Shown: positions 1 to 64,000 of the stretch, one piece after another | How positions within the stretch are numbered: position 1 is the stretch's first letter | How the letters are laid out: each line of letters begins with the position of its first letter | Source: an uncultured Rikenellaceae bacterium | Lineage (GTDB): Bacteria; Bacteroidota; Bacteroidia; Bacteroidales; VadinHA17 | Reading direction: 5' to 3' | Length of the DNA stretch: 64,000 bases | NCBI GenBank assembly: GCA_964637415.1 | Contig: CAZWUB010000001.1 | Coordinates: forward strand, 566 to 64,565 | Notes under the pieces: generated by a model | Database searches by the model: none | Seen by the model: only the letters and a program-made list of their open reading frames with translations | What the model was told of the DNA's origin: nothing | Program-made: the position numbers and the translations under genes

Positions 1-181
1 CGCAGAATGATGCAAATTCATCTTCAAAATTCTTAACAAGATCTGCACAATCGGGATTACCCCATTTCCCGCTGCGTACTACCTCCGCAACTGCATTTAT
101 ATCAGATTCATCATAAATTGGCCAGGGGAACTCCTTATTTATTGTTTTCGGGCCGCCGTTGATAGCTAAATCTTTTTGCAT
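1..181 (-). CDS. DegT/DnrJ/EryC1/StrS-family PLP-dependent sugar aminotransferase, N-terminal fragment (gene runs off the left edge)
   Basis: Not in the ORF track. My translation of the minus strand from the ATG at 181-179 gives MQKDLAINGGPKTINKEFPWPIYDESDINAVAEVVRSGKWGNPDCADLVKNFEDEFASFC, open to position 1. This N-terminal pattern is typical of the family. The start lies 5 nt after the stop of the upstream gene. Confidence 0.55.
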   Translation of the reverse strand, partial: MQKDLAINGGPKTINKEFPWPIYDESDINAVAEVVRSGKWGNPDCADLVKNFEDEFASFC

Positions 182-186
182 GATAA

Positions 187-1188
187 TTATTTTTTTAGAT
201 GTTCATAACATAATCTGACTGACAGGAGGGAAGATTCCGGAGTACATTCCGATGGTCCGGAATTATTCCTAAGACATCCGGCAAAATACTCAATCTCATT
301 GTAATAACCTGCGCCGATATCTCCGGCAGGAACCTCTTTCATCTTTATATTATCCGAGATCCCGATTACATCGCTTTTTAAAGTTGTATAGCTGATAGTT
401 GCATTTTCAAATCCTGCAATATATCCTGCCTGGAAAGGAAATGTTGAATGGAAAATATTTCCACCCTCGATCTTTACGAGGATGCCCTTGTCTTTGTAAG
501 TCCACATTGCCGAAACATAGTCATGATTGCTGAGCTTCCCCGGAAGGTATCCGGCAGTTATCTCATCCGGAATTCCAAGCACCCAGCCTGTAAAATCTAT
601 ATCATGGATCACCAGGTCGAAGAGCGCTCCCCCTGATTTGCAGGTAGTATTTTTATCATTCCAATCACCCCAGGCCGGGATCCCCGACATACGGGTGAGA
701 GACAGGAATTTTATCTCACCGAATTCCTTTGACTCAATCCATTGCCTGAGCTTCCTGTAGGGCTCCATGAACCTGACAACATGCCCCACCATCAGTATCA
801 GGCCCTTTTGCCTTGCAAGAAATATAAGTTCCTCACCCTGCTCCGGATCAAGACAAAATGGCTTCTCAACGAAAACATGTTTATTATGATTTAATGCCAG
901 CTTTGTCATTTCATAATGGAGATGCGTGTGGGTACAGATAATAACAGCATCTGCATCTTCAGAATGAAGGCAGGTATCAAGATCTGAATATTTCCTTATA
1001 CCTTCAATGTCTTTCCCCGAGATCTTTCCCGTTGAAATGTTTCCCGTTTCTGAGTTCAGCTTGCCTTCAATAAGATCGGGTCTGGCATCAACAACAGCAG
1101 CCAGTTCAAGATCTTTATTACCAAGAATGTTCAGAGTGTGAGTCATCCCCATGAATCCGAAACCTGCAACAACAACTTTTTTAACCAT
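187..1188 (-). CDS. Gfo/Idh/MocA-family NAD(P)-dependent oxidoreductase
   Basis: 333-aa ORF. The N-terminal Rossmann motif VVVAGFGFMGMTH and the EKP motif (VFVEKPF) are typical of the family. Confidence 0.8.
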   Translation of the reverse strand: MVKKVVVAGFGFMGMTHTLNILGNKDLELAAVVDARPDLIEGKLNSETGNISTGKISGKDIEGIRKYSDLDTCLHSEDADAVIICTHTHLHYEMTKLALNHNKHVFVEKPFCLDPEQGEELIFLARQKGLILMVGHVVRFMEPYRKLRQWIESKEFGEIKFLSLTRMSGIPAWGDWNDKNTTCKSGGALFDLVIHDIDFTGWVLGIPDEITAGYLPGKLSNHDYVSAMWTYKDKGILVKIEGGNIFHSTFPFQAGYIAGFENATISYTTLKSDVIGISDNIKMKEVPAGDIGAGYYNEIEYFAGCLRNNSGPSECTPESSLLSVRLCYEHLKK

Positions 1189-1223
1189 TCAAATAAATAT
1201 TTAGAATCATACAATTTATTCTA

Positions 1224-1342
1224 ATCCTTTGTGAATCCTTTGTGAAATCCTTAGAGCGCCTTTGTGGTTAAACAAAAATAGTTTTTTTAAACACAAAGAG
1301 CACTAAGGTTATCACAAAGGGACACGAAGGATTCACAAAGGA
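1224..1342. repeat. Inverted array of phased CCTTTGTG / CACAAAGG-type units around an A/T-rich centre, in a divergent intergenic region
   Basis: The left arm has 4 units (cctttgtg, cctttgtg, ccttagag, cctttgtg). The centre is aaaaatagttttttt. The right arm has 5 units (cacaaaga, cactaagg, cacaaagg, cacgaagg, cacaaagg) spaced 9-12 nt apart. Confidence 0.8.
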
Positions 1343-1410
1343 AAGGTAAAGATTACTAAAATTTCCGGGTTGATGAAGTTTTGTTTATTTTTATAACCAA
1401 TCATAATGTC

Positions 1411-2307
1411 ATGAGCAATAAAGAAAGTATCAGATCGAGGCGCAGTTTTGTAAAGAAACTGGCTGCAACAACCTTAGTCGCATTTACAACAAAGAATATG
1501 GAAACAAATGCTTTATTTTCAACAAGCTCTCCAGGTGCAGAGCTAAAGGGCAACATTAATCATTCGGCATGCCGCTGGTGTTATTCTTCGATCCCTTTTG
1601 AAGAGTTTTGTATGAAAGCAAAGGAGATAGGATTAAAAGCCGTGGATCTCGTAGGACCTGACGGATGGCCTGTTCTTAAGAAATACGGACTTGATTCATC
1701 GATGTGCAACGGTGCTGAAATTGATATTGCCAGAGGCTGGAATGACAAGCAGTACCATTCAACACTCGTAAAAAACTATTCCGGAATGATCCCTCTTGTT
1801 GCAAAGGCAGGATACAGGAATCTGATCCTTCTCAGCGGAAACCGTAACGGGATGGATGATGAAACGGGACTTAAAAATTGTGTTGAAGGCCTGAAACAGG
1901 TACTCGGGATTGCCGAAAAGCATAATGTGATGCTTGTTATGGAGCTTCTGAACAGCAAGGTTGATCATAAGGATTATATCTGTGATCATACATGCTGGGG
2001 AGTTGAGCTTGTTAAGAGGGCAGGTTCTGAAAATCTCAGGCTTCTTTATGATATTTACCACATGCAGTTGATGGAAGGCGATGTCATCAGGACAATCAGG
2101 GAGAATCATCAGTATATTGCCCACTATCACACAGGTGGTGTCCCCGGACGTAATGAACCGGATGAGAGCCAGGAGCTATATTATCCTGCTATAATGAAAG
2201 CAATTGTCGGAACTGGGTTTAAGGGATATGTAGCCCAGGAGTTTGTTCCGACCAGAACAGATAAGCTGGAATCACTTCGTCAGGCTGTAAGTATCTGTGA
2301 TGTATGA
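1411..2307 (+). CDS. Xylose-isomerase-like TIM-barrel protein (hydroxypyruvate isomerase / sugar phosphate isomerase-epimerase family) with a twin-arginine signal
   Basis: The track ORF is 1381..2307 and starts at TTG. I prefer the ATG at 1411 (MSNKESIRSRRSFVKKLAATTLVAF), which gives a Tat-type SRRxFVK signal. The body resembles the AP-endonuclease-2/TIM-barrel family (HYHTGG, AQEF). Confidence 0.65.
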   Translation: MSNKESIRSRRSFVKKLAATTLVAFTTKNMETNALFSTSSPGAELKGNINHSACRWCYSSIPFEEFCMKAKEIGLKAVDLVGPDGWPVLKKYGLDSSMCNGAEIDIARGWNDKQYHSTLVKNYSGMIPLVAKAGYRNLILLSGNRNGMDDETGLKNCVEGLKQVLGIAEKHNVMLVMELLNSKVDHKDYICDHTCWGVELVKRAGSENLRLLYDIYHMQLMEGDVIRTIRENHQYIAHYHTGGVPGRNEPDESQELYYPAIMKAIVGTGFKGYVAQEFVPTRTDKLESLRQAVSICDV

Positions 2308-3340
2308 TTTTTCTGAAATGAACGGATTTGAAAGAATTGATTCTGCCCTGAAAGGCAGAAAGCCCGACAGGGTGCCTGTGATGCTGCATAATTTCATGAT
2401 GGCTGCCAGGGAGCATGGTGTTACTATGGAACAGTACCGCAACAGCCCTGCAGTGATCGCTGATTGTTTTATTTCGGCTGTTGAGAAATATCAGTATGAC
2501 GGGATAGTAGTTGATATTGATACAGTGACACTAGCCGGCGCCGTGGGTGTCCCTGTTGATTTTCCGGTAAATGATCCGGCAAGAACTCATAGCGGAAATC
2601 TTATGAGCCTGGAAGATGTACAGCATCTGAAACCGGTAAGGGTTGAAGATTATAAGTATATTAATATCTGGCTTGAAGCAGTCAGGAAGTTAAGTGATAA
2701 GTTCGAAAACGAAATTTATATCAGGGGGAATTGTGATCAGGCACCATTTTCGCTTGCAAGCATGATGAGGGGTGTCCAGAACTGGATGGTCGATCTGATG
2801 ATGGGGAAGGAGGAACAAATATTTGAACTGCTTGATTACTGCACTGATGTTACATCTCAGTTCATTAAGCTGATGTCGCAGACCGGCTGCCATATGGTTT
2901 CAAATGGCGATAGTCCGGCAGGTCCTGAAATGATATCTGCTGCCTTGTACAGGAAATATGCCCTGCCTTCCGAAAAAATTATAGCTGAAAAGGCTCATGA
3001 AGGGGGAATGGCATATACCTTACATATCTGCGGAAAAACAGACGATATCCTTAAATCAATGCTGTTGACCGGAGCTGATGCAATTGAGCTTGATTATAAA
3101 ACGGATATTTCATCGATATTCAGGTATTTCAATGATAATACAACTTTTATCGGGAACATCGATCCGGCTAATGTTCTGGCATTGGGAACACCGGATCTTG
3201 TAAAGGAGAAAACTCTTGAATTGCTTGAGCTGTATAAGGATTCAAACCGTTTTATATTGAATGCAGGTTGTGCGATACCTCCGGAAACACCACCTGAAAA
3301 TTTAAGGATAATGATCGAAACAGCAAGAAAGTACAGATAA
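2300..3340 (+). CDS. Uroporphyrinogen decarboxylase (URO-D) family protein, MtaA/CmuA-like
   Basis: 347-aa ORF. It shows the N-terminal RPDRVPVM motif and the C-terminal NAGCAIPPETPPENL motif typical of the URO-D superfamily. The ATG at 2300 overlaps the upstream stop by 8 nt. Confidence 0.65.
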   Translation: MYDFSEMNGFERIDSALKGRKPDRVPVMLHNFMMAAREHGVTMEQYRNSPAVIADCFISAVEKYQYDGIVVDIDTVTLAGAVGVPVDFPVNDPARTHSGNLMSLEDVQHLKPVRVEDYKYINIWLEAVRKLSDKFENEIYIRGNCDQAPFSLASMMRGVQNWMVDLMMGKEEQIFELLDYCTDVTSQFIKLMSQTGCHMVSNGDSPAGPEMISAALYRKYALPSEKIIAEKAHEGGMAYTLHICGKTDDILKSMLLTGADAIELDYKTDISSIFRYFNDNTTFIGNIDPANVLALGTPDLVKEKTLELLELYKDSNRFILNAGCAIPPETPPENLRIMIETARKYR

Positions 3341-3417
3341 ATTCTCAGGCAAGCTTTTTATAAGGAAATTAAACTAATTATCCGAAATTGACGTTGTTAT
3401 TGATATTGTTCCCGTAG

Positions 3418-3425
3418 TAAATTTG
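3418..3425 (+). promoter_or_regulatory. Candidate Bacteroidota -7 promoter element (TAnnTTTG) for the seven-gene operon
   Basis: TAAATTTG at 3418-3425 matches the Bacteroides sigma-AB -7 consensus TAnnTTTG. It lies about 37 nt upstream of the ATG at 3462 and overlaps the TTG start proposed by the ORF track, which argues for the ATG start. Confidence 0.35.
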
Positions 3426-3461
3426 CCTGTGTTATTGATTATATTTAAAAATTCAGCTCTT

Positions 3462-4769
3462 ATGATACCGCGTGTCACTTCCTGTCTTATCTCAGTTCTT
3501 ATCGCCTTTTTAATAATTTCGGGATGTAACAGCCGCAGTGCCAGAAATCCTGCAGGTTCCGCAAAACCCGGAACTGTTCAGAAGGAGGCAGAAGTAGTTG
3601 ATAAAGAAGAAGCTCCGGCTCTTGAAAAAGTAATATTCTTCATAGAGAACTCAGGCAGTATGTTTGGTTATGTAAACAGGGCCAATGAGTTCAAGAATTC
3701 ACTTGTGGGCCTTGCCTACCTTCCCGAATTTGATAAAGCATCAAAGAGCTTCTACTTCATAAACGGGAAATCCGACCAGTCAAAAAAATCAGATATCAGA
3801 ATAAACTATGTTGGAAATGATCCGGAAACCCTTAAGAATAATCTTGACCCGGTCTCATTCAATAAAGGTGATGTGAGATACAGTGATCTGAATGAGATGT
3901 TCAGGATCTCTCTCGATTCTGCAAAGGGGAACCAGGTTTCTGTCCTTGTCTCAGACTGTATATATGATGTGGGAGCTGAAAAGGATCCGCTTACATCATT
4001 GAATATCGAGATACATAAAACCCAGCAGGCTTTCCGTAACAGACTTGATAAAGAAGATATACAGACCCTTATAATTAAGGCATTATCAAAATTTGATGGT
4101 GACTATTTTTATGCATCTAAACGTGGATCAGTCAAAATATCAGATGAATACAGGCCTTTCTATATAATATTCTTTGGCAGGACGGAGTTCCTGAATGAAC
4201 TGCTTACCGAAAATAGCATTGGAAGCAAGATTGAAACTGAATTCGAAATTGCCCGTTTCTTTGTTAATGAGGAAAGAAATATCCCTTATCAGGTAGCCCC
4301 TTCCGTAAAACGTATAGGAAGTTTTAAGCTTGATTTTAAAGACAATTTACATCTGAATGATGCTGTGCCTCTCAAAGGAAAATTCCAGTTCACAATAGCA
4401 GCTGATTTCAGCTCACTTCCATTTTCTGATAACTATTATGCATCAGTTAATAATTATGAGTGTCTTTCTTCAAACTTCAGTGTGAGTGAAGTTGAAAAAA
4501 TATCAAAAAAAATACCGGGTATTGAAGGAACTCATCTGATCACGCTTTCAACAGATAAAAATCCTCTTGGGGAACTGGAGCTTGTATTGAAAAATTCAAT
4601 ACCTGAATGGATTATGGAAACTGATACTGATACTGAAGATTTAATTGACAGCAATCATACGTATGGATTCAGTTCACTTACTGATGCGATAAGCGAAGCA
4701 TACGCGTTTGAGAATAATAAGCAGGCAGGCCGGTACCCTGCTGTGTTCAGGATAAGAATATCAAATTAA
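3462..4769 (+). CDS. Lipoprotein with a vWA-like domain carrying a variant MIDAS (operon gene 1)
   Basis: Lipobox LIISGC, with Cys at 3525-3527. The motifs FFIENSGSM (3645-3659, DxSxS with E replacing D), RYSDLNEMF about 80 aa later, and VSVLVSDCIYD about 100 aa later follow vWA beta1/MIDAS spacing. Confidence 0.55.
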   Translation: MIPRVTSCLISVLIAFLIISGCNSRSARNPAGSAKPGTVQKEAEVVDKEEAPALEKVIFFIENSGSMFGYVNRANEFKNSLVGLAYLPEFDKASKSFYFINGKSDQSKKSDIRINYVGNDPETLKNNLDPVSFNKGDVRYSDLNEMFRISLDSAKGNQVSVLVSDCIYDVGAEKDPLTSLNIEIHKTQQAFRNRLDKEDIQTLIIKALSKFDGDYFYASKRGSVKISDEYRPFYIIFFGRTEFLNELLTENSIGSKIETEFEIARFFVNEERNIPYQVAPSVKRIGSFKLDFKDNLHLNDAVPLKGKFQFTIAADFSSLPFSDNYYASVNNYECLSSNFSVSEVEKISKKIPGIEGTHLITLSTDKNPLGELELVLKNSIPEWIMETDTDTEDLIDSNHTYGFSSLTDAISEAYAFENNKQAGRYPAVFRIRISN

Positions 4770-4775
4770 AATAAT

Positions 4776-5225
4776 ATGGGCAAATTCTTTGGTTCAATCT
4801 ATGATGGTATATTTAACATATATCACGAGTCATACCACGAGATCTTTCAGCATCTTTATGATAACGGAGGTTATACAAGGATGGGACTGGCATTTCTGCT
4901 GATACCTCTGACCGGATGGATCCTTTTCTATTTTCTCTGGAAATATCCTTACAGTAAAATATGGCACTGGCTGATCTGGACAGCAGTGATGGTACTCATC
5001 GTGGCGCTTGTTACAAACGGAATAGCAAATTCTGAAATATTCGGTTCAGGCAATCAGACATTGAATGATTTACTTGCCGATACAAGTACCGGTTATGCAG
5101 AATATGCCGGATCGCTGCCTGTAAAATATGTACTTACAAACAGCCTGCTTGCACTTATCCTCAGTTGCATTTATAGCCTGCTGATGAAGCAGTTCAGTAA
5201 AATTCATGTCCATTTACCATTTTAA
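4776..5225 (+). CDS. Small multi-pass inner-membrane protein, no recognisable family (operon gene 2)
   Basis: 149-aa ORF with three hydrophobic helices (LAFLLIPLTGWILFYFLW, WLIWTAVMVLIVALV, LTNSLLALILSCIYSLL). It starts 6 nt after gene 1. Confidence 0.6.
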   Translation: MGKFFGSIYDGIFNIYHESYHEIFQHLYDNGGYTRMGLAFLLIPLTGWILFYFLWKYPYSKIWHWLIWTAVMVLIVALVTNGIANSEIFGSGNQTLNDLLADTSTGYAEYAGSLPVKYVLTNSLLALILSCIYSLLMKQFSKIHVHLPF

Positions 5226-5236
5226 TTCAGGGAATC

Positions 5237-6721
5237 ATGGCAAGAAAACTATATATTTTCGCTATCGGCGGGACAGGATCAAGAGTATTGAAAGCATTAA
5301 CGATGCTTTTTGCATCGGGTGTTAAGATCGGGAATAATTTTGATACTGTTATTCCGGTAATAATCGACCCGGATACAAGTAACGGCGATCTTAATCGTAC
5401 AAAGGATATATTGCGCTTGTACCAGGAGATAAGGAACCAGGTTGACCAGCCTGATGATTTTTTCTCACAGGAGATAAGAACAATAAATGAAATGACTGTA
5501 AGCTCAGCGCTGGTAAATCCGGAATATTTTCAGTTCAAGCTTAAGGATACAGATAACAATACTTTCAACCAGTATATCGGATTTGACAGTATGAGTGACA
5601 ATATTGAGGAAAAGGACGACAAGAACTTTATAAAATCACTCTTTTCTTCACAGAATCTGAAATCCAATCTTGATGTGGGGTTTAAAGGCAATCCTAATAT
5701 GGGGTCGATAATTCTGAATCAGTTCACAAATTCGGATGACTTTAAGAAATTTGGTCAGACTTTCGGGGATGATGATGCCATCTTCATAATTAATTCAATA
5801 TTTGGCGGAACAGGGGCAGCAGGTTTTCCTTTATTGCTTAAAAACCTCAGGGGAAATAAAAGCATGCCAAGGTATGCAAAGATCAGCGTGGCTCCTGTAG
5901 GCGGAATTACATTTCTTCCATATTTCTCGCTGAACAGAAATGATGAAGTGAATGCAGAATCTTTTGAGGAGAAGGCCAAAATTGCAATAGAATATTATAA
6001 CCGGACAATAATTTCACTCAACCAGATCAATACATTATATTTCATCGGGAACAGGGGAAATACAAACCAGGAGGAATATGCTGTAGGAGGGCAGGAGCAG
6101 AGGAATAAGGCTCATTTCCTTGAACTTGCCGGTGCCCTGGCGATCCTTGATTTCTGTAAGGATGTTGATTCTCATAAATCGGGAACTCAGGTGAAGGAGT
6201 TCGGTATTGAACATGATACTCAGAATATTACATTTACAGATCTTAACATAGGTAATGCCAAACTGCTTTCGCCGCCTCTGACAAAGTTCAGGCTTTATAC
6301 AGAGTATCTCGATAAAGGATTATCAAAATCGCTCAATGTGTCGCGCTGGACAAAAAGTAATATCAGGCTGGTGAGGGGTAATAAACAATCGCTTCTGAAC
6401 AGTAATTATTTCAACAGCGCTGAATATAATACACAGATCCTGCCTTTTAATAATCACTTTACAGAATGGATCAGGGAAATGAAGGAAAACAAGCCGGTTT
6501 TCAGTCCTTTTGAGGAGATTTCTTCCGATGATGCGCTTGAACTTGTAAAGGGACAAACTCCAAAAGGAAATAAAAGCTTTAAAGCTCTCGATATTCAGAA
6601 CTGTTTGCTCACTGACAATATCTCAATCCGGAACAGGGAAAAGAAGCATACAATGCTCATCAAGATGTTTGGAAGATCAACAGAAAAGGTATTATTGAAA
6701 CGAAACCTTGTAATTCGCTGA
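5237..6721 (+). CDS. Divergent tubulin/FtsZ-superfamily GTPase-like protein (operon gene 3)
   Basis: T1-like loop IFAIGGTGSRV (5261-5281). T3-like loop GFKGNPNMGS (5678-5707; compare FtsZ GAGANPEVG). T4 tubulin-signature-like loop SIFGGTGAAGFPLL (5804-5824; compare FtsZ GGGTGTGAAPV). The three occur in the canonical order. Confidence 0.65.
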   Translation: MARKLYIFAIGGTGSRVLKALTMLFASGVKIGNNFDTVIPVIIDPDTSNGDLNRTKDILRLYQEIRNQVDQPDDFFSQEIRTINEMTVSSALVNPEYFQFKLKDTDNNTFNQYIGFDSMSDNIEEKDDKNFIKSLFSSQNLKSNLDVGFKGNPNMGSIILNQFTNSDDFKKFGQTFGDDDAIFIINSIFGGTGAAGFPLLLKNLRGNKSMPRYAKISVAPVGGITFLPYFSLNRNDEVNAESFEEKAKIAIEYYNRTIISLNQINTLYFIGNRGNTNQEEYAVGGQEQRNKAHFLELAGALAILDFCKDVDSHKSGTQVKEFGIEHDTQNITFTDLNIGNAKLLSPPLTKFRLYTEYLDKGLSKSLNVSRWTKSNIRLVRGNKQSLLNSNYFNSAEYNTQILPFNNHFTEWIREMKENKPVFSPFEEISSDDALELVKGQTPKGNKSFKALDIQNCLLTDNISIRNREKKHTMLIKMFGRSTEKVLLKRNLVIR

Positions 6722-6724
6722 ACT

Positions 6725-9700
6725 ATGTCTAAAGTATTCAGAATACATGAGGGACAGGATGGAACCGGTTGGTTCATCAGTAATCCCATTTCAAAAAATC
6801 AGCTCCGGACTGTCAAAACAGAAGGGAAGGATGTTGCTACCTCTATCCCCAGTCCGTTTGCAAGGATCGATCTGGTAAAATCAGCGTTTCGTTGGGTGGC
6901 AGATAATGGTATAAAAGGGACGACTGCCCAGCATAAGCTGGTATCGGATGCACTTGATGTGGCTCAGCTGTTTTTCCTTTACCCGAAGTATAAAGATAAA
7001 TACAGGATCATTTCATGGAAACCGGCTGACCGGTTCTTATCACTTGCCGCTGACTCAAACTCAAAGCATTCCAAGCTTTCTGAAACACTTCAGGTCTATT
7101 GGTCCCAGGATGCGGGCGTATATAATTTCGATAAGGTTAAAAGACTTTATTTTATCCTGAATAATTCAAATCAGATCATAGGAGGGACCTCTCCGGCGAC
7201 ATTGTTCTTTTCCGCACCCGATGCAAAAGAAGCAGCATCAGGCCTTAATATAACATGCGGACATGATGTCCTGTTCGATAATGTGTACACCGGTCTGTCG
7301 GAACGCGATGATAAGTCATTTATCGAATACTTATTCCTTTTATCCAGGCAGCCACATTTTCCCGATCTCTTCCCGGAAGTCTATTCATATATGGCTGAGG
7401 TATTTAATTGTCTGGATACTGAATTGCAGTCAAAGATAGCCTCCCTTGATCCATCTGAACTTGATAGTTATTCTCCCTGTCCGGTGCTTGATAATGAGAT
7501 GAATACATGTGAAGTGCTTGGTATAAAACTTGGTGTCAGGCTTGGTAATCCTGCAGAAATTCAAAAGGAAAGCGATTTTATTCTTAAACCCGGATTGCCT
7601 GTCAAGGGATTTGTGCCGCTGGTCCTGCCAAATGACAGATTTACACATAATTGGGCATACACGTCCGGAAATGTTCTGTGGGATCCGAATAATAAGGTCC
7701 CTTACAGGAATGAGAAATTTTACGGTGCATCGAAACTGCCTGTCCAGGGTGATAATTATCCCTGGCTGACTGCCGGTAATTTCTTTGAAGACAAAATAAT
7801 TGAATTACCCTATACTATCGACGGCAAGAAATTTTCCACCTGCGGGTCGACGAGACATTTTCTTCCTCTTACACCCTTATTCTTTGAGTATTTCAGGTCG
7901 GAAGATGTATCGCAGTACCTGCAGCTTACAACTCTGGCCGGGGGAGGAGTGGAGGCTAAGCTTGTTATCCCTGTGAAAGGAGGAGATGTGGTTCTCAAAA
8001 AATCCTGGCACCGCGAAGATATTATTCCAATGGAAATGCATCTGTCAATATTGCCGTTTATTCATGCCCCGGCTGCTGATCTGGATTATACAATAGGGAT
8101 ACAGGATAAGAGATTCAGCAGGGAAAGGGAATTGTCTGTTGAGTGTTATGAATCGGGGAAGCGCATCATTACAGGTAATCCGGTAATCAGGAAACAGGGG
8201 GATGGCAAAACAATTAAAAGTATCTGTTATAAAACAAAATCTTTTGATGCGATAAGGATAGGAAGCGATCCGGTAAACGGATTTATTGTTCCCATGATGT
8301 ACAGGAGTCAGCCTAACCAGCAGGTTTCATTTGCAATTGATTTTGGTACCACAAACACCCATATAGAGTATAAATATGGTGTAAATGCCGAAAACACACT
8401 CGACGTTTCATCTGACAAACCAATGTGGCAATCCCTTATAGACAGAACGAGGGGTGAAACAAAAGAAATAGCCGATGATAATAACTATGAACGGGAGCTG
8501 TTCCCCTATGAGTTCAGTCCATTTTCGAAGTATAAATTCCCTTTCAGGACTGCCCTGACATATAATCAGGACATCAGCTTCATAGAACCTGTCGATGTCT
8601 TTTCCCATACAAATAATTTCTTCCTTTTTGAAAAAATACTGAACCCGACATATCTTCAGTTGCAGACGAAGCTTAAATGGAGCAATTATTCAATGCCTGA
8701 GGATAAGATACTGGTGGAAAGTTTTATAGAGGGCTTAATATACATGGTCCTGTATAAGACATTGCTTCTTAACGGCGATCCACGGAAAACAAGAATAACC
8801 TGGTTTTATCCGGTCAGCATGGATGCATTCGAACAGGGTATATTCTTTGAGGTTTGGCAAAAAGCCTATAAGAAAATTTTCAGGGCAGACGGGACAAATA
8901 ATGTAAGGGCAGTGCCTGAAAGTACAGCCCCATATCTTTTTTACCGGACGGAATATCCCGGATTAAGTCTTTCAATAGATATAGGAGGCGGCTCCTCAGA
9001 TATTGCAGTGTTTAAAAATGCCAGCAATTCGCCGGAGTTCATTTCTTCTGTCAAATTTGCCGGAAATGCCATTTTCGGTGACGGCTTTCCGTACGGGGCC
9101 TTTGCCAATTCTTCGGATAATAATGGTTTCGTTAAAGTATACAGGAACAGAATAGAAAATGCAATAAATCAGAGTACACAGAGGTGGGAAATACTTACTG
9201 ATATTCTCAATAAAAGAAAGGACTCGGCTGATTTCAGCAGTTTCTTATTTTCACTCGAGAATGAGAAAGATCTTATATTCAGTTATACCGATTACCTTAA
9301 GCAGGACAGGAAGCTGAAGCTTCCTATACTCTTGTTTTATGGTGCAATAATTTATTATTCCGCAAATCTTCTAATGAAACAGGGGATGAAGGAAGTACCT
9401 CAGAATATACTTTTCAGCGGAACAGCTTCAAAAACTATCAGGATAATTGATACCAAGCCCGGGAATCCAAATATAACCGATCTTTTCAGGTATTTCTTTA
9501 AGAGGATAAATGGTATTGATAAATCACAGATAAGGATAGCCTTGTCGGAAAATCCAAAGGAAATTACATGCAGAGGGGCCCTGAAAGCTGATATGAACGA
9601 AGATCTGGTCAACTGTCCCATTGTGTTCTGGATCGGAGGAAATGATAATTCAGTATGGAGCAAAGCACTGGATAAGAATTCTGATATAGCTATAACGCCT

Positions 9701-10006
9701 TATTACAGGGATCTGGATCGCGATGGGAATAAATCTCTCATAGAAGGTTCAGTGAATCATTTCTTCAATCTGATGGATGAATACTTCATGTCAGTCAATC
9801 TTGAAGCAAATTTCGGGATCGACAATTCGGCCTGGCTGAAATTTAAGGAGATGCGGTCATTAAACATAACTGATTTCCTTGAACAGGGTCTGCAGGCATT
9901 TTATAAATCAGAATCAAAACATATCGAGGAAGCTTTATTCTTTTATCCCCTGATAGGTATTCTGAATAAGCTTGCTTTTGAACTGGCAAATACTCCTGAT
10001 AAATGA
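6725..10006 (+). CDS. 1093-aa protein with an uncharacterised N-terminal half and a C-terminal Hsp70/actin-fold (ASKHA) ATPase-like domain (operon gene 4)
   Basis: Phosphate-1 motif AIDFGTTNTH (8333-8362). Phosphate-2 motif SIDIGGGSSDIAV (8972-9010). Adenosine-like motif ILFSGTASKT (9407-9436), followed by EITCRGALKA. The spacings of about 213 and 145 aa are close to those in DnaK. The ATG lies 3 nt after the gene 3 stop. Confidence 0.6.
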   Translation: MSKVFRIHEGQDGTGWFISNPISKNQLRTVKTEGKDVATSIPSPFARIDLVKSAFRWVADNGIKGTTAQHKLVSDALDVAQLFFLYPKYKDKYRIISWKPADRFLSLAADSNSKHSKLSETLQVYWSQDAGVYNFDKVKRLYFILNNSNQIIGGTSPATLFFSAPDAKEAASGLNITCGHDVLFDNVYTGLSERDDKSFIEYLFLLSRQPHFPDLFPEVYSYMAEVFNCLDTELQSKIASLDPSELDSYSPCPVLDNEMNTCEVLGIKLGVRLGNPAEIQKESDFILKPGLPVKGFVPLVLPNDRFTHNWAYTSGNVLWDPNNKVPYRNEKFYGASKLPVQGDNYPWLTAGNFFEDKIIELPYTIDGKKFSTCGSTRHFLPLTPLFFEYFRSEDVSQYLQLTTLAGGGVEAKLVIPVKGGDVVLKKSWHREDIIPMEMHLSILPFIHAPAADLDYTIGIQDKRFSRERELSVECYESGKRIITGNPVIRKQGDGKTIKSICYKTKSFDAIRIGSDPVNGFIVPMMYRSQPNQQVSFAIDFGTTNTHIEYKYGVNAENTLDVSSDKPMWQSLIDRTRGETKEIADDNNYERELFPYEFSPFSKYKFPFRTALTYNQDISFIEPVDVFSHTNNFFLFEKILNPTYLQLQTKLKWSNYSMPEDKILVESFIEGLIYMVLYKTLLLNGDPRKTRITWFYPVSMDAFEQGIFFEVWQKAYKKIFRADGTNNVRAVPESTAPYLFYRTEYPGLSLSIDIGGGSSDIAVFKNASNSPEFISSVKFAGNAIFGDGFPYGAFANSSDNNGFVKVYRNRIENAINQSTQRWEILTDILNKRKDSADFSSFLFSLENEKDLIFSYTDYLKQDRKLKLPILLFYGAIIYYSANLLMKQGMKEVPQNILFSGTASKTIRIIDTKPGNPNITDLFRYFFKRINGIDKSQIRIALSENPKEITCRGALKADMNEDLVNCPIVFWIGGNDNSVWSKALDKNSDIAITPYYRDLDRDGNKSLIEGSVNHFFNLMDEYFMSVNLEANFGIDNSAWLKFKEMRSLNITDFLEQGLQAFYKSESKHIEEALFFYPLIGILNKLAFELANTPDK

Positions 10007-10779
10007 GAATACCAGTGTTTTTTGGCTTTAATGCCCTGATCCTTCTGACATGGATCTGGGGCTTATCGGGTTTCCTGATGGGTCTTCTTGTGGGTTGCCT
10101 TGCAGTTTTTCTGTATTCCCGGTATAGCATTTATAGTATACTTGATACTGAAAAGAAGAAATACCTGAAGGATCTGGAGAAAGATACAAGGAATAACCCT
10201 TTTCACAGAGAAGTATTTAAATATATAGGTATAGTGGAGATTTTAAAGAAAAGGAAAAATCTTAAACAGGACCAGCTTATTGCCAAGAATAATACAATAG
10301 CCGAATTAATGGTGCAGAATGAGGAATTATTCGATGATATTGAACAATTAAGGAAAAGACTGATCAACCTGAAGATGAACAAGGAGAATCAGGCTTCGGC
10401 CAGTGAAGGATCTTATGTCAGGTCTCATGAACCGGCAGTAAAAGCTGAAAATCCGGCGGATATCTTTTTTACTATTCCGGAAAGCGATGGTAGTTTCAGG
10501 ATAATTAATGCACAGCATACAAAAGGTGTTGACTGTTTTTATAAAATTATCCCTGACAGGAGTGAGCAGAAAGGCGTCCTTCAGTATTTATCGGGCGATT
10601 ATGATTTACGGGCCCTGGAAAATATTGATTATTATTTAAATCCTGTTTGTGAGATACAGAATATTTCAGGCAGGACATTCGCGAAAAGAATAGTAATGAC
10701 TGAATCCGGAAGTGTGATCAGGAGAAATGATACCTGGCAGATTGAAGAAAATGGAAAAGTAAAAGTAAAACTTGTTTGA
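10003..10779 (+). CDS. Membrane-anchored coiled-coil protein with a small C-terminal beta-rich domain (operon gene 5)
   Basis: N-terminal hydrophobic hairpin (VFFGFNALILLTWIWGLSGFLMGLLVGCLAVFLY), then a heptad-like stretch (IAELMVQNEELFDDIEQLRKRLINLKM). The start overlaps the gene 4 stop as ATGA. Confidence 0.55.
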   Translation: MRIPVFFGFNALILLTWIWGLSGFLMGLLVGCLAVFLYSRYSIYSILDTEKKKYLKDLEKDTRNNPFHREVFKYIGIVEILKKRKNLKQDQLIAKNNTIAELMVQNEELFDDIEQLRKRLINLKMNKENQASASEGSYVRSHEPAVKAENPADIFFTIPESDGSFRIINAQHTKGVDCFYKIIPDRSEQKGVLQYLSGDYDLRALENIDYYLNPVCEIQNISGRTFAKRIVMTESGSVIRRNDTWQIEENGKVKVKLV

Positions 10780-12440
10780 TAATGGTCCTTCTTCAGATAG
10801 TCACTGACACATTAAACACTTCTCAGACAGCTGTTCAGTCTGTTAATCCGTGGTTTGTGGCTGAAATTATCCTTATTATCAGCGTCATAATCTGGCAGCT
10901 CTTACTTTCAGGGAAAATCTATCTGAAAATAAAACAGTTGAAGGAAATATTCACATATCCTTTAAAGGTCAGAAGCGGATATATTAAAAAGAAATACCTT
11001 AACAGGAAAGATACTGCAGTAGATGATATTGTATTTATCAGCGATGAGGAAAGCGTAAAAGAGCAAAGCAGTCAGAACGATGATGATTCTGTCAAAATAG
11101 CAATAACTGAAGCCTATGGCTCAGAAACAATTCTGAGGATAAGAGATTATATAAATACCTATCTTCTTAATAATTACGGAGCTGCGGTCAATTTCAGCAT
11201 AATAAAAGATTTCATCGACCGTGAAGCGGACCTTAAAGATGAAGAAATTTCCAATTCATTGCCCACTCCCTTATATTTAGGTCTTGCTTCCACAATGATC
11301 GGTATTATCTGCGGGTTGTTTGCAATGCCTGCCCTGGGCGGAGGACAGTTTTCACAAGGCATAGATGCCCTGATAAATGGTGTCAAGCTGGCAATGCTGG
11401 GAAGCTTAACAGGTCTCTTATGTACCACAATCCTGACTTCATTTCTTTATAAGAAGGCAAGAAAGTCGTTGCTTGAAGATAAGAATAAACAGATATCCTA
11501 TCTGCAGGCCTGGTTGCTTCCCGAACTTATAAAAGCTGAAGATACAGGAGTGTCGGGACTAAAAGCAAGTCTCGACAGGTTTGCAAGGCTTGCCGGCGGT
11601 ATTTCTGACAATATCCTCAAAGCCTCAGATCAGACGGGCCATAATATCCTGTTGCAACAGGATGTGATCAGACAGGTGGGAGATCTGGATATCCTGAAAA
11701 TCTCAGAAGCAAACCTTGACCTGTTCAGGAGGCTTGAGGAGAATATGGCTTCATTCGGGAAATTCTCTGAATATATTTCACTGATGAGTCAGATCTCAGA
11801 CAACCTTAAGGAATTTGCAGGCCGGACCAGGAATATAGATCAGATAGTTAATCAGATAGACCTCTCGCTTAAAGATAATGCCCGTTTATTACAGTTCCTT
11901 ACATCCCATTTTGAAAAGATTGAACAGGCAGGACTGAATTCCCTGAAGGCTGTGGATATGGCCGACCTTAGTTTCGCTGATGCGATTGATAAGCTTGAAA
12001 AGGAAATAAGTAACAGGCAGAAGGTTCTGAATAATGCTGCTGCAGATGCTGACGGACATGCCAGAGAGGCAATCGGAACTTTACACGAAGAAGTGGATAA
12101 AAGGATTGCCTTGTTGAATAAAAGTGTGGATGATGCCTTTCCAAGGTTTAACCACCTTGATCAGCTTGAACGTCTTCAGGGTATACAGGAGGCCATTTCA
12201 TCAGGCAATGAAGGCATAAATACCCTGATAATGGCTGTTAATAATCTTAATAGTTCTCTTTCAAACAACAGTATTCTGCACAAGCTCGATTCGATTGAAG
12301 ATCATTTGAGTAAAAGAAGGACCAGACCGGAACAGTCTTCGGTTAAGCCGGAACCCGATGTAAAGAACCGGATAATAAGGATCTGGACCAGAGTCCAGAA
12401 ACAGGTAAAGCCTTACTTCAGGATAAGAAAGCGGAAATAA
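10776..12440 (+). CDS. MotA/TolQ/ExbB-family channel-like protein with a long helical cytoplasmic tail, ZorA-like architecture (operon gene 6)
   Basis: One N-terminal TM helix. The TM pair at 11262-11450 (PLYLGLASTMIGIICGLF ... GIDALINGVKLAMLGSLTGLLCTTILTSFLY) resembles the conserved MotA/ExbB helices. A charged helical tail of about 330 aa follows and ends in the basic stretch RIIRIWTRVQKQVKPYFRIRKRK. The start is either TTG at 10776 (overlap TTGA) or ATG at 10782. Confidence 0.6.
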   Translation: MIMVLLQIVTDTLNTSQTAVQSVNPWFVAEIILIISVIIWQLLLSGKIYLKIKQLKEIFTYPLKVRSGYIKKKYLNRKDTAVDDIVFISDEESVKEQSSQNDDDSVKIAITEAYGSETILRIRDYINTYLLNNYGAAVNFSIIKDFIDREADLKDEEISNSLPTPLYLGLASTMIGIICGLFAMPALGGGQFSQGIDALINGVKLAMLGSLTGLLCTTILTSFLYKKARKSLLEDKNKQISYLQAWLLPELIKAEDTGVSGLKASLDRFARLAGGISDNILKASDQTGHNILLQQDVIRQVGDLDILKISEANLDLFRRLEENMASFGKFSEYISLMSQISDNLKEFAGRTRNIDQIVNQIDLSLKDNARLLQFLTSHFEKIEQAGLNSLKAVDMADLSFADAIDKLEKEISNRQKVLNNAAADADGHAREAIGTLHEEVDKRIALLNKSVDDAFPRFNHLDQLERLQGIQEAISSGNEGINTLIMAVNNLNSSLSNNSILHKLDSIEDHLSKRRTRPEQSSVKPEPDVKNRIIRIWTRVQKQVKPYFRIRKRK

Positions 12441-12442
12441 TC

Positions 12443-13111
12443 ATGAAGAAGAATAATATTTTCTGGATTGGTTATTCTGATTTAATGACAAGCATGTTCT
12501 TCATAATGCTTGTTCTTTTTGTGGTGGCTATCGGATACCTGCTTGTAAAAAATGATGAGAACAGTGAGCTGATCGGTGAGCTGACTGTAAGGGAACAGGG
12601 TCTTATTCAGGAAACCGAAAGGCTCCAGAAGCTTCTGAATCTTGAAGAACAATTTGAGCCACTGATCAGCGACAGCAGCTTTTATTACCTTCCTGACTGT
12701 AAGAAATTCATTGTAAAAGACCTTATGGGGATAGAGATATTTGATCCCAACCAGGTGAAGATCAAGAGAGAGTATATTCAGCGTACGATAGCGGTGGGGA
12801 AGAAAATAGACCGCTTTCTTGCTGATTTAAGCCGCAGTAATAAGGGTTTTTCATATCTGCTTGTCATTGAAGGTAATATGGCCAATGATTATCGTCATTC
12901 AAAACCGCCCGACAGGCCGGATTTTTATATCAGAAGCTATTCAAGAGCTCTTGCTGTATATAACCTCTGGCTAAGTGAAGGAATCAATTTCAGGAAATAT
13001 GATGTTGAAGTGATGATCTGTGGCAGCGGTCTTAACGGTCTGTGCCGCGATCCTGTCGAAGAGAACAATAAACGGTTCTCAATTCAGATAATTCCTAAAG
13101 TTTCGAAATAA
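12443..13111 (+). CDS. MotB/ZorB-like protein with a single TM helix carrying the conserved Asp and a C-terminal OmpA-like domain (operon gene 7)
   Basis: N-terminus IFWIGYSDLMTSMFFIMLVLFVV matches the MotB W..YADxMT pattern, with Asp13 at 12479-12481. The C-terminus has an OmpA_C-like pattern (LLVIEGNMAND ... RSYSRALAVYNLWL ... ICGSGLNG ... NNKRFSIQI). It starts 2 nt after gene 6. Confidence 0.7.
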   Translation: MKKNNIFWIGYSDLMTSMFFIMLVLFVVAIGYLLVKNDENSELIGELTVREQGLIQETERLQKLLNLEEQFEPLISDSSFYYLPDCKKFIVKDLMGIEIFDPNQVKIKREYIQRTIAVGKKIDRFLADLSRSNKGFSYLLVIEGNMANDYRHSKPPDRPDFYIRSYSRALAVYNLWLSEGINFRKYDVEVMICGSGLNGLCRDPVEENNKRFSIQIIPKVSK

Positions 13112-13129
13112 CTTTCAATTACACAACTC

Positions 13130-14383
13130 TTATTTTGCTTTGATATTGTAAGCCATCAGAGCATTTGAGTGCCGGAGGTAGAGAATCCCGTTTTTGATCA
13201 CCGGGTGAGCCCAGTATGGTCCCGGAGAACCCTGAGTGACCTTAAAGGTACTGACCAGATCGAATTTCGCACTGCCGGGTTTCAGTAATCCGACATTCCC
13301 GGTCTTTTCTTCATAGATATACAGCATTCCGTCGGCATATATTATTGAGCCTTTATTGTGCCAGTGCTCTTCCCACATCTTTTTACCAGTGTTCCATTCG
13401 ATGCAGCACCAGTTACCGTTCCCGTTATTCAGCCAGTTGGCGCCATAAATATATCCGTTAACAAGTACAACACCTCCGTGATGAACATCGAGGACCTTAT
13501 CAGTCCAGACTGCCTTTGCACTTTTTCCATCTTTTGCTATTTCAATCATCATTCCGCCGGTATCATAGCCTCCTGTTACATAGACCCTGCCATTATTGAA
13601 TAAAGGAGTAACGCATTTTATCAGATCCCTTCCGCCGGCTCGTGCTTCATGTACGACCTTCCAGAGAATATCGCCGTTTGAAGCATCAACACCGAAGGCA
13701 TGTCCCAGGGAAACATTTATTATCATTTTCTTTCCTCCGTAATTCACAAGTATAGGAGAGACATAACCGGGTTTATCATTAAGGCTTGCTGATTTCCACA
13801 GGAGAGTGCCTTTTGTTTTATCGAGAGCTATTGTCATTGTTTCGGGCCCTCCGGGAGAATAGTACACTTTATTCCCGTCTAAAAGCAGTGATTCCGCTAT
13901 ACCCCAGCTGCCGTATGTTCCTTTGTGAAGTTCGCTTGCTTTATATGTCCAGACGATCTTCCCTGTGTTCCCGTCGATGCAGGCGAGGTCTCCGAAGCCG
14001 CTCGTACAGTAAACCCTGTTGCCTTCGACAGTGGGAGTAGCCCGGCTTTCAGGATTGGAGGCTTTCCAGGCCCTTCCGTAAACAGTCTGCCAGAGTATCT
14101 TGCCGTTCATATCAAGGGCATACAGGATATCGTCATTACCGCTGTTACCTGTTGTATAGATCTTATTATTTCCGAATGTTACCGATGAATGTCCTTTGGC
14201 AAGGTCGAGGTTCTCCCAGATCAGTTGCGGTCCGTTTGCCGGCCATGATTTCAACAGACCGGTCTCCGCTGAATTACCGGTTCGGTTCTCTTCACGCCAT
14301 TCGCTGATTTCCTGGGCTGAAAGGAAGCCTGAAAAAATTGATAGAAGGATTATAGTCAGTGTGGTGGTTCTGAATTTCATCAT
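13130..14383 (-). CDS. Secreted PQQ-like/BamB-like beta-propeller repeat protein
   Basis: 417-aa ORF with a signal peptide (LLSIFSGFLSAQE). Repeated G.ILW / G.IVW / GDILWK blades are typical of PQQ-like propellers. Confidence 0.7.
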   Translation of the reverse strand: MMKFRTTTLTIILLSIFSGFLSAQEISEWREENRTGNSAETGLLKSWPANGPQLIWENLDLAKGHSSVTFGNNKIYTTGNSGNDDILYALDMNGKILWQTVYGRAWKASNPESRATPTVEGNRVYCTSGFGDLACIDGNTGKIVWTYKASELHKGTYGSWGIAESLLLDGNKVYYSPGGPETMTIALDKTKGTLLWKSASLNDKPGYVSPILVNYGGKKMIINVSLGHAFGVDASNGDILWKVVHEARAGGRDLIKCVTPLFNNGRVYVTGGYDTGGMMIEIAKDGKSAKAVWTDKVLDVHHGGVVLVNGYIYGANWLNNGNGNWCCIEWNTGKKMWEEHWHNKGSIIYADGMLYIYEEKTGNVGLLKPGSAKFDLVSTFKVTQGSPGPYWAHPVIKNGILYLRHSNALMAYNIKAK

Positions 14384-14640
14384 CTGTTATTACTTATATT
14401 TTGTAATTTTTAAACACAATTATTTTATGTCAAATCCGGCGCAATATTATTCATTTCATGTTATCTTACAGCAGGATATGACAAAGATCAGCTATGATTT
14501 ATGTTTTATTAACATGTCAATTGCCGGAACGAAAGGGTAGGTTCCTGGTGATTGACAGAATGTGAAAACAGGGATAATAAAAAAGTTTCCAGGTACAAAA
14601 TAATTTTAAAAAATGATCCATAGCATTATAAGTACCTGGT

Positions 14641-15153
14641 TTATGTTTCTATAAAAAATTCATCAAGTGTATTATATGGGAGGATACTGCCTTTCGATTT
14701 TACTTTATAAATAAAAAAATCACATTCCTCTTTGCTGAGTAATCCCTGTCTGTAACCTTCTGCAAGGAAATCCATTGTTGTATAATATTTTATGTTGTAT
14801 TTTTTACAATATTCCAAAATATCATGAATATTACTGCTCCCGATAATGTCTTTATGATACCTGCAGTAGGCGAGACATGCACTTTCTCCTTTTCCGAATT
14901 GTTTTACAAGCCTGGCAAATTCCTTAATAACTTCATTGTCATCGTCAAAGGTAATTTCTTTGAAAAGTCTGAAATTAATCAGATTTTCATAGTATTGCCT
15001 GAGACTTTTTCTTTTTTCAAGCTCATCAAGTACTACATCCAGAATTACTTTCTCTTCTTTGAAGATTTTTGGGAGCAAAAATATTGAATCACCTTTGCAA
15101 AAGTGAATTATAACATCAGCATCAAGCAGTATTTTGCAGTCACTTTTCCTCAT
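14641..15153 (-). CDS. PIN-like (DUF4411-type?) putative nuclease; third gene of the XRE/ImmA module
   Basis: 170 aa. N-terminal ILLDADVIIHF, then LDELE, GESACLAYC and SSNIHD give an acidic-residue pattern like a PIN fold. It overlaps the ImmA gene by 14 nt. Low GC. Confidence 0.4.
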   Translation of the reverse strand: MRKSDCKILLDADVIIHFCKGDSIFLLPKIFKEEKVILDVVLDELEKRKSLRQYYENLINFRLFKEITFDDDNEVIKEFARLVKQFGKGESACLAYCRYHKDIIGSSNIHDILEYCKKYNIKYYTTMDFLAEGYRQGLLSKEECDFFIYKVKSKGSILPYNTLDEFFIET

Positions 15154-15847
15154 ATGAAAAAGCGTCCATTAATTCTGCAAAATGTGCTTCGGATATTTTA
15201 CCTTTTTCGTAAAGATTATTTGCCAGTATTCCGTAATCGCTGATCATGAATCCATAATTGGCAGGAAGATACAAGGATGTATCGAATCCAAGGCGTTTGG
15301 CAGTAGAAGTTACATCACTTATGCCGGACTCAATGAAATCAGTATTGATAAGACCAAAATCCCTTAATCTGAAAAGCATTGCCTGATGTGAAACCCTGAA
15401 TAACTGTTCTGCCTTAAGGATTGTTCCAAAGGATACTTTATTGATCCCAACCTCTTCAGGTGGGATTATTTCGAGTATTCCTGTCTCCGGCATTAGCAGA
15501 TTTGCAGAAAAAAGATCTGCATGATATTCAGCTGTGGCCTTTTTATTAAAAGCACCGGTATTGCAGATATGGGTTTCAAAATTATCCTGTATAAACAGAT
15601 GATATAGTTCATGACCAATTGTGAAGTTCTGTCTCCCGAGGGAGTGATTGCTGTTAATCAGTATAAATTTCTCACGGCCCGTTTTAATTGCCATGCCTGA
15701 AAAGAATTCTGATAATGGTCTGAAAAGCGTAAGAATATTTAGTTTAAGCAACAGACTATGAGTGTTTATAGGTTCAGATTGTGTTAGTCCCGCTTTATCT
15801 CTGAATCCTGCAACAGCTTTTTTGATGATTATTTCGCTTCTATTCAC
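15140..15847 (-). CDS. ImmA/IrrE-family (COG2856) zinc metallopeptidase
   Basis: 235 aa with the HExxH motif IGHELYHLF (15599-15613). It overlaps the XRE gene by 8 nt, which is the classic XRE plus ImmA arrangement. Confidence 0.75.
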   Translation of the reverse strand: MNRSEIIIKKAVAGFRDKAGLTQSEPINTHSLLLKLNILTLFRPLSEFFSGMAIKTGREKFILINSNHSLGRQNFTIGHELYHLFIQDNFETHICNTGAFNKKATAEYHADLFSANLLMPETGILEIIPPEEVGINKVSFGTILKAEQLFRVSHQAMLFRLRDFGLINTDFIESGISDVTSTAKRLGFDTSLYLPANYGFMISDYGILANNLYEKGKISEAHFAELMDAFSYEEK

Positions 15848-16166
15848 CCGACAGAGCTTTTAATTTAAGATAATTCCTTATTATTTGTTTGAATGCAGCC
15901 ACCTGGATAAGGTCTTCATCGGAAGAATTAATCGATCTGAAAGAGGTAAACAATCTCATCTCTTCGGGATTTTCTTCCAGAAGCTGTTCGATTTCAACAT
16001 TAAAAAGATTTGCGAACAGCTCAAGGAATTTTACCGGAACTGGTCTGGTTCCGTTTTCGTAGTAGCTTATAGATTCCCTAGAGATACCGGTAACCAGAGA
16101 AACCTGTTCTTGTGTCAATTCTTGTTTTTCCCTTAAAGATTTGATATTCTTGCCTATAACTAACAT
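15840..16166 (-). CDS. XRE-family helix-turn-helix transcriptional regulator
   Basis: 108 aa. IKSLREKQELTQEQVSLVTGISRESISYYENG is a canonical Cro/C1-type HTH. Confidence 0.85.
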   Translation of the reverse strand: MLVIGKNIKSLREKQELTQEQVSLVTGISRESISYYENGTRPVPVKFLELFANLFNVEIEQLLEENPEEMRLFTSFRSINSSDEDLIQVAAFKQIIRNYLKLKALSGE

Positions 16167-16180
16167 AAAAGATGTAATAT

Positions 16181-16233
16181 TAATGTTACAAATATAAGAA
16201 TATATTAAAAATAATCAATAATGTAACAAATAT
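16181..16233. promoter_or_regulatory. Two direct 15-nt repeats (TAATGTnACAAATAT) upstream of the XRE gene; candidate operators
   Basis: taatgttacaaatat at 16181-16195 and taatgtaacaaatat at 16219-16233 match at 14 of 15 positions. They lie 15-70 nt upstream of the XRE start at 16166. Confidence 0.4.
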
Positions 16234-16357
16234 TTTCAATATTTATGAAAGAAAATTTGGACCTGGGCAGTAGATTAATGCTACAATTATTATCAAGTGT
16301 TAAACTGGTAGTGTTTAAGTATATTTGCAATTATTTAATTTCTTAATTGTTTTATCA

Positions 16358-18631
16358 ATGGGAATCCGTGTTTTTAAATGCAAAAGAATCATTTCAATAT
16401 TTCTGTTATCCCTGTTATTTACTGCTTTTACAGATACTAATGCACAAACCGTTGGGCTCGGTAAACCCGGATTTCGTGTCCGTTCCGGCTTTGATGCAAC
16501 ACTAAACAGTGACGAAGGATGGGCTGGCGATCTGAATGAGAACGTTACCGTTTATGCTGACCGGCCTTTCCGCATCCGGTTTGAACTGGAGCAATCTTCC
16601 GGTCAGGCTGCCGGATTGCAGTTCCGGCTTCAATACCGGCGAAATAAAGGTGCCTGGACCTATGCCGAAACGCATGATTTTCCTCATCCTGAACGTGATA
16701 TCAGCATAGATTTTATTGAACTTGAAGCAGGAAAGAGACCTGAGGGATGGAATGTCGTTAAGGGCAATCCCTCCGGACTTGTCATTGCGACAAATAGCAA
16801 CCAGAATGTGTTGCGGGTCAAATCGGATCAGGAACCACTTGCCGGACTCTTTACACCGCCCTGGGAGGCTACAGAAATTGAATCTCAATTCCAGCTGGCT
16901 CCTGACAATCAGAACGGGATAGCCTTCGTTGTGGGCTATAAAGACATCAGGAACTACTGTCTGGTACAACTTGATCCCACACCGGGTACTATACGTGTGA
17001 TCCGGATTATTGACGGGATAGAAAAAGTTGTAGCAGAGAGGAACACAGTGATCCCTTCCGGTCAATGGCTCGAAATCGCAATTCAGACAGAAAACCGGAC
17101 AATAGAAATAAATTTTCAGGATGATATGCTCGAAATGGAAACTGAGCTTGAAACTGTTATCCCCAACTCAAAGTCGGGATTTCAGGTACCGCCGAACAGT
17201 GTAGTCGATTTCCGTGAGTTCTCATTCCAGGGCGAAGCCAGAACTCCGCGGGTCAGCATAGTCAGCTGCCCGGCTTACCCGAACGGTATGCCTGCCAACA
17301 ACCTGTTGAAAGGTTCAACCAAACCTTTTCAGCCAGGTATGGGGATAAATTTCGCTGAAGCTACACCTGTGCTTAGTGGCACGAATGTTCACAGCGAGTT
17401 CGAATGGCCGGTTGTAATTCGCAGGTTTGCTGATGAGGCTGTTACAAATAATGAAGGTGACATATTCGAGTTCAGGATGACCGACGATAAAGGAACACTT
17501 AAGTCAAATGAAAACAATCCGGCACTCCGCCTGTCCGTTCCCCCCGGACATGTTGGCGGGACATTCATAGAAAACCCGGGGCGGATAGGACCCTGGCAGG
17601 CCTCCAACGGAGATCTTTACTTCATGATGGAACCGGCTGAAACGGAAAATGTGTTCATGATGATAAAATCGACCGACAACGGGCGAACATGGAACGAAGT
17701 GGATGGAGAAAACCGACCAGAGACAAACGATCTTGAATCGGTAGACTCCCGGCTGACCGGTAACACAATTCATATTATACACCAGGTAACCCGATCGACT
17801 GTTTATCATACTTTCCGGACCTCTGATCATCCAACCCACCCCGATACCTGGGCAATACGGGATGAATTAGCCGGAGCCGTAAATGCCGTTGCACAGACAG
17901 CGTCGTTTGCAATACGATCAGACGGCAGTATCGTCGCGTTTTATCTTGGAACTGAAAAAATACATTACAGTATACGATCACCTGAAGGTATCTGGAGCCA
18001 GGTGAAGACAATTGATCCCGGTCTTCCGCCCAATCAGGCCGGGCCACAGGCAGTAGTCGGTGAAAACGACATTATCCATCTGGCTTATTACGGAACGGAT
18101 GGAACAATCTGGTATCGACGGCTTCTTCCTGACGGGTCTCTTACTGAAAGGCAGTTGCTGGCATCAGGTGCCGGGACATCACGGGCTGAATATGGAGCAG
18201 TACTTCCGCTTCTCTTTAATCCCCAGAGGAATGAGCTTGTAATTATTTACCGGCTCTCAACAGGAAACCTGTGGGAACGAAGGATCGTAAATAACGGACC
18301 TCCTTCAGAACCGGTCATGATAACAAATTCAAAGGTGATCACCGACGCTGTCGACTCACAGCAGGCCGGTGCTGATGCTTTCATCGACGGGGAGACCGTA
18401 CATGTGCTTTTCATCGATGAATCTTCACGTAGCATCTTCAGCACTGATGATGATGGCGGCTGGAAACCTGCGAAGCTCCGGGTCAATAATATAAACGGAT
18501 CGTGGGTCCGCGGAAGCATTTACACCCGCAAAGATGGTAAAAGAGTATATGGATACATTTATGATGCCGGCTCCGATGGTGGTTCAGGTATGAACCGGTG
18601 CGGTGAGATGGTTCTGAACAGCAAGCGTTAA
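16358..18631 (+). CDS. Secreted protein with a BNR/Asp-box (sialidase-like beta-propeller) region and an N-terminal lectin/LamG-like domain
   Basis: The track ORF starts at TTG 16325. I prefer the ATG at 16358 (MGIRVFKCKRIISIFLLSLLFTAFTDTNAQ, a signal peptide). There is one canonical Asp-box, STDNGRTW. GC is visibly higher than the flanks. Confidence 0.45.
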   Translation: MGIRVFKCKRIISIFLLSLLFTAFTDTNAQTVGLGKPGFRVRSGFDATLNSDEGWAGDLNENVTVYADRPFRIRFELEQSSGQAAGLQFRLQYRRNKGAWTYAETHDFPHPERDISIDFIELEAGKRPEGWNVVKGNPSGLVIATNSNQNVLRVKSDQEPLAGLFTPPWEATEIESQFQLAPDNQNGIAFVVGYKDIRNYCLVQLDPTPGTIRVIRIIDGIEKVVAERNTVIPSGQWLEIAIQTENRTIEINFQDDMLEMETELETVIPNSKSGFQVPPNSVVDFREFSFQGEARTPRVSIVSCPAYPNGMPANNLLKGSTKPFQPGMGINFAEATPVLSGTNVHSEFEWPVVIRRFADEAVTNNEGDIFEFRMTDDKGTLKSNENNPALRLSVPPGHVGGTFIENPGRIGPWQASNGDLYFMMEPAETENVFMMIKSTDNGRTWNEVDGENRPETNDLESVDSRLTGNTIHIIHQVTRSTVYHTFRTSDHPTHPDTWAIRDELAGAVNAVAQTASFAIRSDGSIVAFYLGTEKIHYSIRSPEGIWSQVKTIDPGLPPNQAGPQAVVGENDIIHLAYYGTDGTIWYRRLLPDGSLTERQLLASGAGTSRAEYGAVLPLLFNPQRNELVIIYRLSTGNLWERRIVNNGPPSEPVMITNSKVITDAVDSQQAGADAFIDGETVHVLFIDESSRSIFSTDDDGGWKPAKLRVNNINGSWVRGSIYTRKDGKRVYGYIYDAGSDGGSGMNRCGEMVLNSKR

Positions 18632-18925
18632 GACACGACTTAGACGTCTCATTTCCTGTATATCTTTAAGGTCATCTGTATTTCCATACATTTTAATATC
18701 CCTTTCCGCATAAAAATCCCGGATTTCGAATTTACTGCCGTTATGATGGATTTTGCACTTAAAGATCAGATACCCCGTTTGTGATCCGAAGAAATATAAC
18801 CAGTTGTCTTCATAGTATATGAACCACCCGTCATCCGGTTCATTCTGAATTTTCAAGGATTTCATCTTATCAAACTGTACCTGATCAAGCCTGATAGATG
18901 CTTTTATACAATGAGGAATATTCAT
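18584..18925 (-). CDS. Hypothetical 113-aa protein
   Basis: An ORF in a low-GC segment. Its 3' end overlaps the convergent BNR gene by 48 nt. I see no recognisable motifs. Confidence 0.35.
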   Translation of the reverse strand: MNIPHCIKASIRLDQVQFDKMKSLKIQNEPDDGWFIYYEDNWLYFFGSQTGYLIFKCKIHHNGSKFEIRDFYAERDIKMYGNTDDLKDIQEMRRLSRVLTLAVQNHLTAPVHT

Positions 18926-18977
18926 GGATTTGTTTTTAAATTATTTTCTGTCATTGTTTTTTCAAATTTCCTAAGTC

Positions 18978-19007
18978 TGTAACAAAAAATCCACCTCATT
19001 TGTTACA
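18978..19007. promoter_or_regulatory. Perfect 9-nt inverted repeat TGTAACAAA-N12-TTTGTTACA upstream of the 113-aa ORF
   Basis: tgtaacaaa at 18978-18986 and tttgttaca at 18999-19007. It shares the TGTAACAAA core with the repeats upstream of the XRE gene. Confidence 0.35.
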
Positions 19008-19247
19008 TTTTCTGTTCATATTGTTGCATTTTGAGCAATACCTGAGATTTTAGTTACAGAGGATACAAGCATGCCCCCCTCTTTGCGGAGCCTGACGAAT
19101 GAAATGAGGAAGTCCCGCAATACGGGAAGAGAGGGGGCAAGGGGGTGAGTTCGTGTAGATTAAGAGAGGGATTACCGCCGGGTCGTATCCGATTTATCTG
19201 AAGTTTCAGCTGATGCAGCCCGGCCGTGATCCCTGAGGGAGATCCCT

Positions 19248-19388
19248 GCATTCCGGATTACGCCTTTATTCGCTGTGCTCATAAGGATTTTTCATTTTCA
19301 TAATTCCTCTCTCAGGTAAACCTGGTTCGGAATTCTGAAAATGAAAAATCCCGTCAGCCTGCCGGCTGACGGGCGTAATCCGGAATGC
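19248..19388. repeat. Nested imperfect palindrome of about 140 nt abutting the 3' end of tRNA-Ser
   Basis: The outer 17-nt inverted repeat is perfect: gcattccggattacgcc (19248-19264) against ggcgtaatccggaatgc (19372-19388). The inner 23-nt inverted repeat matches at 22 of 23 positions: 19285-19307 against 19329-19351. Confidence 0.8.
19341..19374 (-). terminator. Rho-independent terminator of tRNA-Ser
   Basis: On the minus strand the sequence is GCCCGTCAGCC-GGCA-GGCTGACGGG followed by ATTTTTCATTTTC. Confidence 0.6.
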
Positions 19389-19476
19389 GGAGAGAGGGGG
19401 ATTCGAACCCCCGGTCCCGCGGATGCAGGACAACGGTTTTCGAGACCGCCGCATTCGACCACTCTGCCATCTCTCC
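19388..19476 (-). tRNA. tRNA-Ser (anticodon CGA), class II with a long variable arm
   Basis: The minus strand reads GGAGAGATGGCAGAGTGGTCGAATGCGGCGGTCTCGAAAACCGTTGTCCTGCATCCGCGGGACCGGGGGTTCGAATCCCCCTCTCTCCG. The acceptor stem is GGAGAGA/TCTCTCC, the anticodon loop is CT-CGA-AA, and the T-loop is GGTTCGAATCC. No CCA is encoded. Confidence 0.9.
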
Positions 19477-19605
19477 TATATATTATAAGCCGCATTCACC
19501 GCGGCGTCTATCCCGCTCCAGCGGGACCATCTCTCCGATCCGCAAATTTGGATAAATTATTTCAATAATTACAGATTAAGGCAAAAAAGTAGCCGAATAA
19601 CCTCT

Positions 19606-20385
19606 TTACCTGCCTTTATCTATTATTAACTTCGACGTGTAAATAATTCTTCCGGATGTAAATCGTATTATATAAATTCCTGATGAAAATCCCTCAAGCG
19701 ATATCTCTTCTATATTTCTCCCTGAAGATTCAATATGCTTTACAACTCTTCCTGACATATCAGTTATCTCTATCCTTCCTGATAAGCCGTCATTTTCAAT
19801 CCTTATAAGCTCAGATGCGGGATTGGGCCAGATCATCAGCTTACGGGATGCCTGACCCGGAAGACTGATATCTGAAAGATTCCCTTTCTCAACAGTTATA
19901 TTGTCAAGAAAAAACCTCTTTGTGAGCCCTTCAAATTTGAATTTTCCCGAAGCCGTTCCTCCCGGAACAGCAATTGTCATTCTCTGAAAATTATCTGTGG
20001 GTGAGATGACATTCCCCATGGCAGTCCCGTTCAGATAAACCTGAACCGTCGAGGCATCTCCCGGCCAGCATGATATGTCAAATTTTAGCATCAGATCACT
20101 CTGGGACAAATTGATTGAAGGTGTTTCAATCCACCCTGTGAGTGATGATGTACCCATTTTAATCTCTCCTCCGGCAGAATAAACTTTTAATCCTGTCCAG
20201 CCGGGGATCCCTGTCCTGGAATCGAGCGACCCCGAAATGTCACTTGTCGACGGGGTTGTGTGCGTACCTGTGGTAAATCCCGAAAAATCCTCGGAAAATA
20301 CAACCTGCTGTCCATTCAGGATAAATCCTGAGGTTACTAAAAAGAAGATGACAGCTGACCTTCTGATTAGCAGCGATCTTTTCAT
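19606..20385 (-). CDS. Secreted protein with a T9SS C-terminal sorting domain
   Basis: Signal peptide, plus the C-terminal MIWPNPASELIRIEN ... GIYIIRFTSGRIIYTSKLII pattern of the Por secretion CTD. Confidence 0.7.
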   Translation of the reverse strand: MKRSLLIRRSAVIFFLVTSGFILNGQQVVFSEDFSGFTTGTHTTPSTSDISGSLDSRTGIPGWTGLKVYSAGGEIKMGTSSLTGWIETPSINLSQSDLMLKFDISCWPGDASTVQVYLNGTAMGNVISPTDNFQRMTIAVPGGTASGKFKFEGLTKRFFLDNITVEKGNLSDISLPGQASRKLMIWPNPASELIRIENDGLSGRIEITDMSGRVVKHIESSGRNIEEISLEGFSSGIYIIRFTSGRIIYTSKLIIDKGR

Positions 20386-20522
20386 AACAATAAATATTTA
20401 TTCCCAAAAACTTTTAGCACTTGCTAAATTACTAAAATCCTGTTTTTAACGGGAAAGATTTTAAAGAAAATTCTAACTTCGCTGTAATATTTTCCCAATC
20501 ATTTCTAAAATAAATAATTGCC

Positions 20523-22625
20523 GTGGAAAAAATAGTTAAATTACTAATTATGAGTGCTTTGATAGCCACAATCCTTACTTCGTGCAGGAATAAAGAGGTA
20601 GCCGAAAGTTCAAATCCCTTCCTCAATGCTTACAATACTCATTTCAATGTTCCGCCTTTCGATAAAATACAACCCGGGCATTTTATTCCGGCCTTTGAAA
20701 AAGGAATGAACGACGCACGGGCAGAACTTGAAAAAATCGTAAATAACAGGAAGAGTCCCACATTTGAGAATACAATTGAAGCTTATGATAATATGGGTAA
20801 GCTCCTCAGGGATGTAACAGCCGTATTTATTGAATTATCCAGTTCAAACACAAACGATTCCCTGCAAAAGATTGAGGTTGAAATCACACCAAAACTGGCG
20901 GGTTTCAAAGATGAAATAAGACTGAATCCTGCTCTGTTTGCCAGAGTTAAGTCGGTATACGAAAACAAGGATAAATTTAAACTTGATCCCGATCAGGATT
21001 TTCTGCTTGAGAATCTTTATAAGGAATTTGTAAGGTCTGGTGCAAATCTCTCTCCTGAAGATCAGGAAAAGCTGAAGAAGATTAACCAGGAACTCTCACT
21101 TCAATCAGTTAAATTCAATCAGAATGTTCTGGCAGAGAATAATGATTATAAAATGTTTGTCGGGGAGAAAGATGTTGCAGGATTGCCACAATCGCTTGTG
21201 GCATCGGCTGCCCAGACTGCAAAGGATGCAGGTGAGGAAGGAAAATATGCATTTACAACCCAGAGACCAAGTGTTTTTCCGTTTATCCAGTATTCTCCCG
21301 ACAGGGATCTGCGCAGGAAATTGTTCAATGCTTATTGTAACAGGGGAAATAACGGTAATGAGTATGATAATAATAAGATACTGGCACAGATTATTGCACT
21401 GAGGGCAGAGAGGGCAAAACTTCTCGGATATGGTACTCATGCACATATTGTTCTTGAACCACGTATGGCAAAAGAGCCTGAAAACGTGTTCAGTCTGCTT
21501 AACAGTTTGTGGGATAAGGCAATTCCTGTTGCAAAGAATGAGATAAAGGAAATGCAGGCGATCATTGACAGGGAAGGAGGAAGATTTAAGCTTGAAGCAT
21601 CCGACTGGTGGTATTATGCCGAAAAGCTGAGAAAAGAGAAATATGATCTTGATGACAATGAGCTACTCCCGTATTTCCGGCTTGAAAATGTACGGGACGG
21701 TGTTTTTGAACTTGCAAACAGACTTTTCGGGGTGAAATTCATTCCACGTACGGATATCCCCCTGCCTCATCCGGATGCATTGTCTTTTGAGGTTGTTGAA
21801 GAGAATGGATCTCATCTCGGGGTTCTGTTCATGGATTTTTATGCGCGTGAAAGCAAAAGACAGGGTGCTTGGTGCGTCACATACCAGAGCCATCATCTTG
21901 AAAATGGCAAAGTCGTTCATCCTGTAGTTGTATTGAACTGCAATTTCAGTCGTCCTGCAGGAGATACTCCGGCTTTGTTAACTCTTGATGAAGTCAGTAC
22001 GATATTCCACGAATTTGGTCATGCCCTCGATTTCATGATGAATAAAAGCAGATCTAATATTATCTACCAGGCATGGGATTTTGTGGAACTTCCTTCACAG
22101 ATAATGGAACACTGGGTGACCGAACCTGAGGTTCTTAAATTTTATGCCAGGCATTACAGGACAGGTGAAGTGATACCTCAAGCACTTGTTGAGAAAATAA
22201 ATAAGAGCGGATTATTCAATCAGGGTTTCTCGAATGTCGAGATACTTGCCGCATCTCTTCTCGATATGGCTTATCATACTCTTGAAGCTCCGGTTGATGT
22301 TGATATCCAGAAGTTCGAAAAAGACTATCTGAATAGTATCGGATTGCTTCCTGAAATAGTTTCACGTTACCGGAGCACATACTTTATGCATATAATAAGT
22401 GAGTATGATGCCGGTTATTACAGCTATACCTGGGCGGCTGTTCTTGATAACGATGCTTTTGAAGCATTTAAGGAGAAGGGTATATTCGATAAGGCTACTG
22501 CCAGTTCATTCAGGAAGAATATTCTCGAAAAGAACGGTAACATGGATGCAATGCAGATGTATGTCAGTTTCCGGGGCCGGGAGCCCGGTATCGAACCATT
22601 ATTAAAGAACCGAGGATTATTGTAA
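20523..22625 (+). CDS. M3-family zinc metallopeptidase (peptidyl-dipeptidase Dcp / oligopeptidase A-like), lipoprotein
   Basis: 700 aa. HEFGH motif (IFHEFGHALD), lipobox ILTSC, GTG start. Confidence 0.8.
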   Translation: MEKIVKLLIMSALIATILTSCRNKEVAESSNPFLNAYNTHFNVPPFDKIQPGHFIPAFEKGMNDARAELEKIVNNRKSPTFENTIEAYDNMGKLLRDVTAVFIELSSSNTNDSLQKIEVEITPKLAGFKDEIRLNPALFARVKSVYENKDKFKLDPDQDFLLENLYKEFVRSGANLSPEDQEKLKKINQELSLQSVKFNQNVLAENNDYKMFVGEKDVAGLPQSLVASAAQTAKDAGEEGKYAFTTQRPSVFPFIQYSPDRDLRRKLFNAYCNRGNNGNEYDNNKILAQIIALRAERAKLLGYGTHAHIVLEPRMAKEPENVFSLLNSLWDKAIPVAKNEIKEMQAIIDREGGRFKLEASDWWYYAEKLRKEKYDLDDNELLPYFRLENVRDGVFELANRLFGVKFIPRTDIPLPHPDALSFEVVEENGSHLGVLFMDFYARESKRQGAWCVTYQSHHLENGKVVHPVVVLNCNFSRPAGDTPALLTLDEVSTIFHEFGHALDFMMNKSRSNIIYQAWDFVELPSQIMEHWVTEPEVLKFYARHYRTGEVIPQALVEKINKSGLFNQGFSNVEILAASLLDMAYHTLEAPVDVDIQKFEKDYLNSIGLLPEIVSRYRSTYFMHIISEYDAGYYSYTWAAVLDNDAFEAFKEKGIFDKATASSFRKNILEKNGNMDAMQMYVSFRGREPGIEPLLKNRGLL

Positions 22626-22720
22626 TGCCACAAAATCCCGCCTTTGAGGGGGTAGCCGTCAACTTAAGTCCCAATACAATTTTTTTTTGCACAGCTCTGT
22701 AGGGGGTGAGGCGTTAAATA

Positions 22721-23959
22721 TCACCTGAATGAATTTTCTATCTCCTGGAGTGATACCCCTAACATATTGGCTGATACCTTATCCAGAAGATTCCTGTCGC
22801 CGGTAATGTGAACTGTATACTGCACATGCGAAAGCTTCTCCCCCGGCTTCAGCGCGGCGGCAGGAGAGGAGGTCTCCAGCTCATAGAATGGTCCCATCTG
22901 CGAACCATCTTCAAGAGGCCCGTCGTTGTAGGAGTTTAATGCATCACCTGAATACGGATCTTCCTGAAGCTGCCATGCTGAATTTACATAATCAGTAATT
23001 CCCTGCGGTTGTTTGCAGATAAGCAGAGTGAGAATATTATTTGCTGAATCATAACTTCCCATGATTCCTTTTGCCCTGAGCGGCGGAAGACCTAACTTTC
23101 CGCGGCTCTTTCCATCACACCTGAAGAAAATATGATCTCCTTCCACTTTAAGCCTGTCGGGAGCGATCTTCCCGAAGTAATTATCGTTAACGGGAGGACC
23201 CATTACCTTTTCATCACCCTGGTTAAAGGGAATTACAACAACAACGGAAGGTGAAGGTATGAACATTCCAAGCATCCATACCGATAACTGACCGGTCTCT
23301 CTTAACCATTCATTTGTTCCATTATTTGTAATTGTATTATCTGATTTGTATGCAACTATGTTAACTCCTTCAGGATCAATACCGGTCTGTTTTCTTATTG
23401 ATTCCCCGGTGAGGAGTATTACCTCCCTTTCGAGCCTGAATTTCAAAGGCGTACCACTGTAATTTGCTGTTTCAACATCACAGGCGAAGAGCGCTGAAGA
23501 GTCAGTCTGATTAATGATTTCAAACGGGTCAGTATCAAGAAATGATGGTACCTGCCAGTTATCATAAACAAACTCATCTCCTTTCTTAAAATAAATTGAG
23601 AACTGTCCGCCTTCGGGACCCAGCCAGAGCCTCTCTTCGCCTCCGAATGCATTAATATGAGGCTGAATAACCCCTGATTCAATAAGCTTGTGATTGATCC
23701 ACCCGAAGCTGAATCCTTTGTCGCCTTCTGCCGTGCTTGTCATTACCCTGCCCTGCCACCCTGGGATCAGGGCAATGGCGGAATTATTCTTTTTGAGCTC
23801 AATAACTCTAACATACTTTTTCAGGAAGTCGCGGTTATAGCCATACTGACTTGTTATGTCTGTTGTCATATCATTTGATTTTTGATTTTCACTCTTTTTT
23901 CTGCCACCACATGATGACAGGATGAAGGGGATCATCAGGAAAATAATTATGCGATTCAT
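22721..23959 (-). CDS. Hypothetical lipoprotein
   Basis: 412 aa with lipobox FILSSCGG. I do not recognise a family. Confidence 0.5.
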   Translation of the reverse strand: MNRIIIFLMIPFILSSCGGRKKSENQKSNDMTTDITSQYGYNRDFLKKYVRVIELKKNNSAIALIPGWQGRVMTSTAEGDKGFSFGWINHKLIESGVIQPHINAFGGEERLWLGPEGGQFSIYFKKGDEFVYDNWQVPSFLDTDPFEIINQTDSSALFACDVETANYSGTPLKFRLEREVILLTGESIRKQTGIDPEGVNIVAYKSDNTITNNGTNEWLRETGQLSVWMLGMFIPSPSVVVVIPFNQGDEKVMGPPVNDNYFGKIAPDRLKVEGDHIFFRCDGKSRGKLGLPPLRAKGIMGSYDSANNILTLLICKQPQGITDYVNSAWQLQEDPYSGDALNSYNDGPLEDGSQMGPFYELETSSPAAALKPGEKLSHVQYTVHITGDRNLLDKVSANMLGVSLQEIENSFR

Positions 23960-23989
23960 TTCATTAAATATATATTTTTAAACATATTG

Positions 23990-24063
23990 ATCTTTAGTGC
24001 CTTAGTGTCTTAGTGGCATTTTTTTCAGCCACGAAGGCACAAAGACACTAAGGTACACAAAGA
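23990..24063. repeat. Inverted array of CTTAGTG / CACNAAG-type units, in a divergent intergenic region
   Basis: ctttagtg, ccttagtg and tcttagtg, then ggcatttttttcagc, then cacgaagg, cacaaaga, cactaagg and cacaaaga. Confidence 0.75.
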
Positions 24064-24104
24064 ATAAATTAACTTCAGCATTAAATTTGTATTAAATTTT
24101 AAAA

Positions 24105-25121
24105 ATGGATAACATATATCTCTGCGGTATGGATGCCGATGAAATTGCTGACCTGATAAGGCCGGGGGGCTTTACTCATAGTTATGCGGTAATTGTTGCC
24201 GGCCTCCTGTATAAAAAGGGGAGTGCCGCGTTGGAAAAAAGCACCAGGATACCACAGAGGCTTAAAAAATATCTTTCGGAGGTCTCAAATCCCGGAATAA
24301 ACTTACCTGTCAGGTATGAAAAATCGGCTGACGGGACAATTAAATATTTGTTTGAATCGACTGACGGGAAGCTTTTTGAATCTGTTTTCCTTCCTGATGA
24401 AAAGCGTAAAACAGTCTGTGTATCGACACAGTCGGGTTGCAGGATGGGTTGTCCGTTTTGTGTCACCGGCAGATATGGTTTTCATGGAAGTCTGTCGGCA
24501 GGAGAAATTGTCAGCCAGGTTATCAGCCTTCAGAACAACGGAAAAATCACTCATGTCGTCTTTATGGGAATGGGTGAACCAATGGACAATCTTGAAAATG
24601 TATTGAAAGCATGCAGGATACTTACGGCAGAATGGGGTATGGCGATCAGTACAGGGAATATAACAGTTTCTTCGGTTGGTATAACTCCGGCAATTAAAGA
24701 ATTTCTGGAAAAATCGGATTGTAATCTGGCGCTGAGCCTTTATTCTCCTTTTCATGAAGAGCGGATGAAGGTTGTCCCTGCAGAGAATGCTTATCCGGTA
24801 AAAGAAATAATAAATATGATGTCAGACTATCCGCTGAAAAAGAAGAGAAGAATGACAATAGCTTATGTCATGATCAGCGGGATCAATGATACTGACATTC
24901 ATCTTGAAGGGCTTATAAGGATAGCAGGAGGAACACAGATAAGAATTAATCTGCTTCCGTTTCATGCGATTCCGGGCGATGACAGGAGATCATCATCTGA
25001 CGAAAGACTTCAATTCTTCAAACATAATCTTGTGATTTCGGGAATTTCTGCTTCAGTCAGGAAATCAAGGGGTGCTGACATATCCGCTGCCTGCGGGTTA
25101 CTGGCATCGGGATTGATGTAG
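24105..25121 (+). CDS. rlmN: RlmN/Cfr-family radical SAM rRNA/tRNA methyltransferase
   Basis: CVSTQSGCRMGCPFCVTG (the CxxxCxxC cluster), FMGMGEPMDN, and C-terminal ADISAACGLL. It is somewhat divergent, so it could be a paralogue. Confidence 0.65.
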   Translation: MDNIYLCGMDADEIADLIRPGGFTHSYAVIVAGLLYKKGSAALEKSTRIPQRLKKYLSEVSNPGINLPVRYEKSADGTIKYLFESTDGKLFESVFLPDEKRKTVCVSTQSGCRMGCPFCVTGRYGFHGSLSAGEIVSQVISLQNNGKITHVVFMGMGEPMDNLENVLKACRILTAEWGMAISTGNITVSSVGITPAIKEFLEKSDCNLALSLYSPFHEERMKVVPAENAYPVKEIINMMSDYPLKKKRRMTIAYVMISGINDTDIHLEGLIRIAGGTQIRINLLPFHAIPGDDRRSSSDERLQFFKHNLVISGISASVRKSRGADISAACGLLASGLM

Positions 25122-25148
25122 AAACGTCATGCATGACGTTTCTACATC
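25115..25148. terminator. Perfect 34-bp palindrome between convergent genes; candidate bidirectional terminator
   Basis: gatgtagaaacgtcatgcatgacgtttctacatc. It overlaps the rlmN-like stop codon at 25119-25121. A T-run follows at about 25159. Confidence 0.45.
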
Positions 25149-25162
25149 AGACCATGCCTTTT

Positions 25163-25690
25163 TTACGTTAAATCATGATTTACCAATTGGAACATATGTT
25201 CATCGAGGTACCCGTCTGCGGTTTTCACCCATTCCTTTTTGACACCTATCTGTACAAAGCCGAGCTTTAGGAAGAGTTCGATACTTTCGTGGTTATTGGC
25301 AAGGATGTTGCACCATAGCTGGTGAAGCTGGAGTGTCCTGAAGCAATAATCTGTAAGGCATTTCAGGGCCATAGAAGCATATCCTTTTCTTCTTTGTTCC
25401 TCCCTGGCGATCAGTATACCGATCCCTGCCCTGCTATGGAAGGGATCGAAGTCAAAGATATCGATTGTGCCTATTGTCTCGTTTCCTGCGATCAGATCGA
25501 TCATAAGCCTCAGCTGCCCCGTCTCATAGATACTCTTATGTGAATTCCTTATGTATCTTTTCAGAGTATATTTTGAAAACGGGGCAACGGTATTGCTTAT
25601 GATCCAGTGGGAGTTGTTATTCTCCCAGTTGTAGAGCAATTCAAGATCTTCCGGCTCAATAGCCCGCAGTCGTATATCCTGGTATTTCAT
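25163..25690 (-). CDS. GNAT-family N-acetyltransferase (RimJ/RimL-like)
   Basis: 175 aa. The segment GILIAREEQRRKGYASMAL resembles the acetyl-CoA-binding motif A. Confidence 0.75.
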   Translation of the reverse strand: MKYQDIRLRAIEPEDLELLYNWENNNSHWIISNTVAPFSKYTLKRYIRNSHKSIYETGQLRLMIDLIAGNETIGTIDIFDFDPFHSRAGIGILIAREEQRRKGYASMALKCLTDYCFRTLQLHQLWCNILANNHESIELFLKLGFVQIGVKKEWVKTADGYLDEHMFQLVNHDLT

Positions 25691-25722
25691 AAAACTGCTT
25701 TACAGATACTGATTTAACTTAT

Positions 25723-27954
25723 CTAATTGGCTTCAGTTACGTATGCATCGGCAAATCCTTTTTCTTTCACATAATTCAGATACTTTTCGGCATCTGCCTT
25801 ATCATAGAATACACCTATAATATATGTTGTTCCTGCGGTATCCTCACTTGTCCTTATGATCAGTTTACCGCTAAGGTCAAGGTTGCTGAAATAGCCTGCA
25901 CCAAGCTTGCCGGGAGACTTTTTAAGGACAATAGAATATTTACTTGTTGAAGGATTAACCAGTTCTTCCGGTGTTTCCGTATCAAGTCTTATAACAACTC
26001 CTGTTCCCGGTTCTATAACACCGAAGGTAGCCCGTCTGTTGTATTTTCTTCCTTCAGGATTATCTGTACCGTTACGGTTAGTGTTTATTGCTGCAAAATT
26101 GGATTCTCCGAAAGCTTTCTTGACAAACCTGGCGGCAGGTATCCCCGATGCAGTAACATAATCAATAACTGTCTGGGCTCTCTTGTCGGCAAGCTTCCTG
26201 TTATATATTATACTTCCGAGTGCATCTGTATATCCTGCTACCTCCACTTTCAGGTCGGGATAATTAGTGAGGATCGTCTTAAGAGTTTCAAGGCTTTCTT
26301 TTGCATCAGCTGTAAGCTTATAGCTGTCGAAAGCAAACAATATATTCCTGATCACAAGAAATTCACCTGTAACTGCTTTTTCAGGTATAAGTGTCGGATT
26401 TATCTTCATATACTGGCTCAGGAAGTAAAGCGGCAGGCTCAGGTTTGTTGTATCGGTCCTGTAGCCGGAATGACTTACAATAAGATGATAATCCCCGGGT
26501 TTCAGGTCAAAATTGAATGATCCGTCATTGTTAACAGGTATTGTCTGAAGAACGGTACCCTTTTTAAGTTCCTTAAGGATCATTTGTGCCTGTGCCGGAA
26601 TTACATTCATCCCGTCGGCGAGTTTAAGAACGCCTTCAGTCCTTGTTATTTCATCTGCAGGATCTACTCCCACAATAGCATAGATATTCCTTGCTCCCGT
26701 TTTTTCATCGTAAAGGCTTGTAATAAAGCCTGGAGCATTATTATTCAGGTGGAAGAAGATATTTTCGGCTGTTGTATTGAACGCAAACGGCATTCCCACG
26801 GGCTGGTCAAAGTTCCCATATCTGTTTACGGCAGAACGGAAGAGATCATATTTGCCCATGCTCATGTGGCCTACCGAGCTGAAAAGAAGGGCATTATTGT
26901 CAGTATCAAAGAAAGGAGCATCCTCATCCCAGGGAGTATTGATCACTTCTCCGAGGTTGACAGGTTCACCCCATGTTCCTGCAGGTGTTTTTTCGGAAAC
27001 CCAGATATCAAGTTTTCCGAAGGTGCCAGGCCTGTTGCTTGAAATATATAATTTACTGCCATCAGGTGTAATAAAACCATGTGATTCCCAATATATTGTA
27101 TTGACCGGTTTGCCGAAGTTCTTTATTTTACTCCAGGTTGCTCCGCTTCTTTCGCTGAAATAAAGGTTTCCGTCGTCGCCATCATTTATATAAAGCACCA
27201 GAAAGCGGCCATTGCCGGAAACGGAGTTGGTATATAACCTGTCGAGGCCACCCAGCTGCTGGGTAATATCGACCGGCTCTTCCCATTTGCCGTTTTTGTA
27301 TGAACACATTATCTTGTTTTTACCATCAACTCTCTGAGTGAAAATAAAAACAGAATCATTCTTCGATACCACAGGGTTCATTGCTCCGGGGAAATCAGTC
27401 ATCCATGATGTGAAGAGTTCGGGTAATACTCTGACCGGTTTCTTTTTTGCTTCAATGGCATACCTGCAGTTCCTTATCTGGAGGTCATAATATTCAGCCA
27501 TCTCAACATCTTCTTCACTTGTTCCCAGTTTACTCTTCAGATCTGTGAATATTGATTCTGCTTTTTCCGGATTGTCATTAAGATGATAGGCTTCTGCAAG
27601 ATACCTGTAAGTGTCGATATTTGCTTTCTGACCTGTCTCGGTATATTCTTTCTTGTCTGCCGCAACATTCTTTGAGGCAGATTCGAGAAGCTTCAGGGCT
27701 TCAGCTTTCTTCCCGTCCAGTTTAAGATAGCAGACTCCAAGCTTGGCCTGGATATTTGCATTGTCGGGGAATGCTTTATGTATCGGCTCATAAAGCGATG
27801 CAGCTTTTTCAAAATCATTGTCATAGTAGAAAACCACATCGGCGGTTTGTACAGATCTGTTAAAATCCCTGACGGCTGTATCCTGCGATTTCAGCGGACT
27901 GAAGAGGCTGATAAGCAGGAAAATACCTGTAATTTTTTTTGTTAAATTGTTCAT
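25723..27954 (-). CDS. Envelope protein with TPR, a TolB/PD40-like beta-propeller, an OmpA_C domain and a SPOR-like tail (paralogue 1 of 4)
   Basis: OmpA motif VAGYTDALGSIIYNRKLADKRAQTVIDYV ... NRRATFGVI. The N-terminal two-thirds are paralogous to the next three genes. Confidence 0.75.
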   Translation of the reverse strand: MNNLTKKITGIFLLISLFSPLKSQDTAVRDFNRSVQTADVVFYYDNDFEKAASLYEPIHKAFPDNANIQAKLGVCYLKLDGKKAEALKLLESASKNVAADKKEYTETGQKANIDTYRYLAEAYHLNDNPEKAESIFTDLKSKLGTSEEDVEMAEYYDLQIRNCRYAIEAKKKPVRVLPELFTSWMTDFPGAMNPVVSKNDSVFIFTQRVDGKNKIMCSYKNGKWEEPVDITQQLGGLDRLYTNSVSGNGRFLVLYINDGDDGNLYFSERSGATWSKIKNFGKPVNTIYWESHGFITPDGSKLYISSNRPGTFGKLDIWVSEKTPAGTWGEPVNLGEVINTPWDEDAPFFDTDNNALLFSSVGHMSMGKYDLFRSAVNRYGNFDQPVGMPFAFNTTAENIFFHLNNNAPGFITSLYDEKTGARNIYAIVGVDPADEITRTEGVLKLADGMNVIPAQAQMILKELKKGTVLQTIPVNNDGSFNFDLKPGDYHLIVSHSGYRTDTTNLSLPLYFLSQYMKINPTLIPEKAVTGEFLVIRNILFAFDSYKLTADAKESLETLKTILTNYPDLKVEVAGYTDALGSIIYNRKLADKRAQTVIDYVTASGIPAARFVKKAFGESNFAAINTNRNGTDNPEGRKYNRRATFGVIEPGTGVVIRLDTETPEELVNPSTSKYSIVLKKSPGKLGAGYFSNLDLSGKLIIRTSEDTAGTTYIIGVFYDKADAEKYLNYVKEKGFADAYVTEAN

Positions 27955-29891
27955 TATTGTAATACTTTTTTAATGAATATCTCATCGGGATACCCTCTTT
28001 TTATAAGTTCCAGCCTCCATGCCCTGGCTTCATCCTTTGTCCTGAACTGGCCTGTCATATACCTGTAGAATTTATCCTTCTCATTAAACATCACCTTCAT
28101 ATCGGCAATATACCGGAAGAAGCTTATATCAACCGGATTATAAAGGGCCATTACCTGCACTGTATAATAGAGTACCCCCGGTTCGTCTGCGGCATCTGTT
28201 ATATTCATGACGTTAAGGTTCCGTATAAGGATGCTGGAGTCAACAGTTGCAACAGAGGGTATTCCGGCAAGGTTTATTCTTTCATATTCACGTTGAAGGA
28301 GTGAGGAATCCCTCATGAGCGTAACATCATCAAGTGTTATTATAAGGTCGGGGCTGTCGCTTACTATTGTTGTATCGACTGTAGCCGGCAGATATCCGTC
28401 GCCCGAATAAATTATTTTGAAATCTCCCGGGGCAACGGTGAGGGTATACGAGCCAGATGATTTATCAGGAATGGTTCTGTAAAGTGTTTCTCCCGATTCC
28501 TTGCTGAGAACAACAATATAGTAGTTCTTATCAGCGGTAAGGATTGTGTCATTAAGCCTCAGGTTCCCTGTAAGTTCATATATCTGGTTAACATCGGGTC
28601 CGCCAATACCGATATAAAAGATATCTCTTTTCTTATAATCGGTTTTCATCGAATAATAGGCATTCATTCCGTTATTAACAGGCTGAAAGAACTTATCATC
28701 ATCAGTTGAATTTAAAGGTGATCCCAGGTTTTCAGGTGTTCCCCAGCCGGAACCCTGAAGCTTCGACCTGTAATTATCAAATCCACCTATAGAATTGTGA
28801 CCTTCTGAACAGAAATAGAGAAGGGAATCGTTGAGGGTTATAAAAGGATTATCTTCATTATAAGATGTATTCACTGCAGTACCCAGGTTGACGGGAATTC
28901 CCCAGTCGCCGGCAGCATCAATTTCCGAAACATAAATATCCAGTCCGCCCTGGCCTCCTTCCCTGTTACTTGTAAAATAAAGCTTTTTGCCATCGGCAGA
29001 AACGGCAGCATGGGATTCATAATACTTTGTATTGATATTCTTGTTAAGCTTTACTATCGGAGTCCAGGCTTCATTCACATATTTCGAACTGTAAATGTTC
29101 CCGTCGAAATTGTCGTTCTTATACAGGAAGAGCTCTGTCCCGTCGGAGTTGAGGGAGCTTGTTGAACAATCTTCTCCTGCAGCCAGCTGTGTGGTTATTT
29201 CAACCGGTGGCTGCCATCTTCCTCTTATTTTCTTCGAAAAGTATATGACGTTTGCTAGGCCCCGCCGTTCAGTATATGCCAGTGTGTTGCCGTCAAAGCT
29301 TACTGCAGGATTTTCATTCATGGATCCCTGGCTGAAATCTCCGCCGAGCATACGTTTGCTTATTGCAACAGGATTTCCTGCAAGCCTGATAGCATTTTCA
29401 CATGCCTGGATCTGCTGATCGACAAAATCCAGATTCTTTATCCCGCCCTTTCCTTCAGTTTCAAGCGCAAGGGATTTAAAATTCCTGAATGTTGTAAGAC
29501 CTTTGTCAAGTTCATTATTTATCATATATGCTTTTGCAAGATAGAACCAGGCATCAAGCGGAGCTCTCTTTTCTTTGAGCGATTTGGTCCTTGAATCATA
29601 ACTTGCATTTTTCACCGCATCTTCAAGAAAAGGAATAGCTTTTTCCTTTTCATCCGGGATGTTGAGATAACTTGTTCCTATTTTATATTTCAGATTGAGA
29701 TTTTCCGGATTTTCAAGGAGCAGATAAAGCTGGTTGGCAAGATCGTATTCCTCGTACAGATAGTGAGCTTCTGCCTGCTTATAAATTTCCTTCATCTCTT
29801 TTGCCGACTGTGATGATGCGCCGGCAGGGAAAATTATCAGAGCCAACAACTGAAACATTAGTATCTGGTATTTTACTCTGAAATTGTTCAT
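27954..29891 (-). CDS. TPR plus PD40-like beta-propeller protein with a C-terminal SPOR-like domain (paralogue 2 of 4)
   Basis: Shared blocks NINTKYYESHAAVSADGKKLYFTSNREGGQGGLDIYVS and GDWGIPVNLG. C-terminus YYTVQVMALYNP ... KDEARAWRLELIKRGYPDEIFIKKV. Confidence 0.7.
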   Translation of the reverse strand: MNNFRVKYQILMFQLLALIIFPAGASSQSAKEMKEIYKQAEAHYLYEEYDLANQLYLLLENPENLNLKYKIGTSYLNIPDEKEKAIPFLEDAVKNASYDSRTKSLKEKRAPLDAWFYLAKAYMINNELDKGLTTFRNFKSLALETEGKGGIKNLDFVDQQIQACENAIRLAGNPVAISKRMLGGDFSQGSMNENPAVSFDGNTLAYTERRGLANVIYFSKKIRGRWQPPVEITTQLAAGEDCSTSSLNSDGTELFLYKNDNFDGNIYSSKYVNEAWTPIVKLNKNINTKYYESHAAVSADGKKLYFTSNREGGQGGLDIYVSEIDAAGDWGIPVNLGTAVNTSYNEDNPFITLNDSLLYFCSEGHNSIGGFDNYRSKLQGSGWGTPENLGSPLNSTDDDKFFQPVNNGMNAYYSMKTDYKKRDIFYIGIGGPDVNQIYELTGNLRLNDTILTADKNYYIVVLSKESGETLYRTIPDKSSGSYTLTVAPGDFKIIYSGDGYLPATVDTTIVSDSPDLIITLDDVTLMRDSSLLQREYERINLAGIPSVATVDSSILIRNLNVMNITDAADEPGVLYYTVQVMALYNPVDISFFRYIADMKVMFNEKDKFYRYMTGQFRTKDEARAWRLELIKRGYPDEIFIKKVLQ

Positions 29892-29945
29892 AATAACAAA
29901 TGTAGTGTTTATTAACTAGTGATCCTGCAGAATACCGGGCAAAAT

Positions 29946-31259
29946 TTATTTAAATGTTATTTTGTAAATGTCATAGTTCCCTGAGCCTTCAGCTTCCTTG
30001 TAAATTGAGTAATAGCCTGATTTCCCGTTTGCCGACGGCATAAAGAAAATGTTATCGTCAGGGTTATTGAGCGGATAACCAAGGTTCATTGGTTTGCTCC
30101 AGATATTATTTGACTGAAGCTCTGATCTGAACAGGTCATATCCGCCCATAGTGACATGACCCTGTGAGCTGAAAAACAATGTTTTCCCGCTGTTGATCAG
30201 GAAGGGGCGGTCCTCATTCAGGGCTGTGTTTATTTCAGGGCCAAGGTTTACTGCCGGTCCCCAGTCACCGCCTGTCTTTTTCGAGATATAAAGATCAAGT
30301 CCGCCGTATCCTCCCGGCCTGTCGGATGCGAAAATCAGCTTTTCCCCGTCGTCGGATATAAAACCATGGGATTCCCAGTATTTCGTATTAATATTCCTGT
30401 TCATCCTTTTACAGGCGCTCCATGAGGCACCGTTGAAGGTACTGTAATAAAGGTCACTGTTGAAGTTATCGTCGCGAGAAAGCACAAGTAATTTTCCATC
30501 AGTGGAAAGGCATGAGATATACATGTCACCATCCGACATCAGTTCAGGTGTTATATTGACCGGAGGGGTCCATTTCCCGCTTACCAGCCTTGACAACATT
30601 ACGGCATCGTAAAATTTCAGGGAGACCATGAATGCGAAAGTTTTTCCATCAGCTGAGATAACCGGATTGAAGTTAGCCTTTTCGTCATTAAAGATGAGTC
30701 CCATGTTTTCTTCGGAATAGGCTACCGGTTTTGAAATCATTTCTTTTGCAGTGTCGCACGATCTTATCTGCTGTTCAACAATAGCGCGGTTTTCAAGATC
30801 GTCTTCAAGAAGTGTGCCTGCGAACTTTGTAAAGGCATCTTTTGCCTTGTCGAACTGGTAATTGACTAGATAGGCACAGCCGAGCTCAAATAATGCATCG
30901 TATGGGGCGGAAAGCTCACTTATCGTACCCTCTTCGGGTTTGGCAGACAGTTTCTCAGTTGCTGCCCTGAGATAGTCGATTGCAAGATTTTTTTTACCGG
31001 TTATATTCAGATAACATGCTCCGATCCGGTATGCAACATTTGAATTGTCAGGCATCTTTTCATAAAGCTCAAGATAGAAGGGGAGGGCATCCTGATAATC
31101 CTCACTCATAAAAAAATATTCCGCTTCGATAAATGTATCCTGAAGTGAACTTACTTCCTGGGAGTATAATGCAAGCGAAAGGAGTAGTGAAATTAATACA
31201 ATTGATATTCTAAGGCGCATAACTATTGGTTTTTGTAACAAATTTAAATAAAATGCCAA
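29946..31259 (-). CDS. TPR plus PD40-like beta-propeller protein with no extra C-terminal domain (paralogue 3 of 4)
   Basis: Shared blocks NINTKYWESHGFISDDGEKLIFASDRPGGYGGLDLYIS and GDWGPAVNLGPEINT. Confidence 0.7.
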   Translation of the reverse strand: MAFYLNLLQKPIVMRLRISIVLISLLLSLALYSQEVSSLQDTFIEAEYFFMSEDYQDALPFYLELYEKMPDNSNVAYRIGACYLNITGKKNLAIDYLRAATEKLSAKPEEGTISELSAPYDALFELGCAYLVNYQFDKAKDAFTKFAGTLLEDDLENRAIVEQQIRSCDTAKEMISKPVAYSEENMGLIFNDEKANFNPVISADGKTFAFMVSLKFYDAVMLSRLVSGKWTPPVNITPELMSDGDMYISCLSTDGKLLVLSRDDNFNSDLYYSTFNGASWSACKRMNRNINTKYWESHGFISDDGEKLIFASDRPGGYGGLDLYISKKTGGDWGPAVNLGPEINTALNEDRPFLINSGKTLFFSSQGHVTMGGYDLFRSELQSNNIWSKPMNLGYPLNNPDDNIFFMPSANGKSGYYSIYKEAEGSGNYDIYKITFK

Positions 31260-31321
31260 AAAATAACAATTTAAAGCTCATTTTAAAGGCATAGTGTACC
31301 TGAATGCCGTACCAAATAAAT

Positions 31322-33442
31322 TTACTCCTTGTCCTTATCTCTGTTTCTTCTTCTTAACAGAATAATCAAAAGGAAGAACAATCCGGCACCTGCAATAAGC
31401 CACAAATACCAGAGACTGCCGTTCTTTCCGCTCTTTTCATCCGCAGGGCTTGTTGTAGTCTTTGCATCCTCTGATGCAGTTTCTTCCCGGTCAGCTTCTT
31501 TCTTTGCTGCTTTTTCAAGTTCTGAAATTGCTTCTGCCCTTTTCTCTGCAATAATTTCAGGACGTTCCGGCCTTACAATCAGTGGTCTGGCTTTTACTTT
31601 TCCACGCGAGACCGTTATCTCTTCACTCGAAGTGTTGTTATACTTATCAGTTAAGATGAATTTAATCCTTCTGTCTCCATGTTCCGGTTCAACCTTATAT
31701 TTAAAAGTCGAATCAGCTATGTTGAACTGTTCAGAAAATAGCAATGAATCGCCCTGCCAGTGCTCAACTGTCAGTAATGAATTTGGCTCAACAATGAGAG
31801 GAATAGTAAGCGTATCCCTTCCTGATAAAATAAAATTCTTTTCATCACCGGCATCAAGATGTGCCTTAAAATCAGTTTTTGGCAGTACCGTTGGCGGAAT
31901 AATGAATGAATCAGCCTTACTTGTAAGAGGAAGGTGAATATCTCTTTTGAATCTCTCAACACCATTGACATCATAAGTGACAGTATGGTCTCCGTGGCTT
32001 ACAAGTAATTCATATTCACCGGTCTCGGGATCTGCATAATCTTCAGAGGTCTGACCGGGATCTCTTGTATTCACAGAGCTGACCCTTATCCTGTCGCCAG
32101 ATTTAAGATTAAGATCAGCAACTTTTGCCACGCCCTTCACCATGAATTTCCTGGGGTGGTTATTTGAAAATATTTCAATTCTGTAAATATCCTGTCTGCC
32201 GAAACCGGAAGGGCTGAATTTAGAAAAATAGCCTTCATACCCCTGGTTAAGAGGGACAAAAAACACATCATCGTCGGTTGTGTTCAGGGGATAGCCGGCA
32301 TTAAGCGGTACCGACCATTCACCGTTGTCAAGGAGGCTTGAATAGAAAATATCATGACCACCCATATTCAGATGACCTCTTGAGCTGAAGAACAGTGTCT
32401 TGTCATCCCTGCTCAGGAATGGAGTCTCCTCATTGTAGATTGTATTAATTACCGGTCCCAGGTTGACTGCAGGTCCCCAGTCTCCTGTACTGTCTCTTCG
32501 CGAGACAAATATATCGAGTCCTCCGAGGGTACCCTTCCTGTTACTTGTAAAATAGAGCTTTCTGTTGTCATGAGATACCACGGCATGAGATTCCCAGAAT
32601 TTTGTGTTAATATTATCATTCAGCCTGGTTAACGGACTCCATATCCCGTTGCTGTAAGTTGTTGTGAAAATATTGCCGTCGTAGTTTTCGGAGTTGTAAA
32701 GATAGAGCACCTTACCGTCGCCTGAAAGGGAAGCAGGATATATGTTCCGGTCAATTTTGAGCATTTCATTCATGTTACGTGCTTCTGTCCACACACCATT
32801 GACCCTGGTTGAATACAATATAGCATCATAGAACGGAAGGCTTTTTGAAAAAACAATCATAGTTTCGTCATCAGATACAACAGCATTGTATTCCGATGAG
32901 TTGCCGTTGACATTGCTGCCCAGATTATCTTCCCTGATATAGACAGGGGAGGACATAAGGTCTTTTGCATTAAGGCAGGACTGTATCTGAAAGGCAACAA
33001 CAGAGGTATCATATACTTCAGGGTCGAGTTTTTCCAGAAAAAGCTTATATGTTGAAACGGCCTTATCGAGCTGGTTGTTTATCCTGTAAGCGTTTGCCAG
33101 GTAATAAAGTGCATCGTAGGGAGCACCCGTTTCCCTGAATCTGCCTTCCCTGTACTCCGGATTAATATTTTTTGCTGCATCCTCGAGGAAGCTGATTGCT
33201 TTTTCCTTTTCCCCGGGCATATTCAGAAAACACTGACCGATCCTGTACTTGAAGTTGGAATTTTCGGGATAGGTCCCTATCAGTTCCTGGTAAAGAGGAA
33301 GAGCTTCCCTGTAATCTTCGAAGAGTATCCAGCTTTCGGCATCATGGAAATTCATTTTATTTTCTGCTCTCGACTGGGGAAAGATATCAGTACTGATCAC
33401 TAAAATCAGGAACGATGCAATCAGTATAACCTTTTTAATCAT
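31322..33442 (-). CDS. TPR plus PD40-like beta-propeller protein with an Ig-like/charged region and a C-terminal TM anchor (paralogue 4 of 4)
   Basis: Shared blocks NINTKFWESHAVVSHDNRKLYFTSNRKGTLGGLDIFVS and GDWGPAVNLGPVINT. The C-terminus is WYLWLIAGAGLFFLLIILLRRRNRDKDKE. Confidence 0.7.
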   Translation of the reverse strand: MIKKVILIASFLILVISTDIFPQSRAENKMNFHDAESWILFEDYREALPLYQELIGTYPENSNFKYRIGQCFLNMPGEKEKAISFLEDAAKNINPEYREGRFRETGAPYDALYYLANAYRINNQLDKAVSTYKLFLEKLDPEVYDTSVVAFQIQSCLNAKDLMSSPVYIREDNLGSNVNGNSSEYNAVVSDDETMIVFSKSLPFYDAILYSTRVNGVWTEARNMNEMLKIDRNIYPASLSGDGKVLYLYNSENYDGNIFTTTYSNGIWSPLTRLNDNINTKFWESHAVVSHDNRKLYFTSNRKGTLGGLDIFVSRRDSTGDWGPAVNLGPVINTIYNEETPFLSRDDKTLFFSSRGHLNMGGHDIFYSSLLDNGEWSVPLNAGYPLNTTDDDVFFVPLNQGYEGYFSKFSPSGFGRQDIYRIEIFSNNHPRKFMVKGVAKVADLNLKSGDRIRVSSVNTRDPGQTSEDYADPETGEYELLVSHGDHTVTYDVNGVERFKRDIHLPLTSKADSFIIPPTVLPKTDFKAHLDAGDEKNFILSGRDTLTIPLIVEPNSLLTVEHWQGDSLLFSEQFNIADSTFKYKVEPEHGDRRIKFILTDKYNNTSSEEITVSRGKVKARPLIVRPERPEIIAEKRAEAISELEKAAKKEADREETASEDAKTTTSPADEKSGKNGSLWYLWLIAGAGLFFLLIILLRRRNRDKDKE

Positions 33443-33673
33443 ATTTAAGATATAAATTGGTATAATAAAACCTGATAATTATGTAGTTATGAGCCGGATT
33501 GCGGCGGTACACCTGTTTGCAGATTTATAATTGTCAATTGTATTGAAGCCAATCAGTTTTAGCCGCAATATAGTAAAAAAGGACAATAGGGAGCTTTCCT
33601 TTTTATCAACCGTTGTTAATATCTTGTCAACAGTAACTTATATGATCCGGAAGTCTGAAATTTGGGTTTTTGT

Positions 33674-34984
33674 TCATGGCAGGATAATGTCGGGGGAATA
33701 GTTTTCGAGTATTGACTTTATCTTTTGAAGGAATTTACCGGCAAGGGCTCCGTCTATCACCCTGTGGTCATAACTTAATGATAGTATCATAATCTGGCGA
33801 ATACCGATTACATCTCCGTCAGGTGTTTCTATTACGGCGGGAGTTTTTCTTACGGCACCGGTCCCCAGAATTGCAACCTGCGGCTGGTTGATTATCGGTG
33901 TTCCGGCAAGATTATTATAGGACCCGAAATTTGTAATTGTGAAGGTCCCTCCTGTGATCTCATCAGGTTTTAGTTTATTCTTCCTTGCACGATCAGCCAG
34001 ATCACTAACACTTCTTGCCAGACCATTAAGGTTCTTCTCATCCGCATTCTTTATAACGGGAACAATAAGATTTCCGTCGGGAAGAGCTGTGGCTATCCCT
34101 ATGTTTATATTTTTTTTCCTGATTATGTTACTGCCATCAACTGAGATATTGATCATCGGGAATTCCGACAGTGCTCTTGCGGCAGCATCGGTAAATATCG
34201 GGGTGAGTGTAAGCTTGTATCCCTCCGATGCAAGAAACTTGTCCTTTATCGAATTTCTCCAGTTTACCAGTTTAGTTACATCGGCATCGATGAATGAAGT
34301 TACATGAGGTGATGTTTTTTTGGAAAGTACCATATGATCGGCAATCAGCTTGCGTACCCTGTCCATTTCAATTATTTCAACTCCTTCCTCTGAAGCTGTT
34401 TCAGCAGGTTTTGTCTTTGGTTTCACTTCAGCAGGCTCTGCCTTTTCACTTATGGGTTTCACTTCAGCTTTCCGTGATTCTGAAAATCTGAATATATCAT
34501 CTTTTGTTATCCTGCCATCCATTCCTGTTCCTTCTATCTGATCAAGATCTGCATAGCTTATATTTTCTGCTGAAGCGATGCTTCTTACAAGCGGTGACAG
34601 GAATTTTCCTGATGGTGTTCTGCTCTTCAGATCGTGCGAAATTGTTTCGGTTTCCTTTATAGCTTTTTTCTCTGCAGAGATAGTTTCCCTTATCCTTTCG
34701 ACTTCTTTCTCAATCTTTGCAGGTTCATCAGCCGGCCTGACAACGTTATGTTCCATTACTGCAATAACATCGCCGACCTTTACAACAGAACCTTCGGGAG
34801 CCATAACCGAAACAATCCTGCCGTCGGCCGGTGCAGGGATCTCTGAATCTACCTTGTCTGTGGCAACTTCAACAAGGGGATCATCCTCCTTTACAAAGGC
34901 TCCTTCAGTAACAAGCCATTTATTTATTGTTGCTTCTATAACACCTTCACCCATTGCAGGAAGTAAAATATTCACAGTTGCCAT
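33674..34984 (-). CDS. 2-oxoacid dehydrogenase E2 component (dihydrolipoamide acyltransferase)
   Basis: Lipoyl domain VEVATDKVDSEIPAP, a central E3-binding-like segment, and the catalytic SYDHRVIDGA motif. Confidence 0.85.
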   Translation of the reverse strand: MATVNILLPAMGEGVIEATINKWLVTEGAFVKEDDPLVEVATDKVDSEIPAPADGRIVSVMAPEGSVVKVGDVIAVMEHNVVRPADEPAKIEKEVERIRETISAEKKAIKETETISHDLKSRTPSGKFLSPLVRSIASAENISYADLDQIEGTGMDGRITKDDIFRFSESRKAEVKPISEKAEPAEVKPKTKPAETASEEGVEIIEMDRVRKLIADHMVLSKKTSPHVTSFIDADVTKLVNWRNSIKDKFLASEGYKLTLTPIFTDAAARALSEFPMINISVDGSNIIRKKNINIGIATALPDGNLIVPVIKNADEKNLNGLARSVSDLADRARKNKLKPDEITGGTFTITNFGSYNNLAGTPIINQPQVAILGTGAVRKTPAVIETPDGDVIGIRQIMILSLSYDHRVIDGALAGKFLQKIKSILENYSPDIILP

Positions 34985-35045
34985 AATTCATAATTTTTTT
35001 TGTATCAGGATAACAGACTGAACAGAAAATTGTTCGGAGTTATTA

Positions 35046-36302
35046 TCAAACATTTTTAGTAACTGATCCGCTGCCGATCAGAAATTTCTCATCAGCGGAT
35101 GCTATCTTGATCGTGACTCTTTGATCTGAAATATTAATCATTGAATCAATTATTGCCGAGGCTCTCATTCTACCGGCAGTAAAGATGACCTGGCCGATCC
35201 TGTTCTTCTTCAGTATCTCATTGATATTATAAATATCTCCGGTATTATTTTTAACCGGATCGTTAATGCCGGCGCTTATCCTTACAGTTTTAGCCGGAAT
35301 GCCGACTGATAATAAAAATTCTGTAACCTTAATGTAACCATCATTATCTGAAACAATTGCAGTTTTAACAGGCCGTGCATTTCCGGATACTGCCTTGCGG
35401 GGATGAAAAATTGAAGAAATGCCTTTTGCAGCAGGAGTGAATATCCTTTTAAAGAACCTGTGGGTCACGGATAATCCTGCCCGGAAAAATATAGCTGTAC
35501 GGATCGCAAATGACAATTTTTTAAAATTGCCGTCATTGAAATGTTTCCGTACGAAAATAAGCATTGCCCTGTAGAAGTTGATAACAAAATCAATGTTTTC
35601 CTTTTTAGTACTTTCTCCCTTGAAATGGAGGACCTTTACTTCCGGATAATAGTAGTTTTTAAATCCTTCTTTAATTATCCTGTAGCTGTAATCGATATCT
35701 TCACCGTACATGAAAAAGCTTTCATCAGGCAGACCGGCCTTCAGGACAGCTTCCCTTCGCAGGAACATAAAGGCCCCGGCAATTACGTCAACCGAATGGG
35801 TTTCAGTACGATCAAGATCTCCCAGATAGTACCGGTTTAACCTGCCTGAACGGGGGAAGAGATATGACAATCCCGATATCCTGTAAAATGCTGTTTCAGG
35901 ATCAGGAAGTCCGCGTTTCGACTCAGGAAGAAATTTCCCTTTCCCGTTGATCATCATAACTCCCATGGCGCCGGCATCGGCATGCTTCTCCATGAAAGTG
36001 ATACATTTCCTGAATGTATCTTCACCGATAAAGGTATCGGGATTAAGCAGAAGCAGATATTTCCCTGAAGCCTGCTTAATAGCCTGGTTGTTTGCAGCAG
36101 CAAAGCCTTTATTATCCTTATTTGCAATCAGCTTAACTTCAGGATAGTCCCTCGTGACCAATGAACAGGACCCGTCAGGGGAATTATTGTCAACAACAAA
36201 TACCTCGCAGTTTATCCCTTCAGCAGCTTTTCTGACAGAAGAGAGGCACAGGTCGAGAAAATACCTGACATTATAGCTGACAATAATTACTGATAGTTCC
36301 AT
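35046..36302 (-). CDS. Family 2 glycosyltransferase
   Basis: LSVIIVSYNVRYFLDLCL ... VVDNNSPDGS ... NKGFAAANN. Confidence 0.8.
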   Translation of the reverse strand: MELSVIIVSYNVRYFLDLCLSSVRKAAEGINCEVFVVDNNSPDGSCSLVTRDYPEVKLIANKDNKGFAAANNQAIKQASGKYLLLLNPDTFIGEDTFRKCITFMEKHADAGAMGVMMINGKGKFLPESKRGLPDPETAFYRISGLSYLFPRSGRLNRYYLGDLDRTETHSVDVIAGAFMFLRREAVLKAGLPDESFFMYGEDIDYSYRIIKEGFKNYYYPEVKVLHFKGESTKKENIDFVINFYRAMLIFVRKHFNDGNFKKLSFAIRTAIFFRAGLSVTHRFFKRIFTPAAKGISSIFHPRKAVSGNARPVKTAIVSDNDGYIKVTEFLLSVGIPAKTVRISAGINDPVKNNTGDIYNINEILKKNRIGQVIFTAGRMRASAIIDSMINISDQRVTIKIASADEKFLIGSGSVTKNV

Positions 36303-36316
36303 AAAGTTAAGACTTA

Positions 36317-36396
36317 ACCACAGAGCACTAAGGTAAACACAAAGAACAATAAAGTAACCACAAAGAGCACGAAGGTAAGCACAAAGAGCACTAAGG
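36317..36396. repeat. One-armed direct array of CACAGAG/CACTAAG/CACAAAG/CACGAAG units
   Basis: The segment ccacagagcactaaggtaaacacaaagaacaataaagtaaccacaaagagcacgaaggtaagcacaaagagcactaaggg lies between two minus-strand genes. Confidence 0.75.
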
Positions 36397-36410
36397 GTGA
36401 TAAACGGTTC

Positions 36411-37025
36411 TTATTGCTGGTAGGGATTTCTGTTATTAAGCGCCCTGCCCAGTGTTATTTCGTCAGTATATTCAAGTTCATCACCCATTGCAACACCTCT
36501 TGCCAGAGTTGTGATGAAGGGATCATATTTATTTAGTCTTTTATAAAGATAGAAATTTGTTGTATCTCCTTCCATTGTGGTACTGAGGGCAAGAATGATC
36601 TCACTGATTCCTCCTCCTTTAACTTTTTCCTCAAGGGAATCTATTTTCAGATCTGCCGGACCAATACCGTCTATAGGTGAGATGATTCCTCCCAGAACAT
36701 GATAGAGTCCTCTGTATTGTCTTGTATTTTCTATTGCCATAACATCCTGGATGTTTTCGACCACGCAAATAAGTGATCTGTCCCTTTTCGGATCGTTGCA
36801 TATATTACAGATCTCAGTATCGGAAATATTATTGCAGACAGTGCAGTAATGGATTTCAGACCGGAGCTTTATTATACTTTCCCCGAACCGGATCACCTCT
36901 GCCGGGTTTCTTCGTAAAAGGTTCATCACAAGTCTGAAAGCAGTTTTTCTTCCTATCCCGGGAAGTGAAGCAAATTCATTTACAGCATCTTCCAGTAATC
37001 TTGAAGGAAATTCGGTGAAACTCAT
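36411..37025 (-). CDS. recR: Recombination protein RecR
   Basis: HhH motif [12 protein letters not shown], Cys4 zinc finger [16 protein letters not shown], and a Toprim region. I prefer the ATG at 37025 (MSFTEF) over the track's TTG at 37043. Confidence 0.9.
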
Positions 37026-37143
37026 AGTCCGGTTTTTCAACAAAAGTAATTCATTTCTTTAATCTTGAATTGTTTTTAATTCCAACTGAGAATTTTCGAA
37101 CATGCATTCTTTTTAGTATCCTTGCAGATTAAAAATTTTTACT

Positions 37144-38607
37144 ATGTCACCCTACCTGATATTAGGAATATTCCTGGCTTATACGGTATTACTTTTTGGT
37201 GTAACATGGATCACTTCACGGAAAGCCGACAACCAGTCGTTTTTTATCGGAAACAGGGTATCTCCATGGTTTGTGGTGGCCTATGGTATGATCGGGGCCT
37301 CCCTCTCCGGTGTGACTTTCATGTCGGTCCCGGGCTGGGTCTCGGAAACACAGTTCAGCTACATGGCTGTTATCTTCGGATACCTGGTAGGCTATTTTGT
37401 GATCGCACTGGTGCTTATGCCCTTATATTACAGACTGAAGCTGACTTCAATTTATACTTATCTCGAAAGACGTTTCGGCTTCTGGTCATACAAGACCGGC
37501 GCCGGATTTTTTATTCTTTCAAGAACTCTCGGGGCTTCGCTGAGAATGTTCCTTGTAATAAATGTTCTTCAACTTTTTGTTTTTGATGCCTGGAACATTC
37601 CTTTCTGGGTTAACGCGCTTGTTTTTATTATCCTAATAATCATTTATACCTTAAAGGGAGGAATACGGACCATTATCTGGACCGACACACTTCAGACGAC
37701 TTTTATGCTTCTGGCAGTGATAATTTCGATATTTTATATAAGCAGAGACTTGCATGAGCCTGTGGGAAAGCTTATTTCAAATATCTGGGAGAGCGATATG
37801 TCGAGAATATTCATCACCGACTGGCATCATGAAAGGTATTTTCTCAAACAGTTTTTCTCGGGTATCTTTATTACGATAACAATGACAGGTCTCGACCAGG
37901 AGATGATGCAGAAAAACCTGAGCTGTAGGAACATAAAGGAAGCGCAGAAGAATATGTTCACCTTCAGCGGCATACTTGTTTTCGTTAACTTTCTCTTTCT
38001 GATGCTGGGCGCATTTCTTGTAATTTATTCACAGAGAAAAGGTATACAGGTTGCAATGACTGATGAGCTTTTCCCTACAGTTGCTCTTAAGTATATGAGT
38101 CCGGTTGCCGGAATAGTCTTTTTAATAGGTCTTATCTCAGCTGCCTTCCCGAGTGCAGACGGGGCTCTCACATCTCTTACTACCTCTGTCAGCATCGACT
38201 TTCTGGGTATTGATAAAAGAAAAGATCTTTCAGAAAAGCAGGCAAGAAGGATGAGGTATATTGTTCATCTGACAATAGCCTCGCTTTTCTTTATCAGTGT
38301 GCTTATTTTCAGTCTGGTGAATGATGAAGCTGTTATTGACAAGATTTTTACAATTGCCGGCTACACTTATGGTCCGTTGTTGGGATTATACACATTCGGA
38401 CTATTTACAAGGAGGAAAGTGAACGATCGCGTTACTCCTTTCATTGCAGTCCTGTCGCCTGTTATCTGTTTGATACTTAACGGATTCTCCGAGGAGTGGT
38501 TTAATGGTTACAAATTCGGATTTGAGATGATCCTGTTGAACGGCTTCCTTACATTTATGGGACTGCTCGCTTTCAGCAGGAATGATGCTGATCACCAGGC
38601 ACTCTGA
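37144..38607 (+). CDS. Sodium:solute symporter (SSF) family transporter
   Basis: 487 aa, about 13 hydrophobic helices, and an SSF-like N-terminus (FFIGNRVSPWFVVAYGMIGASLSGVTFMSVPG). Confidence 0.8.
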   Translation: MSPYLILGIFLAYTVLLFGVTWITSRKADNQSFFIGNRVSPWFVVAYGMIGASLSGVTFMSVPGWVSETQFSYMAVIFGYLVGYFVIALVLMPLYYRLKLTSIYTYLERRFGFWSYKTGAGFFILSRTLGASLRMFLVINVLQLFVFDAWNIPFWVNALVFIILIIIYTLKGGIRTIIWTDTLQTTFMLLAVIISIFYISRDLHEPVGKLISNIWESDMSRIFITDWHHERYFLKQFFSGIFITITMTGLDQEMMQKNLSCRNIKEAQKNMFTFSGILVFVNFLFLMLGAFLVIYSQRKGIQVAMTDELFPTVALKYMSPVAGIVFLIGLISAAFPSADGALTSLTTSVSIDFLGIDKRKDLSEKQARRMRYIVHLTIASLFFISVLIFSLVNDEAVIDKIFTIAGYTYGPLLGLYTFGLFTRRKVNDRVTPFIAVLSPVICLILNGFSEEWFNGYKFGFEMILLNGFLTFMGLLAFSRNDADHQAL

Positions 38608-38609
38608 GA

Positions 38610-39422
38610 TTATCTTATTCTGTTCACAGGCCGGTTGCCACCGAGGCTCTGGCTTCTTGTATTTACTTCCTGTTCAAGAAGTTCATCTTCATCTAGAGGT
38701 TCCTCAGGTTCCTCCAGTTTTATAGGTACCCTTATCTTTTTGAACGGGATATTCCACGAAATGAAATAGCCTATTCCGGCGCTGACTGATTCTCCTCCCG
38801 ATCCGTATCCCGGAATGTAAAGCGGTCTGATATCCTTTTTACTCAACGGATAAAGAAGCTTCCTCAGGCTTATCGACCAGCCTATACTGAAGTTATTGAA
38901 CAGCTCAGCCCTGAAACCGGGAGATATTTCAATAAAATGCCCCCAGCTTTTTCCTGGTTCTATCGATGAATTGATAGTTCCCCAATAGTCCTGGTGAACA
39001 AAAAGAGGTGTTTCGGATGTGAATTTGCTGATACCGTACCGGATACCTACTCCGGCCCAGTACCTGCCTGTTGCAACTTCAGGCTTTAAGAGGTTCAGGT
39101 CAATTCCCGCTTTAAAGAATAGTCCTTTACTTAAAAAATCATAATTATACTGTGAATACTTATAGTCGGAATATCCTGCACCCGCGAAAAGAGCCATTTT
39201 TTCATTTATATCGGCTGAAATGTATCCTTCAGTATTTAAAATATTCTTACCTGCAAAATAGATTATGGGACCCGTAATATCGATACCCGCCCTTATCTTA
39301 AGCTGAATATCAACAGAATCCTGCACTTTCTCACTTTCCTCCTCCTGGGCGCTTATTTCCCCTGTGAAAATAAAAATTAAAACCAGCAGATTAATAAAAT
39401 ATTGAAATGTTCGTCCCATCAA
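38610..39422 (-). CDS. Hypothetical outer-membrane beta-barrel-like protein
   Basis: Signal peptide, alternating aromatic and glycine beta-strand pattern, and an acidic C-terminal tail. Confidence 0.5.
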   Translation of the reverse strand: MMGRTFQYFINLLVLIFIFTGEISAQEEESEKVQDSVDIQLKIRAGIDITGPIIYFAGKNILNTEGYISADINEKMALFAGAGYSDYKYSQYNYDFLSKGLFFKAGIDLNLLKPEVATGRYWAGVGIRYGISKFTSETPLFVHQDYWGTINSSIEPGKSWGHFIEISPGFRAELFNNFSIGWSISLRKLLYPLSKKDIRPLYIPGYGSGGESVSAGIGYFISWNIPFKKIRVPIKLEEPEEPLDEDELLEQEVNTRSQSLGGNRPVNRIR

Positions 39423-39888
39423 GTGTTGTAATGTTCCTCAGATTTAAAGAGATTGAATCAATATTATGAAGTGTCGAATATACGGAATCTAAATTATGAT
39501 AATAAGTATAACCGCATTCTTTCGATATCAGGTGGACAAAAGTCGAATAGTTGAAAGATATTGTATCATTTATCCCGTTGATCCTGATCACAAAACTGCA
39601 ATTATCTTCAGAGGCATTAAGAGGGATAAGCGCCGGCTGGATATTTGGTGCTTTTTTATACCTGATAGAATCACTCCCTATCCCGTACAGTGTCAGGCTG
39701 TCCGGGGCAGTCATTTTTTTGCCGGAGTACAGGTAGAAAGAAGCTTTAACGTAAGCATTTGTTTCTTCGAAGCACGATCCCGTGGTACAGGAAACAGCCA
39801 GGAGCATGGCATATCCCATCAAAGCTCCCAAAATTATTTTAACATTGTTCTTCACTTCTTTCTTCTTACTTCTTACTTTAATGCTCAC
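39391..39888 (-). CDS. Hypothetical lipoprotein
   Basis: 165 aa with lipobox LLAVSCTTGSC. The only long start is the GTG at 39888, which sits inside the heptamer repeat tract. It overlaps the downstream gene by 32 nt. Confidence 0.5.
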   Translation of the reverse strand: MSIKVRSKKKEVKNNVKIILGALMGYAMLLAVSCTTGSCFEETNAYVKASFYLYSGKKMTAPDSLTLYGIGSDSIRYKKAPNIQPALIPLNASEDNCSFVIRINGINDTISFNYSTFVHLISKECGYTYYHNLDSVYSTLHNIDSISLNLRNITTLDGTNISIFY

Positions 39889-40096
39889 AACTCACAACTC
39901 ACAACTCACAACTCACTCTTTATTCCTTTACCCACCCCCAACCCCTCCTCTGCTCATCTTCCACTCTCATCTCTCGTTTATTCTTAAGTATTCGGTATTC
40001 AGTATTCAGTATTCAGTATTCGGTATTCGGTATTCGGTATTCAGTAACCGATTACCGATTACCGATTACCGATTACCGTTCACCTCTCACCTCTCA
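39884..40096. repeat. Compound heptanucleotide microsatellite (four different 7-mer arrays)
   Basis: CTCACAA x4.7 (39884-39916), GTATTC[AG] x8.4 (39988-40046), ACCGATT x4 plus a partial unit (40047-40080), and CACCTCT x2.3 (40081-40096). Confidence 0.9.
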
Positions 40097-40120
40097 ACGC
40101 TCATAACTCACAACTTTCTT

Positions 40121-42757
40121 TCAGCCAACAATCTTCCTTACAAACTCCTCTGCCTTAAGTATCGCCTTCATGATACCGTCGGGATTTTTTCCTCCTGCCG
40201 TTGCAAGGAAGGGTTGGCCTCCACCGCCACCATCGATTTCAGGGGCTATTTCCTTTATTATACCAGCGGCGCTGATCTTCCTGATATTTACAAGATTGTC
40301 ACTTACAACTACAACAAGGCTTGCCTTTCCTGCAATCGGGGAACCTAGAACTGCAATAATGTCGCCGGGATTTTTCCTCAGCTCGATTGCAATTGTTTTT
40401 AGAGTATCCGCCGAATCTGCATCCACCTGTCCGGAAATAAAACTGATATCGTTTATCTTTATTGCTTTGGCCAGAAGTTGCTGCAGGGATCCTTTTGCAG
40501 ATTGTGATTTGAATTTTTCGATAGTTTTACGGAGGCCTGAATTTTCGGTTATAAGCTTTTCAACACTTTCTTTAATATTAACCGGGCTTTTGAGCAAAAC
40601 AGCAATCTCTTCAAGAGCAGCAATTTTTTCATTAATATATTCGTCGGCACGCGGACCGGTTACAGCTTCAATCCTTCTTACCCCTGCAGCGATAGCTCCC
40701 TCGGATACTATTTTGATCAGTCCTATACTGGCAGTTGAATCAACGTGAGTCCCTCCGCAGAGTTCAACAGAATCGCCGAACTGGACGACCCTGACAGTCT
40801 CGCCGTATTTTTCACCGAACAGTGCCATAGCACCCATTGAAAGGGCATTCTTTAATTGTATATTTTCGGTGACCTTTCTGGAATGGTTATTTCTTACAAG
40901 CTGGTTTGCAATTTCTTCAACCTTTAAAATCTCTTCCCTTGTCATCCGGCTGAAGTGACTGAAGTCGAAACGGAGCCTGTCGGGTGTGACAAGAGATCCT
41001 TTTTGTTCGACATGAGTGCCCAGTACATTACGGAGTGCATAATGAAGAAGGTGAGTGGCAGTGTGATTATTTGCTGCCATCTGTCTTTTCTCAGTATTTA
41101 CCTGTGCTGTGAACGATCCGTCGGGATGTGTGGGGATCTTCTTTGCAATATGAATAATAAGGTCGTTCTCCTTTATTGTATCTGTTATATCGATTTTTTC
41201 ATGTTCCGAAGAAATATATCCCGTATCTCCTGACTGGCCTCCGGATTCGGCATAGAAGGGTGTTTTGTCAAAGACCAGCTGACAGATCTCCTTTCCTTTC
41301 GATTTAACGATCCGGTATTTCCTAATAAGGATATTATCAACAGTTTTTTCATAGCCTGTAAAGATTGTATCATCACCTTCTCTTACTATTTGCCAATCGC
41401 CTGCATCATGTGCGCCATCTTCACGTGAACGGTTTTTCTGGTTTTTCATTTCTTTCTCAAAGCCCTCAGTATCAAGTGACATTCCGTTTTCTCTGAGGAT
41501 CAGCTGGGTGAGATCGACTGGGAATCCGAATGTGTCATAAAGTTCGAAGGCAACCCTTCCGGGCAGAATAGATTTTTTCTCCTTTTTAAGGTCCGGGATA
41601 ATCTTCCCGATCATTTTAAGTCCTTTTCCGAGAGTTTTCAGAAATGCAGTCTCTTCTTCATGGATGATCTTCGATATCTGTTCCTCCGAAGCTCTTAGTT
41701 CGGGATACTGGTCACCCATAACAGATGCAAGTACAGGTACAAGCCTGTAAATGAAAGGATCTTCTGTTCCAAGGTAATTATATGCATACCTGACAGCCCT
41801 TCTTAATATCCTGCGGATCACATAACCGGCTTTATTGTTTGAAGGAAGCTGTCCGTCGGCTATCGAAAATGATACAGCTCTCAGGTGGTCGGCAATAACA
41901 CGCATGGCAATGTCCTGGTCTTCTCTTTCACCGTATTTCTTTCCTGTTACCGAAGCGATCTCATTAATTATTGACTGGAAGATGTCGGTATCGTAATTTG
42001 ATTTTTTACCCTGGACAACCATGCAAAGTCTTTCGAATCCCATTCCAGTGTCAACATGTTTGTCGGGAAGCAATTCCAGCGATCCGTCCGCTTTCCTGTT
42101 AAATTGAATAAATACAAGGTTCCATATTTCTATTACAAGCGGGTGGCCCGTATTAACAAGAGTACTGCCGGGTATTTTTTCCCGTTCGCTGTTTTCGCGG
42201 AGATCGACATGGATCTCAGAGCATGGTCCGCATGGCCCCGTTTCACCCATTTCCCAGAAATTATCTTTTTTTGATCCTTCAAGGATCTTTCCCGGCATTG
42301 ATGGAAAACATTTCTGCCAGTAGCTGAAGGCTTCGTCATCACGGGGAACATTTTCTTCAGGACTGCCGCTGAAGATAGTGGCATAGATCCTGTCCTGAGG
42401 GATCTTCAGGCTGACAGTGAGGAACTCCCATGCCCATTCTATAGCTTCCTTCTTGAAATAATCCCCGAAAGACCAGTTCCCAAGCATCTCAAACATAGTA
42501 TGGTGATATGTATCATGGCCTACCTCTTCGAGATCGTTATGCTTGCCCGATACTCTCAGACATTTCTGTGAATCGGCCACCCTTTTATTTTTTGGCCGGG
42601 TATTGCCGAGAAAAATATCCTTGAACTGATTCATCCCGGCATTTGTGAACATAAGAGTCGGATCATTTTTTACAACCATTGGTGCCGAACTTACTATCTC
42701 ATGCTCCTTTGACCGGAAAAAATCAAAAAATATCTGTCTCAGCTGCTGTGAATTCAT
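40121..42757 (-). CDS. alaS: Alanine--tRNA ligase
   Basis: 878 aa. FTNAGMNQFK, the HTATHLL editing-domain motif, and a C-terminal DHHA1-like GGGGGQP segment. Confidence 0.95.
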   Translation of the reverse strand: MNSQQLRQIFFDFFRSKEHEIVSSAPMVVKNDPTLMFTNAGMNQFKDIFLGNTRPKNKRVADSQKCLRVSGKHNDLEEVGHDTYHHTMFEMLGNWSFGDYFKKEAIEWAWEFLTVSLKIPQDRIYATIFSGSPEENVPRDDEAFSYWQKCFPSMPGKILEGSKKDNFWEMGETGPCGPCSEIHVDLRENSEREKIPGSTLVNTGHPLVIEIWNLVFIQFNRKADGSLELLPDKHVDTGMGFERLCMVVQGKKSNYDTDIFQSIINEIASVTGKKYGEREDQDIAMRVIADHLRAVSFSIADGQLPSNNKAGYVIRRILRRAVRYAYNYLGTEDPFIYRLVPVLASVMGDQYPELRASEEQISKIIHEEETAFLKTLGKGLKMIGKIIPDLKKEKKSILPGRVAFELYDTFGFPVDLTQLILRENGMSLDTEGFEKEMKNQKNRSREDGAHDAGDWQIVREGDDTIFTGYEKTVDNILIRKYRIVKSKGKEICQLVFDKTPFYAESGGQSGDTGYISSEHEKIDITDTIKENDLIIHIAKKIPTHPDGSFTAQVNTEKRQMAANNHTATHLLHYALRNVLGTHVEQKGSLVTPDRLRFDFSHFSRMTREEILKVEEIANQLVRNNHSRKVTENIQLKNALSMGAMALFGEKYGETVRVVQFGDSVELCGGTHVDSTASIGLIKIVSEGAIAAGVRRIEAVTGPRADEYINEKIAALEEIAVLLKSPVNIKESVEKLITENSGLRKTIEKFKSQSAKGSLQQLLAKAIKINDISFISGQVDADSADTLKTIAIELRKNPGDIIAVLGSPIAGKASLVVVVSDNLVNIRKISAAGIIKEIAPEIDGGGGGQPFLATAGGKNPDGIMKAILKAEEFVRKIVG

Positions 42758-42881
42758 CTTTTTTTTATGTATCCGTGTAACATTTTGAAATAATAGCCGT
42801 AAATTGGTTTGTAAAATTAAATTATTTGATTAGATTTGAACTCTTCGGCTATAAAATATTCCAATTCCATAAGTGTGGAGT

Positions 42882-43844
42882 ATGATAAAAAAGAATTACT
42901 ATCTTGATCTTAATGATTTGCAGTATAAGCAAGTAAAGCTTCCGTGGAAAGAAAAGCTTTTAAAGGCGCTGCTGTGGTTTGGAGTTACTGTTGTTATTAC
43001 AATAATATATTCCGCAATCTTCCATTATTATTTCGGTTCGCCTAAAGAAAAGATTCTGAACCAGCAGGTCTCAGATCTGAAGTTCAGTTATTCAATTGCG
43101 AACAAGGAACTTGATAACACGATGGCGATGATCAGCGATCTCAGGATGTCTGATGAAGTCAGATACCGTCCCATCCTTGCAATGGAAGGTGTGCCTGAAT
43201 CATTCAGGAATCCCGGGTTCGGAGGTGTTGACAGGTTCAGGGATCTTAACGGATTCCCGACATCTGAACTTATGAGATCGACCAGGACGAGGCTTGAAGA
43301 GATGAAGAATATGGTTGAAGTTCAGCAGACATCATTTAAGGAAATTGTTGAAAAAGAAGCGGAATGGTCAAGAATGTATAATTATCTTCCTCTTATCTGT
43401 CCGGTATCAGTAACAATAAGGAGAGGTGACGGACTTAAGTTCAGGGAGGTACATCCGGTATTGGGTACATCACAATGGCACCATGGACAGGATTTCAGTG
43501 CGCCATACGGAACAGAAGTATATGCTACAGGTAACGGTAAGGTGATTGAATCAGGCTGGAATAATGGCGGCTTCGGAAATTATGTAGTTATCGATCACGG
43601 ATACGGATACCAGACAACTTACGGCCATCTGAGTGAAATAAAAGTTGCCCGGGGAACAGAGGTAAAACGCGGAGACCTTATAGCACTTACAGGAAGCACA
43701 GGCATATCATCAGGGCCCCACCTGCATTATCAGATCGATTTCTACGGAAGGCACCAGAATCCGCTTCATTTTTTCAACGACGACCTGAGCTCGGAGGAAT
43801 ATTACGAGATGATCAGCCTGCTTACTTCAAGCAAGAAATTCTGA
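42882..43844 (+). CDS. M23-family metallopeptidase with an N-terminal TM anchor
   Basis: HHGQDFSAPYGTEVYA ... GPHLHYQI. I prefer the ATG at 42882 over the track's GTG at 42873. Confidence 0.85.
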   Translation: MIKKNYYLDLNDLQYKQVKLPWKEKLLKALLWFGVTVVITIIYSAIFHYYFGSPKEKILNQQVSDLKFSYSIANKELDNTMAMISDLRMSDEVRYRPILAMEGVPESFRNPGFGGVDRFRDLNGFPTSELMRSTRTRLEEMKNMVEVQQTSFKEIVEKEAEWSRMYNYLPLICPVSVTIRRGDGLKFREVHPVLGTSQWHHGQDFSAPYGTEVYATGNGKVIESGWNNGGFGNYVVIDHGYGYQTTYGHLSEIKVARGTEVKRGDLIALTGSTGISSGPHLHYQIDFYGRHQNPLHFFNDDLSSEEYYEMISLLTSSKKF

Positions 43845-43935
43845 TCCCTATCGCCATAAGGCTGACAAGCAAATCATAAGTGTGTTAAAAAAATGCAGTT
43901 TTGTATTTTCATTTATTGATTATCTTTGTATTGTT

Positions 43936-44907
43936 ATGCCGAAATCCAAATATAAATTTAATCCCGAATCCCTTAGTTTCGACAAGGTTCGACTTGGCGC
44001 TAAGGAAATGTTACTCAGGCTTCTGGCATTCTTTGTCGGATCCCTCCTGGTAGCTGTTGTTTATTACGTGGTGTTTGCCATTTTTTTCGATTCACCCAAG
44101 GAGAAAGCCCTGTTAAGGGAAATCGACCAGCTATCACTTCAGTATGAACTTATTCAGAGAGATATGGGGAATCTTGAAAAGGTTATAGTTCAGCTCCAGG
44201 AAACTGATGATAACCTTTACAGGACCATTTTCGAAGCTGAACCGATACCGGTTACTTTACGTGAAGGAGGTGTCGGTGGAGTGAACAGATATAAAGAGCT
44301 TGAAGGATTCAGCAATTCTGATATCATTGTTGAAACAACAAAAAAGCTCGACAGACTGCGGAAACAAATTTATATGCAGTCGAAATCATTCGACGAACTT
44401 ATAGCTCTGTCAAAAAATAAGGAAGAGATGCTGGGAGCAATACCCGCAATACTTCCGATAAGCAATAAAGACCTTACCCGGACAGCCTCAGGCTTCGGTA
44501 ACAGGGTTCACCCGATTTATAAAATTATTAAGTTCCACGCCGGAATGGATTTTACAGCTCCTACCGGTACCGAAATATATGCAACCGGCAACGGAGTTAT
44601 CGCATCAGTCAATTCATCCAAAAGAGGCCTCGGGAATCATATAATTATTAATCACGGTTACGGCTATTCAACGATCTATGCTCATCTCGACAGCTTCAAT
44701 GTCCGCTCCGGTCAGAAAGTAGAAAGGGGAGATGTGATAGGTTTTGTAGGAAGTACCGGTCTGTCAATTGCGCCCCATCTTCATTATGAAGTAAAACTCA
44801 ACGGAGTAAATGTTGATCCGGTTAATTATTATTTCAACGATCTTTCCGCTGAGGAATATGAACGTATGATCGAAATAGCCTCTAAAACCGGCCAGTCCTT
44901 TGATTAA
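43936..44907 (+). CDS. M23-family metallopeptidase, tandem paralogue
   Basis: HAGMDFTAPTGTEIYA ... APHLHYEV. I prefer the ATG at 43936 (MPKSKYKF) over the track's GTG at 43882. Confidence 0.85.
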   Translation: MPKSKYKFNPESLSFDKVRLGAKEMLLRLLAFFVGSLLVAVVYYVVFAIFFDSPKEKALLREIDQLSLQYELIQRDMGNLEKVIVQLQETDDNLYRTIFEAEPIPVTLREGGVGGVNRYKELEGFSNSDIIVETTKKLDRLRKQIYMQSKSFDELIALSKNKEEMLGAIPAILPISNKDLTRTASGFGNRVHPIYKIIKFHAGMDFTAPTGTEIYATGNGVIASVNSSKRGLGNHIIINHGYGYSTIYAHLDSFNVRSGQKVERGDVIGFVGSTGLSIAPHLHYEVKLNGVNVDPVNYYFNDLSAEEYERMIEIASKTGQSFD

Positions 44908-46033
44908 CCGGGCATTAAATTCTTTGAAGCGGTACCTGCGCTTAATCGCGGTTTGTTTCGTGTTGCTTGCCGGTATTTATATAAATGCTTTTTCACAGAT
45001 CCGCGATTATCTTCACGTCCCTGTTAATCACCCTGCTTTTTCAATGTTTCTCCAGGAAAAGAATATTACAATAACAGGTGTGGGAGATATTATGTTCGGA
45101 ACAGCTTTCCCTTCAAAACGGCTTCTTCCGCGCCATGATAATCCACTTATTTTACTGGGTGATCTGGCAGATACTCTTGCCTCCTCAGATATTACTTTCG
45201 GAAACCTCGAAGGATCATTTCTGAATGAGGGTGAACCTGCAAAAAGATGCAGGGATACTACAATCTGCTATCTTTTCAGAATGCCGGAAAAATATGCAGG
45301 TGCCCTTTCTGTTGCAGGATTTGATATTTTAAGCATCGCCAATAACCATTTCGGCGATTTCGGAATGCCGGCCCGCAGAAGAACAATGCAACTGCTCGAC
45401 TCCCTGGGAATAGAATATGCCGGACTGATAGAAAAACCATATTCAATATTTTCCAGAGGATCCCTTGTTTATGGCTTTTGCGCTTTCGCTCCGAATGCCG
45501 GTACTGTAAGTATAATCAATATCCCTGAAGCGGAATCCCTTGTGAGATTCCTCGCTGATACCTGTGATATTGTTATTGTATCTTTTCATGGCGGCGCTGA
45601 AGGCGCTGAATACCAGCATGTGACGCGAACAGATGAGCTGTCCTTCGGCGAAAATCGCGGAAATGTTTATAATTTTTCCCACAGGATGATTGATGCCGGA
45701 GCCGATGTTGTTTTCGGTCATGGCCCCCATGTTACAAGAGCAATTGAAGTTTATAAGGGACGATTTATCGGATACAGCCTGGGTAACTTCTGTACTTACG
45801 GGAAATTTAACCTGTCGGGACCGAACGGGATTGCACCGGTAATTAAACTGAATGTTGATCCCCGGGGGAAATTCCTTACCGGAAGGATCATTCCCGTATA
45901 TCAGATCTATTACGGAGGAGTGAAGACAGATCCCGAAAAACGGGTAATTAAAAAGATAAGGGAACTCACAGAACAGGATTTCCCCGAATCAATAATTGAT
46001 ATTTCTGAAAATGGTGAAATTTCATACAAATAA
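44900..46033 (+). CDS. CapA/PGA_cap-family metallophosphatase-like protein
   Basis: GDIMFG ... FGNLE ... SIANNHFGDFG ... VSFHGGAEG ... GHGPHV. TTG start overlapping the upstream gene by 8 nt. Confidence 0.75.
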   Translation: MINRALNSLKRYLRLIAVCFVLLAGIYINAFSQIRDYLHVPVNHPAFSMFLQEKNITITGVGDIMFGTAFPSKRLLPRHDNPLILLGDLADTLASSDITFGNLEGSFLNEGEPAKRCRDTTICYLFRMPEKYAGALSVAGFDILSIANNHFGDFGMPARRRTMQLLDSLGIEYAGLIEKPYSIFSRGSLVYGFCAFAPNAGTVSIINIPEAESLVRFLADTCDIVIVSFHGGAEGAEYQHVTRTDELSFGENRGNVYNFSHRMIDAGADVVFGHGPHVTRAIEVYKGRFIGYSLGNFCTYGKFNLSGPNGIAPVIKLNVDPRGKFLTGRIIPVYQIYYGGVKTDPEKRVIKKIRELTEQDFPESIIDISENGEISYK

Positions 46034-46038
46034 CAGCC

Positions 46039-46374
46039 ATGCCATATAAGGAACAAAGTGTTGAGAAGCTCTATTTTTCAATAGGCGAAGTATCTGAAAT
46101 GCTTAATGTGCCGGTATCTACTGTCAGATTCTGGGAAAATGAGTTCGATGTGCTTAAACCGATGAAGAATAAGAAAGGTAACAGGATGTTCACATCGGGT
46201 GATATAAAAAATCTGAAGATCATTCACAGACTCCTGAAAGAGGAAGGTATGACCCTTCAGGGTGCAAAGAAAAAGCTGACAGGCCGCTGGGATGAGGCTG
46301 AATATAAGTATGAGATAACCGAATCGCTTCAGAAAATAAAAGAGCTGCTGATCGATCTGAGAAATAATATCTGA
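46039..46374 (+). CDS. MerR-family transcriptional regulator
   Basis: YFSIGEVSEMLNVPVSTVRFWENEFD is a typical MerR HTH. Confidence 0.85.
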   Translation: MPYKEQSVEKLYFSIGEVSEMLNVPVSTVRFWENEFDVLKPMKNKKGNRMFTSGDIKNLKIIHRLLKEEGMTLQGAKKKLTGRWDEAEYKYEITESLQKIKELLIDLRNNI

Positions 46375-46380
46375 AACAAT

Positions 46381-46483
46381 CTCTGTGAACCTCTGTGTAT
46401 CCTCTGTGGAACTCTGTGTAATAAAAAGAATTATAAGAACTTTCACAGAGTTACACAGAGGTTTCACAGAGTTACACAGAGGG
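46381..46483. repeat. Palindromic 4+4 array of CTCTGTG / CACAGAG units with 10-11 nt phasing
   Basis: ctctgtg at 46381, 46391, 46402 and 46412. cacagag at 46444, 46454, 46465 and 46475. The centre is A/T-rich. It lies directly after the MerR gene stop. Confidence 0.9.
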
Positions 46484-46490
46484 GAATAAT

Positions 46491-47585
46491 ATGAAGCTAA
46501 GAGAACTTACTGACTTTCTGGATTCTGCGATACCATTATCGTTCCAGGAAAACTATGACAATTCGGGTATTCAGTATGGACAGCCGGATATGGACATCAG
46601 TTCGGCCCTGCTTACCCTCGATGTGACGGAAGAAGTGATCAATGAAGCAACATGTACCGGCTGCGACATAATTGTTTCTCATCACCCTGTAATCTTCAAA
46701 CCGCTGTCAAAATTAACAGGGAGAACGCCTTCCGAAAGGATCATTCTCAAGGCAGTAAAGCAGAACATTGCAATCTATTCCGCTCACACAAATCTCGATG
46801 TGATTGAGAGCGGAGTAAGCCGCAGGATGGCCGGGAAGCTCAGCCTGGATGATATTAAGGTTCTTTCTCCTCTCAGGAACAGGCTTCTGAAGCTTGTAAC
46901 ATTTGTTCCCGGTGATCATCTTGATAAAGTGAGGCAGGCAGTTTTCGATGCCGGGGCAGGGGTAACCGGTAATTATGATAAATGTGGATTTACAACAGAC
47001 GGTACAGGCAGCTTCAGGGGAAATGAAAGCTCAAGCCCCTTTGTGGGAGAGAAAGGGAAGATACATTATGAAAGGGAGATCAGGTTTGAGACTGTTCTTT
47101 ATTCTCATCTTAAATCAGAGGTCATCAGGGCTCTGCTTGGTTCACATCCATATGAAGAGGTGGCCTATGATCTCTATCCCCTCGAAAATAAAAATATAGG
47201 AGCAGGAACCGGCTGTACAGGCGTGCTCAGAGAACCTTTGAAAGAGAAAGATTTCCTTGATCTGTTATCATCAGTTTTCGGTTGCAGGGGGATCAGACAT
47301 TCCGTGCTCACCGGGCGTATTATAAAAAAAGTGGCACTCTGCGGAGGTTCCGGCGGATCACTTACTGACGATGCAATAGCCCTGGGTGCAGATGCCTATG
47401 TAACAGCTGATATAAAATATCATACATTTCTCGATGCGGGAAACAGGATACTTCTGGCAGATATCGGACATTATGAGAGTGAAAAATTTTCTGCAGAGAT
47501 ATTGTACGATCTAATTATCAAAAAATTCCCTAAATTTGCACTCCGGTTTTCAGAGATAAATACGAATCCGATAAATTACTTATAA
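46491..47585 (+). CDS. Nif3-like dinuclear metal centre protein (GTP cyclohydrolase 1 type 2 family)
   Basis: 364 aa. SHHPVIF, AIYSAHTNLD and the C-terminal GHYESE motif. Confidence 0.85.
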   Translation: MKLRELTDFLDSAIPLSFQENYDNSGIQYGQPDMDISSALLTLDVTEEVINEATCTGCDIIVSHHPVIFKPLSKLTGRTPSERIILKAVKQNIAIYSAHTNLDVIESGVSRRMAGKLSLDDIKVLSPLRNRLLKLVTFVPGDHLDKVRQAVFDAGAGVTGNYDKCGFTTDGTGSFRGNESSSPFVGEKGKIHYEREIRFETVLYSHLKSEVIRALLGSHPYEEVAYDLYPLENKNIGAGTGCTGVLREPLKEKDFLDLLSSVFGCRGIRHSVLTGRIIKKVALCGGSGGSLTDDAIALGADAYVTADIKYHTFLDAGNRILLADIGHYESEKFSAEILYDLIIKKFPKFALRFSEINTNPINYL

Positions 47586-47589
47586 TAAT

Positions 47590-48354
47590 ATGGAAAAAGC
47601 AAAAACACATGAAACAGAGGTTTCCGTGGAGGAGAGATTACGTGCTTTATACAGCCTGCAGCTGGTTGATTCAGAGATTGATAAAATCAGAACTCTAAGA
47701 GGTGAGCTGCCTCTCGAAGTCCAGGATCTGGAGGATGAAATAGCCGGTCTGGAAACAAGACTTGGCAATCTGAGGGAAGAGGTTGTAGCCCTTGATAAAT
47801 CGGTGAGTAAAAAGAATCTTGAGATAAGTGAAGCTGAAGCTCTGATAAAAAAATATGAAGAACAGCAAAAAAACGTCAGAAACAACCGTGAGTTCGATTC
47901 ACTGTCAAAGGAAATTGAATTTCAGAATCTCGAAATAGAACTTTTCAATAAAAAGATAAGGGAGTTCAATGTCCAGATTGAGGATAAGAAACTTGTGATA
48001 GCTGATTCCGAAGCTATTCTGGCAGAAAGGAAAACTGATCTGGAAAACAAACGTGCTGAACTCGACGAGATCATCTCGGATACCCAGAAGGAAGAGGAAG
48101 GTCTTTTTAAAAAACTCGAAGAAGTGCAGGATGTTATCGAGGAGCGTTTGCTGACTGCTTATAAGCGTATCCGTTCAAACGCAAGGAACGGACTTGCTGT
48201 GGTCCCGGTACAGCGTGATGCCTGCGGAGGTTGTTTTAACCAGATCCCGCCACAGAGACAGCTCGATATCAAATCGAGAAAGAAAATTATTGTCTGCGAA
48301 TATTGTGGTCGCATCCTTGTGGATGATGAAATTATAAACGAGGGTAAAATATAA
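47590..48354 (+). CDS. Coiled-coil protein with a C4 zinc ribbon (COG1579/DUF164-like)
   Basis: Long coiled coil followed by CGGCFNQIPPQ ... CEYCGRIL. It is typically found next to Nif3. Confidence 0.75.
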   Translation: MEKAKTHETEVSVEERLRALYSLQLVDSEIDKIRTLRGELPLEVQDLEDEIAGLETRLGNLREEVVALDKSVSKKNLEISEAEALIKKYEEQQKNVRNNREFDSLSKEIEFQNLEIELFNKKIREFNVQIEDKKLVIADSEAILAERKTDLENKRAELDEIISDTQKEEEGLFKKLEEVQDVIEERLLTAYKRIRSNARNGLAVVPVQRDACGGCFNQIPPQRQLDIKSRKKIIVCEYCGRILVDDEIINEGKI

Positions 48355-48374
48355 AAATCACCCTGACATTATAC

Positions 48375-48411
48375 AGCCGCCACAGCAAATCCTGTGACGG
48401 CTTTCTTTTTT
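48375..48411 (+). terminator. Rho-independent terminator
   Basis: agccgccacag-caaatc-ctgtgacggct (one mismatch) followed by ttctttttt. Confidence 0.6.
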
Positions 48412-48425
48412 ATATTATGTCTTTG

Positions 48426-48473
48426 ATCTACGTATTATAATACGTATTAAAAAACGTATTATAATACGTAGAT
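48426..48473. promoter_or_regulatory. Twin 16-bp palindromes ACGTATTATAATACGT upstream of hutU; candidate operator
   Basis: Identical self-complementary 16-mers at 48430-48445 and 48454-48469. The whole 48-nt segment is also one perfect inverted repeat (atctacgtattataatacgt / acgtattataatacgtagat). Confidence 0.5.
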
Positions 48474-48522
48474 GTTGTTTAGAATGAATTCGTTAAATTT
48501 ACAACACTAAAAATCAGTTGTC

Positions 48523-50532
48523 ATGAACGATGATATATTCATAAAATCTGTTTCGGAAGGCATCCCCCGGGAATTGCCTCCGGTCAGGCAATATGATAAT
48601 AATGTAAATCATGCCCCGAAAAGGAAGGATATTCTTACACAGGAAGAAAAAAAGCTTGCTTTACGGAACGCCCTGAGATATTTTCCTGAAAAGTACCATT
48701 CAGTTCTGGCACGTGAATTTGCAGATGAATTATCAGATTACGGAAGGATCTATATGTACAGGTTCCGACCCGGTTACGAAATAAAAGCCCGCCCCATCAG
48801 TGACATTCCCCACAGATCGACAGGTGCTGCTGCAATAATGATGATGATACTTAATAATCTTGATCCCGCTGTTGCCCAGCATCCACATGAGCTGATAACA
48901 TACGGAGGGAACGGCGCCGTATTCCAGAACTGGGCCCAATACCTTCTGACAATGAAATACCTGTCGGAGATGACAGATGACCAGACACTTGTAATGTATT
49001 CCGGTCATCCCCTCGGATTATTTCCATCGCATGCCGGTGCTCCGAGGGTAGTAGTCACAAACGGAATGGTGATCCCGAATTATTCTTCTCACGATCACTG
49101 GGAGAAATTCAATGCACTGGGGGTTTCGCAATATGGCCAGATGACGGCTGGTTCATATATGTATATCGGGCCTCAGGGAATTGTTCACGGCACTACCATC
49201 ACAATTCTCAATGCAGGCAGGATGATCGCCAGGAAAGGGGAGAATCTGAATGGAAAGCTATTTGTTTCTTCAGGGCTGGGGGGAATGTCGGGCGCTCAGA
49301 CAAAAGCGGCATCAATAGCCGGAGTAATTTCTGTGATCGCTGAAATAAATCCTAAAGCTATTGCAAAACGCCATGAACAGGGATGGGTCGATGAAGTAAT
49401 TACAGATATTGAAGAACTTGTAAAAAGGGTCAGGGATCTGAAGAAAAGCGGGAAAGTTGTATCGGTCGGATATGAGGGTAATATAGTTGATGTATGGGAA
49501 CGGTTTGCTGATGAAGGTCTTAAGATAGATATCGGGTCAGATCAGACTTCGCTTCATAATCCCTGGTCAGGCGGATATTATCCTGCCGGTCTTACTTTCG
49601 GGGAATCGAAAATTATGATGGTCTCCGATCCTGACGAATTCAGGCACAGGGTACAGATGTCACTGATCAGACAGGTCAGGGCTATTAACAGGCATACTGC
49701 CGCAGGTACATATTTCTTCGATTATGGAAATGCTTTTCTGCTTGAAGCATCCCGCGCAGGTGCCGATATTCTCAAACCTGACGGCAGCTTCAGATATCCG
49801 TCATATGTCCAGGATATAATGGGACCGCTCTGCTTCGACTATGGATTCGGTCCGTTCCGGTGGGTGTGCTGTTCGAATGATCCCCGCGATCTTCAGCTCA
49901 CTGACTCTATTGCTGTTGAGATACTTATAGGCCTTATGAAGGATTCTCCGGCCGGGATACGTCAGCAGATGGCCGATAATATTCACTGGATAAGGGAAGC
50001 GGGAAAGAACCGGCTGGTAGTTGGTTCGCAGGCGCGGATACTTTATGCGGATGCTGCCGGACGGGTGGCTCTTGCAGATGCTTTCAACAAAGCTGTAGGC
50101 AAAGGAAAGATATCTGCCCCGGTTGTTATTGGCAGGGACCATCATGATGTGTCCGGTACCGACTCACCATTCAGGGAAACATCGGATATTTACGACGGCT
50201 CGCGATTTACGGCCGATATGGCGGTACAGAATGTGATAGGAGATTCATTCAGGGGTGCAACATGGGTTTCTATCCATAATGGTGGCGGGGTAGGATGGGG
50301 TGAAGTTATTAACGGCGGATTCGGTATGGTACTGGATGGTTCAGAGGATATATCCAGTAAGCTCAAAATGATGCTTCACTGGGATGTCAATAATGGTATT
50401 GCACGAAGAAGCTGGGCAAGGAACAAAGGGGCAATGGTTACTCTTAAAAGAGAAATGGAACGGACTCCTGGGCTTAAGGTTACAATTCCGCATATCGCTG
50501 ATGACAGCATAATTGATCAGGCATTCAGTTAA
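48523..50532 (+). CDS. hutU: Urocanate hydratase
   Basis: 669 aa. TYGGNGAVFQNW, GLGGMSGAQ and GRDHHDVSGTDSPFRETS are conserved urocanase blocks. Confidence 0.9.
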   Translation: MNDDIFIKSVSEGIPRELPPVRQYDNNVNHAPKRKDILTQEEKKLALRNALRYFPEKYHSVLAREFADELSDYGRIYMYRFRPGYEIKARPISDIPHRSTGAAAIMMMILNNLDPAVAQHPHELITYGGNGAVFQNWAQYLLTMKYLSEMTDDQTLVMYSGHPLGLFPSHAGAPRVVVTNGMVIPNYSSHDHWEKFNALGVSQYGQMTAGSYMYIGPQGIVHGTTITILNAGRMIARKGENLNGKLFVSSGLGGMSGAQTKAASIAGVISVIAEINPKAIAKRHEQGWVDEVITDIEELVKRVRDLKKSGKVVSVGYEGNIVDVWERFADEGLKIDIGSDQTSLHNPWSGGYYPAGLTFGESKIMMVSDPDEFRHRVQMSLIRQVRAINRHTAAGTYFFDYGNAFLLEASRAGADILKPDGSFRYPSYVQDIMGPLCFDYGFGPFRWVCCSNDPRDLQLTDSIAVEILIGLMKDSPAGIRQQMADNIHWIREAGKNRLVVGSQARILYADAAGRVALADAFNKAVGKGKISAPVVIGRDHHDVSGTDSPFRETSDIYDGSRFTADMAVQNVIGDSFRGATWVSIHNGGGVGWGEVINGGFGMVLDGSEDISSKLKMMLHWDVNNGIARRSWARNKGAMVTLKREMERTPGLKVTIPHIADDSIIDQAFS

Positions 50533-50557
50533 TGGAACAATCTGATTTTGATGGTTC

Positions 50558-51037
50558 TTAAAATTTTTCCAGTAATACAGAAGCCATCGCCACCGCTCCT
50601 TCTTCACGTCCGACAAAGCCCATCTTCTCTGTAGTTGTAGCTTTTACCGAAACATCTTCGGGCTTAATTCCCAGTATGGATGAGATAGTTGATCTCATTT
50701 CGGGTATATAAGGAGCTATTTTTGGTTTTTCGAGGCAAACGGTACTGTCGACATTGACAACAGAAAATCCTTTTTCCTTTATGATTTCGAGGGTTCTTTT
50801 AAGGAGAATTTTACTGTCGATATTTTTAAATTCCTGACTTGTATCGGGGAAGTGGTGTCCGATATCTCCGAGAGCTGCTGCACCGAGCATTGCATCGCAT
50901 ATTGCATGAAGCAGAACATCGCCGTCGGAATGTGCAACACAACCTTTAGCTGATGGAATGAGAATGCCCCCGAGCCATAAATTTAATCCTGTTTCGAGCC
51001 GGTGAAAATCAATACCCTGACCAATTCTCAGGTTCAT
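50558..51037 (-). CDS. ispF: 2-C-methyl-D-erythritol 2,4-cyclodiphosphate synthase
   Basis: RIGQGIDFHRL ... HSDGDVLLHAICDA ... DIGHHFPDT. Confidence 0.92.
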   Translation of the reverse strand: MNLRIGQGIDFHRLETGLNLWLGGILIPSAKGCVAHSDGDVLLHAICDAMLGAAALGDIGHHFPDTSQEFKNIDSKILLKRTLEIIKEKGFSVVNVDSTVCLEKPKIAPYIPEMRSTISSILGIKPEDVSVKATTTEKMGFVGREEGAVAMASVLLEKF

Positions 51038-52227
51038 AAGGGAGTGCTGCCCGTTTTTTTCACGGAATTGATATCAAAGGCAAGTGAAAAACGCAGTGTT
51101 CTTGCCAGAGGATGATTCTGTACAGTCGGCATAAGGTATGAAAAATCGACCGTGAATCCGCTCAGCCTGAATCCTGCTCCTGCTGTAAAATATTTACGGT
51201 TCCCTTTGGTCTCGTTCTCATGGAAATATCCTGCTCTTAATGCAAACTGGTTGTTGTACCAGTATTCAGTACCCACTGAAAGGGTAAATTCACGAAGTTC
51301 TTCCTTAAATCCCTCAGGTGCATCATAGAACGACTGGAATATAGCAAGCGGTACCGAAACGTTAGGATCTTTTCCGGCAATTATGCTGTCGGGGGTGCTG
51401 ATATCATAATATGGAGGTGTAGGGACCAGCAGCTTGTTTACATCGGCTGTGAGAGTTATCTTATTATATAAATCAAGGTTTATTGTTAGTGCCGTACCAA
51501 GCCGCATATTCATCGGGATGAAGTCGGAAGTCTGAGCATCCGAATAGCTCATCTTTGATCCTATATTTGAGAAATTCAGGCCAAAAGCCAGTTCGCTGTC
51601 TTTCGTGAAAAGTGTAATGTCATTAGAATGATAGAGGGAAATGTCGGCTGCTACCGAAAACCCCGGTTTCGTTGCCACACCTCCGGAATATGATCCTCCG
51701 GTCAGGTTGGAATATATCATTCTGAATGCTATGCCGCCCGAAAGGTTATCAGTGAATAATCTTGAATAACCCAGATCAAATGACCATTCATTCGGAGTGA
51801 ATGTTCTTTCGAGGTTGCCATAGATATCTGTAAAATCAACATCGCCAAGGGAAGAATACAGAAGGCTGCCGCTGAGGACCTGTTCTTCGTCGATCCTGTA
51901 ATAGCCCGACAGGTATGCAATATTTATATCAGGTACCAGGTTTCTAAGCCAGGGGGAATAGGATATTCCTACTCCGGCATTTCCATCGATAAATGCGAAT
52001 TTTGCCGGGTTCCAGTGCATGCTGTAAACATCGGGAGATGTTGCCACACCTGCATCACCCATAGCACCGGCCCTTGAGTCGGGAGCTATTGTGAGGAAGG
52101 GGACAACAGTCTGGATGGCGTTAAGCTCACCACTGCTATCCTGTCCATAAATTTTACCGGTGCCTGCAAGGGCAACCGTCATTAGAATCACTGCAATTAG
52201 TCTGTTTTTCATTCCGATACGTCTCAT
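51034..52227 (-). CDS. porV: T9SS outer-membrane shuttle/channel protein PorV (LptO)
   Basis: 397 aa. VVPFLTIAPDSRAGAMGDAGVA is the characteristic PorV/PorQ N-terminus, and the body looks like a beta-barrel. It lies directly downstream of porU. Confidence 0.8.
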   Translation of the reverse strand: MRRIGMKNRLIAVILMTVALAGTGKIYGQDSSGELNAIQTVVPFLTIAPDSRAGAMGDAGVATSPDVYSMHWNPAKFAFIDGNAGVGISYSPWLRNLVPDINIAYLSGYYRIDEEQVLSGSLLYSSLGDVDFTDIYGNLERTFTPNEWSFDLGYSRLFTDNLSGGIAFRMIYSNLTGGSYSGGVATKPGFSVAADISLYHSNDITLFTKDSELAFGLNFSNIGSKMSYSDAQTSDFIPMNMRLGTALTINLDLYNKITLTADVNKLLVPTPPYYDISTPDSIIAGKDPNVSVPLAIFQSFYDAPEGFKEELREFTLSVGTEYWYNNQFALRAGYFHENETKGNRKYFTAGAGFRLSGFTVDFSYLMPTVQNHPLARTLRFSLAFDINSVKKTGSTPL

Positions 52228-52279
52228 TCAAGAAAGTGTAAATATAAAACTAATTTTATTGCGAGATATTATCTCATTG

Positions 52280-55200
52280 TTATAAAATGATTATTCTGCC
52301 TGTCCCCTTAGCCTCTTCGCCATCTCTGGTTCTGACACTTATGGAGTATATATAAATGCCTCTTCCGGCTCTGCTGCCTCCCTCGGTTTTACAATCCCAG
52401 GTTATAGGAGTAAGCTGGTAACCTGCACTATATGTTTCTTCCTTAATTACCCTTACTATCCTTCCGCTCATATCGAGAATTGTGAGGATTATTTCAAACT
52501 CTTCATCCGGTCTGTTATGTCCGGCACTTATTCTCGTATCGCTTATAACGGGATTGGGATAGTTCATTACATTCTTCAGAATAAATTCTCCTTCCGGTTC
52601 AACAATGAACATTATTGACTGTTGGGAAGAATTATTGAAATTATCCCATGCCTTCAGTGTCAGTGAATGATTTCCTTCAGGAAGATCAGAAAGATCATAG
52701 GCTACTTTTCCGCTTGTGTAGCTGTTATGATCATTCACGAAATAATTGTTAAGTATAATTGAAGACCTGGGATCGTTATCAATATATGCAATCATATCGT
52801 GCCCGATACCGGCACCGGTTGTGTTTATTCCTCCCTCATCTGCAATAAGAGCCAGTATCCTTGGATTTGAATCAGTTATACCTCCGCTCCTGAAGAGGGT
52901 ATCATTAATGAAGAGCCGTATTTCAGGTCCTTTTTTGTCCGTTCCGGTGATGCTGGCGAATCCGCCGATAACTATTTCAGAATAATAACCGTTCATATCC
53001 TGATCGCTGCTGCTTGCATAGTAGCTTATCTTTCCCTGACCGAATGAGTAGTTGATATCTCTGGGAACAATGAATGTGAAGCTGAACCTGCCATTTGATG
53101 TATTTGTCTTTCCGCTGAAAAGAATATTACTTCTCAGCTCAAAGCTCATAGACAATCCGCCGTCGTTGGCCAGGGTTTTCACAGTTGATGCCTTATCGTA
53201 AACAACCGGGAATATTGTACCATCGAAATTGTTCATCAATGATCCGTTCCTGTCTTCGATATGTCCTGAGATCGTTATTGTTGACAGTGCTTTAAGGCTG
53301 TCGGTTTTACTTGAAACTGAAACATGGTTAACTGAATCGGTAACTATTTTCCCGTGCCAGGGATATGCAAGTCTTACAGCGGGATCGCCCAGAAGTGAGA
53401 AGTTTCTTTTGTTCGGGCCGTTTCCGGAGTTGTTTTTTGCTATTCTTATTATATCACCGAACGTCAGCGGATCTCCTGATTCATCGGTATCAAATGTCAC
53501 ATCAAAAATATTCCTGTTGAGATAATAATTAGGTGCAGAATATACAACGCGGGTGGTTGACATAAGTGCTATTCCTCCGCCGTTCTCATTCAGAAGTACC
53601 ATTTCGCCCGCCGAAGTTCTGGGGGTCATTGTCTTTGAGACTATATTCATATCTATATCGTCGAACCTGCTGAATTCACATGTTGCCGTTATGAAAAGGG
53701 GAAGTTTGTTCCCGTTCTTCCATCCGTTAATATCCTCGGTTTTTATGACTCTTTCGTGTGCAAGCCCGTTCTCATTGCCGTGGCCAACATAATTGAAAAT
53801 CAGACATCCCGAATTTATACGGCTGTTGACAGCTATTGTTGCATCGGGATATGTCTGGCCGTTGACCGATGTTTCCTGTCTGAATGCATCGAGATATATT
53901 TTATCAATATTATATTCGGGGACGCTATCCTGAAGAAGCAAAGACAGGCCTTCGGCATCAGCCATATGTGCGTTCCCGTCCTCGTCGTCGGCAAGTATGC
54001 TGATTGTATTTTTCCAGTCACCTGTATTGGAGGGTTCCATATAACCTTTGATCTTCCTTACAATTATTCCCGCCTGCGTGGTGTCGGATACAGGAAGACG
54101 GCCTATTCCGAGGTCTTCTGTCCCTTCGGCTTCTCCTTCTCCGTCTTCGAGCAGTCCATAGAAATCGTCAGATGTGAAGGATGAAACAATAATATTTGAA
54201 TTCTGTGACTGATATGTGGGTATGAAATTGGGATTGTCAGGCGGGAGTGTTTTGTTCTCATAAGATCCATCCCCGAACAGAAGCAGGTATTTCAGGGGTG
54301 TAGCTGTCCCCTTCTGTTTAAAATATTTCATTCTGAGGAAATTTCTGAGGGCTGCCACATCGGGTATTCCTCCCGAAAATTCATTGTAAATTTGCCGGGG
54401 AGTGACGATCTGGGTAACTAATCCGCTGTTGCTGAGATGAAGATCCGCGAGCTGTTCAGCATATTTAATGAACAGCGGATGAGTGATTATTACCATTTCT
54501 GCAGGAAGCGATGCATGGAGATCCTGGTTTCCGACTGAACCGGATTGCAGCAGGGGTTGCAGTGTATTTGATGAACTGAAAACAACGAAATTCCTCAGAG
54601 TATCGGTATGCGCCATGAAAACGAGATCTTCTCCGTTCCTCGAATATCGTATGTTCTCCGGATTTTCCGGATTGGTTATATCCCATATCGTGGGATCCTT
54701 ACCGGGGCTCTTGATCCTGAATTCGGTAATTTTTCCCGGGCCGGTGCTCCTGTAATCCGATATAAATTCAGTACTCCCGTTGTATGAACTGTGTTTTCGT
54801 GCATGCAGCTTCACATAATCGAGCCATCCCTTGGCACCGGCATCTGTCTGGTTTTTGAAGCCTGTCTTATAAACAGGTGCGGATGAAAGTGGTAAGATAG
54901 TTCCGGATGAATCGGTTATCTGGGCATATGTTCCGGTGTAATTATACATGTTAACATCCTGTACCTTAATTGTTTTCCGGAGAGTGGAAGCCTCATGGAA
55001 GTAAAAATCCGACACTGACGGTGCCCTGGCAAGCACTCTTATCCTGTATCTGACCGGCTCACCGGTAACAAGGTCACTGAAACCGGGATTTATCTGTATA
55101 TCAGCTATTGATGAGACGGGCTGGTACCATTCCCGGCCTGATTTAATAATATTTTCACTTTCAACTTCATGAATAAACAGGGCATCCGATTCTGATGAGT

Positions 55201-55714
55201 TGTAATCCGCTACACCTGAAGGAATGATTGCATCTGTTATATTCTTGGCCGGAATTGAACCGGAAGTCAGGAAGTAAAATGCCGTATCGGAATAATTATG
55301 TCTTATGAAATCATATTCACCGGTCTGATTATTGAATTTCCATCTGTTCGTAGCCTGACCATAGAACAAAAGATAATCGCCCTCGTTGAATATGCCGTCC
55401 TGTCCGCTAACAAGTGAAATTGAAATTTCTTTGAGGTCATCCGGAGCAGGATCACTTGCATAATATGATAACTGCCCGAAGTTATTTGCAAAGATCCTGG
55501 GGTTAGACGGATTAAGAACTCCCGCCTGTTTTAGCTGTGAATAGTCGATCCTGTATATTCCGTCCTTCAGAACTGATAATTTAAACCATTGACCAGATGA
55601 GAGTACCGATGACGAAGAATAATTATCTTTGGCCGTCTGGGAGCAGAGAATGCCGGGTATAAAAATGAGAATAAGTAATAATTTATGTAACAATCTGATC
55701 ATCATTACGTACAA
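52280..55714 (-). CDS. porU: T9SS C-terminal signal peptidase/sortase PorU (peptidase C25-like)
   Basis: 1144 aa. Gingipain-like caspase-fold block (LLFGDGSYE ... FNYVGHGNENG), its own T9SS CTD at the C-terminus, and adjacency to porV. Confidence 0.8.
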   Translation of the reverse strand: MYVMMIRLLHKLLLILIFIPGILCSQTAKDNYSSSSVLSSGQWFKLSVLKDGIYRIDYSQLKQAGVLNPSNPRIFANNFGQLSYYASDPAPDDLKEISISLVSGQDGIFNEGDYLLFYGQATNRWKFNNQTGEYDFIRHNYSDTAFYFLTSGSIPAKNITDAIIPSGVADYNSSESDALFIHEVESENIIKSGREWYQPVSSIADIQINPGFSDLVTGEPVRYRIRVLARAPSVSDFYFHEASTLRKTIKVQDVNMYNYTGTYAQITDSSGTILPLSSAPVYKTGFKNQTDAGAKGWLDYVKLHARKHSSYNGSTEFISDYRSTGPGKITEFRIKSPGKDPTIWDITNPENPENIRYSRNGEDLVFMAHTDTLRNFVVFSSSNTLQPLLQSGSVGNQDLHASLPAEMVIITHPLFIKYAEQLADLHLSNSGLVTQIVTPRQIYNEFSGGIPDVAALRNFLRMKYFKQKGTATPLKYLLLFGDGSYENKTLPPDNPNFIPTYQSQNSNIIVSSFTSDDFYGLLEDGEGEAEGTEDLGIGRLPVSDTTQAGIIVRKIKGYMEPSNTGDWKNTISILADDEDGNAHMADAEGLSLLLQDSVPEYNIDKIYLDAFRQETSVNGQTYPDATIAVNSRINSGCLIFNYVGHGNENGLAHERVIKTEDINGWKNGNKLPLFITATCEFSRFDDIDMNIVSKTMTPRTSAGEMVLLNENGGGIALMSTTRVVYSAPNYYLNRNIFDVTFDTDESGDPLTFGDIIRIAKNNSGNGPNKRNFSLLGDPAVRLAYPWHGKIVTDSVNHVSVSSKTDSLKALSTITISGHIEDRNGSLMNNFDGTIFPVVYDKASTVKTLANDGGLSMSFELRSNILFSGKTNTSNGRFSFTFIVPRDINYSFGQGKISYYASSSDQDMNGYYSEIVIGGFASITGTDKKGPEIRLFINDTLFRSGGITDSNPRILALIADEGGINTTGAGIGHDMIAYIDNDPRSSIILNNYFVNDHNSYTSGKVAYDLSDLPEGNHSLTLKAWDNFNNSSQQSIMFIVEPEGEFILKNVMNYPNPVISDTRISAGHNRPDEEFEIILTILDMSGRIVRVIKEETYSAGYQLTPITWDCKTEGGSRAGRGIYIYSISVRTRDGEEAKGTGRIIIL

Positions 55715-55820
55715 AGACAGAAATTTATTAATGTTCTTTGACTTGTTTTTTTGTTATGGTAGCCAGGCAAAATTAAAATAATAACGCTTTTAGTACGTTG
55801 ATATTGCAGCACGCAAAAAT

Positions 55821-56789
55821 ATGATAAATCACATAAAAGGGATCATTTTTCTGATTTTTATCATTCCCGGTATCATAAGCGGGCAATATCCCGATCCTGG
55901 TCCTGATTATCAGAAGACAATGCTTAGTAATCCCGGCCTTACCGGTTCAGAAGGGGATAGTAAAATACGTATTTCATACATTAATTATTATCCCGGTTAC
56001 GGTTATAATCTTTTTTCGGGAGTATTGTCGTGGGACGGATATATTCCTTCGCTGCATGGAGGTGTGGGATTTTTTCTTTCCAATGATTATATGGGTGGAA
56101 TAGTAAATGATCTTCAGGGTGGTTTCTCTTATGCATATTATTTCCAGGCAGGGGAAGGGTTGTATATCAGCGCAGGTCTTTCGGCATCACTGTATCACAG
56201 AGGTTATAATTTCAATGGTTCAGTGCTGCCTGATCAGATAGATCCGGCAGGAGGTGTTATCTTCCCATCGGGTGAAACACTTAATTCGGAAGGGAAAAGT
56301 GTTCTTGATCTGGCTACGGGTTTCCTTTTTATATCTGGAAGGTTTTTCTGGGGGATATCAGTCAGTCATCTTACGGAACCCGACCTTGATGATCCGGAAA
56401 ACTCCGGAGGAAAGCTCGGAAGGAAGATACTGCTTCATGGTGCCGGTGATATAGATATAAATAAGGAGAAGGAAATGAAGATAAGGCCGGTGGGGAATTG
56501 TGAAATAATGAAAGGATATTTCTCGGCCGGAGCAGGGGCGGTAATTGAAAGCAGGTTTTTGTCTGTCAGTGCAATGATTCTCGGTGACAGGGAAAAGAAC
56601 TTCGATTTGCAGACAGGATTTGCTTTAGGAACCGGAAGCCTTGATATCTTCTATAAATACCGTTTTAATCTTGCATCGGGGAGCAACCTTTTACCATTCT
56701 CTCTGCTGCATCAGACCGGTATTACGATTGGTTTAAACAATGTTGAAAAAAGGAGGATCATTAAAACAATAAATTACCCCGATTTGTAG
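55821..56789 (+). CDS. porP: T9SS membrane protein of the PorP/SprF family
   Basis: 322 aa. The N-terminus GQYPDPGPDYQKTMLSNPGLTG resembles the PorP/SprF signature, and the body has a beta-barrel pattern. Confidence 0.65.
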   Translation: MINHIKGIIFLIFIIPGIISGQYPDPGPDYQKTMLSNPGLTGSEGDSKIRISYINYYPGYGYNLFSGVLSWDGYIPSLHGGVGFFLSNDYMGGIVNDLQGGFSYAYYFQAGEGLYISAGLSASLYHRGYNFNGSVLPDQIDPAGGVIFPSGETLNSEGKSVLDLATGFLFISGRFFWGISVSHLTEPDLDDPENSGGKLGRKILLHGAGDIDINKEKEMKIRPVGNCEIMKGYFSAGAGAVIESRFLSVSAMILGDREKNFDLQTGFALGTGSLDIFYKYRFNLASGSNLLPFSLLHQTGITIGLNNVEKRRIIKTINYPDL

Positions 56790-56866
56790 TTATCTTTGAA
56801 ATTTGAATAATTTTTTGAAAAATTATTATCTTTGTAAACTGATAAAAGTCGAAAAACCAAAGTAGT

Positions 56867-58357
56867 ATGTGCAAAATGAAAGTCTTGCCAGTCTTTTTAA
56901 TAACTGGATTAATACTCATTTCATGTAAAGGCGGTAAAGATGCCGGAGTATCTTCCACCACAGGCTGGGAATATAATAATCCTGATAATGGTGGGTTTGA
57001 GGTTGTAATGGGAGCCGAGCAGAAAACCGGGCCAGGTCTTGTACTTATTGAAGGAGGCCGCTTTACAATGGGACAGGTACAGCAGGATGTACTGTATGAC
57101 TGGAACAATAAACCACGTACAGTCACTGTATCATCATTTTATATGGATGAAAGCGAAGTCAGGAACGTCGATTACAGGGAATATCTTTACTGGCTGAGAC
57201 GTGTATATGTTGATTATCCGGAGGTTTACAGGAGGGCTCTTCCCGATACACTTGTATGGAGAAGTCCGATGGGCTTTAACGATCCCTATGTACAGTATTA
57301 TTTCCGGCATCCCGCATATAATACTTATCCGGTTGTAGGTGTCAGCTGGCTTCAGGCTAATGACTACTGTCTCTGGAGAAGCGACAGAGTCAATGAACAG
57401 CTTCTTATTGATGAGGGTGAGCTCAATCCCGATCCGGAGCAGAAAAACCAGAACAACTTCAATACAGAAGCTTACCTTGTAGGCCAGTATGAGGGAGTGG
57501 TTAATCAGCTCAGGGAGAGTCTGAACCCTAATCAGACTGAAAGAAGAACAACGTTTGAGGATGGATTACTTCTTCCCAATTACCGCCTTCCTACAGAAGC
57601 TGAATGGGAATTTGCAGCTTATGCCCTCAGGGGAAATACCTATGAGGAAAGGATATATGAAAGACGTATCTTCCCGTGGGACGGACATAATGTAAGGAAT
57701 TCCGAAAAGAGAAGCCGTGGTGAAATGATGGCTAACTTTGTCCGTGGCAGAGGTGATATGATGGGTGTTGCAGGAAGTCTCAATGATAATGCAAGTATAA
57801 CAAGTGATGTAAAATCATACTGGCCTAATGATTATGGCCTTTATTGCATGGCAGGGAATGTAAATGAATGGGTACAGGATGTGTATCGTCCTCTTACTTC
57901 TGACGATGTTGACGGATTCAATCCGTTCAGAGGTAATGTTTATACCGACCTGCGAAGGGATGCAAACGGAAATGTTGTAACAAAAAATAACCTCGGGAAG
58001 CTGTTTATCGATACTGTTAAGGATATTGATGTGGCAAACAGGTATAATTATCAGAAAGGCGATTACCGTAATTACAGGGATGGAGACCTTCAGTCTTCAA
58101 TAACAACTGACTGGCGGATTGATGACGGCATGGAGGCTTCGACTAGAATGTATTCCCAGGGTATGGCAACAGAGGGACAAAGCGATTATGTAACTCTTAT
58201 AAATGATAATGCAAGGGTTTATAAGGGCGGATCATGGAAGGATAAAGCTTACTGGCTGAATCCCTCCACAAGGAGGTTCCTCGATCAGGAAAGCTGCCGC
58301 GATGATATAGGATTCAGATGTGCAATGATCAGAGTCGGCAGTCCGGCAGGATTCTGA
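56867..58357 (+). CDS. gldJ: GldJ-like gliding/T9SS lipoprotein (FGE-sulfatase/SUMF1 fold)
   Basis: Lipobox LILISCKGG, then TTGWEYNNPDNGGFE ... LIEGGRFTMGQVQQDVLYDWNN ... SFYMDESEV. It stands alone (no gldLMN) next to porU and porV, as in Flavobacterium. Confidence 0.6.
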   Translation: MCKMKVLPVFLITGLILISCKGGKDAGVSSTTGWEYNNPDNGGFEVVMGAEQKTGPGLVLIEGGRFTMGQVQQDVLYDWNNKPRTVTVSSFYMDESEVRNVDYREYLYWLRRVYVDYPEVYRRALPDTLVWRSPMGFNDPYVQYYFRHPAYNTYPVVGVSWLQANDYCLWRSDRVNEQLLIDEGELNPDPEQKNQNNFNTEAYLVGQYEGVVNQLRESLNPNQTERRTTFEDGLLLPNYRLPTEAEWEFAAYALRGNTYEERIYERRIFPWDGHNVRNSEKRSRGEMMANFVRGRGDMMGVAGSLNDNASITSDVKSYWPNDYGLYCMAGNVNEWVQDVYRPLTSDDVDGFNPFRGNVYTDLRRDANGNVVTKNNLGKLFIDTVKDIDVANRYNYQKGDYRNYRDGDLQSSITTDWRIDDGMEASTRMYSQGMATEGQSDYVTLINDNARVYKGGSWKDKAYWLNPSTRRFLDQESCRDDIGFRCAMIRVGSPAGF

Positions 58358-58381
58358 TTACAAAAAATAAAATTATCTTTA

Positions 58382-58415
58382 GCCTCATTATGGATTCATA
58401 ATGGGGCTTTTTTTT
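58382..58415 (+). terminator. Rho-independent terminator after gldJ
   Basis: gcctcattat-ggattc-ataatggggc followed by T8. Confidence 0.7.
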
Positions 58416-58424
58416 GAAAAGAAT

Positions 58425-59714
58425 ATGACAGAACAACTTTACCAGCTATTCCGGGAATCAAAAGGTTTATCGACAGATTCAAGAACTGTGACCGAAGGTC
58501 AGATGTTCTTTGCCCTCTGGGGTGATAATTTCAACGGCAATAAATATGCTGAGGCAGCCCTTGCCAAAGGAGCATCATGTGCAGTTATAGATGATCCTTC
58601 TTTCGAGACGGAAAAAACGATACTTGTGGATGATACTCTGATGGAGCTGCAAAAGCTGGCAAATCATCACAGGAAGGAACTTAACTGCCCGGTGGTAGCT
58701 ATTACCGGCTCAAACGGCAAAACCACAACCAAAGAGCTTGTCGCTGCCGTTTTGTCAAAGAAATTCAGAGTACATTTTACCAGGAAAAATTTCAATAACC
58801 AGATCGGGGTTCCACTTACAATTTTGTCAGCACCCGAGGGAACTGAAATGATGGTTATCGAAATGGGAGCAAGCCATGTGGGAGAGATCCGTAATTTATG
58901 CCTTATTGCCAGGCCTGATTATGGAATAATAACAAATATAGGCACTGCACATTTTGAAGGATTCGGATCATTCGACGGAGTGGTGAAAGCAAAAACAGAA
59001 CTGTACGAACACCTCCGTAAAGTGAATGGCATTGCTTTTTATAACGACAAAGACAGACTGATCAGTGAAAAGATTTTCAGTATGGTGAACAGGGCGGTCC
59101 CCTTTTCCAATCCTACAGGTGCTGAACTTAAAGTCATTCCTGAATTATCTGATATGAATCTTTCACTGTCGGTAAAATACCTTCAGAAAAAATTCAAGAT
59201 CAAAACAAACCTTTTTGGAAGTTATAATTCGGATAACGTTAAGGCTGCAATAGCAATAGGATTATTTTTCGGAGTTGATATTGAAGATATTGCAGATGCA
59301 ATTGAAAAGTATGTACCGGGTGATAACCGCTCTCAGGTAATGGTAACTGAAAATAATACTCTGATATGCGATTCTTATAATGCAAATCCCGTGAGCATGA
59401 AGATGGCAATTGAATCATTTGCAGCAATAGATGCTGAGAAGAAAATGTGTATCCTTGGAGATATGCTTGAACTGGGAGACAGGAGCGAAGAAGAGCATAA
59501 AAAGATCCACAGGGTGCTTACTGATCATAATCTTCAGAATGTGATGCTGGCCGGACCGGTTTTCAGGAAAGTATCGGCAGGTTTCAGGTTTAAGACATTC
59601 TCAGATGTAAGCAGGCTTAAGGAATTTCTGAAGATAAAACCGGTGAAGGGATATCATATCCTCATAAAAGGATCGAGGGGAATGGCTCTCGAACAGCTAT
59701 ATGACCTGCTATAG
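58425..59714 (+). CDS. murF: UDP-N-acetylmuramoyl-tripeptide--D-alanyl-D-alanine ligase
   Basis: ITGSNGKTTTKE P-loop and Mur ligase blocks. I prefer the ATG at 58425 (MTEQLYQLF) because the track start at 58401 lies inside the upstream terminator hairpin. Confidence 0.9.
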   Translation: MTEQLYQLFRESKGLSTDSRTVTEGQMFFALWGDNFNGNKYAEAALAKGASCAVIDDPSFETEKTILVDDTLMELQKLANHHRKELNCPVVAITGSNGKTTTKELVAAVLSKKFRVHFTRKNFNNQIGVPLTILSAPEGTEMMVIEMGASHVGEIRNLCLIARPDYGIITNIGTAHFEGFGSFDGVVKAKTELYEHLRKVNGIAFYNDKDRLISEKIFSMVNRAVPFSNPTGAELKVIPELSDMNLSLSVKYLQKKFKIKTNLFGSYNSDNVKAAIAIGLFFGVDIEDIADAIEKYVPGDNRSQVMVTENNTLICDSYNANPVSMKMAIESFAAIDAEKKMCILGDMLELGDRSEEEHKKIHRVLTDHNLQNVMLAGPVFRKVSAGFRFKTFSDVSRLKEFLKIKPVKGYHILIKGSRGMALEQLYDLL

Positions 59715-59725
59715 GCTGGCCGGAT

Positions 59726-60877
59726 CTAATTATTTCCGGTAAATTCAATATTGATCTGTAACACTTCCGGCCTGCTTTTGGTCCTTACCCGAGGCCCCCA
59801 TAATCCATAGCCTGATGATACAATGATCTGGGTATTGCCTTTTTTACCGTATCCGTATCCGATTTCGAAAACCTTACCAATAATATGATTGAGAGGCCAG
59901 AGCTGGCCGTTATGAGTATGCCCCGACAGCTGAAGGTCGGCGCCATGCTTTTCTGCTTCTCCAAGCTCCATGGGCTGATGGTCGAGAAGAATGACCGGAC
60001 GCGTATGATCAATATCCTTCATCAGTTCTTCAAGCTTCTTCCTCGCTTTGCCGGTATGTCTGAAGGAATCCCTGTCAAGCCTTCCGATAACCTGTATTCC
60101 TCCCGGAAGGACAATAACTTCATCCTTCAGCACTCTGATGCCCTTACTTTCAATGTATGGTATCGTCTTCCCGGCGCCGCCTATATACTCGTGATTCCCG
60201 GTTATTGCATATAGTCCGTCTTTTGTATGCGGACCCGTGAAGTATTGCAGCAGATCGCCTCTCAGCACCGGACCAAGTTCCCCGTCAATAATATCACCCA
60301 ACAGGAAAACCGCATCGGGTTTCATGTCTTCAAGCATTTCCGAAAGCTTAATAATACTTCTTTTACGGATTATACTCCCCAGGTGAATATCAGAAACGGC
60401 TGCTATCCTGAGACTTCCGACATCATCTGTCTGTTTGTTTATTTTTATGTCGTATTTTCTTACAACCGGAATTACGGCATTGATGAATCCGCCCGTAATA
60501 AGCAATACAGACAGGGAAGCAGTAATCAGAAATGCCCATTTTCTGTAAAGGGGTATATTTTCCGTTCCCAGCTGTCCGGCAATCCTTAAGATGATGAATA
60601 ATATATCTGAGAGGAGGAAGAAAATAAATCCATATACGAGGAAGGCGAGCCAGAATCCTCCCGCGATATTCAGGATATCGGAAAAAACAGTCGAGTGACG
60701 TGATTCAAGTATCTTTGCAATAATGAAAGTCGCTGCCAGAGCGGCAAAGATTATTGAATAAAGCAACCTGTTATTGCGGGGTATGATGTTGTAACCCTTT
60801 AGAAAAATATACAGGTTTCCGAGGGAATATATTGTAAATACAACTGCGAAGAAGATGACGAACTGTGATGTCTTCAT
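59726..60877 (-). CDS. Membrane-anchored calcineurin-like metallophosphoesterase
   Basis: About 4 N-terminal TM helices, then SDIHLG ... GDIIDG ... GNHE ... GHTH. Confidence 0.8.
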   Translation of the reverse strand: MKTSQFVIFFAVVFTIYSLGNLYIFLKGYNIIPRNNRLLYSIIFAALAATFIIAKILESRHSTVFSDILNIAGGFWLAFLVYGFIFFLLSDILFIILRIAGQLGTENIPLYRKWAFLITASLSVLLITGGFINAVIPVVRKYDIKINKQTDDVGSLRIAAVSDIHLGSIIRKRSIIKLSEMLEDMKPDAVFLLGDIIDGELGPVLRGDLLQYFTGPHTKDGLYAITGNHEYIGGAGKTIPYIESKGIRVLKDEVIVLPGGIQVIGRLDRDSFRHTGKARKKLEELMKDIDHTRPVILLDHQPMELGEAEKHGADLQLSGHTHNGQLWPLNHIIGKVFEIGYGYGKKGNTQIIVSSGYGLWGPRVRTKSRPEVLQINIEFTGNN

Positions 60878-60882
60878 AAAGA

Positions 60883-61911
60883 TCAGCGATGTATAATAAT
60901 GCTGTTAAAAGTTTTTCGTTTCCTTATATAAAACTCAAAAACGACGCACTTGTTCAAAATCAATCCTTCGGGAAGCCTGTCGCCAATTCCTTTGACACTG
61001 GTCCTTTTCTTTTTCAGCCTGTCAATGTTTTTATAATAATCAATATGAGCTTTCAGGACGGCCCATGAGCTGCTGAACTGTCCCTTTACAAGGAAGAAAA
61101 GTGCTGCTATCCCGTCGAGGAATTTCCTTTTGATAAGGATGTTCTTAAAATCCCTGTCGGGAATGTTTTTATATATCAGAAATAGGCTGTTCCGGAAATT
61201 AAGATAAGTTTTAAAGGGTGAATTATATGGAAGTGCACCGCCTCCGACATGGTATACCGATGATCCGGGGACAAATGAAACCCTGTATCCGGCTTTATGA
61301 AAGCGCCAGCAGAGATCAATCTCCTCCATATGGGCAAAAAAGTCGGGATCAAAGCCCCCGCATCTCTTCCATGCGTCTGATCGTACTATCATACAGGCAC
61401 CTGTTGACCAGAAGATATCTGATGACGAATTGTACTGTCCGCTATCCTTTTCTACATGAGAAAGTACTCTTCCCCGGCAAAGCGGATAACAGTACTTATC
61501 CATAAAACCTCCGGCTGCACCGGCATATTCAAAATGGTCTTTTTTGTGATATGAAAGGATCTTTGGCTGGCAGGAAGCCACATCGGGATTACTGTCCATG
61601 AAACTGACAAGAGGCTTTAACCATCCGTCAGTTACTTCTATATCCGAGTTTAGAAGAACGAAATAGTGAGCGTTGATTTGTTCCAGTGCAAGATTATAGC
61701 CCTCAGCAAACCCGTGGTTCTTATCAAGCCTGATGAGTCTTATATTTTTAAATTCAGCCGCTAGCCATTCCGGCGATCCGTCAGTGGAACCATTATCAGC
61801 CACACAGATCTCAGTGTCGGCATCAGCTGTATGCCTGATGACATCTGACAGGAACATCCTGAGAAATTTCAGACCATTCCAGTTCAATATGACTACAGCT
61901 GTTTTAGTCAT
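60883..61911 (-). CDS. Family 2 glycosyltransferase
   Basis: AVVILNWNG ... VADNGSTDGS ... NHGFAEGYN. I prefer the ATG at 61911 (8-nt overlap with the upstream gene) over the track's TTG at 61974. Confidence 0.8.
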   Translation of the reverse strand: MTKTAVVILNWNGLKFLRMFLSDVIRHTADADTEICVADNGSTDGSPEWLAAEFKNIRLIRLDKNHGFAEGYNLALEQINAHYFVLLNSDIEVTDGWLKPLVSFMDSNPDVASCQPKILSYHKKDHFEYAGAAGGFMDKYCYPLCRGRVLSHVEKDSGQYNSSSDIFWSTGACMIVRSDAWKRCGGFDPDFFAHMEEIDLCWRFHKAGYRVSFVPGSSVYHVGGGALPYNSPFKTYLNFRNSLFLIYKNIPDRDFKNILIKRKFLDGIAALFFLVKGQFSSSWAVLKAHIDYYKNIDRLKKKRTSVKGIGDRLPEGLILNKCVVFEFYIRKRKTFNSIIIHR

Positions 61912-62788
61912 TTGCTTCCTCCCGTTTATATTTCCAGCGACGGTGAGTCCAGAGCCAGTATTCCGGTTTTTCAAGGATTATCTCTTCAAGCCTCTTTACA
62001 TGTGTTTCAGTGATAAAATGCTCAGGAAGCCCTGCAGTATGTTCAAAAAGAAGCTCTGAAGTCATTGTATAGTATCCCCTCCTTAACTTCTGAATATTTA
62101 CAAAGACTACAGCCATATCATATTTCAGAGCAATTTTTTCAGGACCGGTGAAAACCGGAGTGTCCTGGTTCAAAAAAAGAGTCCGGAACCTTATCTCTGC
62201 ACGGGCTGGGGTCTGGTCGGATATTAATCCGTATAAGGACGGTCTTCTTTCCTGTTTGTTCTTTAGTATTTTCCTGATAATGCCTGTCATGGGAGTCGGA
62301 TCACAGCTGTTCTTATTTCTCAGGGAAAACATGAATGAATCGAAATATTTGTTTTGTAAAGGTTTATAAATTGGGACATTCCATAGTTTTGTATAAACTG
62401 GAAAGATCCTTGTCCATTCCCAGTTCCCGTAATGGGAATATATTGCCACCACGTCACGGCCTTCATTATAAAGTCTTTCAAATAATTCCGGATTTGTCAG
62501 GGGAATACGCTTTGCGAGTTGTGCGTTATTCAAATGTACAAGCTTAAGTATCTCAACTATCAGGTCGCAGAAGTGCCTGTAGAATTTTTTTGAGATTTCC
62601 TTCAGTTCTTTTTCGGTTTTTTCAGGAAAAGAATTCCTGAGATTTTCCTCGACGACTTTTTTACGGTAGCCGGGGAAATAATATGCAAAGGGGAACATAA
62701 GGTCGGAAAATATATATAATACTCTCAGGGGTAAAAGTGTTATTACCCAGGTAATACCGTAAAATATATAATAACCTGCCGCTGCCAT
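61904..62788 (-). CDS. Lysophospholipid/lipid A late acyltransferase (LpxL/HtrB-like) family protein
   Basis: 294 aa with an N-terminal TM helix and an HYGNWEW motif (the HX4D-type acyltransferase family region). Confidence 0.65.
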   Translation of the reverse strand: MAAAGYYIFYGITWVITLLPLRVLYIFSDLMFPFAYYFPGYRKKVVEENLRNSFPEKTEKELKEISKKFYRHFCDLIVEILKLVHLNNAQLAKRIPLTNPELFERLYNEGRDVVAIYSHYGNWEWTRIFPVYTKLWNVPIYKPLQNKYFDSFMFSLRNKNSCDPTPMTGIIRKILKNKQERRPSLYGLISDQTPARAEIRFRTLFLNQDTPVFTGPEKIALKYDMAVVFVNIQKLRRGYYTMTSELLFEHTAGLPEHFITETHVKRLEEIILEKPEYWLWTHRRWKYKREEAND

Positions 62789-62800
62789 TAAGTTAAATAA

Positions 62801-63598
62801 CTATTTGTGCATAAATTTACTTACAATTTCAAGAAATTCAGGATAAAGGAAATTATTGGCGGCGATTACCTCATCGCCTGACAAATTTTTATGATCTCCC
62901 GAGAAATCGCTTACCTGTCCTCCGGCTTCTCTTACTATTATTGTAGCTGCTGCAATATCCCATGGATGAAGTCCGTATTCGTAGAATGTCTCGAATCGGC
63001 CGCAGGCAACATATGCCATGTCGATTGCAGCCGATCCCAGTCTCCTTATTCCATGGGTGGTTTTGCAGAAATAACTGAGGCATTCCATGAAATCATCAAG
63101 TCTTCCGAAATCACTATATGGAAATCCTGTGGCGACAAGGCTTTCAGAGAGTTTCTTTGTGCCTGAAACATGTATTGGTTTTTCATTCAGCCAGGCTCCG
63201 CCGTTTTTCCATGCAGTGAATATTTCGTCACCCTTAACCTCATAAACGACTCCTGCAACCGGTTCGTCGTCTTCCAGGAGTCCGATGCTTATTGCATAGG
63301 GATGAAGGCTGTGAACGAAATTTGTTGTGCCGTCAAGCGGATCGATAACCCAGCAGTATTTTGTACCCTTTTTGGAAGATGTACCCTCTTCAGCCAGGAA
63401 GCCTGCTTCAGGGAGGATGATCCCGAGCTTTTTTACAAGCATCTCTTCGGCGCCTTTATCAACATAACTCACAAGGTCGTGTAAACCTTTTACCTCGGTA
63501 CGGCTGATATCAAATCCCTCAGACTCCTTCAGAATGAATGCACCGGTTTCGCGGGCTGCAATTACTGCTTCACTTACAATATTTTTATAATCTGTCAT
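62801..63598 (-). CDS. Inositol monophosphatase (SuhB-like) family protein
   Basis: WVIDPLDGTTNFVH and the WDIAAA motif. Confidence 0.85.
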   Translation of the reverse strand: MTDYKNIVSEAVIAARETGAFILKESEGFDISRTEVKGLHDLVSYVDKGAEEMLVKKLGIILPEAGFLAEEGTSSKKGTKYCWVIDPLDGTTNFVHSLHPYAISIGLLEDDEPVAGVVYEVKGDEIFTAWKNGGAWLNEKPIHVSGTKKLSESLVATGFPYSDFGRLDDFMECLSYFCKTTHGIRRLGSAAIDMAYVACGRFETFYEYGLHPWDIAAATIIVREAGGQVSDFSGDHKNLSGDEVIAANNFLYPEFLEIVSKFMHK

Positions 63599-64000
63599 TA
63601 TTTTCTGTTAATTCAACGTTCATATTTCCTGATTGTGAGATACCTGTAAGCCTCACTGTACTTATCTTTGCTGCAAGCTTTGCATTCCAGGGATATTCAG
63701 CCCTGATATAATTCTCAGTGAATCCCGATATCATTCCGTTATGTCTGACATTCTCAAAGAGGACTCTGGTTATCAGGCCGGTATTAAGTTGCCGGAATCC
63801 TTTGGCTTTATCCTCAGATAATGATATCAGCTGCCTGCTTCTTCTTTCTTTTTCCTGATGAGATACTTTCCCGGGGAGGGTAATTGCAATTGTTCCGGGC
63901 CTCTCTGAGAAAGGGAAAACGTGAAGGTAGGAGAGAGGCATATCTTTCAGAAAAAGATAAGTGTCATTAAAGTCCTCTTCGGTTTCTCCGGGGAAGCCAA
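63585..64000 (-). CDS. mtaB: MiaB/MtaB-family radical SAM methylthiotransferase, C-terminal part (gene runs off the right edge)
   Basis: The frame stays open upstream of the track Met to position 64000 (GFPGETEEDFNDTYLFLKDMPLSYLHVFPFSERPGT). The HVFPFSERPGT motif and the TRAM-like tail fit MtaB best. Confidence 0.55.
   Translation of the reverse strand, partial: GFPGETEEDFNDTYLFLKDMPLSYLHVFPFSERPGTIAITLPGKVSHQEKERRSRQLISLSEDKAKGFRQLNTGLITRVLFENVRHNGMISGFTENYIRAEYPWNAKLAAKISTVRLTGISQSGNMNVELTENNDRL

Follow-up and report, generated by a model that had tools for sequence, protein, structure and literature searches.

A conserved seven-gene cassette of Bacteroidota pairing a ZorAB-like motor with tubulin-like and actin-like NTPases: a possible envelope conflict system

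The window (the whole 64,000-nucleotide stretch of DNA analysed here) contains a cassette of seven genes, g1 to g7, that is real, widely conserved in Bacteroidota and uncharacterised. Tentatively, and with a probability that we put slightly below even, the cassette is interpreted here as an ion-motive-force-driven, Zorya-like conflict system of the envelope, most likely directed against phages or mobile elements. The seven ORFs, with coordinates re-read from the window sequence, all lie on the plus strand at 3462–13111, and the junctions from g1 to g7 (6, 11 and 3 nt, 4-nt overlaps at ATGA and TTGA, and 2 nt) are exactly those given in the earlier note, which had described seven tightly coupled genes. 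The promoter-like element of that note also matches its pattern: the 121-nt gap between the upstream gene and g1 includes a single instance of the Bacteroidota -7 motif TAnnTTTG, the predicted element TAAATTTG (3418–3425, plus strand), located 37 nt from the g1 ATG.

A survey of gene neighbourhoods across Bacteroidota recovers about 60 loci, spread over four orders, in which all seven genes are present in conserved order, with the identity of g3 falling to 37%. The genes flanking the window cassette are common only to its three nearest relatives; because gene order recurs in some 60 loci while the flanks vary, the association of these genes is far beyond chance. The distribution, with 389 matches among 185,579 species-representative genomes, looks accessory. 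The motif-based domain calls originally made for the seven products are all upheld by sequence profiles or structure models.

The last two genes encode the putative motor. The g6 product (10776–12440, TTG start, 554 aa) is a predicted ZorA-like subunit of the MotA/ExbB family with TM segments at 27–45, 166–184 and 205–223 according to hydropathy, invariant T173 and T217 in the family alignment, and a helical cytoplasmic tail of about 330 aa with a basic C-terminus; some distant homologues have a hydrophobic helix at the C-terminal end. The g7 product (12443–13111, 222 aa), a ZorB/MotB-like subunit, contains the motif FWxxYSDLMT with an invariant Asp13 inside its single TM segment, followed by a linker helix and, at the C-terminus, a peptidoglycan-binding domain of the OmpA-like kind with conserved E143-G144, R168-A169 and N209. 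A profile search with g7 identifies similarity over the full length to 8vvn_B, type I ZorB from Shewanella (E=2.4e-13), and to E. coli ZorB (8qyd_F, 3.3e-8), with MotB and OmpA-family chains ranking lower. The TM core of g6 matches type I ZorA (8vvn_C, 5.6e-4) and 8qyk_A (ZorA, 2.8e-3), whereas the tail matches helical bundles; 8VVN is identified as a type I Zorya structure from PMC11890865. ZorA and ZorB are also the top defence-model matches in PADLOC (g6 to ZorA2, E=2.4e-8 over aa 118–373; g7 to ZorB1, E=4e-7). The scores against NCBIfam are far under the curated cut-offs (17.6 versus 250 bits for ZorA, 19.8 versus 400 bits for ZorB; ZorA_3 is matched by g6 with E=1.4e-3, under cut-off). 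By sequence similarity, g6 and g7 are nearest to ZorAB and less close to the stators of flagellar, Tol or Ton systems, which supports the Zorya-like character that the earlier note gave to the pair. Its further observation, that partners of the ZorC, ZorD or ZorE, flagellar, Tol/Ton and GldLM kinds are absent, holds in searches against Pfam, NCBIfam and PADLOC; PADLOC detects none of ZorC, ZorD, ZorE, ZorF and ZorG in the cassette and gives no match for g1–g5. With ZorC–G missing, assignment of the cassette to a known Zorya type is rejected.

The g3 product (5237–6721, 494 aa) is a predicted GTPase of the tubulin/FtsZ superfamily, with the motifs T1 GIGGTGSR, T3-like GFKGNPN and T4 GGTGAAG invariant in the family. 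The window protein matches the Pfam Tubulin model with E=1.4e-3 over model positions 5–149 of 190; among 36 diverse family members, 31 match PF00091 (Pfam Tubulin; best E-value 7.7e-7) and 26 match PF13809 (best 2.1e-7), and the PDB profile matches, to CetZ and FtsZ, are confined to the T4 loop. The family comprises 1778 clusters (50% identity, E<=1e-3) and is distinct from FtsZl1, FtsZl2, TubZ and CetZ. Identification of g3 as FtsZl1 is rejected given that its HMM yields -2.4 bits against the Deinococcus FtsZl1 and that the match of the window protein to Tubulin_2 is sub-threshold (14.8 bits, cut-off 27). No phage-borne copy is found among 50,697 phage records.

The adjacent g4 (6725–10006) encodes a giant, predicted cytoplasmic protein of 1093 aa. 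The N-terminal region of about 530 aa lies outside the ASKHA fold and begins with a tip (aa 1–45) that is conserved, yet modelled by AF2 with low confidence; the C-terminal half, about 560 aa, is modelled as an ASKHA (actin/Hsp70-fold) ATPase (pLDDT 85 and pTM 0.74 for the AF2 model of g4). The PDB matches identified by Foldseek include the Hsp70 NBD, MreB, ParM and BeeR (E~5e-9, probability 1.0), and the motifs are intact, namely phosphate-1 D539-x-G-T-T-N, phosphate-2 D752-x-G-G-G-S-x-D and adenosine G899-T900. Apart from a few single-member ones, the profile matches of the g4 family all point to ASKHA proteins: 13 of 20 members match FtsA, and Ppx-GppA, EutA, MutL and MreB come next. In alignments, the GTPase motifs of g3 and the ATPase motifs of g4 are invariant within their respective families. 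Wherever the locus extends far enough, g3 is followed by an ASKHA protein or fused to one; fusions occur in L026-L028, P0121/P0122 and P0321/P0323/P0327. Given these gene fusions, g3 and g4 are likely to be physical partners and probably act as a complex.

The three other proteins are associated with the envelope. The g1 product (3462–4769, ATG start, 435 aa) is, on the evidence of its structure model, a periplasm-facing lipoprotein with a vWA fold. The family alignment shows an invariant lipobox Cys22 and conserved ENSGSM and SDxIY motifs; the AF2 model (pLDDT 86.4) consists of an N-terminal vWA fold (aa ~55–245) with a MIDAS-like motif, E62-x-S64-x-S66 ... D165, and a beta-rich C-terminal domain. 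Profile searches find no vWA match for g1 at the sequence level; for the model, the list of best PDB matches in Foldseek consists mostly of vWA domains or vWA-containing proteins (Rpn10, E=2.8e-4, probability 0.99; also the Sec23/24 trunk, TFIIH p44, Ku, ANTXR2, B. fragilis 4jdu and integrin I domains). An alternative TTG start of g1, upstream at 3423, is judged less likely. The product of g2 (4776–5225, 149 aa) is a small membrane protein with three hydrophobic segments (36–54, 66–84 and 114–132 by hydropathy) that has no family match in profile searches of Pfam, NCBIfam and PADLOC; its homologues keep their position in 79 loci. The g5 product (10003–10779, 258 aa) is a membrane-anchored coiled-coil protein in which, according to hydropathy and alignment, the N-terminal hydrophobic segment(s) and the coiled coil precede a conserved C-terminal domain of about 110 aa; the residues P159, F165, G191, C216, G236, W245 and K252 are invariant. 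PDB and Pfam profile searches give no informative match for g5, which is found in 61 of the 62 loci with room for the gene.

These components fall into two separable modules, A (g6 and g7) and B (g1–g5). In P. distasonis (L085), genes for DarT (4.5e-30 against Pfam, 3.6e-14 against PADLOC) and a DUF6939/NADAR-like protein precede the g6/g7-family genes, with an adjoining integrase, and the same arrangement is present in 6 of 7 metagenome loci that lack g1–g5. Given that the ZorAB-like subfamily also pairs with DarT and a NADAR-like gene, the motor is a swappable module; this pairing only indicates that g6/g7 is portable and is used with conflict effectors. Conversely, cyanobacterial plasmids, a Prevotella and an Azobacteroides MAG carry g1–g5 but not g6/g7, so that the stator may be an energiser and not a sensor. 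In 37 of 57 loci, hydrolase lipoproteins (trypsin-like, retropepsin-like, transglutaminase-like, SNase and EEP) are added downstream, and these unrelated families have a common N-terminal leader, 'C-x-x-C-S-x-S-G-R'; such leader-sharing periplasmic hydrolases suit a delivery machine and a conflict system equally well. The window cassette has no hydrolase genes.

By analogy with Zorya, the following mechanism can be proposed. Module A would be a ZorAB-type inner-membrane motor, presumably of 5:2 stoichiometry, in which g7 would be anchored to peptidoglycan through the OmpA-like domain and Asp13 would accept ions. Module B would cross the inner membrane, with g1 in the periplasm, g2 (three TMs) and g5 in or anchored to the membrane, and the GTPase g3 and the ATPase g4 as paired cytoplasmic NTPases. 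A disturbance of the envelope might cause g7 to engage the cell wall and open the ion flow, and the g6 tail could relay the signal to a g5/g4/g3 assembly that would spend GTP and ATP on building or reshaping a structure, conceivably a polymer, attached to the membrane at the signal site. In about two-thirds of the related cassettes, but not in that of the window, the periplasmic lipoprotein hydrolases encoded alongside, proteases and nucleases, might also be deployed.

Of the two functions suggested in the earlier note, a defence sensor and a membrane-remodelling machine, the genomic context favours the first, a conflict or defence role, though not decisively. A raw tally of the nearest flanking genes (n=128) includes five integrases, type I/II R-M, GmrSD (two), DrmD, AbiEi, NsnA (two) and mad2 (two), and in IMG/VR contigs integrase-like genes lie on both sides of the cassette. 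In the window, a capH/capP-like pair and a PDC-S70-like gene are located 1.5–3 kb downstream, and the cassette's own flanks are mainly metabolic genes. The conflict-system reading is suggested by the proximity of g6/g7 to ZorAB and their reuse beside DarT, by the patchy accessory distribution, the integrase and defence flanks and the variable effector-like hydrolase genes, and by the occurrence of module B on its own together with the invariant catalytic motifs of g3 and g4. Against it stand the lack of a Zorya effector in the cassette and of any PADLOC match for g1–g5, the low NCBIfam scores of ZorA and ZorB, the existence of stator-free module B in some lineages and, in the window, the mostly metabolic flanks and the absence of hydrolases.

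A different possibility, rather unlikely, is that the cassette is not an immune sensor but a machine for membrane remodelling or cargo deployment. The PMF-driven motor g6/g7 and the cytoskeletal-type NTPases g3/g4 would then deform the inner membrane or the envelope (e.g., into vesicles), or supply the energy for releasing or positioning lipoproteins that g1 holds as cargo, the cargo being the co-encoded leader-sharing proteases and nucleases. The shared leader indeed resembles a common cargo signal and module B is found without the stator, but the acidic export signal typical of Bacteroidota surface lipoproteins is missing from the leader, and one-third of the cassettes, including that of the window, encode no hydrolases. 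The FtsZl1 operons offer a parallel (vWA, small membrane protein, tubulin-like, MotA-like and MotB/OmpA proteins) for which remodelling or vesicle biogenesis has been proposed (PMC2875224), and related 5:2 motors drive type 9 secretion, gliding and Ton nutrient uptake, as stated in the abstract of PMC11890865. Against this reading, no membrane-bending domain is detected in the cassette proteins, the distribution is patchy and MGE-linked, and the stator subfamily is used again with a DarT toxin module, a conflict context. An accessory cytoskeletal or envelope-maintenance system, acting in cell shape, at the division site, in Tol-Pal-like outer-membrane tethering or in surface motility or adhesion, appears improbable: the tubulin and ASKHA folds, the peptidoglycan-binding stator as in Tol-Pal or MotAB, and the strong sequence conservation (62–97% identity of g3 to its best 120 homologues) would all fit, but few Bacteroidota species, scattered ones, have the cassette, its genomic contexts vary and include plasmids and integrase-flanked elements, TolQR and MotAB are more distant from its motor than ZorAB is, and division, gliding, T9SS and Tol partner genes are absent nearby in the window. 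A partition or maintenance module, with TubZ-type and ParM/Alp-type NTPases segregating or stabilising the carrier element, is very improbable: despite the distant versions on cyanobacterial plasmids, the ParM matches of g4 and the integrases flanking some cassettes, no centromere-binding adaptor or repeat locus is seen, five of the cassette's products belong to the membrane or periplasm, copies are mostly chromosomal, g4 with its large extra domain is unlike segregation actins, and ParA/ParB are already present on the Gloeothece plasmid.

The Zorya-like conflict reading can be set against the known systems. Zorya was described in 2018. Types I–III are built on a ZorAB core (Hu et al. 2024, PMC11946911; Mariano et al. 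2025, PMC11890865); similarly, g6 combines a MotA/ExbB-family subunit with a long helical C-terminal tail as in ZorA, g7 resembles MotB and, as in ZorB, has an Asp in its TM segment and a domain for peptidoglycan binding, and a modular core is joined to differing partner genes. These partners are DNA-targeting enzymes in Zorya but cytoskeletal-type NTPases and periplasmic proteins in the cassette. The DarTG/DarT-NADAR modules occupy, directly upstream of g6/g7-family genes, the slot held here by g1–g5 but encode proteins wholly unlike them. With FtsZ, TubZ, CetZ and PhuZ, g3 shares the T1, T3 and T4 nucleotide-binding loops, and g4 shares the predicted ASKHA fold with its phosphate-1, phosphate-2 and adenosine motifs with MreB, FtsA, ParM and the Hsp70 NBD, but both fall under the curated threshold of every family in Pfam and NCBIfam, and g4, unlike Hsp70, has no substrate-binding domain and carries the additional N-terminal region of about 530 aa.

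The earlier note regarded the gene combination as unusual and flagged a possible earlier description. Such a description exists: Makarova and Koonin (2010, Biol Direct 5:33, PMC2875224) tabulated, in Additional file 5, computationally predicted FtsZl1 operons of the vWA-FtsZl1-MotA-like-MotB-like kind, namely vWA-FtsZl1-'B7'-MotB in cyanobacteria, hyp-hyp-FtsZl1-MotA/TolQ/ExbB-OmpA in Deinococcus and vWA-FtsZl1-vWA-vWA-DnaK-like in Magnetospirillum (the giant DnaK-like protein is amb2961); examples are Ava_1847-1850, Cyan8802_4287-4290 and DR_0540-0535, and for B. caccae a 913-aa protein beside a cysteine protease is listed. The MotA/MotB-like pair is not connected with Zorya in that work. The gene combination thus has more precedent than supposed, but the 2010 list does not include the Bacteroidota family, in which a short tubulin-like protein goes with an ASKHA giant, either separate or fused, and this family corresponds to no known Zorya type. 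Both groups combine a divergent tubulin/FtsZ GTPase with a vWA protein and small membrane proteins and, in several lineages, with MotA/TolQ/ExbB-like and MotB/OmpA-like proteins; in the FtsZl1 locus of Deinococcus deserti, the MotA-like protein scores 31 bits against the g6 HMM and the OmpA protein has the FSDLM Asp motif of g7. FtsZl1 proteins, however, are about 900–1200 aa long with a coiled coil and a helical C-terminal domain, whereas the much shorter g3 is paired with the ASKHA protein, and no protein kinase or P-loop GTPase is found in the cassette, in contrast to the FtsZl1 operons. The cassette offers a testable handle on tubulin-like operons that have been without explanation since 2010.

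The cassette consists of seven co-oriented genes on the plus strand, reproduced by an ORF scan of the window as the earlier note had drawn them: g1 (3462-4769, 435 aa), g2 (4776-5225, 149 aa), g3 (5237-6721, 494 aa), g4 (6725-10006, 1093 aa), g5 (10003-10779, 258 aa), g6 (10776-12440, 554 aa, TTG start) and g7 (12443-13111, 222 aa). The spacing claimed in that note (6, 11, 3, -4 (ATGA), -4 (TTGA) and 2 nt) is confirmed, and the TAnnTTTG element that it reported is present as TAAATTTG at 3418, the sole match in the gap upstream of the cassette and a putative promoter. The start codon of g1 is likely the ATG at 3462, although the listed ORF opens with a TTG at 3423. The G+C content of the cassette (0.399) is slightly lower than that of the remaining window (0.422), the genes upstream are metabolic, and the nearest genome is an uncultured Bacteroidales MAG (locus L042; here and below, L-numbers denote homologous loci in other genomes or metagenomes) with 98% identity in g3. 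Because library scans by themselves were weak, alignments of proteins from related loci were converted to profiles and, together with structure models of g1 and g4, used to call the products. By profiles, models and family alignments the feature is real, and the products that the earlier note had read by motif are right for all seven genes.

The g6 protein belongs to the MotA/ExbB family and matches the PADLOC profile for ZorA2 (E=2.4e-8, aa 118-373) and, over the TM core, the PDB profiles 8vvn_C (5.6e-4) and 8qyk_A (2.8e-3); it contains 3 TM segments and a tail of about 330 aa that matches helical bundles. A profile search started with g7 identifies the type I ZorB of Shewanella over the full length (8vvn_B, E=2.4e-13), then ZorB of E. 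coli (8qyd_F, 3.3e-8), and then MotB; PMC11890865 describes 8VVN as the Shewanella type I ZorAB structure. In g7, Asp13 is invariant within the motif FWxxYSDLMT, and residues E143/G144, R168/A169 and N209 of the OmpA-like domain are conserved. The ZorAB/MotAB-like stator pair proposed in the earlier note is upheld, with ZorA and ZorB as the best relatives of g6 and g7, respectively. We reject an identity as a flagellar, Tol, Ton or GldLM stator because the closest relatives are ZorAB and the partner genes of those stators are absent. In distant cassettes (L043, L048, L050, L054, L058, L069, L073, L079 and L080), the tail of the ZorA-like protein ends in a hydrophobic, TM-like helix (columns ~800-850 of the family alignment A6); the g6 tail in the window and in close relatives has a basic end, RIIRIWTRVQKQVKPYFRIRKRK. 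Judging from these alignments, the tip of the ZorA-like tail may return to the membrane, unlike in described ZorA proteins.

The g3 protein scores below the Pfam Tubulin cut-off of 33 bits (19.4 bits, E=1.4e-3, model positions 5-149 of 190). Among 36 diverse members of the g3 family, 31 match PF00091 (E<=0.01, best 7.7e-7) and 26 match PF13809 (best 2.1e-7). [quoted passage not shown] In this superfamily, GTP hydrolysis coupled to polymerisation depends on a T7 loop and a C-terminal activation domain. Searches of the PDB with the g3 and g4 profiles yield matches at the motif level only, and an hhalign comparison of the g3 family with E. coli FtsZ (an approximate FtsZ sequence) aligns the T3-T4 stretch only, with a probability of 0.6. 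The PADLOC match of g3 to PDC-M02B (E=1.1e-3) is spurious, covering 40 aa outside the G-motifs; PDC-M02B is not mentioned in the preprint of Payne et al. Homologues of g3 number more than 2,300 at 90% clustering and form 1,778 clusters at 50% identity, and every one of them with a source name is labelled "hypothetical protein".

The g4 protein adopts an ASKHA fold, as the earlier note had read from its motifs. The AF2 model (pLDDT 85, pTM 0.74) retrieves the Hsp70 NBD, MreB, ParM and BeeR in a Foldseek search at E~5e-9 with probability 1.0, scans with family members identify ASKHA families, bar a few single-member matches, and the residues D539/G541/T542, D752/G754-G756/D759 and G899 of the phosphate-1, phosphate-2 and adenosine motifs are invariant, so that both the two-lobed RNase-H-like fold and the motif set that define ASKHA proteins are present. 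The PDB profile search aligns only aa ~755-837 with Hsc70. An assignment to Hsp70/DnaK proper, a family marked by an Hsp70 profile match and a substrate-binding domain, is rejected given that there is no PF00012 match, no such domain and just sub-threshold similarity to FtsA, MreB and BeeR. The N-terminal ~530 aa lie outside the ASKHA part. Within them, aa 1-45 (window 6725-6860) show some of the strongest conservation in g4 (R6, H8, G15-W16-F17, S40-I-P-x-P44, D49-L50), yet this N-terminal tip has a pLDDT below 50; it resembles a peptide that binds a partner.

In three loci, g3 and g4 form a single ORF of ~1,550 aa (L026 3185-7873, L027 5862-10553 and L028 3677-6001), and the same fusion occurs in the database proteins P0121, P0122, P0321, P0323 and P0327, which argues that g3 and g4 probably act as a complex. 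In the fusions, the g4 tip stands directly behind the C-terminus of g3. Two further database proteins, P0348 and P0352 (~1,655 aa), consist of g4 plus about 550 additional residues. In g5, a membrane anchor and a coiled coil precede a conserved C-terminal domain (hydropathy and alignment); its profile finds only TM and coiled-coil noise in the PDB. Some g5 proteins (alignment A10 of this family) bear an extra N-terminal region of ~200 aa with its own signal-like hydrophobic start before the TM (L003 14768-16057, L014 6837-8165, L033 14714-16066 and L048 11800-13008), and in those lineages g5 may have a periplasmic domain as well.

The g1 family is characterized by an invariant lipobox cysteine and conserved ENSGSM and SDxIY motifs in its alignments. 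No vWA domain is found in g1 by Pfam searches with the window protein and 20 members or by the profile search against the PDB, and hhalign detects no match to the integrin I domain (an approximate query sequence). The AF2 model of g1 (pLDDT 86.4) retrieves by Foldseek mostly vWA domains and vWA-containing proteins as top matches (best E=2.8e-4, probability 0.99), namely Rpn10, the Sec23/24 trunk, TFIIH p44, Ku, ANTXR2, a Bat-type protein of B. fragilis and integrin I domains. The vWA domain is defined by a Rossmann-like vWA fold and the MIDAS motif DxSxS...T...D; in g1, E62-N-S64-G-S66 and D165 are invariant among the closer homologues aligned, and in the distant set S64 and D165 are invariant and E62 and S66 are conserved in at least 90%, position 62 being D in 2 of 20. 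Because the model and Foldseek retrieve mainly vWA proteins, g1 is taken to be a predicted vWA-like lipoprotein with a MIDAS-like ExSxS...D motif; on this point the earlier note is borne out by structure prediction and by no sequence method. The g2 protein contains three hydrophobic segments according to its hydropathy.

With each species represented by one genome, a scan yields 389 matches, nearly all from Bacteroidota (Bacteroidales, Marinilabiliales, Flavobacteriales, Cytophagales and Chitinophagales). Neighbourhood conservation, a check proposed in the earlier note, is evident across this phylum: the genes are co-conserved and the order g1-g7 is kept throughout (tblastn, ORF clustering and HMM searches). 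Among the 62 loci with room downstream, g5 is present in 61 and g6 and g7 in 58; flanking genes are common only to the three closest relatives.

The two parts of the cassette also occur separately. The g1-g5 module without g6/g7 is found on cyanobacterial plasmids; Prevotella sp. oral taxon 299 and an Azobacteroides MAG have it as well. These stator-less versions (L081/L083, L084, L082 and L077) contain only g1-, g3-, g4- and g5-like genes; L081/L083 is the mobilizable plasmid Cy782204 of Gloeothece verrucosa, L084 is a plasmid of Picosynechococcus PCC 8807, where a gene for a TM2-domain protein comes next, and L082 is the Prevotella locus. The RefSeq label of the g3 homologue on the cyanobacterial plasmids is "tubulin-like doman-containing protein" [sic]. 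Conversely, Parabacteroides distasonis possesses the g6/g7 subfamily without g1-g5, adjoining an integrase and behind genes for DarT (Pfam, 4.5e-30) and a DUF6939/NADAR-like protein. In the 26 metagenome loci with enough upstream sequence, g1-g5 are present in 19 and absent in 7, and six of these 7 contain the DarT pair. Given that the stator pair is also combined with DarT, it appears to be a swappable module, and the pattern is that of a portable sensor or energiser that would be joined to alternative effector sets, by analogy with the Zorya types. The P. distasonis locus (L085, NZ_OY725823, 10511-14633) encodes, next to the integrase, DarT with an N-terminal coiled coil, the DUF6939/NADAR-like protein, a ZorA-like and a ZorB-like protein, and the same four-gene set is present in the metagenome loci L135, L140, L151, L153, L156 and L160. 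By its gene content this set resembles a Zorya-like type that has not been described, with a DNA ADP-ribosyltransferase as effector; no paper linking DarT to ZorAB was found in the literature searched, mostly without subscription journals.

Extra co-oriented genes, at least one per locus, accompany the cassette in 37 of the 57 loci with room for them, behind g7 or, rarely, ahead of g1. These encode hydrolases with lipoprotein signals: trypsin-like proteins in 25 loci, SNases in 8, retropepsin-like proteins in 7, and EEP nucleases and transglutaminase-like proteins in 6 each. Some are fused to one another, including to the SNase domain. The window cassette has no accessory hydrolase gene; a convergent gene for a BamB/PQQ-like propeller abuts g7. 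An N-terminal leader of the form C-x-x-C-S-x-S-G-R, whose first Cys is that of the lipobox, is common to the unrelated trypsin-like, retropepsin-like and transglutaminase-like enzymes (e.g., L014 11000-11812, L015 19073-20272, L009 18463-19497, L046 18457-19197 and L061 18356-18913) and may represent a system-specific tethering or sorting signal. The N-terminus of g1, C-x-x-(C)-x-x-R-S-x-R, is related to this leader. Two small membrane proteins are associated with subsets of the loci: a DUF6804 protein (Pfam E=3e-32) is encoded beside the cassette in six loci (L015 7927-8226, L043 19938-20243, L050 19273-19596, L054 18507-18821, L070 and L079), and a 160-aa polytopic protein is encoded between g6 and g7 in six others (e.g., L014 9890-10390).

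Analysis of the genomic surroundings is no more than suggestive of an enrichment for defence genes and mobile elements. The raw tally of the 128 nearest non-cassette ORFs from about 45 diverse loci includes 5 integrases, type I and type II R-M systems, GmrSD (2), DrmD, AbiEi, NsnA (2), mad2 (2) and several PDC candidates. The IMG/VR contigs L168, L169 and L171 contain the complete cassette, along with genes for trypsin-like and SNase proteins, and an integrase-like gene on either side, ~330 nt from g1 upstream and ~2.5 kb from g7 downstream. This arrangement suggests that an integrative element of gut Bacteroidales carries the cassette as cargo. A phage origin is rejected: there is no match in 50,697 phage records, and the eight IMG/VR matches resemble cargo flanked by integrases, not regions encoding phage structural proteins. 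A capH/capP-like regulator pair and a PDC-S70-like gene lie in the window 1.5-3 kb downstream of the cassette. The pair consists of an HTH_3 protein (capH-like, 15840-16166, minus strand) and an M78/ImmA peptidase (15140-15847, minus strand; PADLOC CapP, 5.8e-25), and is followed by a 170-aa gene (within 14641-16166, minus strand) with a weak match to PDC-S70 (6.2e-5). Judged by these matches, a small defence locus may thus be located 1.5 kb away from the cassette. Beyond it are a divergent ORF of 768 aa with no family match (16325-18631, plus strand) and a tRNA-Ser gene (19387-19476, minus strand).

The folds and motifs observed, together with the synteny, the fusions, the modularity and the accessory genes, are best accommodated by a Zorya-like, ion-driven envelope conflict system, a reading that we hold tentatively, at a little under an even chance. 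In such a system, g6 and g7 would form a motor that is anchored in the cell wall and extends a tail into the cytoplasm, g5, g4 and g3 would constitute a membrane-attached, NTP-driven assembly that takes up the motor output, and g1 and g2, with the optional hydrolases, would make up a periplasmic arm; the stoichiometry, coupling direction, polymerisation, trigger and biological role we infer. The main rival, somewhat unlikely in our estimate, is a machine for membrane remodelling or cargo deployment, as proposed in 2010 for tubulin-like operons with vWA and MotA/MotB-like genes, which were predicted to encode a "novel membrane remodelling machinery" (Makarova and Koonin 2010, PMC2875224). The hydrolase leader shared by otherwise unrelated enzymes fits this alternative well, and it and the conflict-system reading are not fully exclusive. 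One version of the conflict-system reading, itself unlikely, would be a new class of Zorya-like immunity with a membrane-anchored cytoskeletal effector (the g3 GTPase working with, and sometimes fused to, the g4 ATPase) in place of a nuclease; the ZorAB-type motor would switch this effector on where the envelope is breached, the membrane would be remodelled or sealed, and periplasmic proteases and nucleases would be deployed via the vWA lipoprotein. A housekeeping cytoskeleton is improbable, being a poor fit to the distribution of the cassette and to the fact that most of its components are membrane or periplasmic proteins. Plasmid partition likewise fits these two features poorly and is very improbable. 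On balance, the predicted function leans towards defence.

Should the cassette serve in defence, no earlier system would have had prokaryotic tubulin and actin-fold proteins as immune effectors, and the range of Zorya-type sensing would grow to include Bacteroidota, among them gut Bacteroidales, in which, to our knowledge, few defence systems have been studied. If the cytoskeletal-effector reading is true, a function would be assigned to the tubulin operons of the FtsZl1 type across bacteria and archaea. If the role is not defence, the cassette would represent an unrecognised PMF-coupled cytoskeletal machine in hundreds of species.

The known operons closest in organization are those of FtsZl1, a tubulin-like family tabulated in Additional file 5 of Makarova and Koonin (2010, PMC2875224): vWA-FtsZl1-"B7"-MotB (COG1360) in cyanobacteria, hyp-hyp-FtsZl1-MotA/TolQ/ExbB-OmpA in Deinococcus and vWA-FtsZl1-vWA-vWA-DnaK-like in Magnetospirillum. 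The reference to these operons in the earlier note was right in substance. Of the FtsZl1 partners, the vWA protein corresponds to g1, and the MotA-like and MotB/OmpA-like proteins, present in some lineages, correspond to g6 and g7; the GTPase domain of FtsZl1 with its GGGTG(S/T)G-type loop has a counterpart in g3. In contrast, FtsZl1 is a protein of ~1000 aa with a GTPase domain, an extended coiled coil and a helical C-terminal domain, whereas the g3 family comprises proteins of 460-515 aa and no coiled coil is matched in g3 in Pfam or PDB searches. An assignment of g3 to FtsZl1 is rejected given a score against PF13809 (Tubulin_2) of 14.8 bits, under the cut-off of 27, and no match of the g3 family HMM to FtsZl1 of Deinococcus deserti (-2.4 bits). 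The MotA-like protein of D. deserti scores 31 bits against the g6 HMM, and the Asp motif of g7 recurs in the OmpA protein of that locus. Thus, the architecture is shared, but the cassette uses another tubulin-like family, whose members are short and coupled to an ASKHA giant. A search of the literature, mostly without subscription journals, found no functional study of FtsZl1 or of its predicted remodelling role, and no description of the cassette or of a link between ZorAB and tubulin-like or Hsp70-like proteins.

The relationship to Zorya is confined to the motor. The ZorA architecture, a MotA/ExbB TM core with a long C-terminal helical tail, is that of g6, and the ZorB architecture, a single TM with a conserved Asp and a periplasmic peptidoglycan-binding domain, is that of g7; by analogy, the cassette may work like Zorya at the ZorAB core, presumably as a 5:2 ZorA:ZorB assembly, and may have ion-dependent anti-phage activity. 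The curated NCBIfam thresholds are nevertheless missed (ZorA_3, 17.6 vs 250 bits; ZorB1, 19.8 vs 400 bits). PADLOC and NCBIfam detect none of the type-defining partners, ZorC and ZorD (type I), ZorE (type II) or ZorF and ZorG (type III), in g1-g5, in agreement with the absence of Zorya effectors reported in the earlier note, and the neighbouring genes in the window are unrelated to these partners. Membership in any described Zorya type is rejected given the absence of ZorC-G and scores far under the NCBIfam cut-offs. The earlier claim that no named system applies stands insofar as the cassette falls outside FtsZl1 and every described Zorya type, and is qualified by the related operons tabulated in 2010. 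The cassette connects these unexplained operons to Zorya, for which structures of the ZorAB motor and a working model are available; it is not categorically new, and ties a known kind of tubulin-like operon to a Zorya-type motor.

Follow-up and report, generated by a model that had tools for sequence, protein, structure and literature searches.

A highly diverged tubulin/FtsZ-superfamily protein encoded in a Zorya-like gene cluster of Bacteroidota

Tubulin homologues are recognised by a small set of glycine-rich nucleotide-binding loops, and a gene with such loops beside those of a membrane stator raises the question of what its product is and what it does there. The gene considered here, g3, lies in a 64,000-nucleotide stretch of DNA from an uncultured Rikenellaceae bacterium (the window), at positions 5237..6721 on the + strand. 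A sequence-only reading had proposed a divergent tubulin/FtsZ homologue, distinct from the cell-division ftsZ and coupled to a stator unit. The explanation that we favour, and hold with considerable confidence, is that g3 is a diverged member of the tubulin/FtsZ superfamily without a role in division, encoded in what is most likely a Zorya-like, envelope-linked conflict or defence cluster whose mechanism we infer.

The open reading frame of g3 was confirmed, with an ATG start and a 494-aa product. This protein bears three loop motifs at the positions originally given for them and in tubulin-like order, namely a T1-like loop AIGGTGS (aa 9-15; 5261..5281, + strand), a T3-like loop GFKGNPNMGS (aa 148-157; 5678..5707, +) and a T4-like signature FGGTGAAGFP (aa 189-198; 5801..5830, +). 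Among 81 representatives, which are relatives with 30-46% identity to the window g3, the invariant residues are G11, G12 and G14 in the T1-like loop, G148, G151, P153 and G156 in the T3-like loop, and S187, I188, G190, G191, T192, G193, G196 and P198 around the T4-like loop. The same motif columns are invariant in an alignment of 142 sequences. The glycine-rich motifs are not chance occurrences, but invariant columns of a large family. The T4-like loop has the form GGTGA[AS]G (aa 190-196), a variant of GGGTG[ST]G in which the last glycine is displaced by one position, and the strict PROSITE-type pattern consequently fails to match it.

An insertion between T1 and T3 had been noted at about 130 aa. 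It is present, but smaller: T1-to-T3 spacing is 139 aa in g3 versus 50 aa in E. coli FtsZ, an insert of ~89 aa. The family-specific segment between H2 and T3 (aa ~68-147; 5438..5677, +) is modelled by AlphaFold as short helices and strands with pLDDT ~69-89. Spacing is near-canonical from T3 to T4 (41 aa versus 36 aa in FtsZ) and from T4 to a putative T5-like motif (38 aa versus 29 aa). This last motif, LPYF (aa 227-230; 5915..5926, +), follows strand S5, resembles FtsZ PFxFEG in its position relative to T4, and has P228 and Y229 invariant among the 81 representatives. Conservation and the AlphaFold model predict an H7-like core helix region (aa 288-308; 6098..6160, +) with conserved Q288, N290, A292, H293, E296, D305 and F306, which may contribute to base contact. 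Directly after H7 comes KEFG (aa 320-323; 6194..6205, +), in which conservation reaches 91% for E321 and 90% for G323; it is a candidate for the role that the T7/H8 catalytic acid plays elsewhere. The C-terminal region (aa 338-494; 6248..6718, +) is mostly alpha-helical by DSSP of the model. A search for N.D..[DE] across the whole protein found no NxDxxD T7 motif, and Pfam matched neither FtsZ_C nor Tubulin_C in the C-terminal region, in agreement with the initial impression that a T7 loop and an FtsZ C-terminal peptide are missing. Of the tubulin fold, g3 appears to retain the half that binds nucleotide, with T1, T3 and T4 loops, T5-like and H7-like elements and an S6/T6-like IG(N/D), and to have lost the canonical T7 loop and the C-terminal domain or remodelled them beyond recognition.

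Profile searches point the same way. The only Pfam families to match the window g3 are Tubulin (PF00091; E=1.4e-3; 19.4 bits, cutoff 33) and Tubulin_2 (PF13809; E=0.018; 14.8 bits, cutoff 27), both below their gathering scores; the Tubulin match spans aa 8-219 and includes the T1-like loop. These weak matches recur in the relatives, where Tubulin is found at E<=0.01 in 72 of the 81 diverse members (best 7.7e-7) and Tubulin_2 in 68 (best 8.3e-8), and no other Pfam family recurs. The Tubulin_2 gathering score of 27 bits is passed by the relative P0271 (28.8 bits) and by a homologue on a plasmid of the cyanobacterium Gloeothece (40.8 bits). Since some relatives pass this score and the window g3 fails it, the family lies, by profile score, at the edge of the Tubulin_2 model. 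NCBIfam gave no match for g3, and a PADLOC match to PDC-M02B (E=1.1e-3 over 40 residues), seen in one of the 81 family members, was discarded as spurious. Sequence searches of the PDB with single g3 and with two family profiles returned only marginal matches, all to CetZ (E 0.025-0.46); these fall at the g3 loops, and phmmer aligned the T3 region of CetZ2. In hhalign comparisons, GFKGNPNMG was placed on LGAGANPEVG (T3) and FGGTGAAG on GGGTGTG (T4) of E. coli FtsZ; this alignment of the family profile with a single FtsZ sequence is weak (E=0.1) and useful for loop mapping only.

Structure prediction gives a confident model of g3 (AlphaFold, AF2; pLDDT 87.8, pTM 0.91). When it was compared by Foldseek with 350,542 PDB chains, every one of the top 50 matches was to a tubulin, FtsZ, CetZ or TubZ chain, at a probability of ~1.0 but with E ~5e-4 and TM 0.22-0.38; some alignments run over 370-590 columns, past the N-terminal domain. 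The top matches in the BFVD structure database were phage tubulins/PhuZ. These low TM-scores, together with the sub-threshold Pfam scores of the window protein and an N-terminal beta-strand followed by GIGGTGS that recalls GxGxxG, might suggest a generic Rossmann-type dinucleotide-binding protein with convergent matches to tubulin. We consider this very improbable and the reading largely refuted: no dehydrogenase or other Rossmann family occurs among the Pfam matches of the 81 members or in the Foldseek top 50, the T3 (GxxGNPxxG) and T4 (GGTGxxG) motifs follow one another as in tubulins, at similar distances, and can be aligned with FtsZ/CetZ, and relatives pass the Tubulin_2 gathering score. 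Indications that the glycine-rich loops belong to some other fold were looked for and not found. Profiles and predicted structure together support the placement of g3, a real but far-diverged protein, in the tubulin/FtsZ superfamily, with structural matches that are specific but weak.

Membership of this superfamily does not by itself make g3 a filament-forming protein. With the NxDxxD T7 motif missing, neither cooperative GTPase activity nor polymerisation can be taken for granted. A GTP-binding switch of tubulin descent, monomeric or dimeric, which does not polymerise and acts as a regulatory NTPase for an actin-like partner, is a realistic possibility that falls somewhat short of probable. 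It would suit the missing T7 loop and the mostly helical C-terminal region, and the FtsZl1 proteins discussed below have already been suspected of forming filaments by a novel mechanism, or none (PMC2875224). Against a switch, E321 could replace the T7/H8 acid, and some of the structural alignments reach beyond the N-terminal domain.

The gene stands third in a conserved cluster of seven, in the order lipoprotein (g1), small membrane protein (g2), tubulin-like protein (g3), MreB/actin-like protein (g4), coiled-coil membrane protein (g5), ZorA-like (g6) and ZorB-like (g7). In all 53 related loci with enough flanking sequence, g1 is present, always upstream of g3, and g4 adjoins g3. The g1 product (3462..4769, +) is a lipoprotein of ~435 aa with the lipobox MIPRVTSCLISVLIAFLIISGC and conserved C21, S63, S65 and D164. 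Its motif E-x-S-x-S ... D resembles the vWA MIDAS motif, but neither Pfam nor PDB profiles matched a vWA fold, and an assignment of g1 to the vWA proteins is unconfirmed. The g2 product (4776..5225, +; 149 aa) has ~3 hydrophobic helices; tblastn detects g2 in 19 of the 53 loci, and a small ORF of 135-177 aa occupies its position in related loci. The g5 product (10003..10779, +; 258 aa) is hydrophobic at its N-terminus and includes a coiled-coil-like segment; tblastn detects g5 in only 11 of the 53 loci, and other small genes stand in this variable slot elsewhere. The invariant core of the cluster is formed by the periplasmic lipoprotein g1 with g2, g3 and g4. Description of the locus as an operon of membrane proteins is apt for most of its genes, which encode membrane proteins or lipoproteins together with a ZorAB-like pair, but not for g4 directly downstream of g3, which is soluble. 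Base composition is unremarkable, and a scan for sigma-70 promoters and terminators gave background-level results with a model ill-suited to Bacteroidota promoters.

The g3 family comprises 1,953 clusters at 50% identity. Relatives occur in at least 584 species genomes, mostly of Bacteroidota, and the system is also carried on cyanobacterial plasmids. The cluster represents a widespread, uncharacterised accessory gene set of Bacteroidota with a patchy distribution.

The protein encoded by g4 (6725..10006, +) is soluble and 1093 aa long, and profile searches, AF2 and Foldseek were used to place it. Its N-terminal half has no recognised fold, and its C-terminal half belongs among the MreB/actin-like (ASKHA) ATPases and carries the motifs DFGTTNTH (aa 539-546), DIGGGSSD (aa 752-759) and FSGTASK. 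A profile search of the PDB found MreB (E=2.4e-4), followed by actin, FtsA and Hsc70, and Foldseek with the AF2 model (pLDDT 82.2) found MreB, BeeR, ParM and actin at E ~1e-8 and TM (target) 0.5-0.59. The actin-like nature of g4 had gone unnoticed in the sequence-only reading. Because g3 and g4 are fused in some organisms (P0121, P0122), their products would have to work together physically.

Adjacent tubulin-like and MreB-like genes could also be read as a second, specialised cytoskeleton for cell division or cell shape, a paralogous pair of housekeeping FtsZ and MreB, and some g4 homologues are automatically annotated as 'cell division protein FtsA'. This we find scarcely credible. The genes are scattered patchily across species and lie in differing genomic neighbourhoods, they occur on cyanobacterial plasmids, neither dcw nor mre genes are nearby, g3 has neither FtsZ C-terminal peptide nor FtsZ_C domain, and hydrolase genes and a ZorAB-like module are attached. 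The view that g3 is not the division ftsZ is borne out, with no dcw genes in the operon or in its immediate flanks.

The last two genes encode a putative stator. The g6 product (10776..12440, +; 554 aa) is a ZorA-like subunit of the MotA/ExbB/TolQ family with a long C-terminal helical tail, which matches coiled-coil proteins in profile searches of the PDB. It matches ZorA2 in PADLOC (E=2.4e-8), and its best PDB match is type I ZorA (8VVN_C, E=1.6e-8), with ZorA 8VVI_F and 8QYH_A also found. The g7 product (12443..13111, +; 222 aa) is a ZorB/MotB-like subunit with an OmpA-like C-terminal domain, and its transmembrane segment FWIGYSDLMTSMFF holds Asp13 (nt 12479-12481), invariant in 28 sequences. 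It matches ZorB1 in PADLOC (E=4.1e-7), and in the PDB ZorB 8VVN_B (E=1.9e-14) and 8QYD_F (E=3.2e-7), with flagellar MotB behind (5e-4). As judged by these profiles, g6 and g7 are closest to the solved ZorA and ZorB, with scores far below the curated NCBIfam ZorA/ZorB cutoffs. No other component of the cluster matches any PADLOC model, and ZorC/D, ZorE and ZorF/G, sought among g1-g5 with PADLOC and NCBIfam, gave no match. The proposed coupling of g3 to a stator applies to most of the 53 related loci, with ZorA-like genes in 41 and ZorB-like genes in 40, but is not universal: about a quarter of related clusters lack the ZorAB-like pair, and a sub-clade lacks it.

Beyond ZorB, related loci carry variable genes. 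In 35 loci these include Trypsin_2 (10), retropepsin-like (8), Endonuclease_NS (4), SNase (3) and transglutaminase (3) genes. Most post-ZorB genes bear lipoprotein signals, and many of the terminal lipoprotein hydrolases carry C-S-(R/K)-S-G-R after the lipobox. In the window, no effector lipoprotein with CS(R/K)SGR was found and the cluster has no adjoining effector gene. A post-lipobox motif common to g1 and the effector lipoproteins was considered as a general feature and set aside, as it is confined to the window's clade. Variable terminal hydrolases form a pattern typical of conflict and defence systems. Flanking genes vary by locus, with five integrases among them, and the immediate flanks show no clear defence-island signal. 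The possibility that g3 is a phage gene was rejected, as a phage collection searched for relatives gave 0 matches and IMG/VR just 11.

On this evidence, the likeliest function of the cluster is conflict or defence, exerted by an envelope-linked machine that resembles Zorya. In the mechanism that we propose, g3 would bind GTP and join g4 in an assembly or switch under nucleotide control, on the inner side of the membrane. Roughly three quarters of loci would combine this assembly with a proton-driven 5:2 stator, ZorAB-like and of the Zorya type, and in most relatives, though not in the window, its output would probably be delivered by the variable lipoprotein proteases or nucleases that are encoded last in the cluster. 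Zorya itself relays envelope events to cytoplasmic partners through a B subunit that binds peptidoglycan and through the long tail of the A subunit in the cytoplasm (PMC11946911, PMC11890865). Several observations count against parts of this scheme. PADLOC does not support a defence role, with matches for g6 and g7 alone, and the flanks have no clear defence-island character; the window cluster adjoins no effector gene and one sub-clade is ZorAB-free; and the effectors would be periplasmic lipoproteins whereas g3 and g4 are cytoplasmic, a connection that the scheme leaves unexplained. That the cluster is an envelope machine of an unrecognised type, or else a fourth immune system akin to Zorya, is a tentative proposal and on the doubtful side; in it, a rotary PMF-driven stator of the ZorAB type, a tubulin-superfamily GTPase and an actin-superfamily ATPase, the last two at times fused into one polypeptide, would control exported lipoprotein proteases or nucleases.

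The same genes could instead serve a non-immune machine for membrane remodelling, vesicle formation or deployment of lipoprotein cargo, in which cytoskeleton-like filaments and a PMF-driven motor alter envelope shape or deliver lipoprotein hydrolases that serve nutrition, predation or antagonism; the identity of g3 would be unchanged. The terminal lipoprotein hydrolases with their signal peptides, many with C-S-(R/K)-S-G-R, would fit such a role, as would the g1 lipoprotein, the membrane proteins g2 and g5 and the flanks without clear defence islands. Membrane remodelling or vesicle biogenesis was the function predicted in 2010 for FtsZl1/vWA/OmpA operons (Makarova-Koonin, PMC2875224), and the Agl-Glt machinery of Myxococcus, with its MotAB-like motor, MreB and vWA lipoprotein, offers an analogy (PMC9946355). 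We nevertheless regard a remodelling machine as unlikely: the stator pair is specifically nearest to Zorya ZorAB, long tail included, the swappable protease/nuclease module and the patchy, mobile spread (integrases, plasmids) are typical of conflict systems, and secretion-system components are missing from the cluster. A Zorya-like conflict or defence role remains the reading that we prefer.

To our knowledge, tubulin homologues beyond FtsZ in division, TubZ and PhuZ in plasmid and phage segregation, and CetZ in archaeal cell shape are almost unstudied, and we know of no experimental work on the FtsZ-like/Tubulin_2 branch since its prediction in 2010. The window g3 offers a compact representative of a type that is very common, with ~2,000 clusters at 50% identity and relatives in at least 584 species genomes. 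Its structural model is confident, and three of its partners lend themselves readily to testing, namely an MreB-like protein, fused to g3 in some organisms, a stator of the Zorya type, and swappable lipoprotein hydrolases. It bears on whether tubulin-fold proteins devoid of T7 can still polymerise. A defence system of this kind would extend Zorya-type signalling to effectors of cytoskeletal superfamilies, and an envelope-remodelling machine would be a new bacterial use of the tubulin and actin folds. If stator, GTPase and ATPase do form one machine, this would be the first prokaryotic operon to bring together these three kinds of protein that generate force or assemblies.

How does this cluster compare with known systems? 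Literature searches on ZorA/Zorya with tubulin, on FtsZl1, and on tubulin-like with actin-like and MotAB proteins did not return a description of it. Among CetZ, FtsZ, TubZ and PhuZ, g3 finds its best matches, in sequence (CetZ) and in structure (CetZ2, TubZ, FtsZ and phage tubulins), and it shares with them loops that occur in the same order and can be aligned. It differs from them in its ~10-14% identity, large pre-T3 insert, missing NxDxxD T7 and helical C-terminal region, and in a context that is not phage-borne and has neither a dcw cluster nor TubR and a centromere.

Zorya systems are defined by their soluble partners, ZorC/D in type I, ZorE in type II and ZorF/G in type III. The g3 cluster resembles them in g6 and g7, which are most similar to the ZorA/ZorB structures 8VVN, 8QYD and 8VVI, in an A subunit with a long helical C-terminal tail and a B subunit with a transmembrane Asp and an OmpA-like domain, and in the joining of a motor and soluble cytoplasmic partners in one operon. 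In contrast to Zorya, ZorC, D, E, F and G are all missing, tubulin-like and actin-like NTPases and a lipoprotein take their place as partners, and about a quarter of related clusters have no ZorAB-like pair. The Zorya literature describes three types, with a tubulin-like partner in none.

A conceptual likeness only, with no claim of homology, links the cluster to the Agl-Glt gliding machinery of Myxococcus, in which an AglRQS motor operates with MreB and the vWA lipoprotein CglB (PMC9946355): in both, a MotAB/TolQR-type PMF motor is combined with an envelope lipoprotein and an actin-like protein. A tubulin-like component is missing from Agl-Glt. The g3 cluster is a compact operon of accessory character that includes genes for hydrolases.

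The nearest named relatives of g3 are the 'FtsZ-like' or Tubulin_2 proteins, described as FtsZl1 (Pfam PF13809; Makarova & Koonin 2010, PMC2875224) and named 'FtsZ-like' by Santana-Molina et al. 2023 (PMC9871819). FtsZl1 proteins have inserts between T1 and T4, a T7 that is not identifiable and a non-FtsZ C-terminus, with vWA, OmpA and MotA-like neighbours (PMC2875224). Correspondingly, g3 has a divergent GTPase domain in which T1 and T4 are conserved and inserts peculiar to the family lie between the two; a recognisable T6-H7/T7 and an FtsZ/tubulin-type C-terminal domain are missing, and its family members match Tubulin_2, a few of them above threshold. Both families are sparse and patchy, and their operons, such as Deinococcus DR_0540 to DR_0536 (PMC2875224), contain an upstream protein, small membrane proteins and MotA/TolQ/ExbB- and OmpA/MotB-like genes. 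The idea that a non-division tubulin homologue coupled to a stator would be mechanistically new has to be narrowed accordingly, since FtsZl1 beside MotA/TolQ/ExbB and OmpA/MotB genes was already tabulated in 2010 (PMC2875224). There are also differences. [quoted passage not shown] The g3 cluster is devoid of kinases and P-loop GTPases, and has an upstream lipoprotein that is not detectably vWA. It is further set apart by its 1100-aa MreB/actin-like partner, of which no counterpart has been described for FtsZl1.

Seven closely spaced genes in the window run in the same direction, and the third of them, g3 (5237-6721, forward strand), starts with ATG and encodes a tubulin-like protein of 494 amino acids. 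The three loop-like motifs claimed for it by the sequence-only reading are all present: AIGGTGS at residues 9-15, GFKGNPNMGS at 148-157 and FGGTGAAGFP at 189-198. Its family is large: it has 2,386 matches among the scored candidates of a database clustered at 90%, all unnamed or 'hypothetical', and, at 50% identity, 1,953 cluster representatives (E ≤ 1e-3). In an alignment of 81 representatives, whose identity to the window protein is 30-46%, the invariant residues are G11, G12 and G14; G148, G151, P153 and G156; S187, I188, G190, G191, T192, G193, G196 and P198; and further P228/Y229 and a block around G284, Q288 and E296. An alignment of 142 family sequences gave the same invariant columns. 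These columns match the motifs almost exactly, so the motifs are more than chance runs of glycine.

Sequence profiles, structure prediction (AlphaFold2 and Foldseek) and loop mapping together establish that g3 belongs to the tubulin/FtsZ superfamily, as had been proposed from its loops. The only Pfam families matched are Tubulin (E=1.4e-3, 19.4 bits; residues 8-219 aligned to profile positions 5-149) and Tubulin_2 (E=0.018), and neither match reaches its gathering score. Among the 81 diverse relatives, Tubulin is matched in 72 and Tubulin_2 in 68, with best E-values of 7.7e-7 and 8.3e-8, respectively, and no other family recurs; a few exceed the Tubulin_2 cutoff of 27 bits, including the family protein P0271 (28.8 bits) and a Gloeothece plasmid homologue (40.8 bits). 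One UniRef entry names a family member 'Tubulin/FtsZ GTPase domain-containing protein', and the PGAP label of the cyanobacterial (Gloeothece plasmid) homologue is 'tubulin-like doman-containing protein'. Sequence searches of the PDB retrieved CetZ proteins only, with marginal matches around T3 and T4.

An AlphaFold2 model of g3 built from the 142-sequence alignment has a mean pLDDT of 87.8 and a pTM of 0.91. When it was compared with 350,542 PDB chains by Foldseek, the best 50 matches were all tubulin-superfamily proteins with probabilities of about 1.0, among them CetZ2 (4B45, E=5.1e-4), gamma, alpha and beta tubulins, TubZ (4EI7) and FtsZ (1W59, 5ZUE, 3WGL); in BFVD the best matches were phage tubulins/PhuZ. 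These structural matches are specific but weak (TM-scores 0.22-0.38, E-values 1e-4 to 1e-2). A weak hhalign match of the family profile to Escherichia coli FtsZ (E=0.1) places VGFKGNPNMGS on the T3 loop LGAGANPEVGR, and IFGGTGAAGFP on the T4 loop MGGGTGTGAAP. With loop starts at 9 (T1), 148 (T3), 189 (T4) and 227 (LPYF) in g3, against 19, 69, 105 and 134 (T5) in E. coli FtsZ, the spacing is near-canonical except for an insert of about 89 residues ahead of T3. A Rossmann/GxGxxG reading of g3 is unsupported, because no such family appears in the Pfam matches of the 81 relatives or among the best 50 Foldseek matches in the PDB.

g3 is a nucleotide-binding protein of tubulin fold whose T1, T3 and T4 loops are all intact. 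A motif search of the protein for the T7 loop (NxDxxD/E) came back empty, as anticipated by the sequence-only reading, and Pfam detected neither an FtsZ_C nor a Tubulin_C domain. An H7-like helix is predicted at residues ∼288-308, with conserved Q288, N290, H293, E296 and D305, beyond which the model is mostly alpha-helical. Directly past H7 lies a KEFG motif (E321 conserved in 91%, G323 in 90%), a candidate substitute for the catalytic acid.

The other cluster genes, all on the forward strand, encode a lipoprotein (g1, 3462-4769), a small membrane protein (g2, 4776-5225), a 1093-residue actin-like protein directly 3′ of g3 (g4, 6725-10006), a membrane/coiled-coil protein (g5, 10003-10779) and a ZorAB-like, stator-type pair (g6, 10776-12440, and g7, 12443-13111). 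The g1 family has an invariant E-x-S-x-S (ENSGSM) and a conserved Asp further on (SDxIYS), recalling a vWA MIDAS site in which Glu replaces Asp; no vWA profile match was obtained. The C-terminal half of g4 retains intact ASKHA phosphate motifs (DFGTTNTH, DIGGGSSD), and its predicted fold is that of MreB/actin: the family profile matches MreB best (E=2.4e-4), followed by actin, FtsA and Hsc70, and the AlphaFold2 model (pLDDT 82.2) matches MreB, BeeR, ParM, actin and MamK (E∼1e-8, target TM-scores 0.5-0.59). The N-terminal ∼530 residues gave no match. PADLOC assigns g6 to ZorA2 (2.4e-8) and g7 to ZorB1 (4.1e-7). The best matches of their family profiles are to the solved type I ZorAB 8VVN (ZorB 1.9e-14, ZorA 1.6e-8), followed by E. 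coli ZorB (8QYD) and type II 8VVI, with flagellar MotB behind all three. g7 has an invariant transmembrane Asp, D13, within FWxSYSDLMTS, and g6 a long helical tail. By eye, the flanks look metabolic or unrelated, with Gfo/Idh/MocA-like oxidoreductase, TIM-barrel-like and URO-D-like reading frames at 1-3340, and a convergent 417-residue signal-peptide protein with repeated WxxG-type, beta-propeller-like motifs at 13130-14383.

At one genome per species, at least 584 genomes carry a g3 relative; among the matches listed, Bacteroidota (Bacteroidales, Cytophagales, Flavobacteriales, Chitinophagales) are overwhelming and other phyla sporadic. Relatives are absent from the phage collection searched and rare in IMG/VR. 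Linkage of g3 to the MreB-like ATPase g4 is obligatory, with g1 and g4 on either side of g3 in all 53 loci with sufficient flanking DNA, and occasionally extends to fusion: two database proteins (P0121 and P0122; 1558 and 1534 residues) join g3 and g4 end to end, which argues strongly that they act jointly. Linkage to the ZorAB-type stator is frequent (ZorA-like gene in 41/53, ZorB-like in 40/53). In a Spirosoma/Cytophagales sub-clade (L025, L029, L031, L032, L035, L039, L043, L050) g1-g4 are kept, no ZorAB-like pair is detectable, and a secreted 446-residue protein and an aspartyl-protease lipoprotein take its place. A g1/g3/g4-like trio, followed by two coiled-coil-like proteins, is present on mobilizable cyanobacterial plasmids, both in Gloeothece verrucosa (L084; NC_014503.1, 6881-16788) and in Picosynechococcus. 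In a Geofilum sp. locus (L009), a second ZorB-like paralogue (18949-19569; MKKDNIFWISYSDLMTSLFF...) lies directly after the first, followed by a lipoprotein with a CSGCSPSGRR motif.

Relatives of the window cluster also carry a variable exported-hydrolase module. Among 35 diverse loci, the co-directional genes directly after the ZorB-like gene encode trypsin-like peptidases (10), retropepsin-like aspartyl proteases (8), Endonuclease_NS (4), SNase (3), transglutaminase-like (3) and Exo_endo_phos (2) proteins, most with lipoprotein signal peptides. The terminal lipoproteins (L002, L022, L024, L031, L044, L049, L051, L054-L057, L059, L064, L065, L072, L076, L077, L080) have unrelated folds, yet many share a C-S-(R/K)-S-G-R motif directly past the lipobox cysteine, possibly a signal for sorting or docking. 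The window cluster and its close relatives lack a terminal hydrolase; they end at g7, next to a convergent gene. Flanking genes vary between loci, with five integrases and merely scattered defence genes. In Flavobacterium akiainvivens (L001, 18136-21437) a Cas9-like gene (RuvC_III, HNH) directly follows the cluster and an HsdR_N-domain gene precedes it, and L002 has WYL-domain and Endonuclease_NS genes downstream; such neighbourhoods are hints of defence in some genomes, not general across loci.

The ZorAB complex of Zorya works as a 5:2 motor powered by protons, and it needs its peptidoglycan-binding domain and its long tail to relay an envelope signal to soluble effectors (PMC11946911, PMC11890865). 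By analogy, the g6/g7 motor may pass an envelope event to an NTPase assembly of g3 and g4 close to the membrane, which would serve as switch or scaffold, and the output, through the hydrolases, would be conflict-related (defence or antagonism). Against this stand the separation of the hydrolases, as lipoproteins of the periplasm, from the cytoplasmic g3 and g4, the sub-clade that dispenses with the stator, the position of g1-g5 outside all PADLOC models and the missing effector in the window's own cluster. The main rival is an older idea, that such clusters are membrane-remodelling, vesicle or cargo-delivery machines (PMC2875224), which we consider less likely. The cluster may represent a new Zorya-like system; the Zorya types recognised so far number three, none with tubulin-like or actin-like partners.

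The tubulin-like nature of the wider FtsZ-like 1 (FtsZl1) family, which is Pfam Tubulin_2, is already known (Makarova and Koonin, 2010, PMC2875224). Additional file 5 of that paper places FtsZl1 genes beside MotA/TolQ/ExbB and OmpA/COG1360 genes in Deinococcus, Anabaena and Cyanothece, so a non-division tubulin homologue beside a stator has precedent as a gene association. The sequence-only reading had regarded such coupling as mechanistically new; the association, tabulated in 2010, has never been studied. No description was found in the searchable literature of the short, ∼490-residue Bacteroidota family, of the giant MreB-like protein with which it is invariably paired and sometimes fused, or of a Zorya-type stator with swappable lipoprotein hydrolases in such a cluster, and g3 offers a tractable entry to an unexplored branch of the tubulin superfamily. 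g3 shares with the FtsZl1 proteins an insertion within the T1-T4 stretch, the lack of a recognisable T7, a C-terminus unlike that of FtsZ and a sparse distribution (PMC2875224). In contrast, FtsZl1 proteins are ∼900-1150 residues long with a central coiled coil, against 494 residues for g3; the 2010 list holds no member of its Bacteroidota family or operon type, the sole true Bacteroidetes entry being a 913-residue B. caccae protein beside a cysteine protease; and the window protein scores under the Tubulin_2 threshold. Therefore, g3 is assigned here to a short branch of its own on the margin of FtsZl1/Tubulin_2.

What the first reader, a model, noticed from the sequence alone, without database searches (positions are those of the whole stretch)
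6725..10006. 1093-aa protein with an unknown 530-aa N-terminal region fused to an Hsp70/actin-fold ATPase domain
The C-terminal half contains phosphate-1 (AIDFGTTNTH, 8333-8362), phosphate-2 (SIDIGGGSSDIAV, 8972-9010) and an adenosine-like motif (ILFSGTASKT, 9407-9436) followed by CRGALKA. The spacings of about 213 and 145 aa are close to those of the DnaK nucleotide-binding domain.

I see no Hsp70 substrate-binding domain. The first roughly 530 aa match nothing I recognise. Its start codon lies 3 nt after the tubulin-like gene, and its stop overlaps the next start, which suggests stoichiometric co-production. An ASKHA ATPase could act as a filament former, as a chaperone-like switch, or as a sensor.
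Basis: partly seen in the sequence, partly recalled or inferred. Interest (0 to 1): 0.75.

Follow-up and report, generated by a model that had tools for sequence, protein, structure and literature searches.

The report
Actin-fold ATPase partnered with tubulin-like GTPase
This 1093-residue protein belongs to a large, unnamed bacterial family whose C-terminal half is an intact actin/Hsp70-fold ATPase and whose N-terminal half matches no known structure, and it sits in a conserved seven-gene cassette with a tubulin-like GTPase (sometimes fused to it) and a Zorya/flagellar-stator-like membrane motor whose function nobody has described.

Summary

**C-terminal half (about 534-960).** An AlphaFold2 model (pLDDT 87) matches MreB/Mbl, Hsp70 nucleotide-binding domains, BeeR and actin in Foldseek (E about 3e-9, probability 1.0). 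All five ASKHA motifs are present. D539, G541, E732, D752, G754, G755, D759, G899 and G951 are invariant in 143 relatives of median 33% identity. It is therefore an intact ATPase, not a pseudo-enzyme. There is no Hsp70 substrate-binding domain. Profile comparison leans towards MreB/FtsA rather than DnaK.

**N-terminal half (1-530).** It folds confidently from residue 45 but has no significant structural or sequence match, only generic Ig-like sandwiches. Residues 41-60 are the most conserved stretch of the whole protein.

**Family and context.**
- The family has about 1750 clusters at 50% identity and occurs in at least 582 species, mostly Bacteroidota. It has no Pfam, NCBIfam or PADLOC model.
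- It lies in a syntenic cassette: lipoprotein, 3-TM protein, tubulin-like GTPase, this protein, TM/coiled-coil protein, ZorA-like and ZorB-like proteins.
- The tubulin-like gene is fused to it in independent lineages.
- Relatives carry variable secreted proteases and nucleases downstream.

**Best reading.** An FtsZ/FtsA-like NTPase pair serves as the cytoplasmic module of a new stator-coupled envelope system. Whether that system is a conflict system is inferred, not shown.

The parts
3423..4769 (+). g3: 448-aa predicted lipoprotein. The signal peptide and lipobox ISGC suggest the real start is probably the ATG at residue 14. It carries a conserved MIDAS-like ExSxS motif (E75, S77, S79) and an invariant D178. 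It is a possible vWA-like domain, unverified.
   Evidence: ORF; one hydrophobic N-terminal segment. Present upstream in the same order in 72 of 80 related loci. Conserved columns. No Pfam family and no PDB match.
4776..5225 (+). g4: 149-aa membrane protein with three predicted transmembrane segments.
   Evidence: Detectable in 40 of 80 loci by tblastn. No family hit.
5237..6721 (+). g5: 494-aa tubulin/FtsZ-superfamily GTPase-like protein. It has a T1-like IGGTG motif at 10-14 and the signature GGTGAAG at 190-196. It is soluble and is fused to g6 in some lineages.
   Evidence: Pfam Tubulin E = 1.4e-3, below cut-off, for the window protein. All 50 orthologues hit Tubulin (best 8.1e-7) and 45 of 50 hit Tubulin_2. 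Invariant G190-G196. PDB FtsZ/CetZ-type hits are marginal. Fusions.
6725..10006 (+). g6: the finding, a 1093-aa soluble protein.
6725..6850 (+). g6 residues 1-42: a conserved N-terminal segment (R6, H8, G15, W16, F17 and T32 invariant among the closer homologues) that is modelled with pLDDT below 50. It is a candidate partner-docking segment. It lies directly after the tubulin-like domain in the fused forms.
6857..7474 (+). g6 residues about 45-250: an alpha/beta domain with no known structural analogue. It contains the most conserved stretch of the protein (41-60, IPSPFARIDLVKSAFRWVAD) and the loop G153-x-T155-S156-P157.
   Evidence: pLDDT 85-95. No Foldseek match. Conservation.
7475..8314 (+). 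g6 residues about 251-530: a beta-rich region. The last roughly 130 residues resemble tandem Ig-like beta-sandwiches only generically.
   Evidence: Secondary structure. Foldseek best E = 1.7e-3, TM below 0.3, to Ig-domain proteins.
8324..9604 (+). g6 residues about 534-960: the ASKHA (actin/Hsp70-branch) ATPase core with IB-like and IIB-like insertions.
   Evidence: Foldseek against PDB gave 452 hits at E <= 1e-3. The top hits are Mbl/MreB, BiP/DnaK/Hsp70 NBDs, BeeR and actin (E about 3e-9, probability 1.0, TM on target 0.5-0.6). Pfam FtsA, MreB_Mbl, Ppx-GppA and EutA sub-threshold hits across the family. hhalign to MreB 89% and FtsA 80%.
8333..8362 (+). Phosphate-1 motif AIDFGTTNTH (D539 and G541 invariant).
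8915..8932 (+). Connect-1 motif P-E732-S-T-A-P. The glutamate is invariant and lies at the position of the Hsp70 and MreB 'EP' motif.
   Evidence: hhalign aligns it to DnaK INEPTAAA.
8972..9010 (+). Phosphate-2 motif SIDIGGGSSDIAV (D752, G754, G755 and D759 invariant).
9407..9436 (+). Adenosine motif ILFSGTASKT (G899 invariant, S898 97%).
9554..9589 (+). Connect-2 motif PKEITCRGALKA (K945 99%, G951 invariant).
9605..10003 (+). g6 residues about 961-1093: a mainly helical C-terminal extension with a conserved EExLFFYPLIG patch near 1068-1078. It is not an Hsp70 substrate-binding domain.
10003..10779 (+). g7: 258-aa protein with an N-terminal membrane anchor, a coiled coil and a C-terminal beta-rich domain. 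Its start overlaps the g6 stop (ATGA).
   Evidence: Detectable in 45 of 80 loci.
10776..12440 (+). g8: 554-aa MotA/ExbB/ZorA-like stator subunit with three TM segments and a roughly 300-residue helical cytoplasmic tail.
   Evidence: PADLOC ZorA2 2.4e-8. NCBIfam ZorA_3 1.4e-3, far below cut-off. MotA_ExbB in 6 of 35 orthologues, best 6.2e-6. Coiled-coil-type PDB hits for the tail and a MotA/TolQ/ExbB-family PDB chain, 8vvi_F, at E = 0.012. TM segments.
12443..13111 (+). g9: 222-aa MotB/ZorB-like subunit. It has a single TM helix with an invariant Asp13 (YSDLMTS) and an OmpA-like peptidoglycan-binding C-terminal domain.
   Evidence: PADLOC ZorB1 4.1e-7. OmpA in 14 of 47 and MotB_plug in 11 of 47 orthologues. 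D13 invariant. TM segment.

Best explanation
**What it is.** g6 is the founding-type member of a large, unnamed family of cytoplasmic, catalytically intact actin-fold (ASKHA) ATPases. Each carries a family-specific N-terminal module of about 530 residues.

**How it probably works.**
- It works as an obligate partner of the adjacent tubulin/FtsZ-like GTPase g5. This is a divergent FtsZ/FtsA-like pair that is a single polypeptide in some lineages.
- The conserved N-terminal segment and domain most likely form the interface to g5 or to other cassette components.
- ATP binding and hydrolysis in the C-terminal domain would drive either self-assembly or a conformational switch.
- The pair is the cytoplasmic module of a seven-gene envelope-spanning system. 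Its membrane part is a proton-driven, peptidoglycan-anchored MotAB/ZorAB-type stator (g8/g9) with a helical cytoplasmic tail, plus membrane proteins g4 and g7 and a periplasmic lipoprotein g3.
- By analogy with Zorya, the stator would couple an envelope event to the NTPase pair, or the reverse. The biological role is most likely inter-genomic conflict (anti-phage defence or a related envelope response), because relatives carry variable secreted proteases and nucleases as cargo-like genes.

**Status of each step.**
- Shown: the fold, the intact active site, the family size, the synteny, the gene fusion and the stator homology.
- Inferred: physical interaction of the separate g5 and g6 proteins, polymerisation or switching, coupling to the stator, and the defence role.
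For: **Fold and active site**
- AF2 model with pLDDT 87.1 and pTM 0.77.
- Foldseek against PDB: 452 hits at E <= 1e-3, led by Mbl/MreB, Hsp70-family NBDs, BeeR and actin at E about 3e-9.
- Five ASKHA motifs with invariant D539, G541, E732, D752, G754, G755, D759, G899 and G951 in 143 representatives of median 33% identity.
- Of 44 diverse members, 33 hit Pfam FtsA, 10 MreB_Mbl, 15 Ppx-GppA and 11 EutA.
- hhalign probability is 89% to MreB, 80% to FtsA and 25% to DnaK.

**Family**
- 1639 clusters at 90% identity with E <= 1e-3, none named, no Pfam.
- 1754 representatives at 50% identity, nearly all 1090-1180 aa.
- At least 582 species genomes.

**Partnership with the tubulin-like protein**
- Adjacent with a 3-nt gap.
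- Present immediately upstream in 73 of 80 loci.
- Fused tubulin+g6 ORFs P0052, P0054, P0058, P0079 and P0083, re-found on 9 and 3 independent contigs from different sources.
- g5 orthologues hit Pfam Tubulin in 50 of 50 cases.

**Stator**
- PADLOC ZorA2 2.4e-8 and ZorB1 4e-7.
- MotA_ExbB, OmpA and MotB_plug hits in orthologues.
- Invariant Asp13 in the g9 TM helix.
- Same order and strand in 72 and 66 of 80 loci.

**Conflict-system flavour**
- Flanks are not conserved between loci.
- Downstream same-strand lipoprotein genes vary between trypsin-like, retropepsin-like and transglutaminase-like peptidases and EEP, SNase and NucA nucleases.
- Type I methyltransferases, GmrSD, large DEAD/SNF2 helicases and integrases occur among the neighbours.
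- Distribution is patchy beyond Bacteroidota: Leptospiraceae, Gracilibacteria, Chlorobiota, Desulfobacula.
Against: - There is no experimental datum for any component.
- No member of the cassette reaches a curated cut-off in PADLOC, NCBIfam or Pfam, and the ZorA/ZorB similarity is far below NCBIfam cut-offs.
- The window's own cassette has no hydrolase gene downstream. g9 is followed 18 nt later by a convergent PQQ/BamB-like gene, so the effector argument rests on relatives.
- The hydrolases are predicted lipoproteins, that is periplasmic or surface proteins. This fits secretion, vesicle loading or nutrient scavenging as well as defence.
- The defence-gene neighbours are a minority of flanking genes, and no background rate was computed.
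- Whether g6 polymerises cannot be read from a monomer model.
- The interface role of the N-terminal region is inferred only from conservation, low pLDDT and position in the fusions.
- Three Cytophagales loci have g6-g8 without g3-g5 immediately upstream.
Confidence: 0.6

Rival explanations
1. **Cytoskeletal, membrane-remodelling or export machine rather than immunity.** g5 and g6 form GTP- and ATP-dependent filaments at the inner membrane. Together with the stator-like motor and the g3 lipoprotein they would reshape the envelope, or drive the export, surface display or vesicle packaging of the linked lipoprotein proteases and nucleases. The purpose could be scavenging of extracellular DNA and protein, or attack on neighbours.
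For: - Tubulin-fold and actin-fold NTPases are classic polymer formers. The best structural matches are the filament formers MreB, Mbl, BeeR and actin.
- Makarova and Koonin proposed membrane remodelling for FtsZ-like operons with vWA and OmpA-like genes (PMC2875224).
- The associated hydrolases all carry lipoprotein signal peptides.
- 5:2 motors power secretion and gliding in Bacteroidota (GldLM). This last point rests on established knowledge, not on a test here.
Against: - The hydrolase genes are variable and are missing in the window's clade. Dedicated secretion substrates would not usually be optional.
- Patchy phylogenetic spread and non-conserved flanks are more typical of accessory conflict modules.
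- No secretin, translocon or T9SS-type signal was identified.
Confidence: 0.22
2. **Hsp70-like chaperone or switch acting on the tubulin-like protein.** In this reading g6 does not polymerise. Its ATPase cycle opens and closes the four-subdomain clamp, which controls the assembly state of g5 or of the ZorA-like tail through the N-terminal module. This parallels the chaperone-type thresholding proposed for NTPase-centred conflict systems.
For: - Hsp70 NBDs are as good structural matches as MreB.
- Kaur et al. 2020 describe conflict systems that combine tubulin and HSP70-family proteins as regulated assemblies (PMC7159879).
- The large non-ASKHA N-terminal module suits a client- or partner-binding role.
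Against: - There is no substrate-binding domain and no DnaJ or GrpE in the cassette.
- hhalign to DnaK reaches only 25% probability, against 89% for MreB.
- The DO-GTPase and GAP1 core of the Kaur systems is absent: no Walker A motif occurs in any cassette protein.
Confidence: 0.13
3. **Small-molecule ASKHA enzyme.** Here g6 would be a kinase or a Ppx/GppA-type phosphatase that makes or destroys a nucleotide or polyphosphate signal for the system.
For: - Of 44 family members, 15 give weak Pfam Ppx-GppA hits (best 3.9e-4). Others hit EutA and Hydantoinase_A.
- The strongly conserved pocket-like residues in the N-terminal domain (D78, D129, G153, T155, S156, R194) could belong to an unrecognised catalytic site.
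Against: - All those Pfam hits cover only the generic phosphate-2 motif.
- None of the top 50 Foldseek hits is a sugar kinase or a Ppx-type enzyme.
Confidence: 0.05

Closest known systems
FtsA-FtsZ pair of the bacterial divisome
   Same: - An actin-fold ATPase and a tubulin-fold GTPase are encoded by adjacent, translationally coupled genes and act at the inner membrane.
- Pfam FtsA is the most frequent weak sequence hit of the g6 family (33 of 44 members). hhalign to E. coli FtsA gives 80% probability.
   Different: - Gene order is reversed (tubulin-like first).
- g6 is 1093 aa with a 530-residue extra N-terminal module.
- g6 scores 14.5 bits against a cut-off of 31.8 for the Pfam FtsA model. 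g5 is below the Tubulin cut-off and has no FtsZ_C domain.
- The cassette is accessory and occurs in genomes that presumably have their own divisome (not checked here). It is linked to a stator-like motor, not to cell-division genes.
MreB/Mbl, BeeR and other bacterial actins
   Same: - They are the best structural matches and the best sequence-level PDB hits (BeeR E = 0.12, MreB5 E = 1.8).
- hhalign to MreB gives 89% probability over the phosphate-2 hairpin.
- They share the four-subdomain ASKHA architecture.
   Different: - Sequence identity is only about 12%.
- g6 has large insertions, an extra N-terminal half and a C-terminal helical extension.
- Polymerisation is untested.
Hsp70/DnaK nucleotide-binding domain
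   Same: - Same fold and the same five motifs. Foldseek E about 4e-9 to BiP and DnaK NBDs.
   Different: - g6 has no substrate-binding domain or lid, and the cassette has no J-protein or GrpE.
- hhalign probability is only 25%.
- There is no Pfam HSP70 hit in any of 44 members.
Zorya anti-phage systems (ZorAB plus ZorC/D, ZorE or ZorF/G)
   Same: - A MotA-like subunit with a long helical cytoplasmic tail, and a MotB-like subunit with a TM aspartate and a peptidoglycan-binding domain, are encoded together with soluble cytoplasmic proteins.
- The module is accessory and patchily distributed.
   Different: - None of ZorC, D, E, F or G is present.
- ZorA and ZorB similarity is far below the NCBIfam cut-offs (17.6 against 250 bits, 19.8 against 400 bits).
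- The cytoplasmic partners are a tubulin-like GTPase and an ASKHA ATPase, which no described Zorya type has.
- The g8 tail is shorter (about 300 residues).
FtsZ-like (FtsZl1 / Pfam Tubulin_2) operons of Makarova and Koonin 2010
   Same: - A divergent tubulin/FtsZ-like GTPase sits in an operon with an OmpA-like protein, membrane proteins and (possibly) a vWA-like protein, and membrane remodelling was proposed (PMC2875224).
- 45 of 50 g5 orthologues give weak Tubulin_2 hits.
   Different: - The operons listed there, including the Bacteroides examples, have different gene content: a P-loop GTPase, kinases and true COG2304 vWA proteins, with FtsZl1 proteins of 900-1100 aa.
- No ASKHA protein or MotA-like gene is mentioned there.
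- The vWA nature of g3 is unproven.
DO-GTPase / tubulin / HSP70 conflict systems (Kaur, Burroughs, Iyer and Aravind 2020)
   Same: Both share the theme of tubulin-family and HSP70-family NTPases as regulated assembly modules, with variable peptidase and nuclease effectors (PMC7159879).
   Different: - The defining DO-GTPase and GAP1 components are absent (no Walker A motif).
- In those systems the tubulin and HSP70 themes are separate, lie mainly in Firmicutes and Actinobacteria, and use bona fide HSP70 with GrpE and DnaJ.

Membership tests
ASKHA superfamily (acetate and sugar kinases / Hsp70 / actin) | Duplicated RNase-H-like beta-beta-beta-alpha-beta-alpha-beta-alpha core forming a two-lobed nucleotide cleft | tested here: met
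   AF2 model with pLDDT 87. Foldseek against PDB gave 452 hits at E <= 1e-3, all of the top 50 being MreB, Hsp70 NBD, BeeR or actin, with probability 1.0 and TM on target 0.45-0.60.
ASKHA superfamily (acetate and sugar kinases / Hsp70 / actin) | Phosphate-1 (DxG), phosphate-2 (DxGGG) and adenosine (G-rich) motifs in the right order | tested here: met
   D539-F-G541-T-T, D752-I-G-G-G and S898-G899. D539, G541, D752, G754, G755 and G899 are 100% conserved in 143 representatives.
ASKHA superfamily (acetate and sugar kinases / Hsp70 / actin) | Connect-1 catalytic carboxylate or amide, and connect-2 glycine helix | tested here: met
   E732 (100%) aligns with the DnaK 'NEPTAA' glutamate. P944-K-E-x-T-C-K/R-G951, with G951 100% conserved.
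ASKHA superfamily (acetate and sugar kinases / Hsp70 / actin) | ATP binding and hydrolysis | not testable with these tools
   Needs a biochemical assay of wild type against D539A, E732A and D752A.
Hsp70 / DnaK chaperones | Nucleotide-binding domain followed by a beta-sandwich substrate-binding domain and a helical lid | tested here: not met
   After the ASKHA core only about 130 mostly helical residues remain. No Pfam HSP70 hit in the window protein or in 44 family members. hhalign to DnaK covers 48 columns at 25% probability.
Hsp70 / DnaK chaperones | Cognate J-domain and nucleotide-exchange partners | tested here: not met
   No DnaJ or GrpE family in any cassette protein.
FtsA / MreB / ParM-type bacterial actins | Match to the family model above the curated threshold | tested here: not met
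   Window protein scores 14.5 bits on Pfam FtsA against a cut-off of 31.8. Family-wide hits (FtsA 33 of 44, MreB_Mbl 10 of 44) cover only the phosphate-2 region. PDB profile search best E = 0.12.
FtsA / MreB / ParM-type bacterial actins | Nucleotide-dependent polymerisation into protofilaments | not testable with these tools
   A monomer model only; no multimer prediction was available.
Zorya anti-phage system (types I-III) | ZorA and ZorB matching curated models | tested here: not met
   NCBIfam antiphage_ZorA_3 17.6 bits against cut-off 250, and ZorB1 19.8 against 400. PADLOC ZorA2 2.4e-8 and ZorB1 4.1e-7 are partial matches. This supports homology to the MotAB/ZorAB class, not membership of a Zorya type.
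Zorya anti-phage system (types I-III) | Type-specific partners ZorC+ZorD, ZorE or ZorF+ZorG | tested here: not met
   No PADLOC hit for g3-g7 except a marginal PDC-M02B hit of g5 (E = 1.1e-3, 40 residues).
MotAB/ExbBD/TolQR/ZorAB class of 5:2 ion-driven stators (for g8/g9) | MotA-like polytopic subunit plus a single-TM partner with a conserved protonatable Asp, with or without a peptidoglycan-binding domain | tested here: met
   g8 has three TM segments and MotA_ExbB hits in 6 of 35 orthologues. g9 has a single TM helix with invariant D13, with OmpA hits in 14 of 47 and MotB_plug in 11 of 47 orthologues. The 5:2 stoichiometry and ion flow were not testable.
FtsZl1 (Tubulin_2) / vWA operons | Tubulin_2-type FtsZ-like protein with a COG2304 vWA protein and a divergent P-loop GTPase | tested here: inconclusive
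   g5 orthologues hit Tubulin_2 in 45 of 50 cases but below cut-off. g3 has only an ExSxS motif and a single weak vWA-TerF hit among 48 sequences. No P-loop GTPase is present.
DO-GTPase conflict systems (Kaur et al. 2020) | One or two DO-GTPases plus GAP1 | tested here: not met
   No Walker A motif in any cassette protein and no GTPase family hit other than tubulin-like. No GAP1 model was available, so GAP1 itself was not tested.

The most novel reading that the evidence does not exclude
The cassette is a previously undescribed class of envelope-spanning immune or conflict machine.
- A Zorya-like proton-driven stator is wired to a tubulin-fold/actin-fold NTPase heterocomplex, which is a single polypeptide in some lineages.
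- That complex polymerises or switches on demand.
- In most lineages the system deploys interchangeable periplasmic proteases and nucleases.
- The N-terminal 45-250 domain of g6 would be a new fold that couples the two cytoskeletal NTPase types.
Probability: 0.35. Interest if true: 0.85.

Novelty: new variant of a known kind. Interest (0 to 1): 0.7.

Why it matters
- **An obligate tubulin-fold/actin-fold pair outside cell division.** These are the two great cytomotive NTPase families. A conserved, sometimes fused pair of them would be a new way for bacteria to use these folds.
- **Size of the gap in annotation.** The family is large: about 1750 clusters at 50% identity and at least 582 species, including cultured Flavobacterium, Polaribacter, Parabacteroides and Draconibacterium. 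It has no model in Pfam, NCBIfam or PADLOC. Naming its ATPase domain and its cassette would improve the annotation of thousands of 'hypothetical' genes.
- **A new output for ZorAB-type stators.** Linkage to a ZorAB-like stator offers an output module different from the nucleases of Zorya. This bears on the open question of how 5:2 motors transmit envelope signals into the cytoplasm.
- **Directly testable.** The variable protease and nuclease genes in relatives give a handle for deciding between defence, secretion and scavenging. Cultured hosts exist, and point mutants are obvious: g6 D539, E732 and D752; the g5 GGTGAAG motif; g9 D13.

Tried and rejected
- **Direct family assignment of g6.** Pfam, NCBIfam, PADLOC and PHROGs gave nothing above cut-off.
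- **PDB sequence searches.** Single-sequence and profile searches gave only sub-threshold hits: BeeR E = 1 and 0.12.
- **Foldseek of the N-terminal half.** Searches against PDB and BFVD found only generic Ig-like hits. No analogue of residues 45-250 was found.
- **Is the cassette already described?** Literature searches found none that describes it: tubulin+ZorA+Hsp70, Zorya+tubulin+actin-like, ZorA+ZorB+FtsZ, ZorAB+Bacteroidota+tubulin, and Tubulin_2/FtsZl1. The Makarova and Koonin supplement lists different Bacteroides operons. The Kaur et al. systems lack these genes.
- **g3 as a vWA protein.** Not confirmed.
- **Phage or plasmid origin.** No phage hit. The only 'plasmid' hit is a 1.77-Mb Prevotella replicon without annotation.
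- **SrfB lead.** Six of 44 members weakly hit Pfam SrfB, and SrfB is also about 1000 aa. I could not obtain an SrfB sequence or the match coordinates. Eight members examined in detail showed hits only at the phosphate-2 motif. It remains untested.
- **Composition.** The cassette has no distinct GC content, so there is no compositional sign of recent transfer in this genome.
- **Placement relative to single E. coli sequences.** hhalign against DnaK, MreB and FtsA aligns only 34-48 columns. The lean towards actin-like families is therefore suggestive, not a phylogenetic placement.

Full report
**1. The observation**

The ORF at 6725-10006 (+) exists and encodes 1093 residues. The upstream tubulin-like ORF ends at 6721, three bases before the ATG. 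The stop codon overlaps the start of the next ORF as ATGA.

All seven ORFs from 3423 to 13111 are on the + strand, with gaps or overlaps of at most 11 nt. This is what a single operon looks like.

**2. What the protein is**

*Direct searches.* Family searches give nothing above threshold.
- Pfam shows only FtsA at E = 0.047 and a DUF at E = 0.0037. NCBIfam, PADLOC and PHROGs show nothing.
- PDB sequence searches reach only E = 1, or E = 0.12 with a profile. The best hit is the bacterial actin BeeR at the DIGGG motif.

*Family size.* The protein nevertheless has a very large family.
- 1639 clusters at 90% identity score E <= 1e-3. None carries a name or a Pfam domain.
- 1754 representatives at 50% identity score E <= 1e-3, and 906 of them E <= 1e-30. 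Almost all are 1090-1180 aa and match end to end.
- At least 582 species genomes encode a relative. Most are Bacteroidota. A few are Leptospiraceae, Gracilibacteria, Chlorobiota and Desulfobacula.

*C-terminal half.* An AlphaFold2 model built on 87 homologues is confident (pLDDT 87.1, pTM 0.77).
- Foldseek against the PDB returns 452 hits at E <= 1e-3. The top 50 are Mbl/MreB, BiP/DnaK/Hsp70 nucleotide-binding domains, BeeR and actin (E about 3e-9, probability 1.0, TM on target 0.45-0.60, about 460-500 aligned columns). Residues about 534-960 are therefore an ASKHA domain of the actin/Hsp70 branch, with IB-like and IIB-like insertions.
- All five ASKHA motifs are present. In 143 representatives of median 33% identity, D539, G541, E732, D752, G754, G755, D759, G899 and G951 are 100% conserved.
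- Among 44 diverse members, 33 hit Pfam FtsA (best 3e-6), 15 Ppx-GppA, 11 EutA, 10 MreB_Mbl, 7 MutL and 6 SrfB. All of these are actin-fold ATPase families (my own knowledge). All hits I could inspect lie on the phosphate-2 region.
- hhalign of the family profile against single E. coli sequences gives MreB 89%, FtsA 80% and DnaK 25% probability. The domain therefore leans towards bacterial actins rather than Hsp70, on short alignments.
- There is no substrate-binding domain. The last roughly 130 residues are mostly helical.

*N-terminal half.*
- Residues 1-42 are conserved but modelled at low confidence.
- Residues about 45-250 form a confident alpha/beta domain, and residues about 251-530 a beta-rich region.
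- Foldseek of a separate model of residues 1-532 (pLDDT 86) finds nothing better than E = 1.7e-3 and TM below 0.3 in the PDB, and only comparable generic Ig-like hits in BFVD.
- Residues 41-60 are the most conserved 20-residue block of the whole protein, more so than the ATPase motifs. Residues 61-80, 141-160 (with G153-x-T155-S156-P157) and 341-360 follow. This half is functionally constrained and is structurally new as far as these libraries show.

**3. The surroundings**

tblastn of the seven window proteins against 80 related genome loci shows the same order and strand. Counts of loci with each gene:

| Gene | Loci out of 80 |
|---|---|
| g3 | 72 |
| g5 | 73 |
| g6 | 80 |
| g8 | 72 |
| g9 | 66 |
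| g4 and g7 | 40 and 45 (short and fast-evolving) |

*Components.*
- **g5** is a tubulin/FtsZ-superfamily GTPase-like protein. All 50 orthologues hit Pfam Tubulin and 45 hit Tubulin_2. The signature GGTGAAG is invariant.
- **g8** is MotA/ExbB/ZorA-like, with three TM segments and a roughly 300-residue helical tail.
- **g9** is MotB/ZorB-like, with an invariant Asp13 in its single TM helix and an OmpA-like domain.
- **g3** is a predicted lipoprotein with a MIDAS-like ExSxS motif, but no family could be assigned.
- **g4** has three TM segments, and **g7** has an N-terminal membrane anchor followed by a coiled coil.
- **g5 and g6** are soluble.

*Gene fusion.* In five clusters (P0052, P0054, P0058, P0079, P0083) g5 and g6 are one polypeptide of 1550-1660 aa. 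P0058 was re-found on 9 contigs and P0083 on 3, from independent ENA, JGI and Logan samples, inside otherwise identical cassettes. Two further long representatives, P0124 and P0138 (1558 and 1534 aa), have the size and profile-match pattern expected of such fusions, but this was not verified. This is strong genomic evidence that g5 and g6 act as a complex.

*Flanks.*
- Flanking genes are not conserved between loci.
- In most relatives outside the window's own clade, one to three small lipoprotein genes follow g9 on the same strand, and they vary between loci:

| Downstream gene type | Loci |
|---|---|
| Trypsin-like peptidase | 19 |
| Retropepsin-like aspartyl peptidase | 19 |
| EEP nuclease | 10 |
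| Transglutaminase-like | 8 |
| SNase | 6 |
| NucA/Endonuclease_NS | 6 |

- A beta-CASP enzyme also occurs downstream in places.
- Type I methyltransferases, GmrSD, very large DEAD/SNF2 helicases and integrases occur among the neighbours of some loci.
- The window's cassette has no such hydrolase. A convergent PQQ/BamB-like gene follows g9 after 18 nt.
- The protein is absent from the phage collection, and from plasmids apart from a 1.77-Mb Prevotella replicon.
- GC content of the cassette is like the rest of the window.

**4. How it most likely works**

*Shown.* g6 is a soluble, catalytically intact actin-fold ATPase with a conserved novel N-terminal module. It is genetically locked to a tubulin-like GTPase, up to fusion, and to a MotAB/ZorAB-class stator.

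*Inferred.*
- g5 and g6 form an FtsZ/FtsA-like complex at the cytoplasmic face of the membrane.
- The low-confidence but conserved N-terminus, which directly follows the tubulin-like domain in the fusions, and the 41-60/153-157 surface are the best candidates for the interface.
- ATP and GTP turnover drives assembly or a switch.
- The stator, anchored to peptidoglycan and carrying a helical cytoplasmic tail as in Zorya, couples the envelope to this module.
- The variable secreted proteases and nucleases, the non-conserved flanks and the patchy distribution favour a conflict or defence role. I give this reading about 0.45 on its own.

*Rivals.* They are a membrane-remodelling or export machine, a non-polymerising Hsp70-like switch, and a small-molecule enzyme. 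Each is set out with its tests in the rival explanations.

**5. Comparison with what is known**

- The closest functional analogy is FtsA-FtsZ.
- The closest structural relatives are MreB/Mbl, BeeR and Hsp70 nucleotide-binding domains.
- The closest system-level analogues are three:
  - Zorya;
  - the FtsZ-like/vWA/OmpA operons of Makarova and Koonin (PMC2875224);
  - the tubulin/HSP70-containing conflict systems of Kaur et al. (PMC7159879).
- The cassette fails the defining features of each. It has no Hsp70 substrate-binding domain. No family model is matched above cut-off. ZorC-G are absent. There is no DO-GTPase or GAP1, and no P-loop GTPase. Details are in the membership table.
- I found no paper in the searchable library that describes this cassette. 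This is absence of evidence within that library only.

**6. Verdict**

- The domain is a new, very divergent family of a known superfamily.
- The seven-gene system is a new variant of stator-coupled accessory systems, and its function is unknown.
- Confidence by claim:

| Claim | Confidence |
|---|---|
| ASKHA fold with intact active site | about 0.95 |
| g5-g6 physical complex | about 0.8 |
| Part of one machine with the stator | about 0.75 |
| Conflict or defence role | about 0.45 |

- Interest 0.7.

Noticed in passing
Related loci, e.g. L012:11000-12301, L023:16046-18126, L041:16399-18082, L053:16946-18877, L082:16882-18023, L085:12425-15590: In most relatives outside the window's clade, the ZorB-like gene is followed on the same strand by one to three small lipoprotein genes. 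These vary between loci: trypsin-like, retropepsin-like or transglutaminase-like peptidases, and EEP, SNase, NucA or beta-CASP nucleases. The window's own cassette has none.
   Followed up: partly
window 3423-4769 (g3): A predicted lipoprotein with a nearly invariant E75-N-S77-G-S79 motif and an invariant D178, which resemble a vWA MIDAS site. No vWA family or structure match could be obtained. The listed TTG start is probably too far upstream; the ATG at residue 14 precedes the signal peptide.
   Followed up: partly
window 6725-6850 (g6 residues 1-42): The N-terminal 42 residues are conserved across the family (for example W16 is invariant) yet are modelled with pLDDT below 50 in both models. 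This is typical of a segment that folds only on a partner. In the fused forms it follows the tubulin-like domain directly.
   Followed up: partly
g6 family members (alignment A8): Six of 44 diverse members give weak hits (best E = 0.0012) to Pfam SrfB. This is the roughly 1000-residue middle protein of the widespread srfABC operon, whose function is unknown. The similar size raises the possibility of a distant full-length relationship. The match coordinates could not be obtained.
   Followed up: no
L062:9025-9858, L063 and L072 upstream of the g6 homologue: In three Cytophagales loci the g6-g7-g8 genes are not preceded by the lipoprotein, TM and tubulin-like genes. A thiolase gene lies upstream, and in L062 a tyrosine-recombinase-like gene sits directly upstream. 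The cassette may be split or rearranged there.
   Followed up: partly
L082:1-5810 (minus strand, next to the fused-form cassette): A 1742-aa DEAD/ResIII helicase and an SNF2-family protein lie directly upstream of the cassette, and an IS66 TnpB fragment lies downstream. The neighbourhood looks like a defence island or a mobile region.
   Followed up: no
window 1381-3340: Upstream of the cassette, on the same strand, lie a xylose-isomerase-like TIM-barrel gene and a uroporphyrinogen-decarboxylase-family (URO-D) gene whose ORFs overlap. They are not conserved next to the cassette in other loci and appear unrelated to it.
   Followed up: partly
window 13130-14383 (minus strand): A PQQ/BamB-like beta-propeller protein with a signal peptide converges on the end of the cassette, only 18 nt from the g9 stop. 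No room is left for a separate terminator on each strand.
   Followed up: no
window 19387-19476 (minus strand): A tRNA-Ser (anticodon CGA) is the only RNA gene detected in the 64-kb window by ARAGORN and Rfam.
   Followed up: yes
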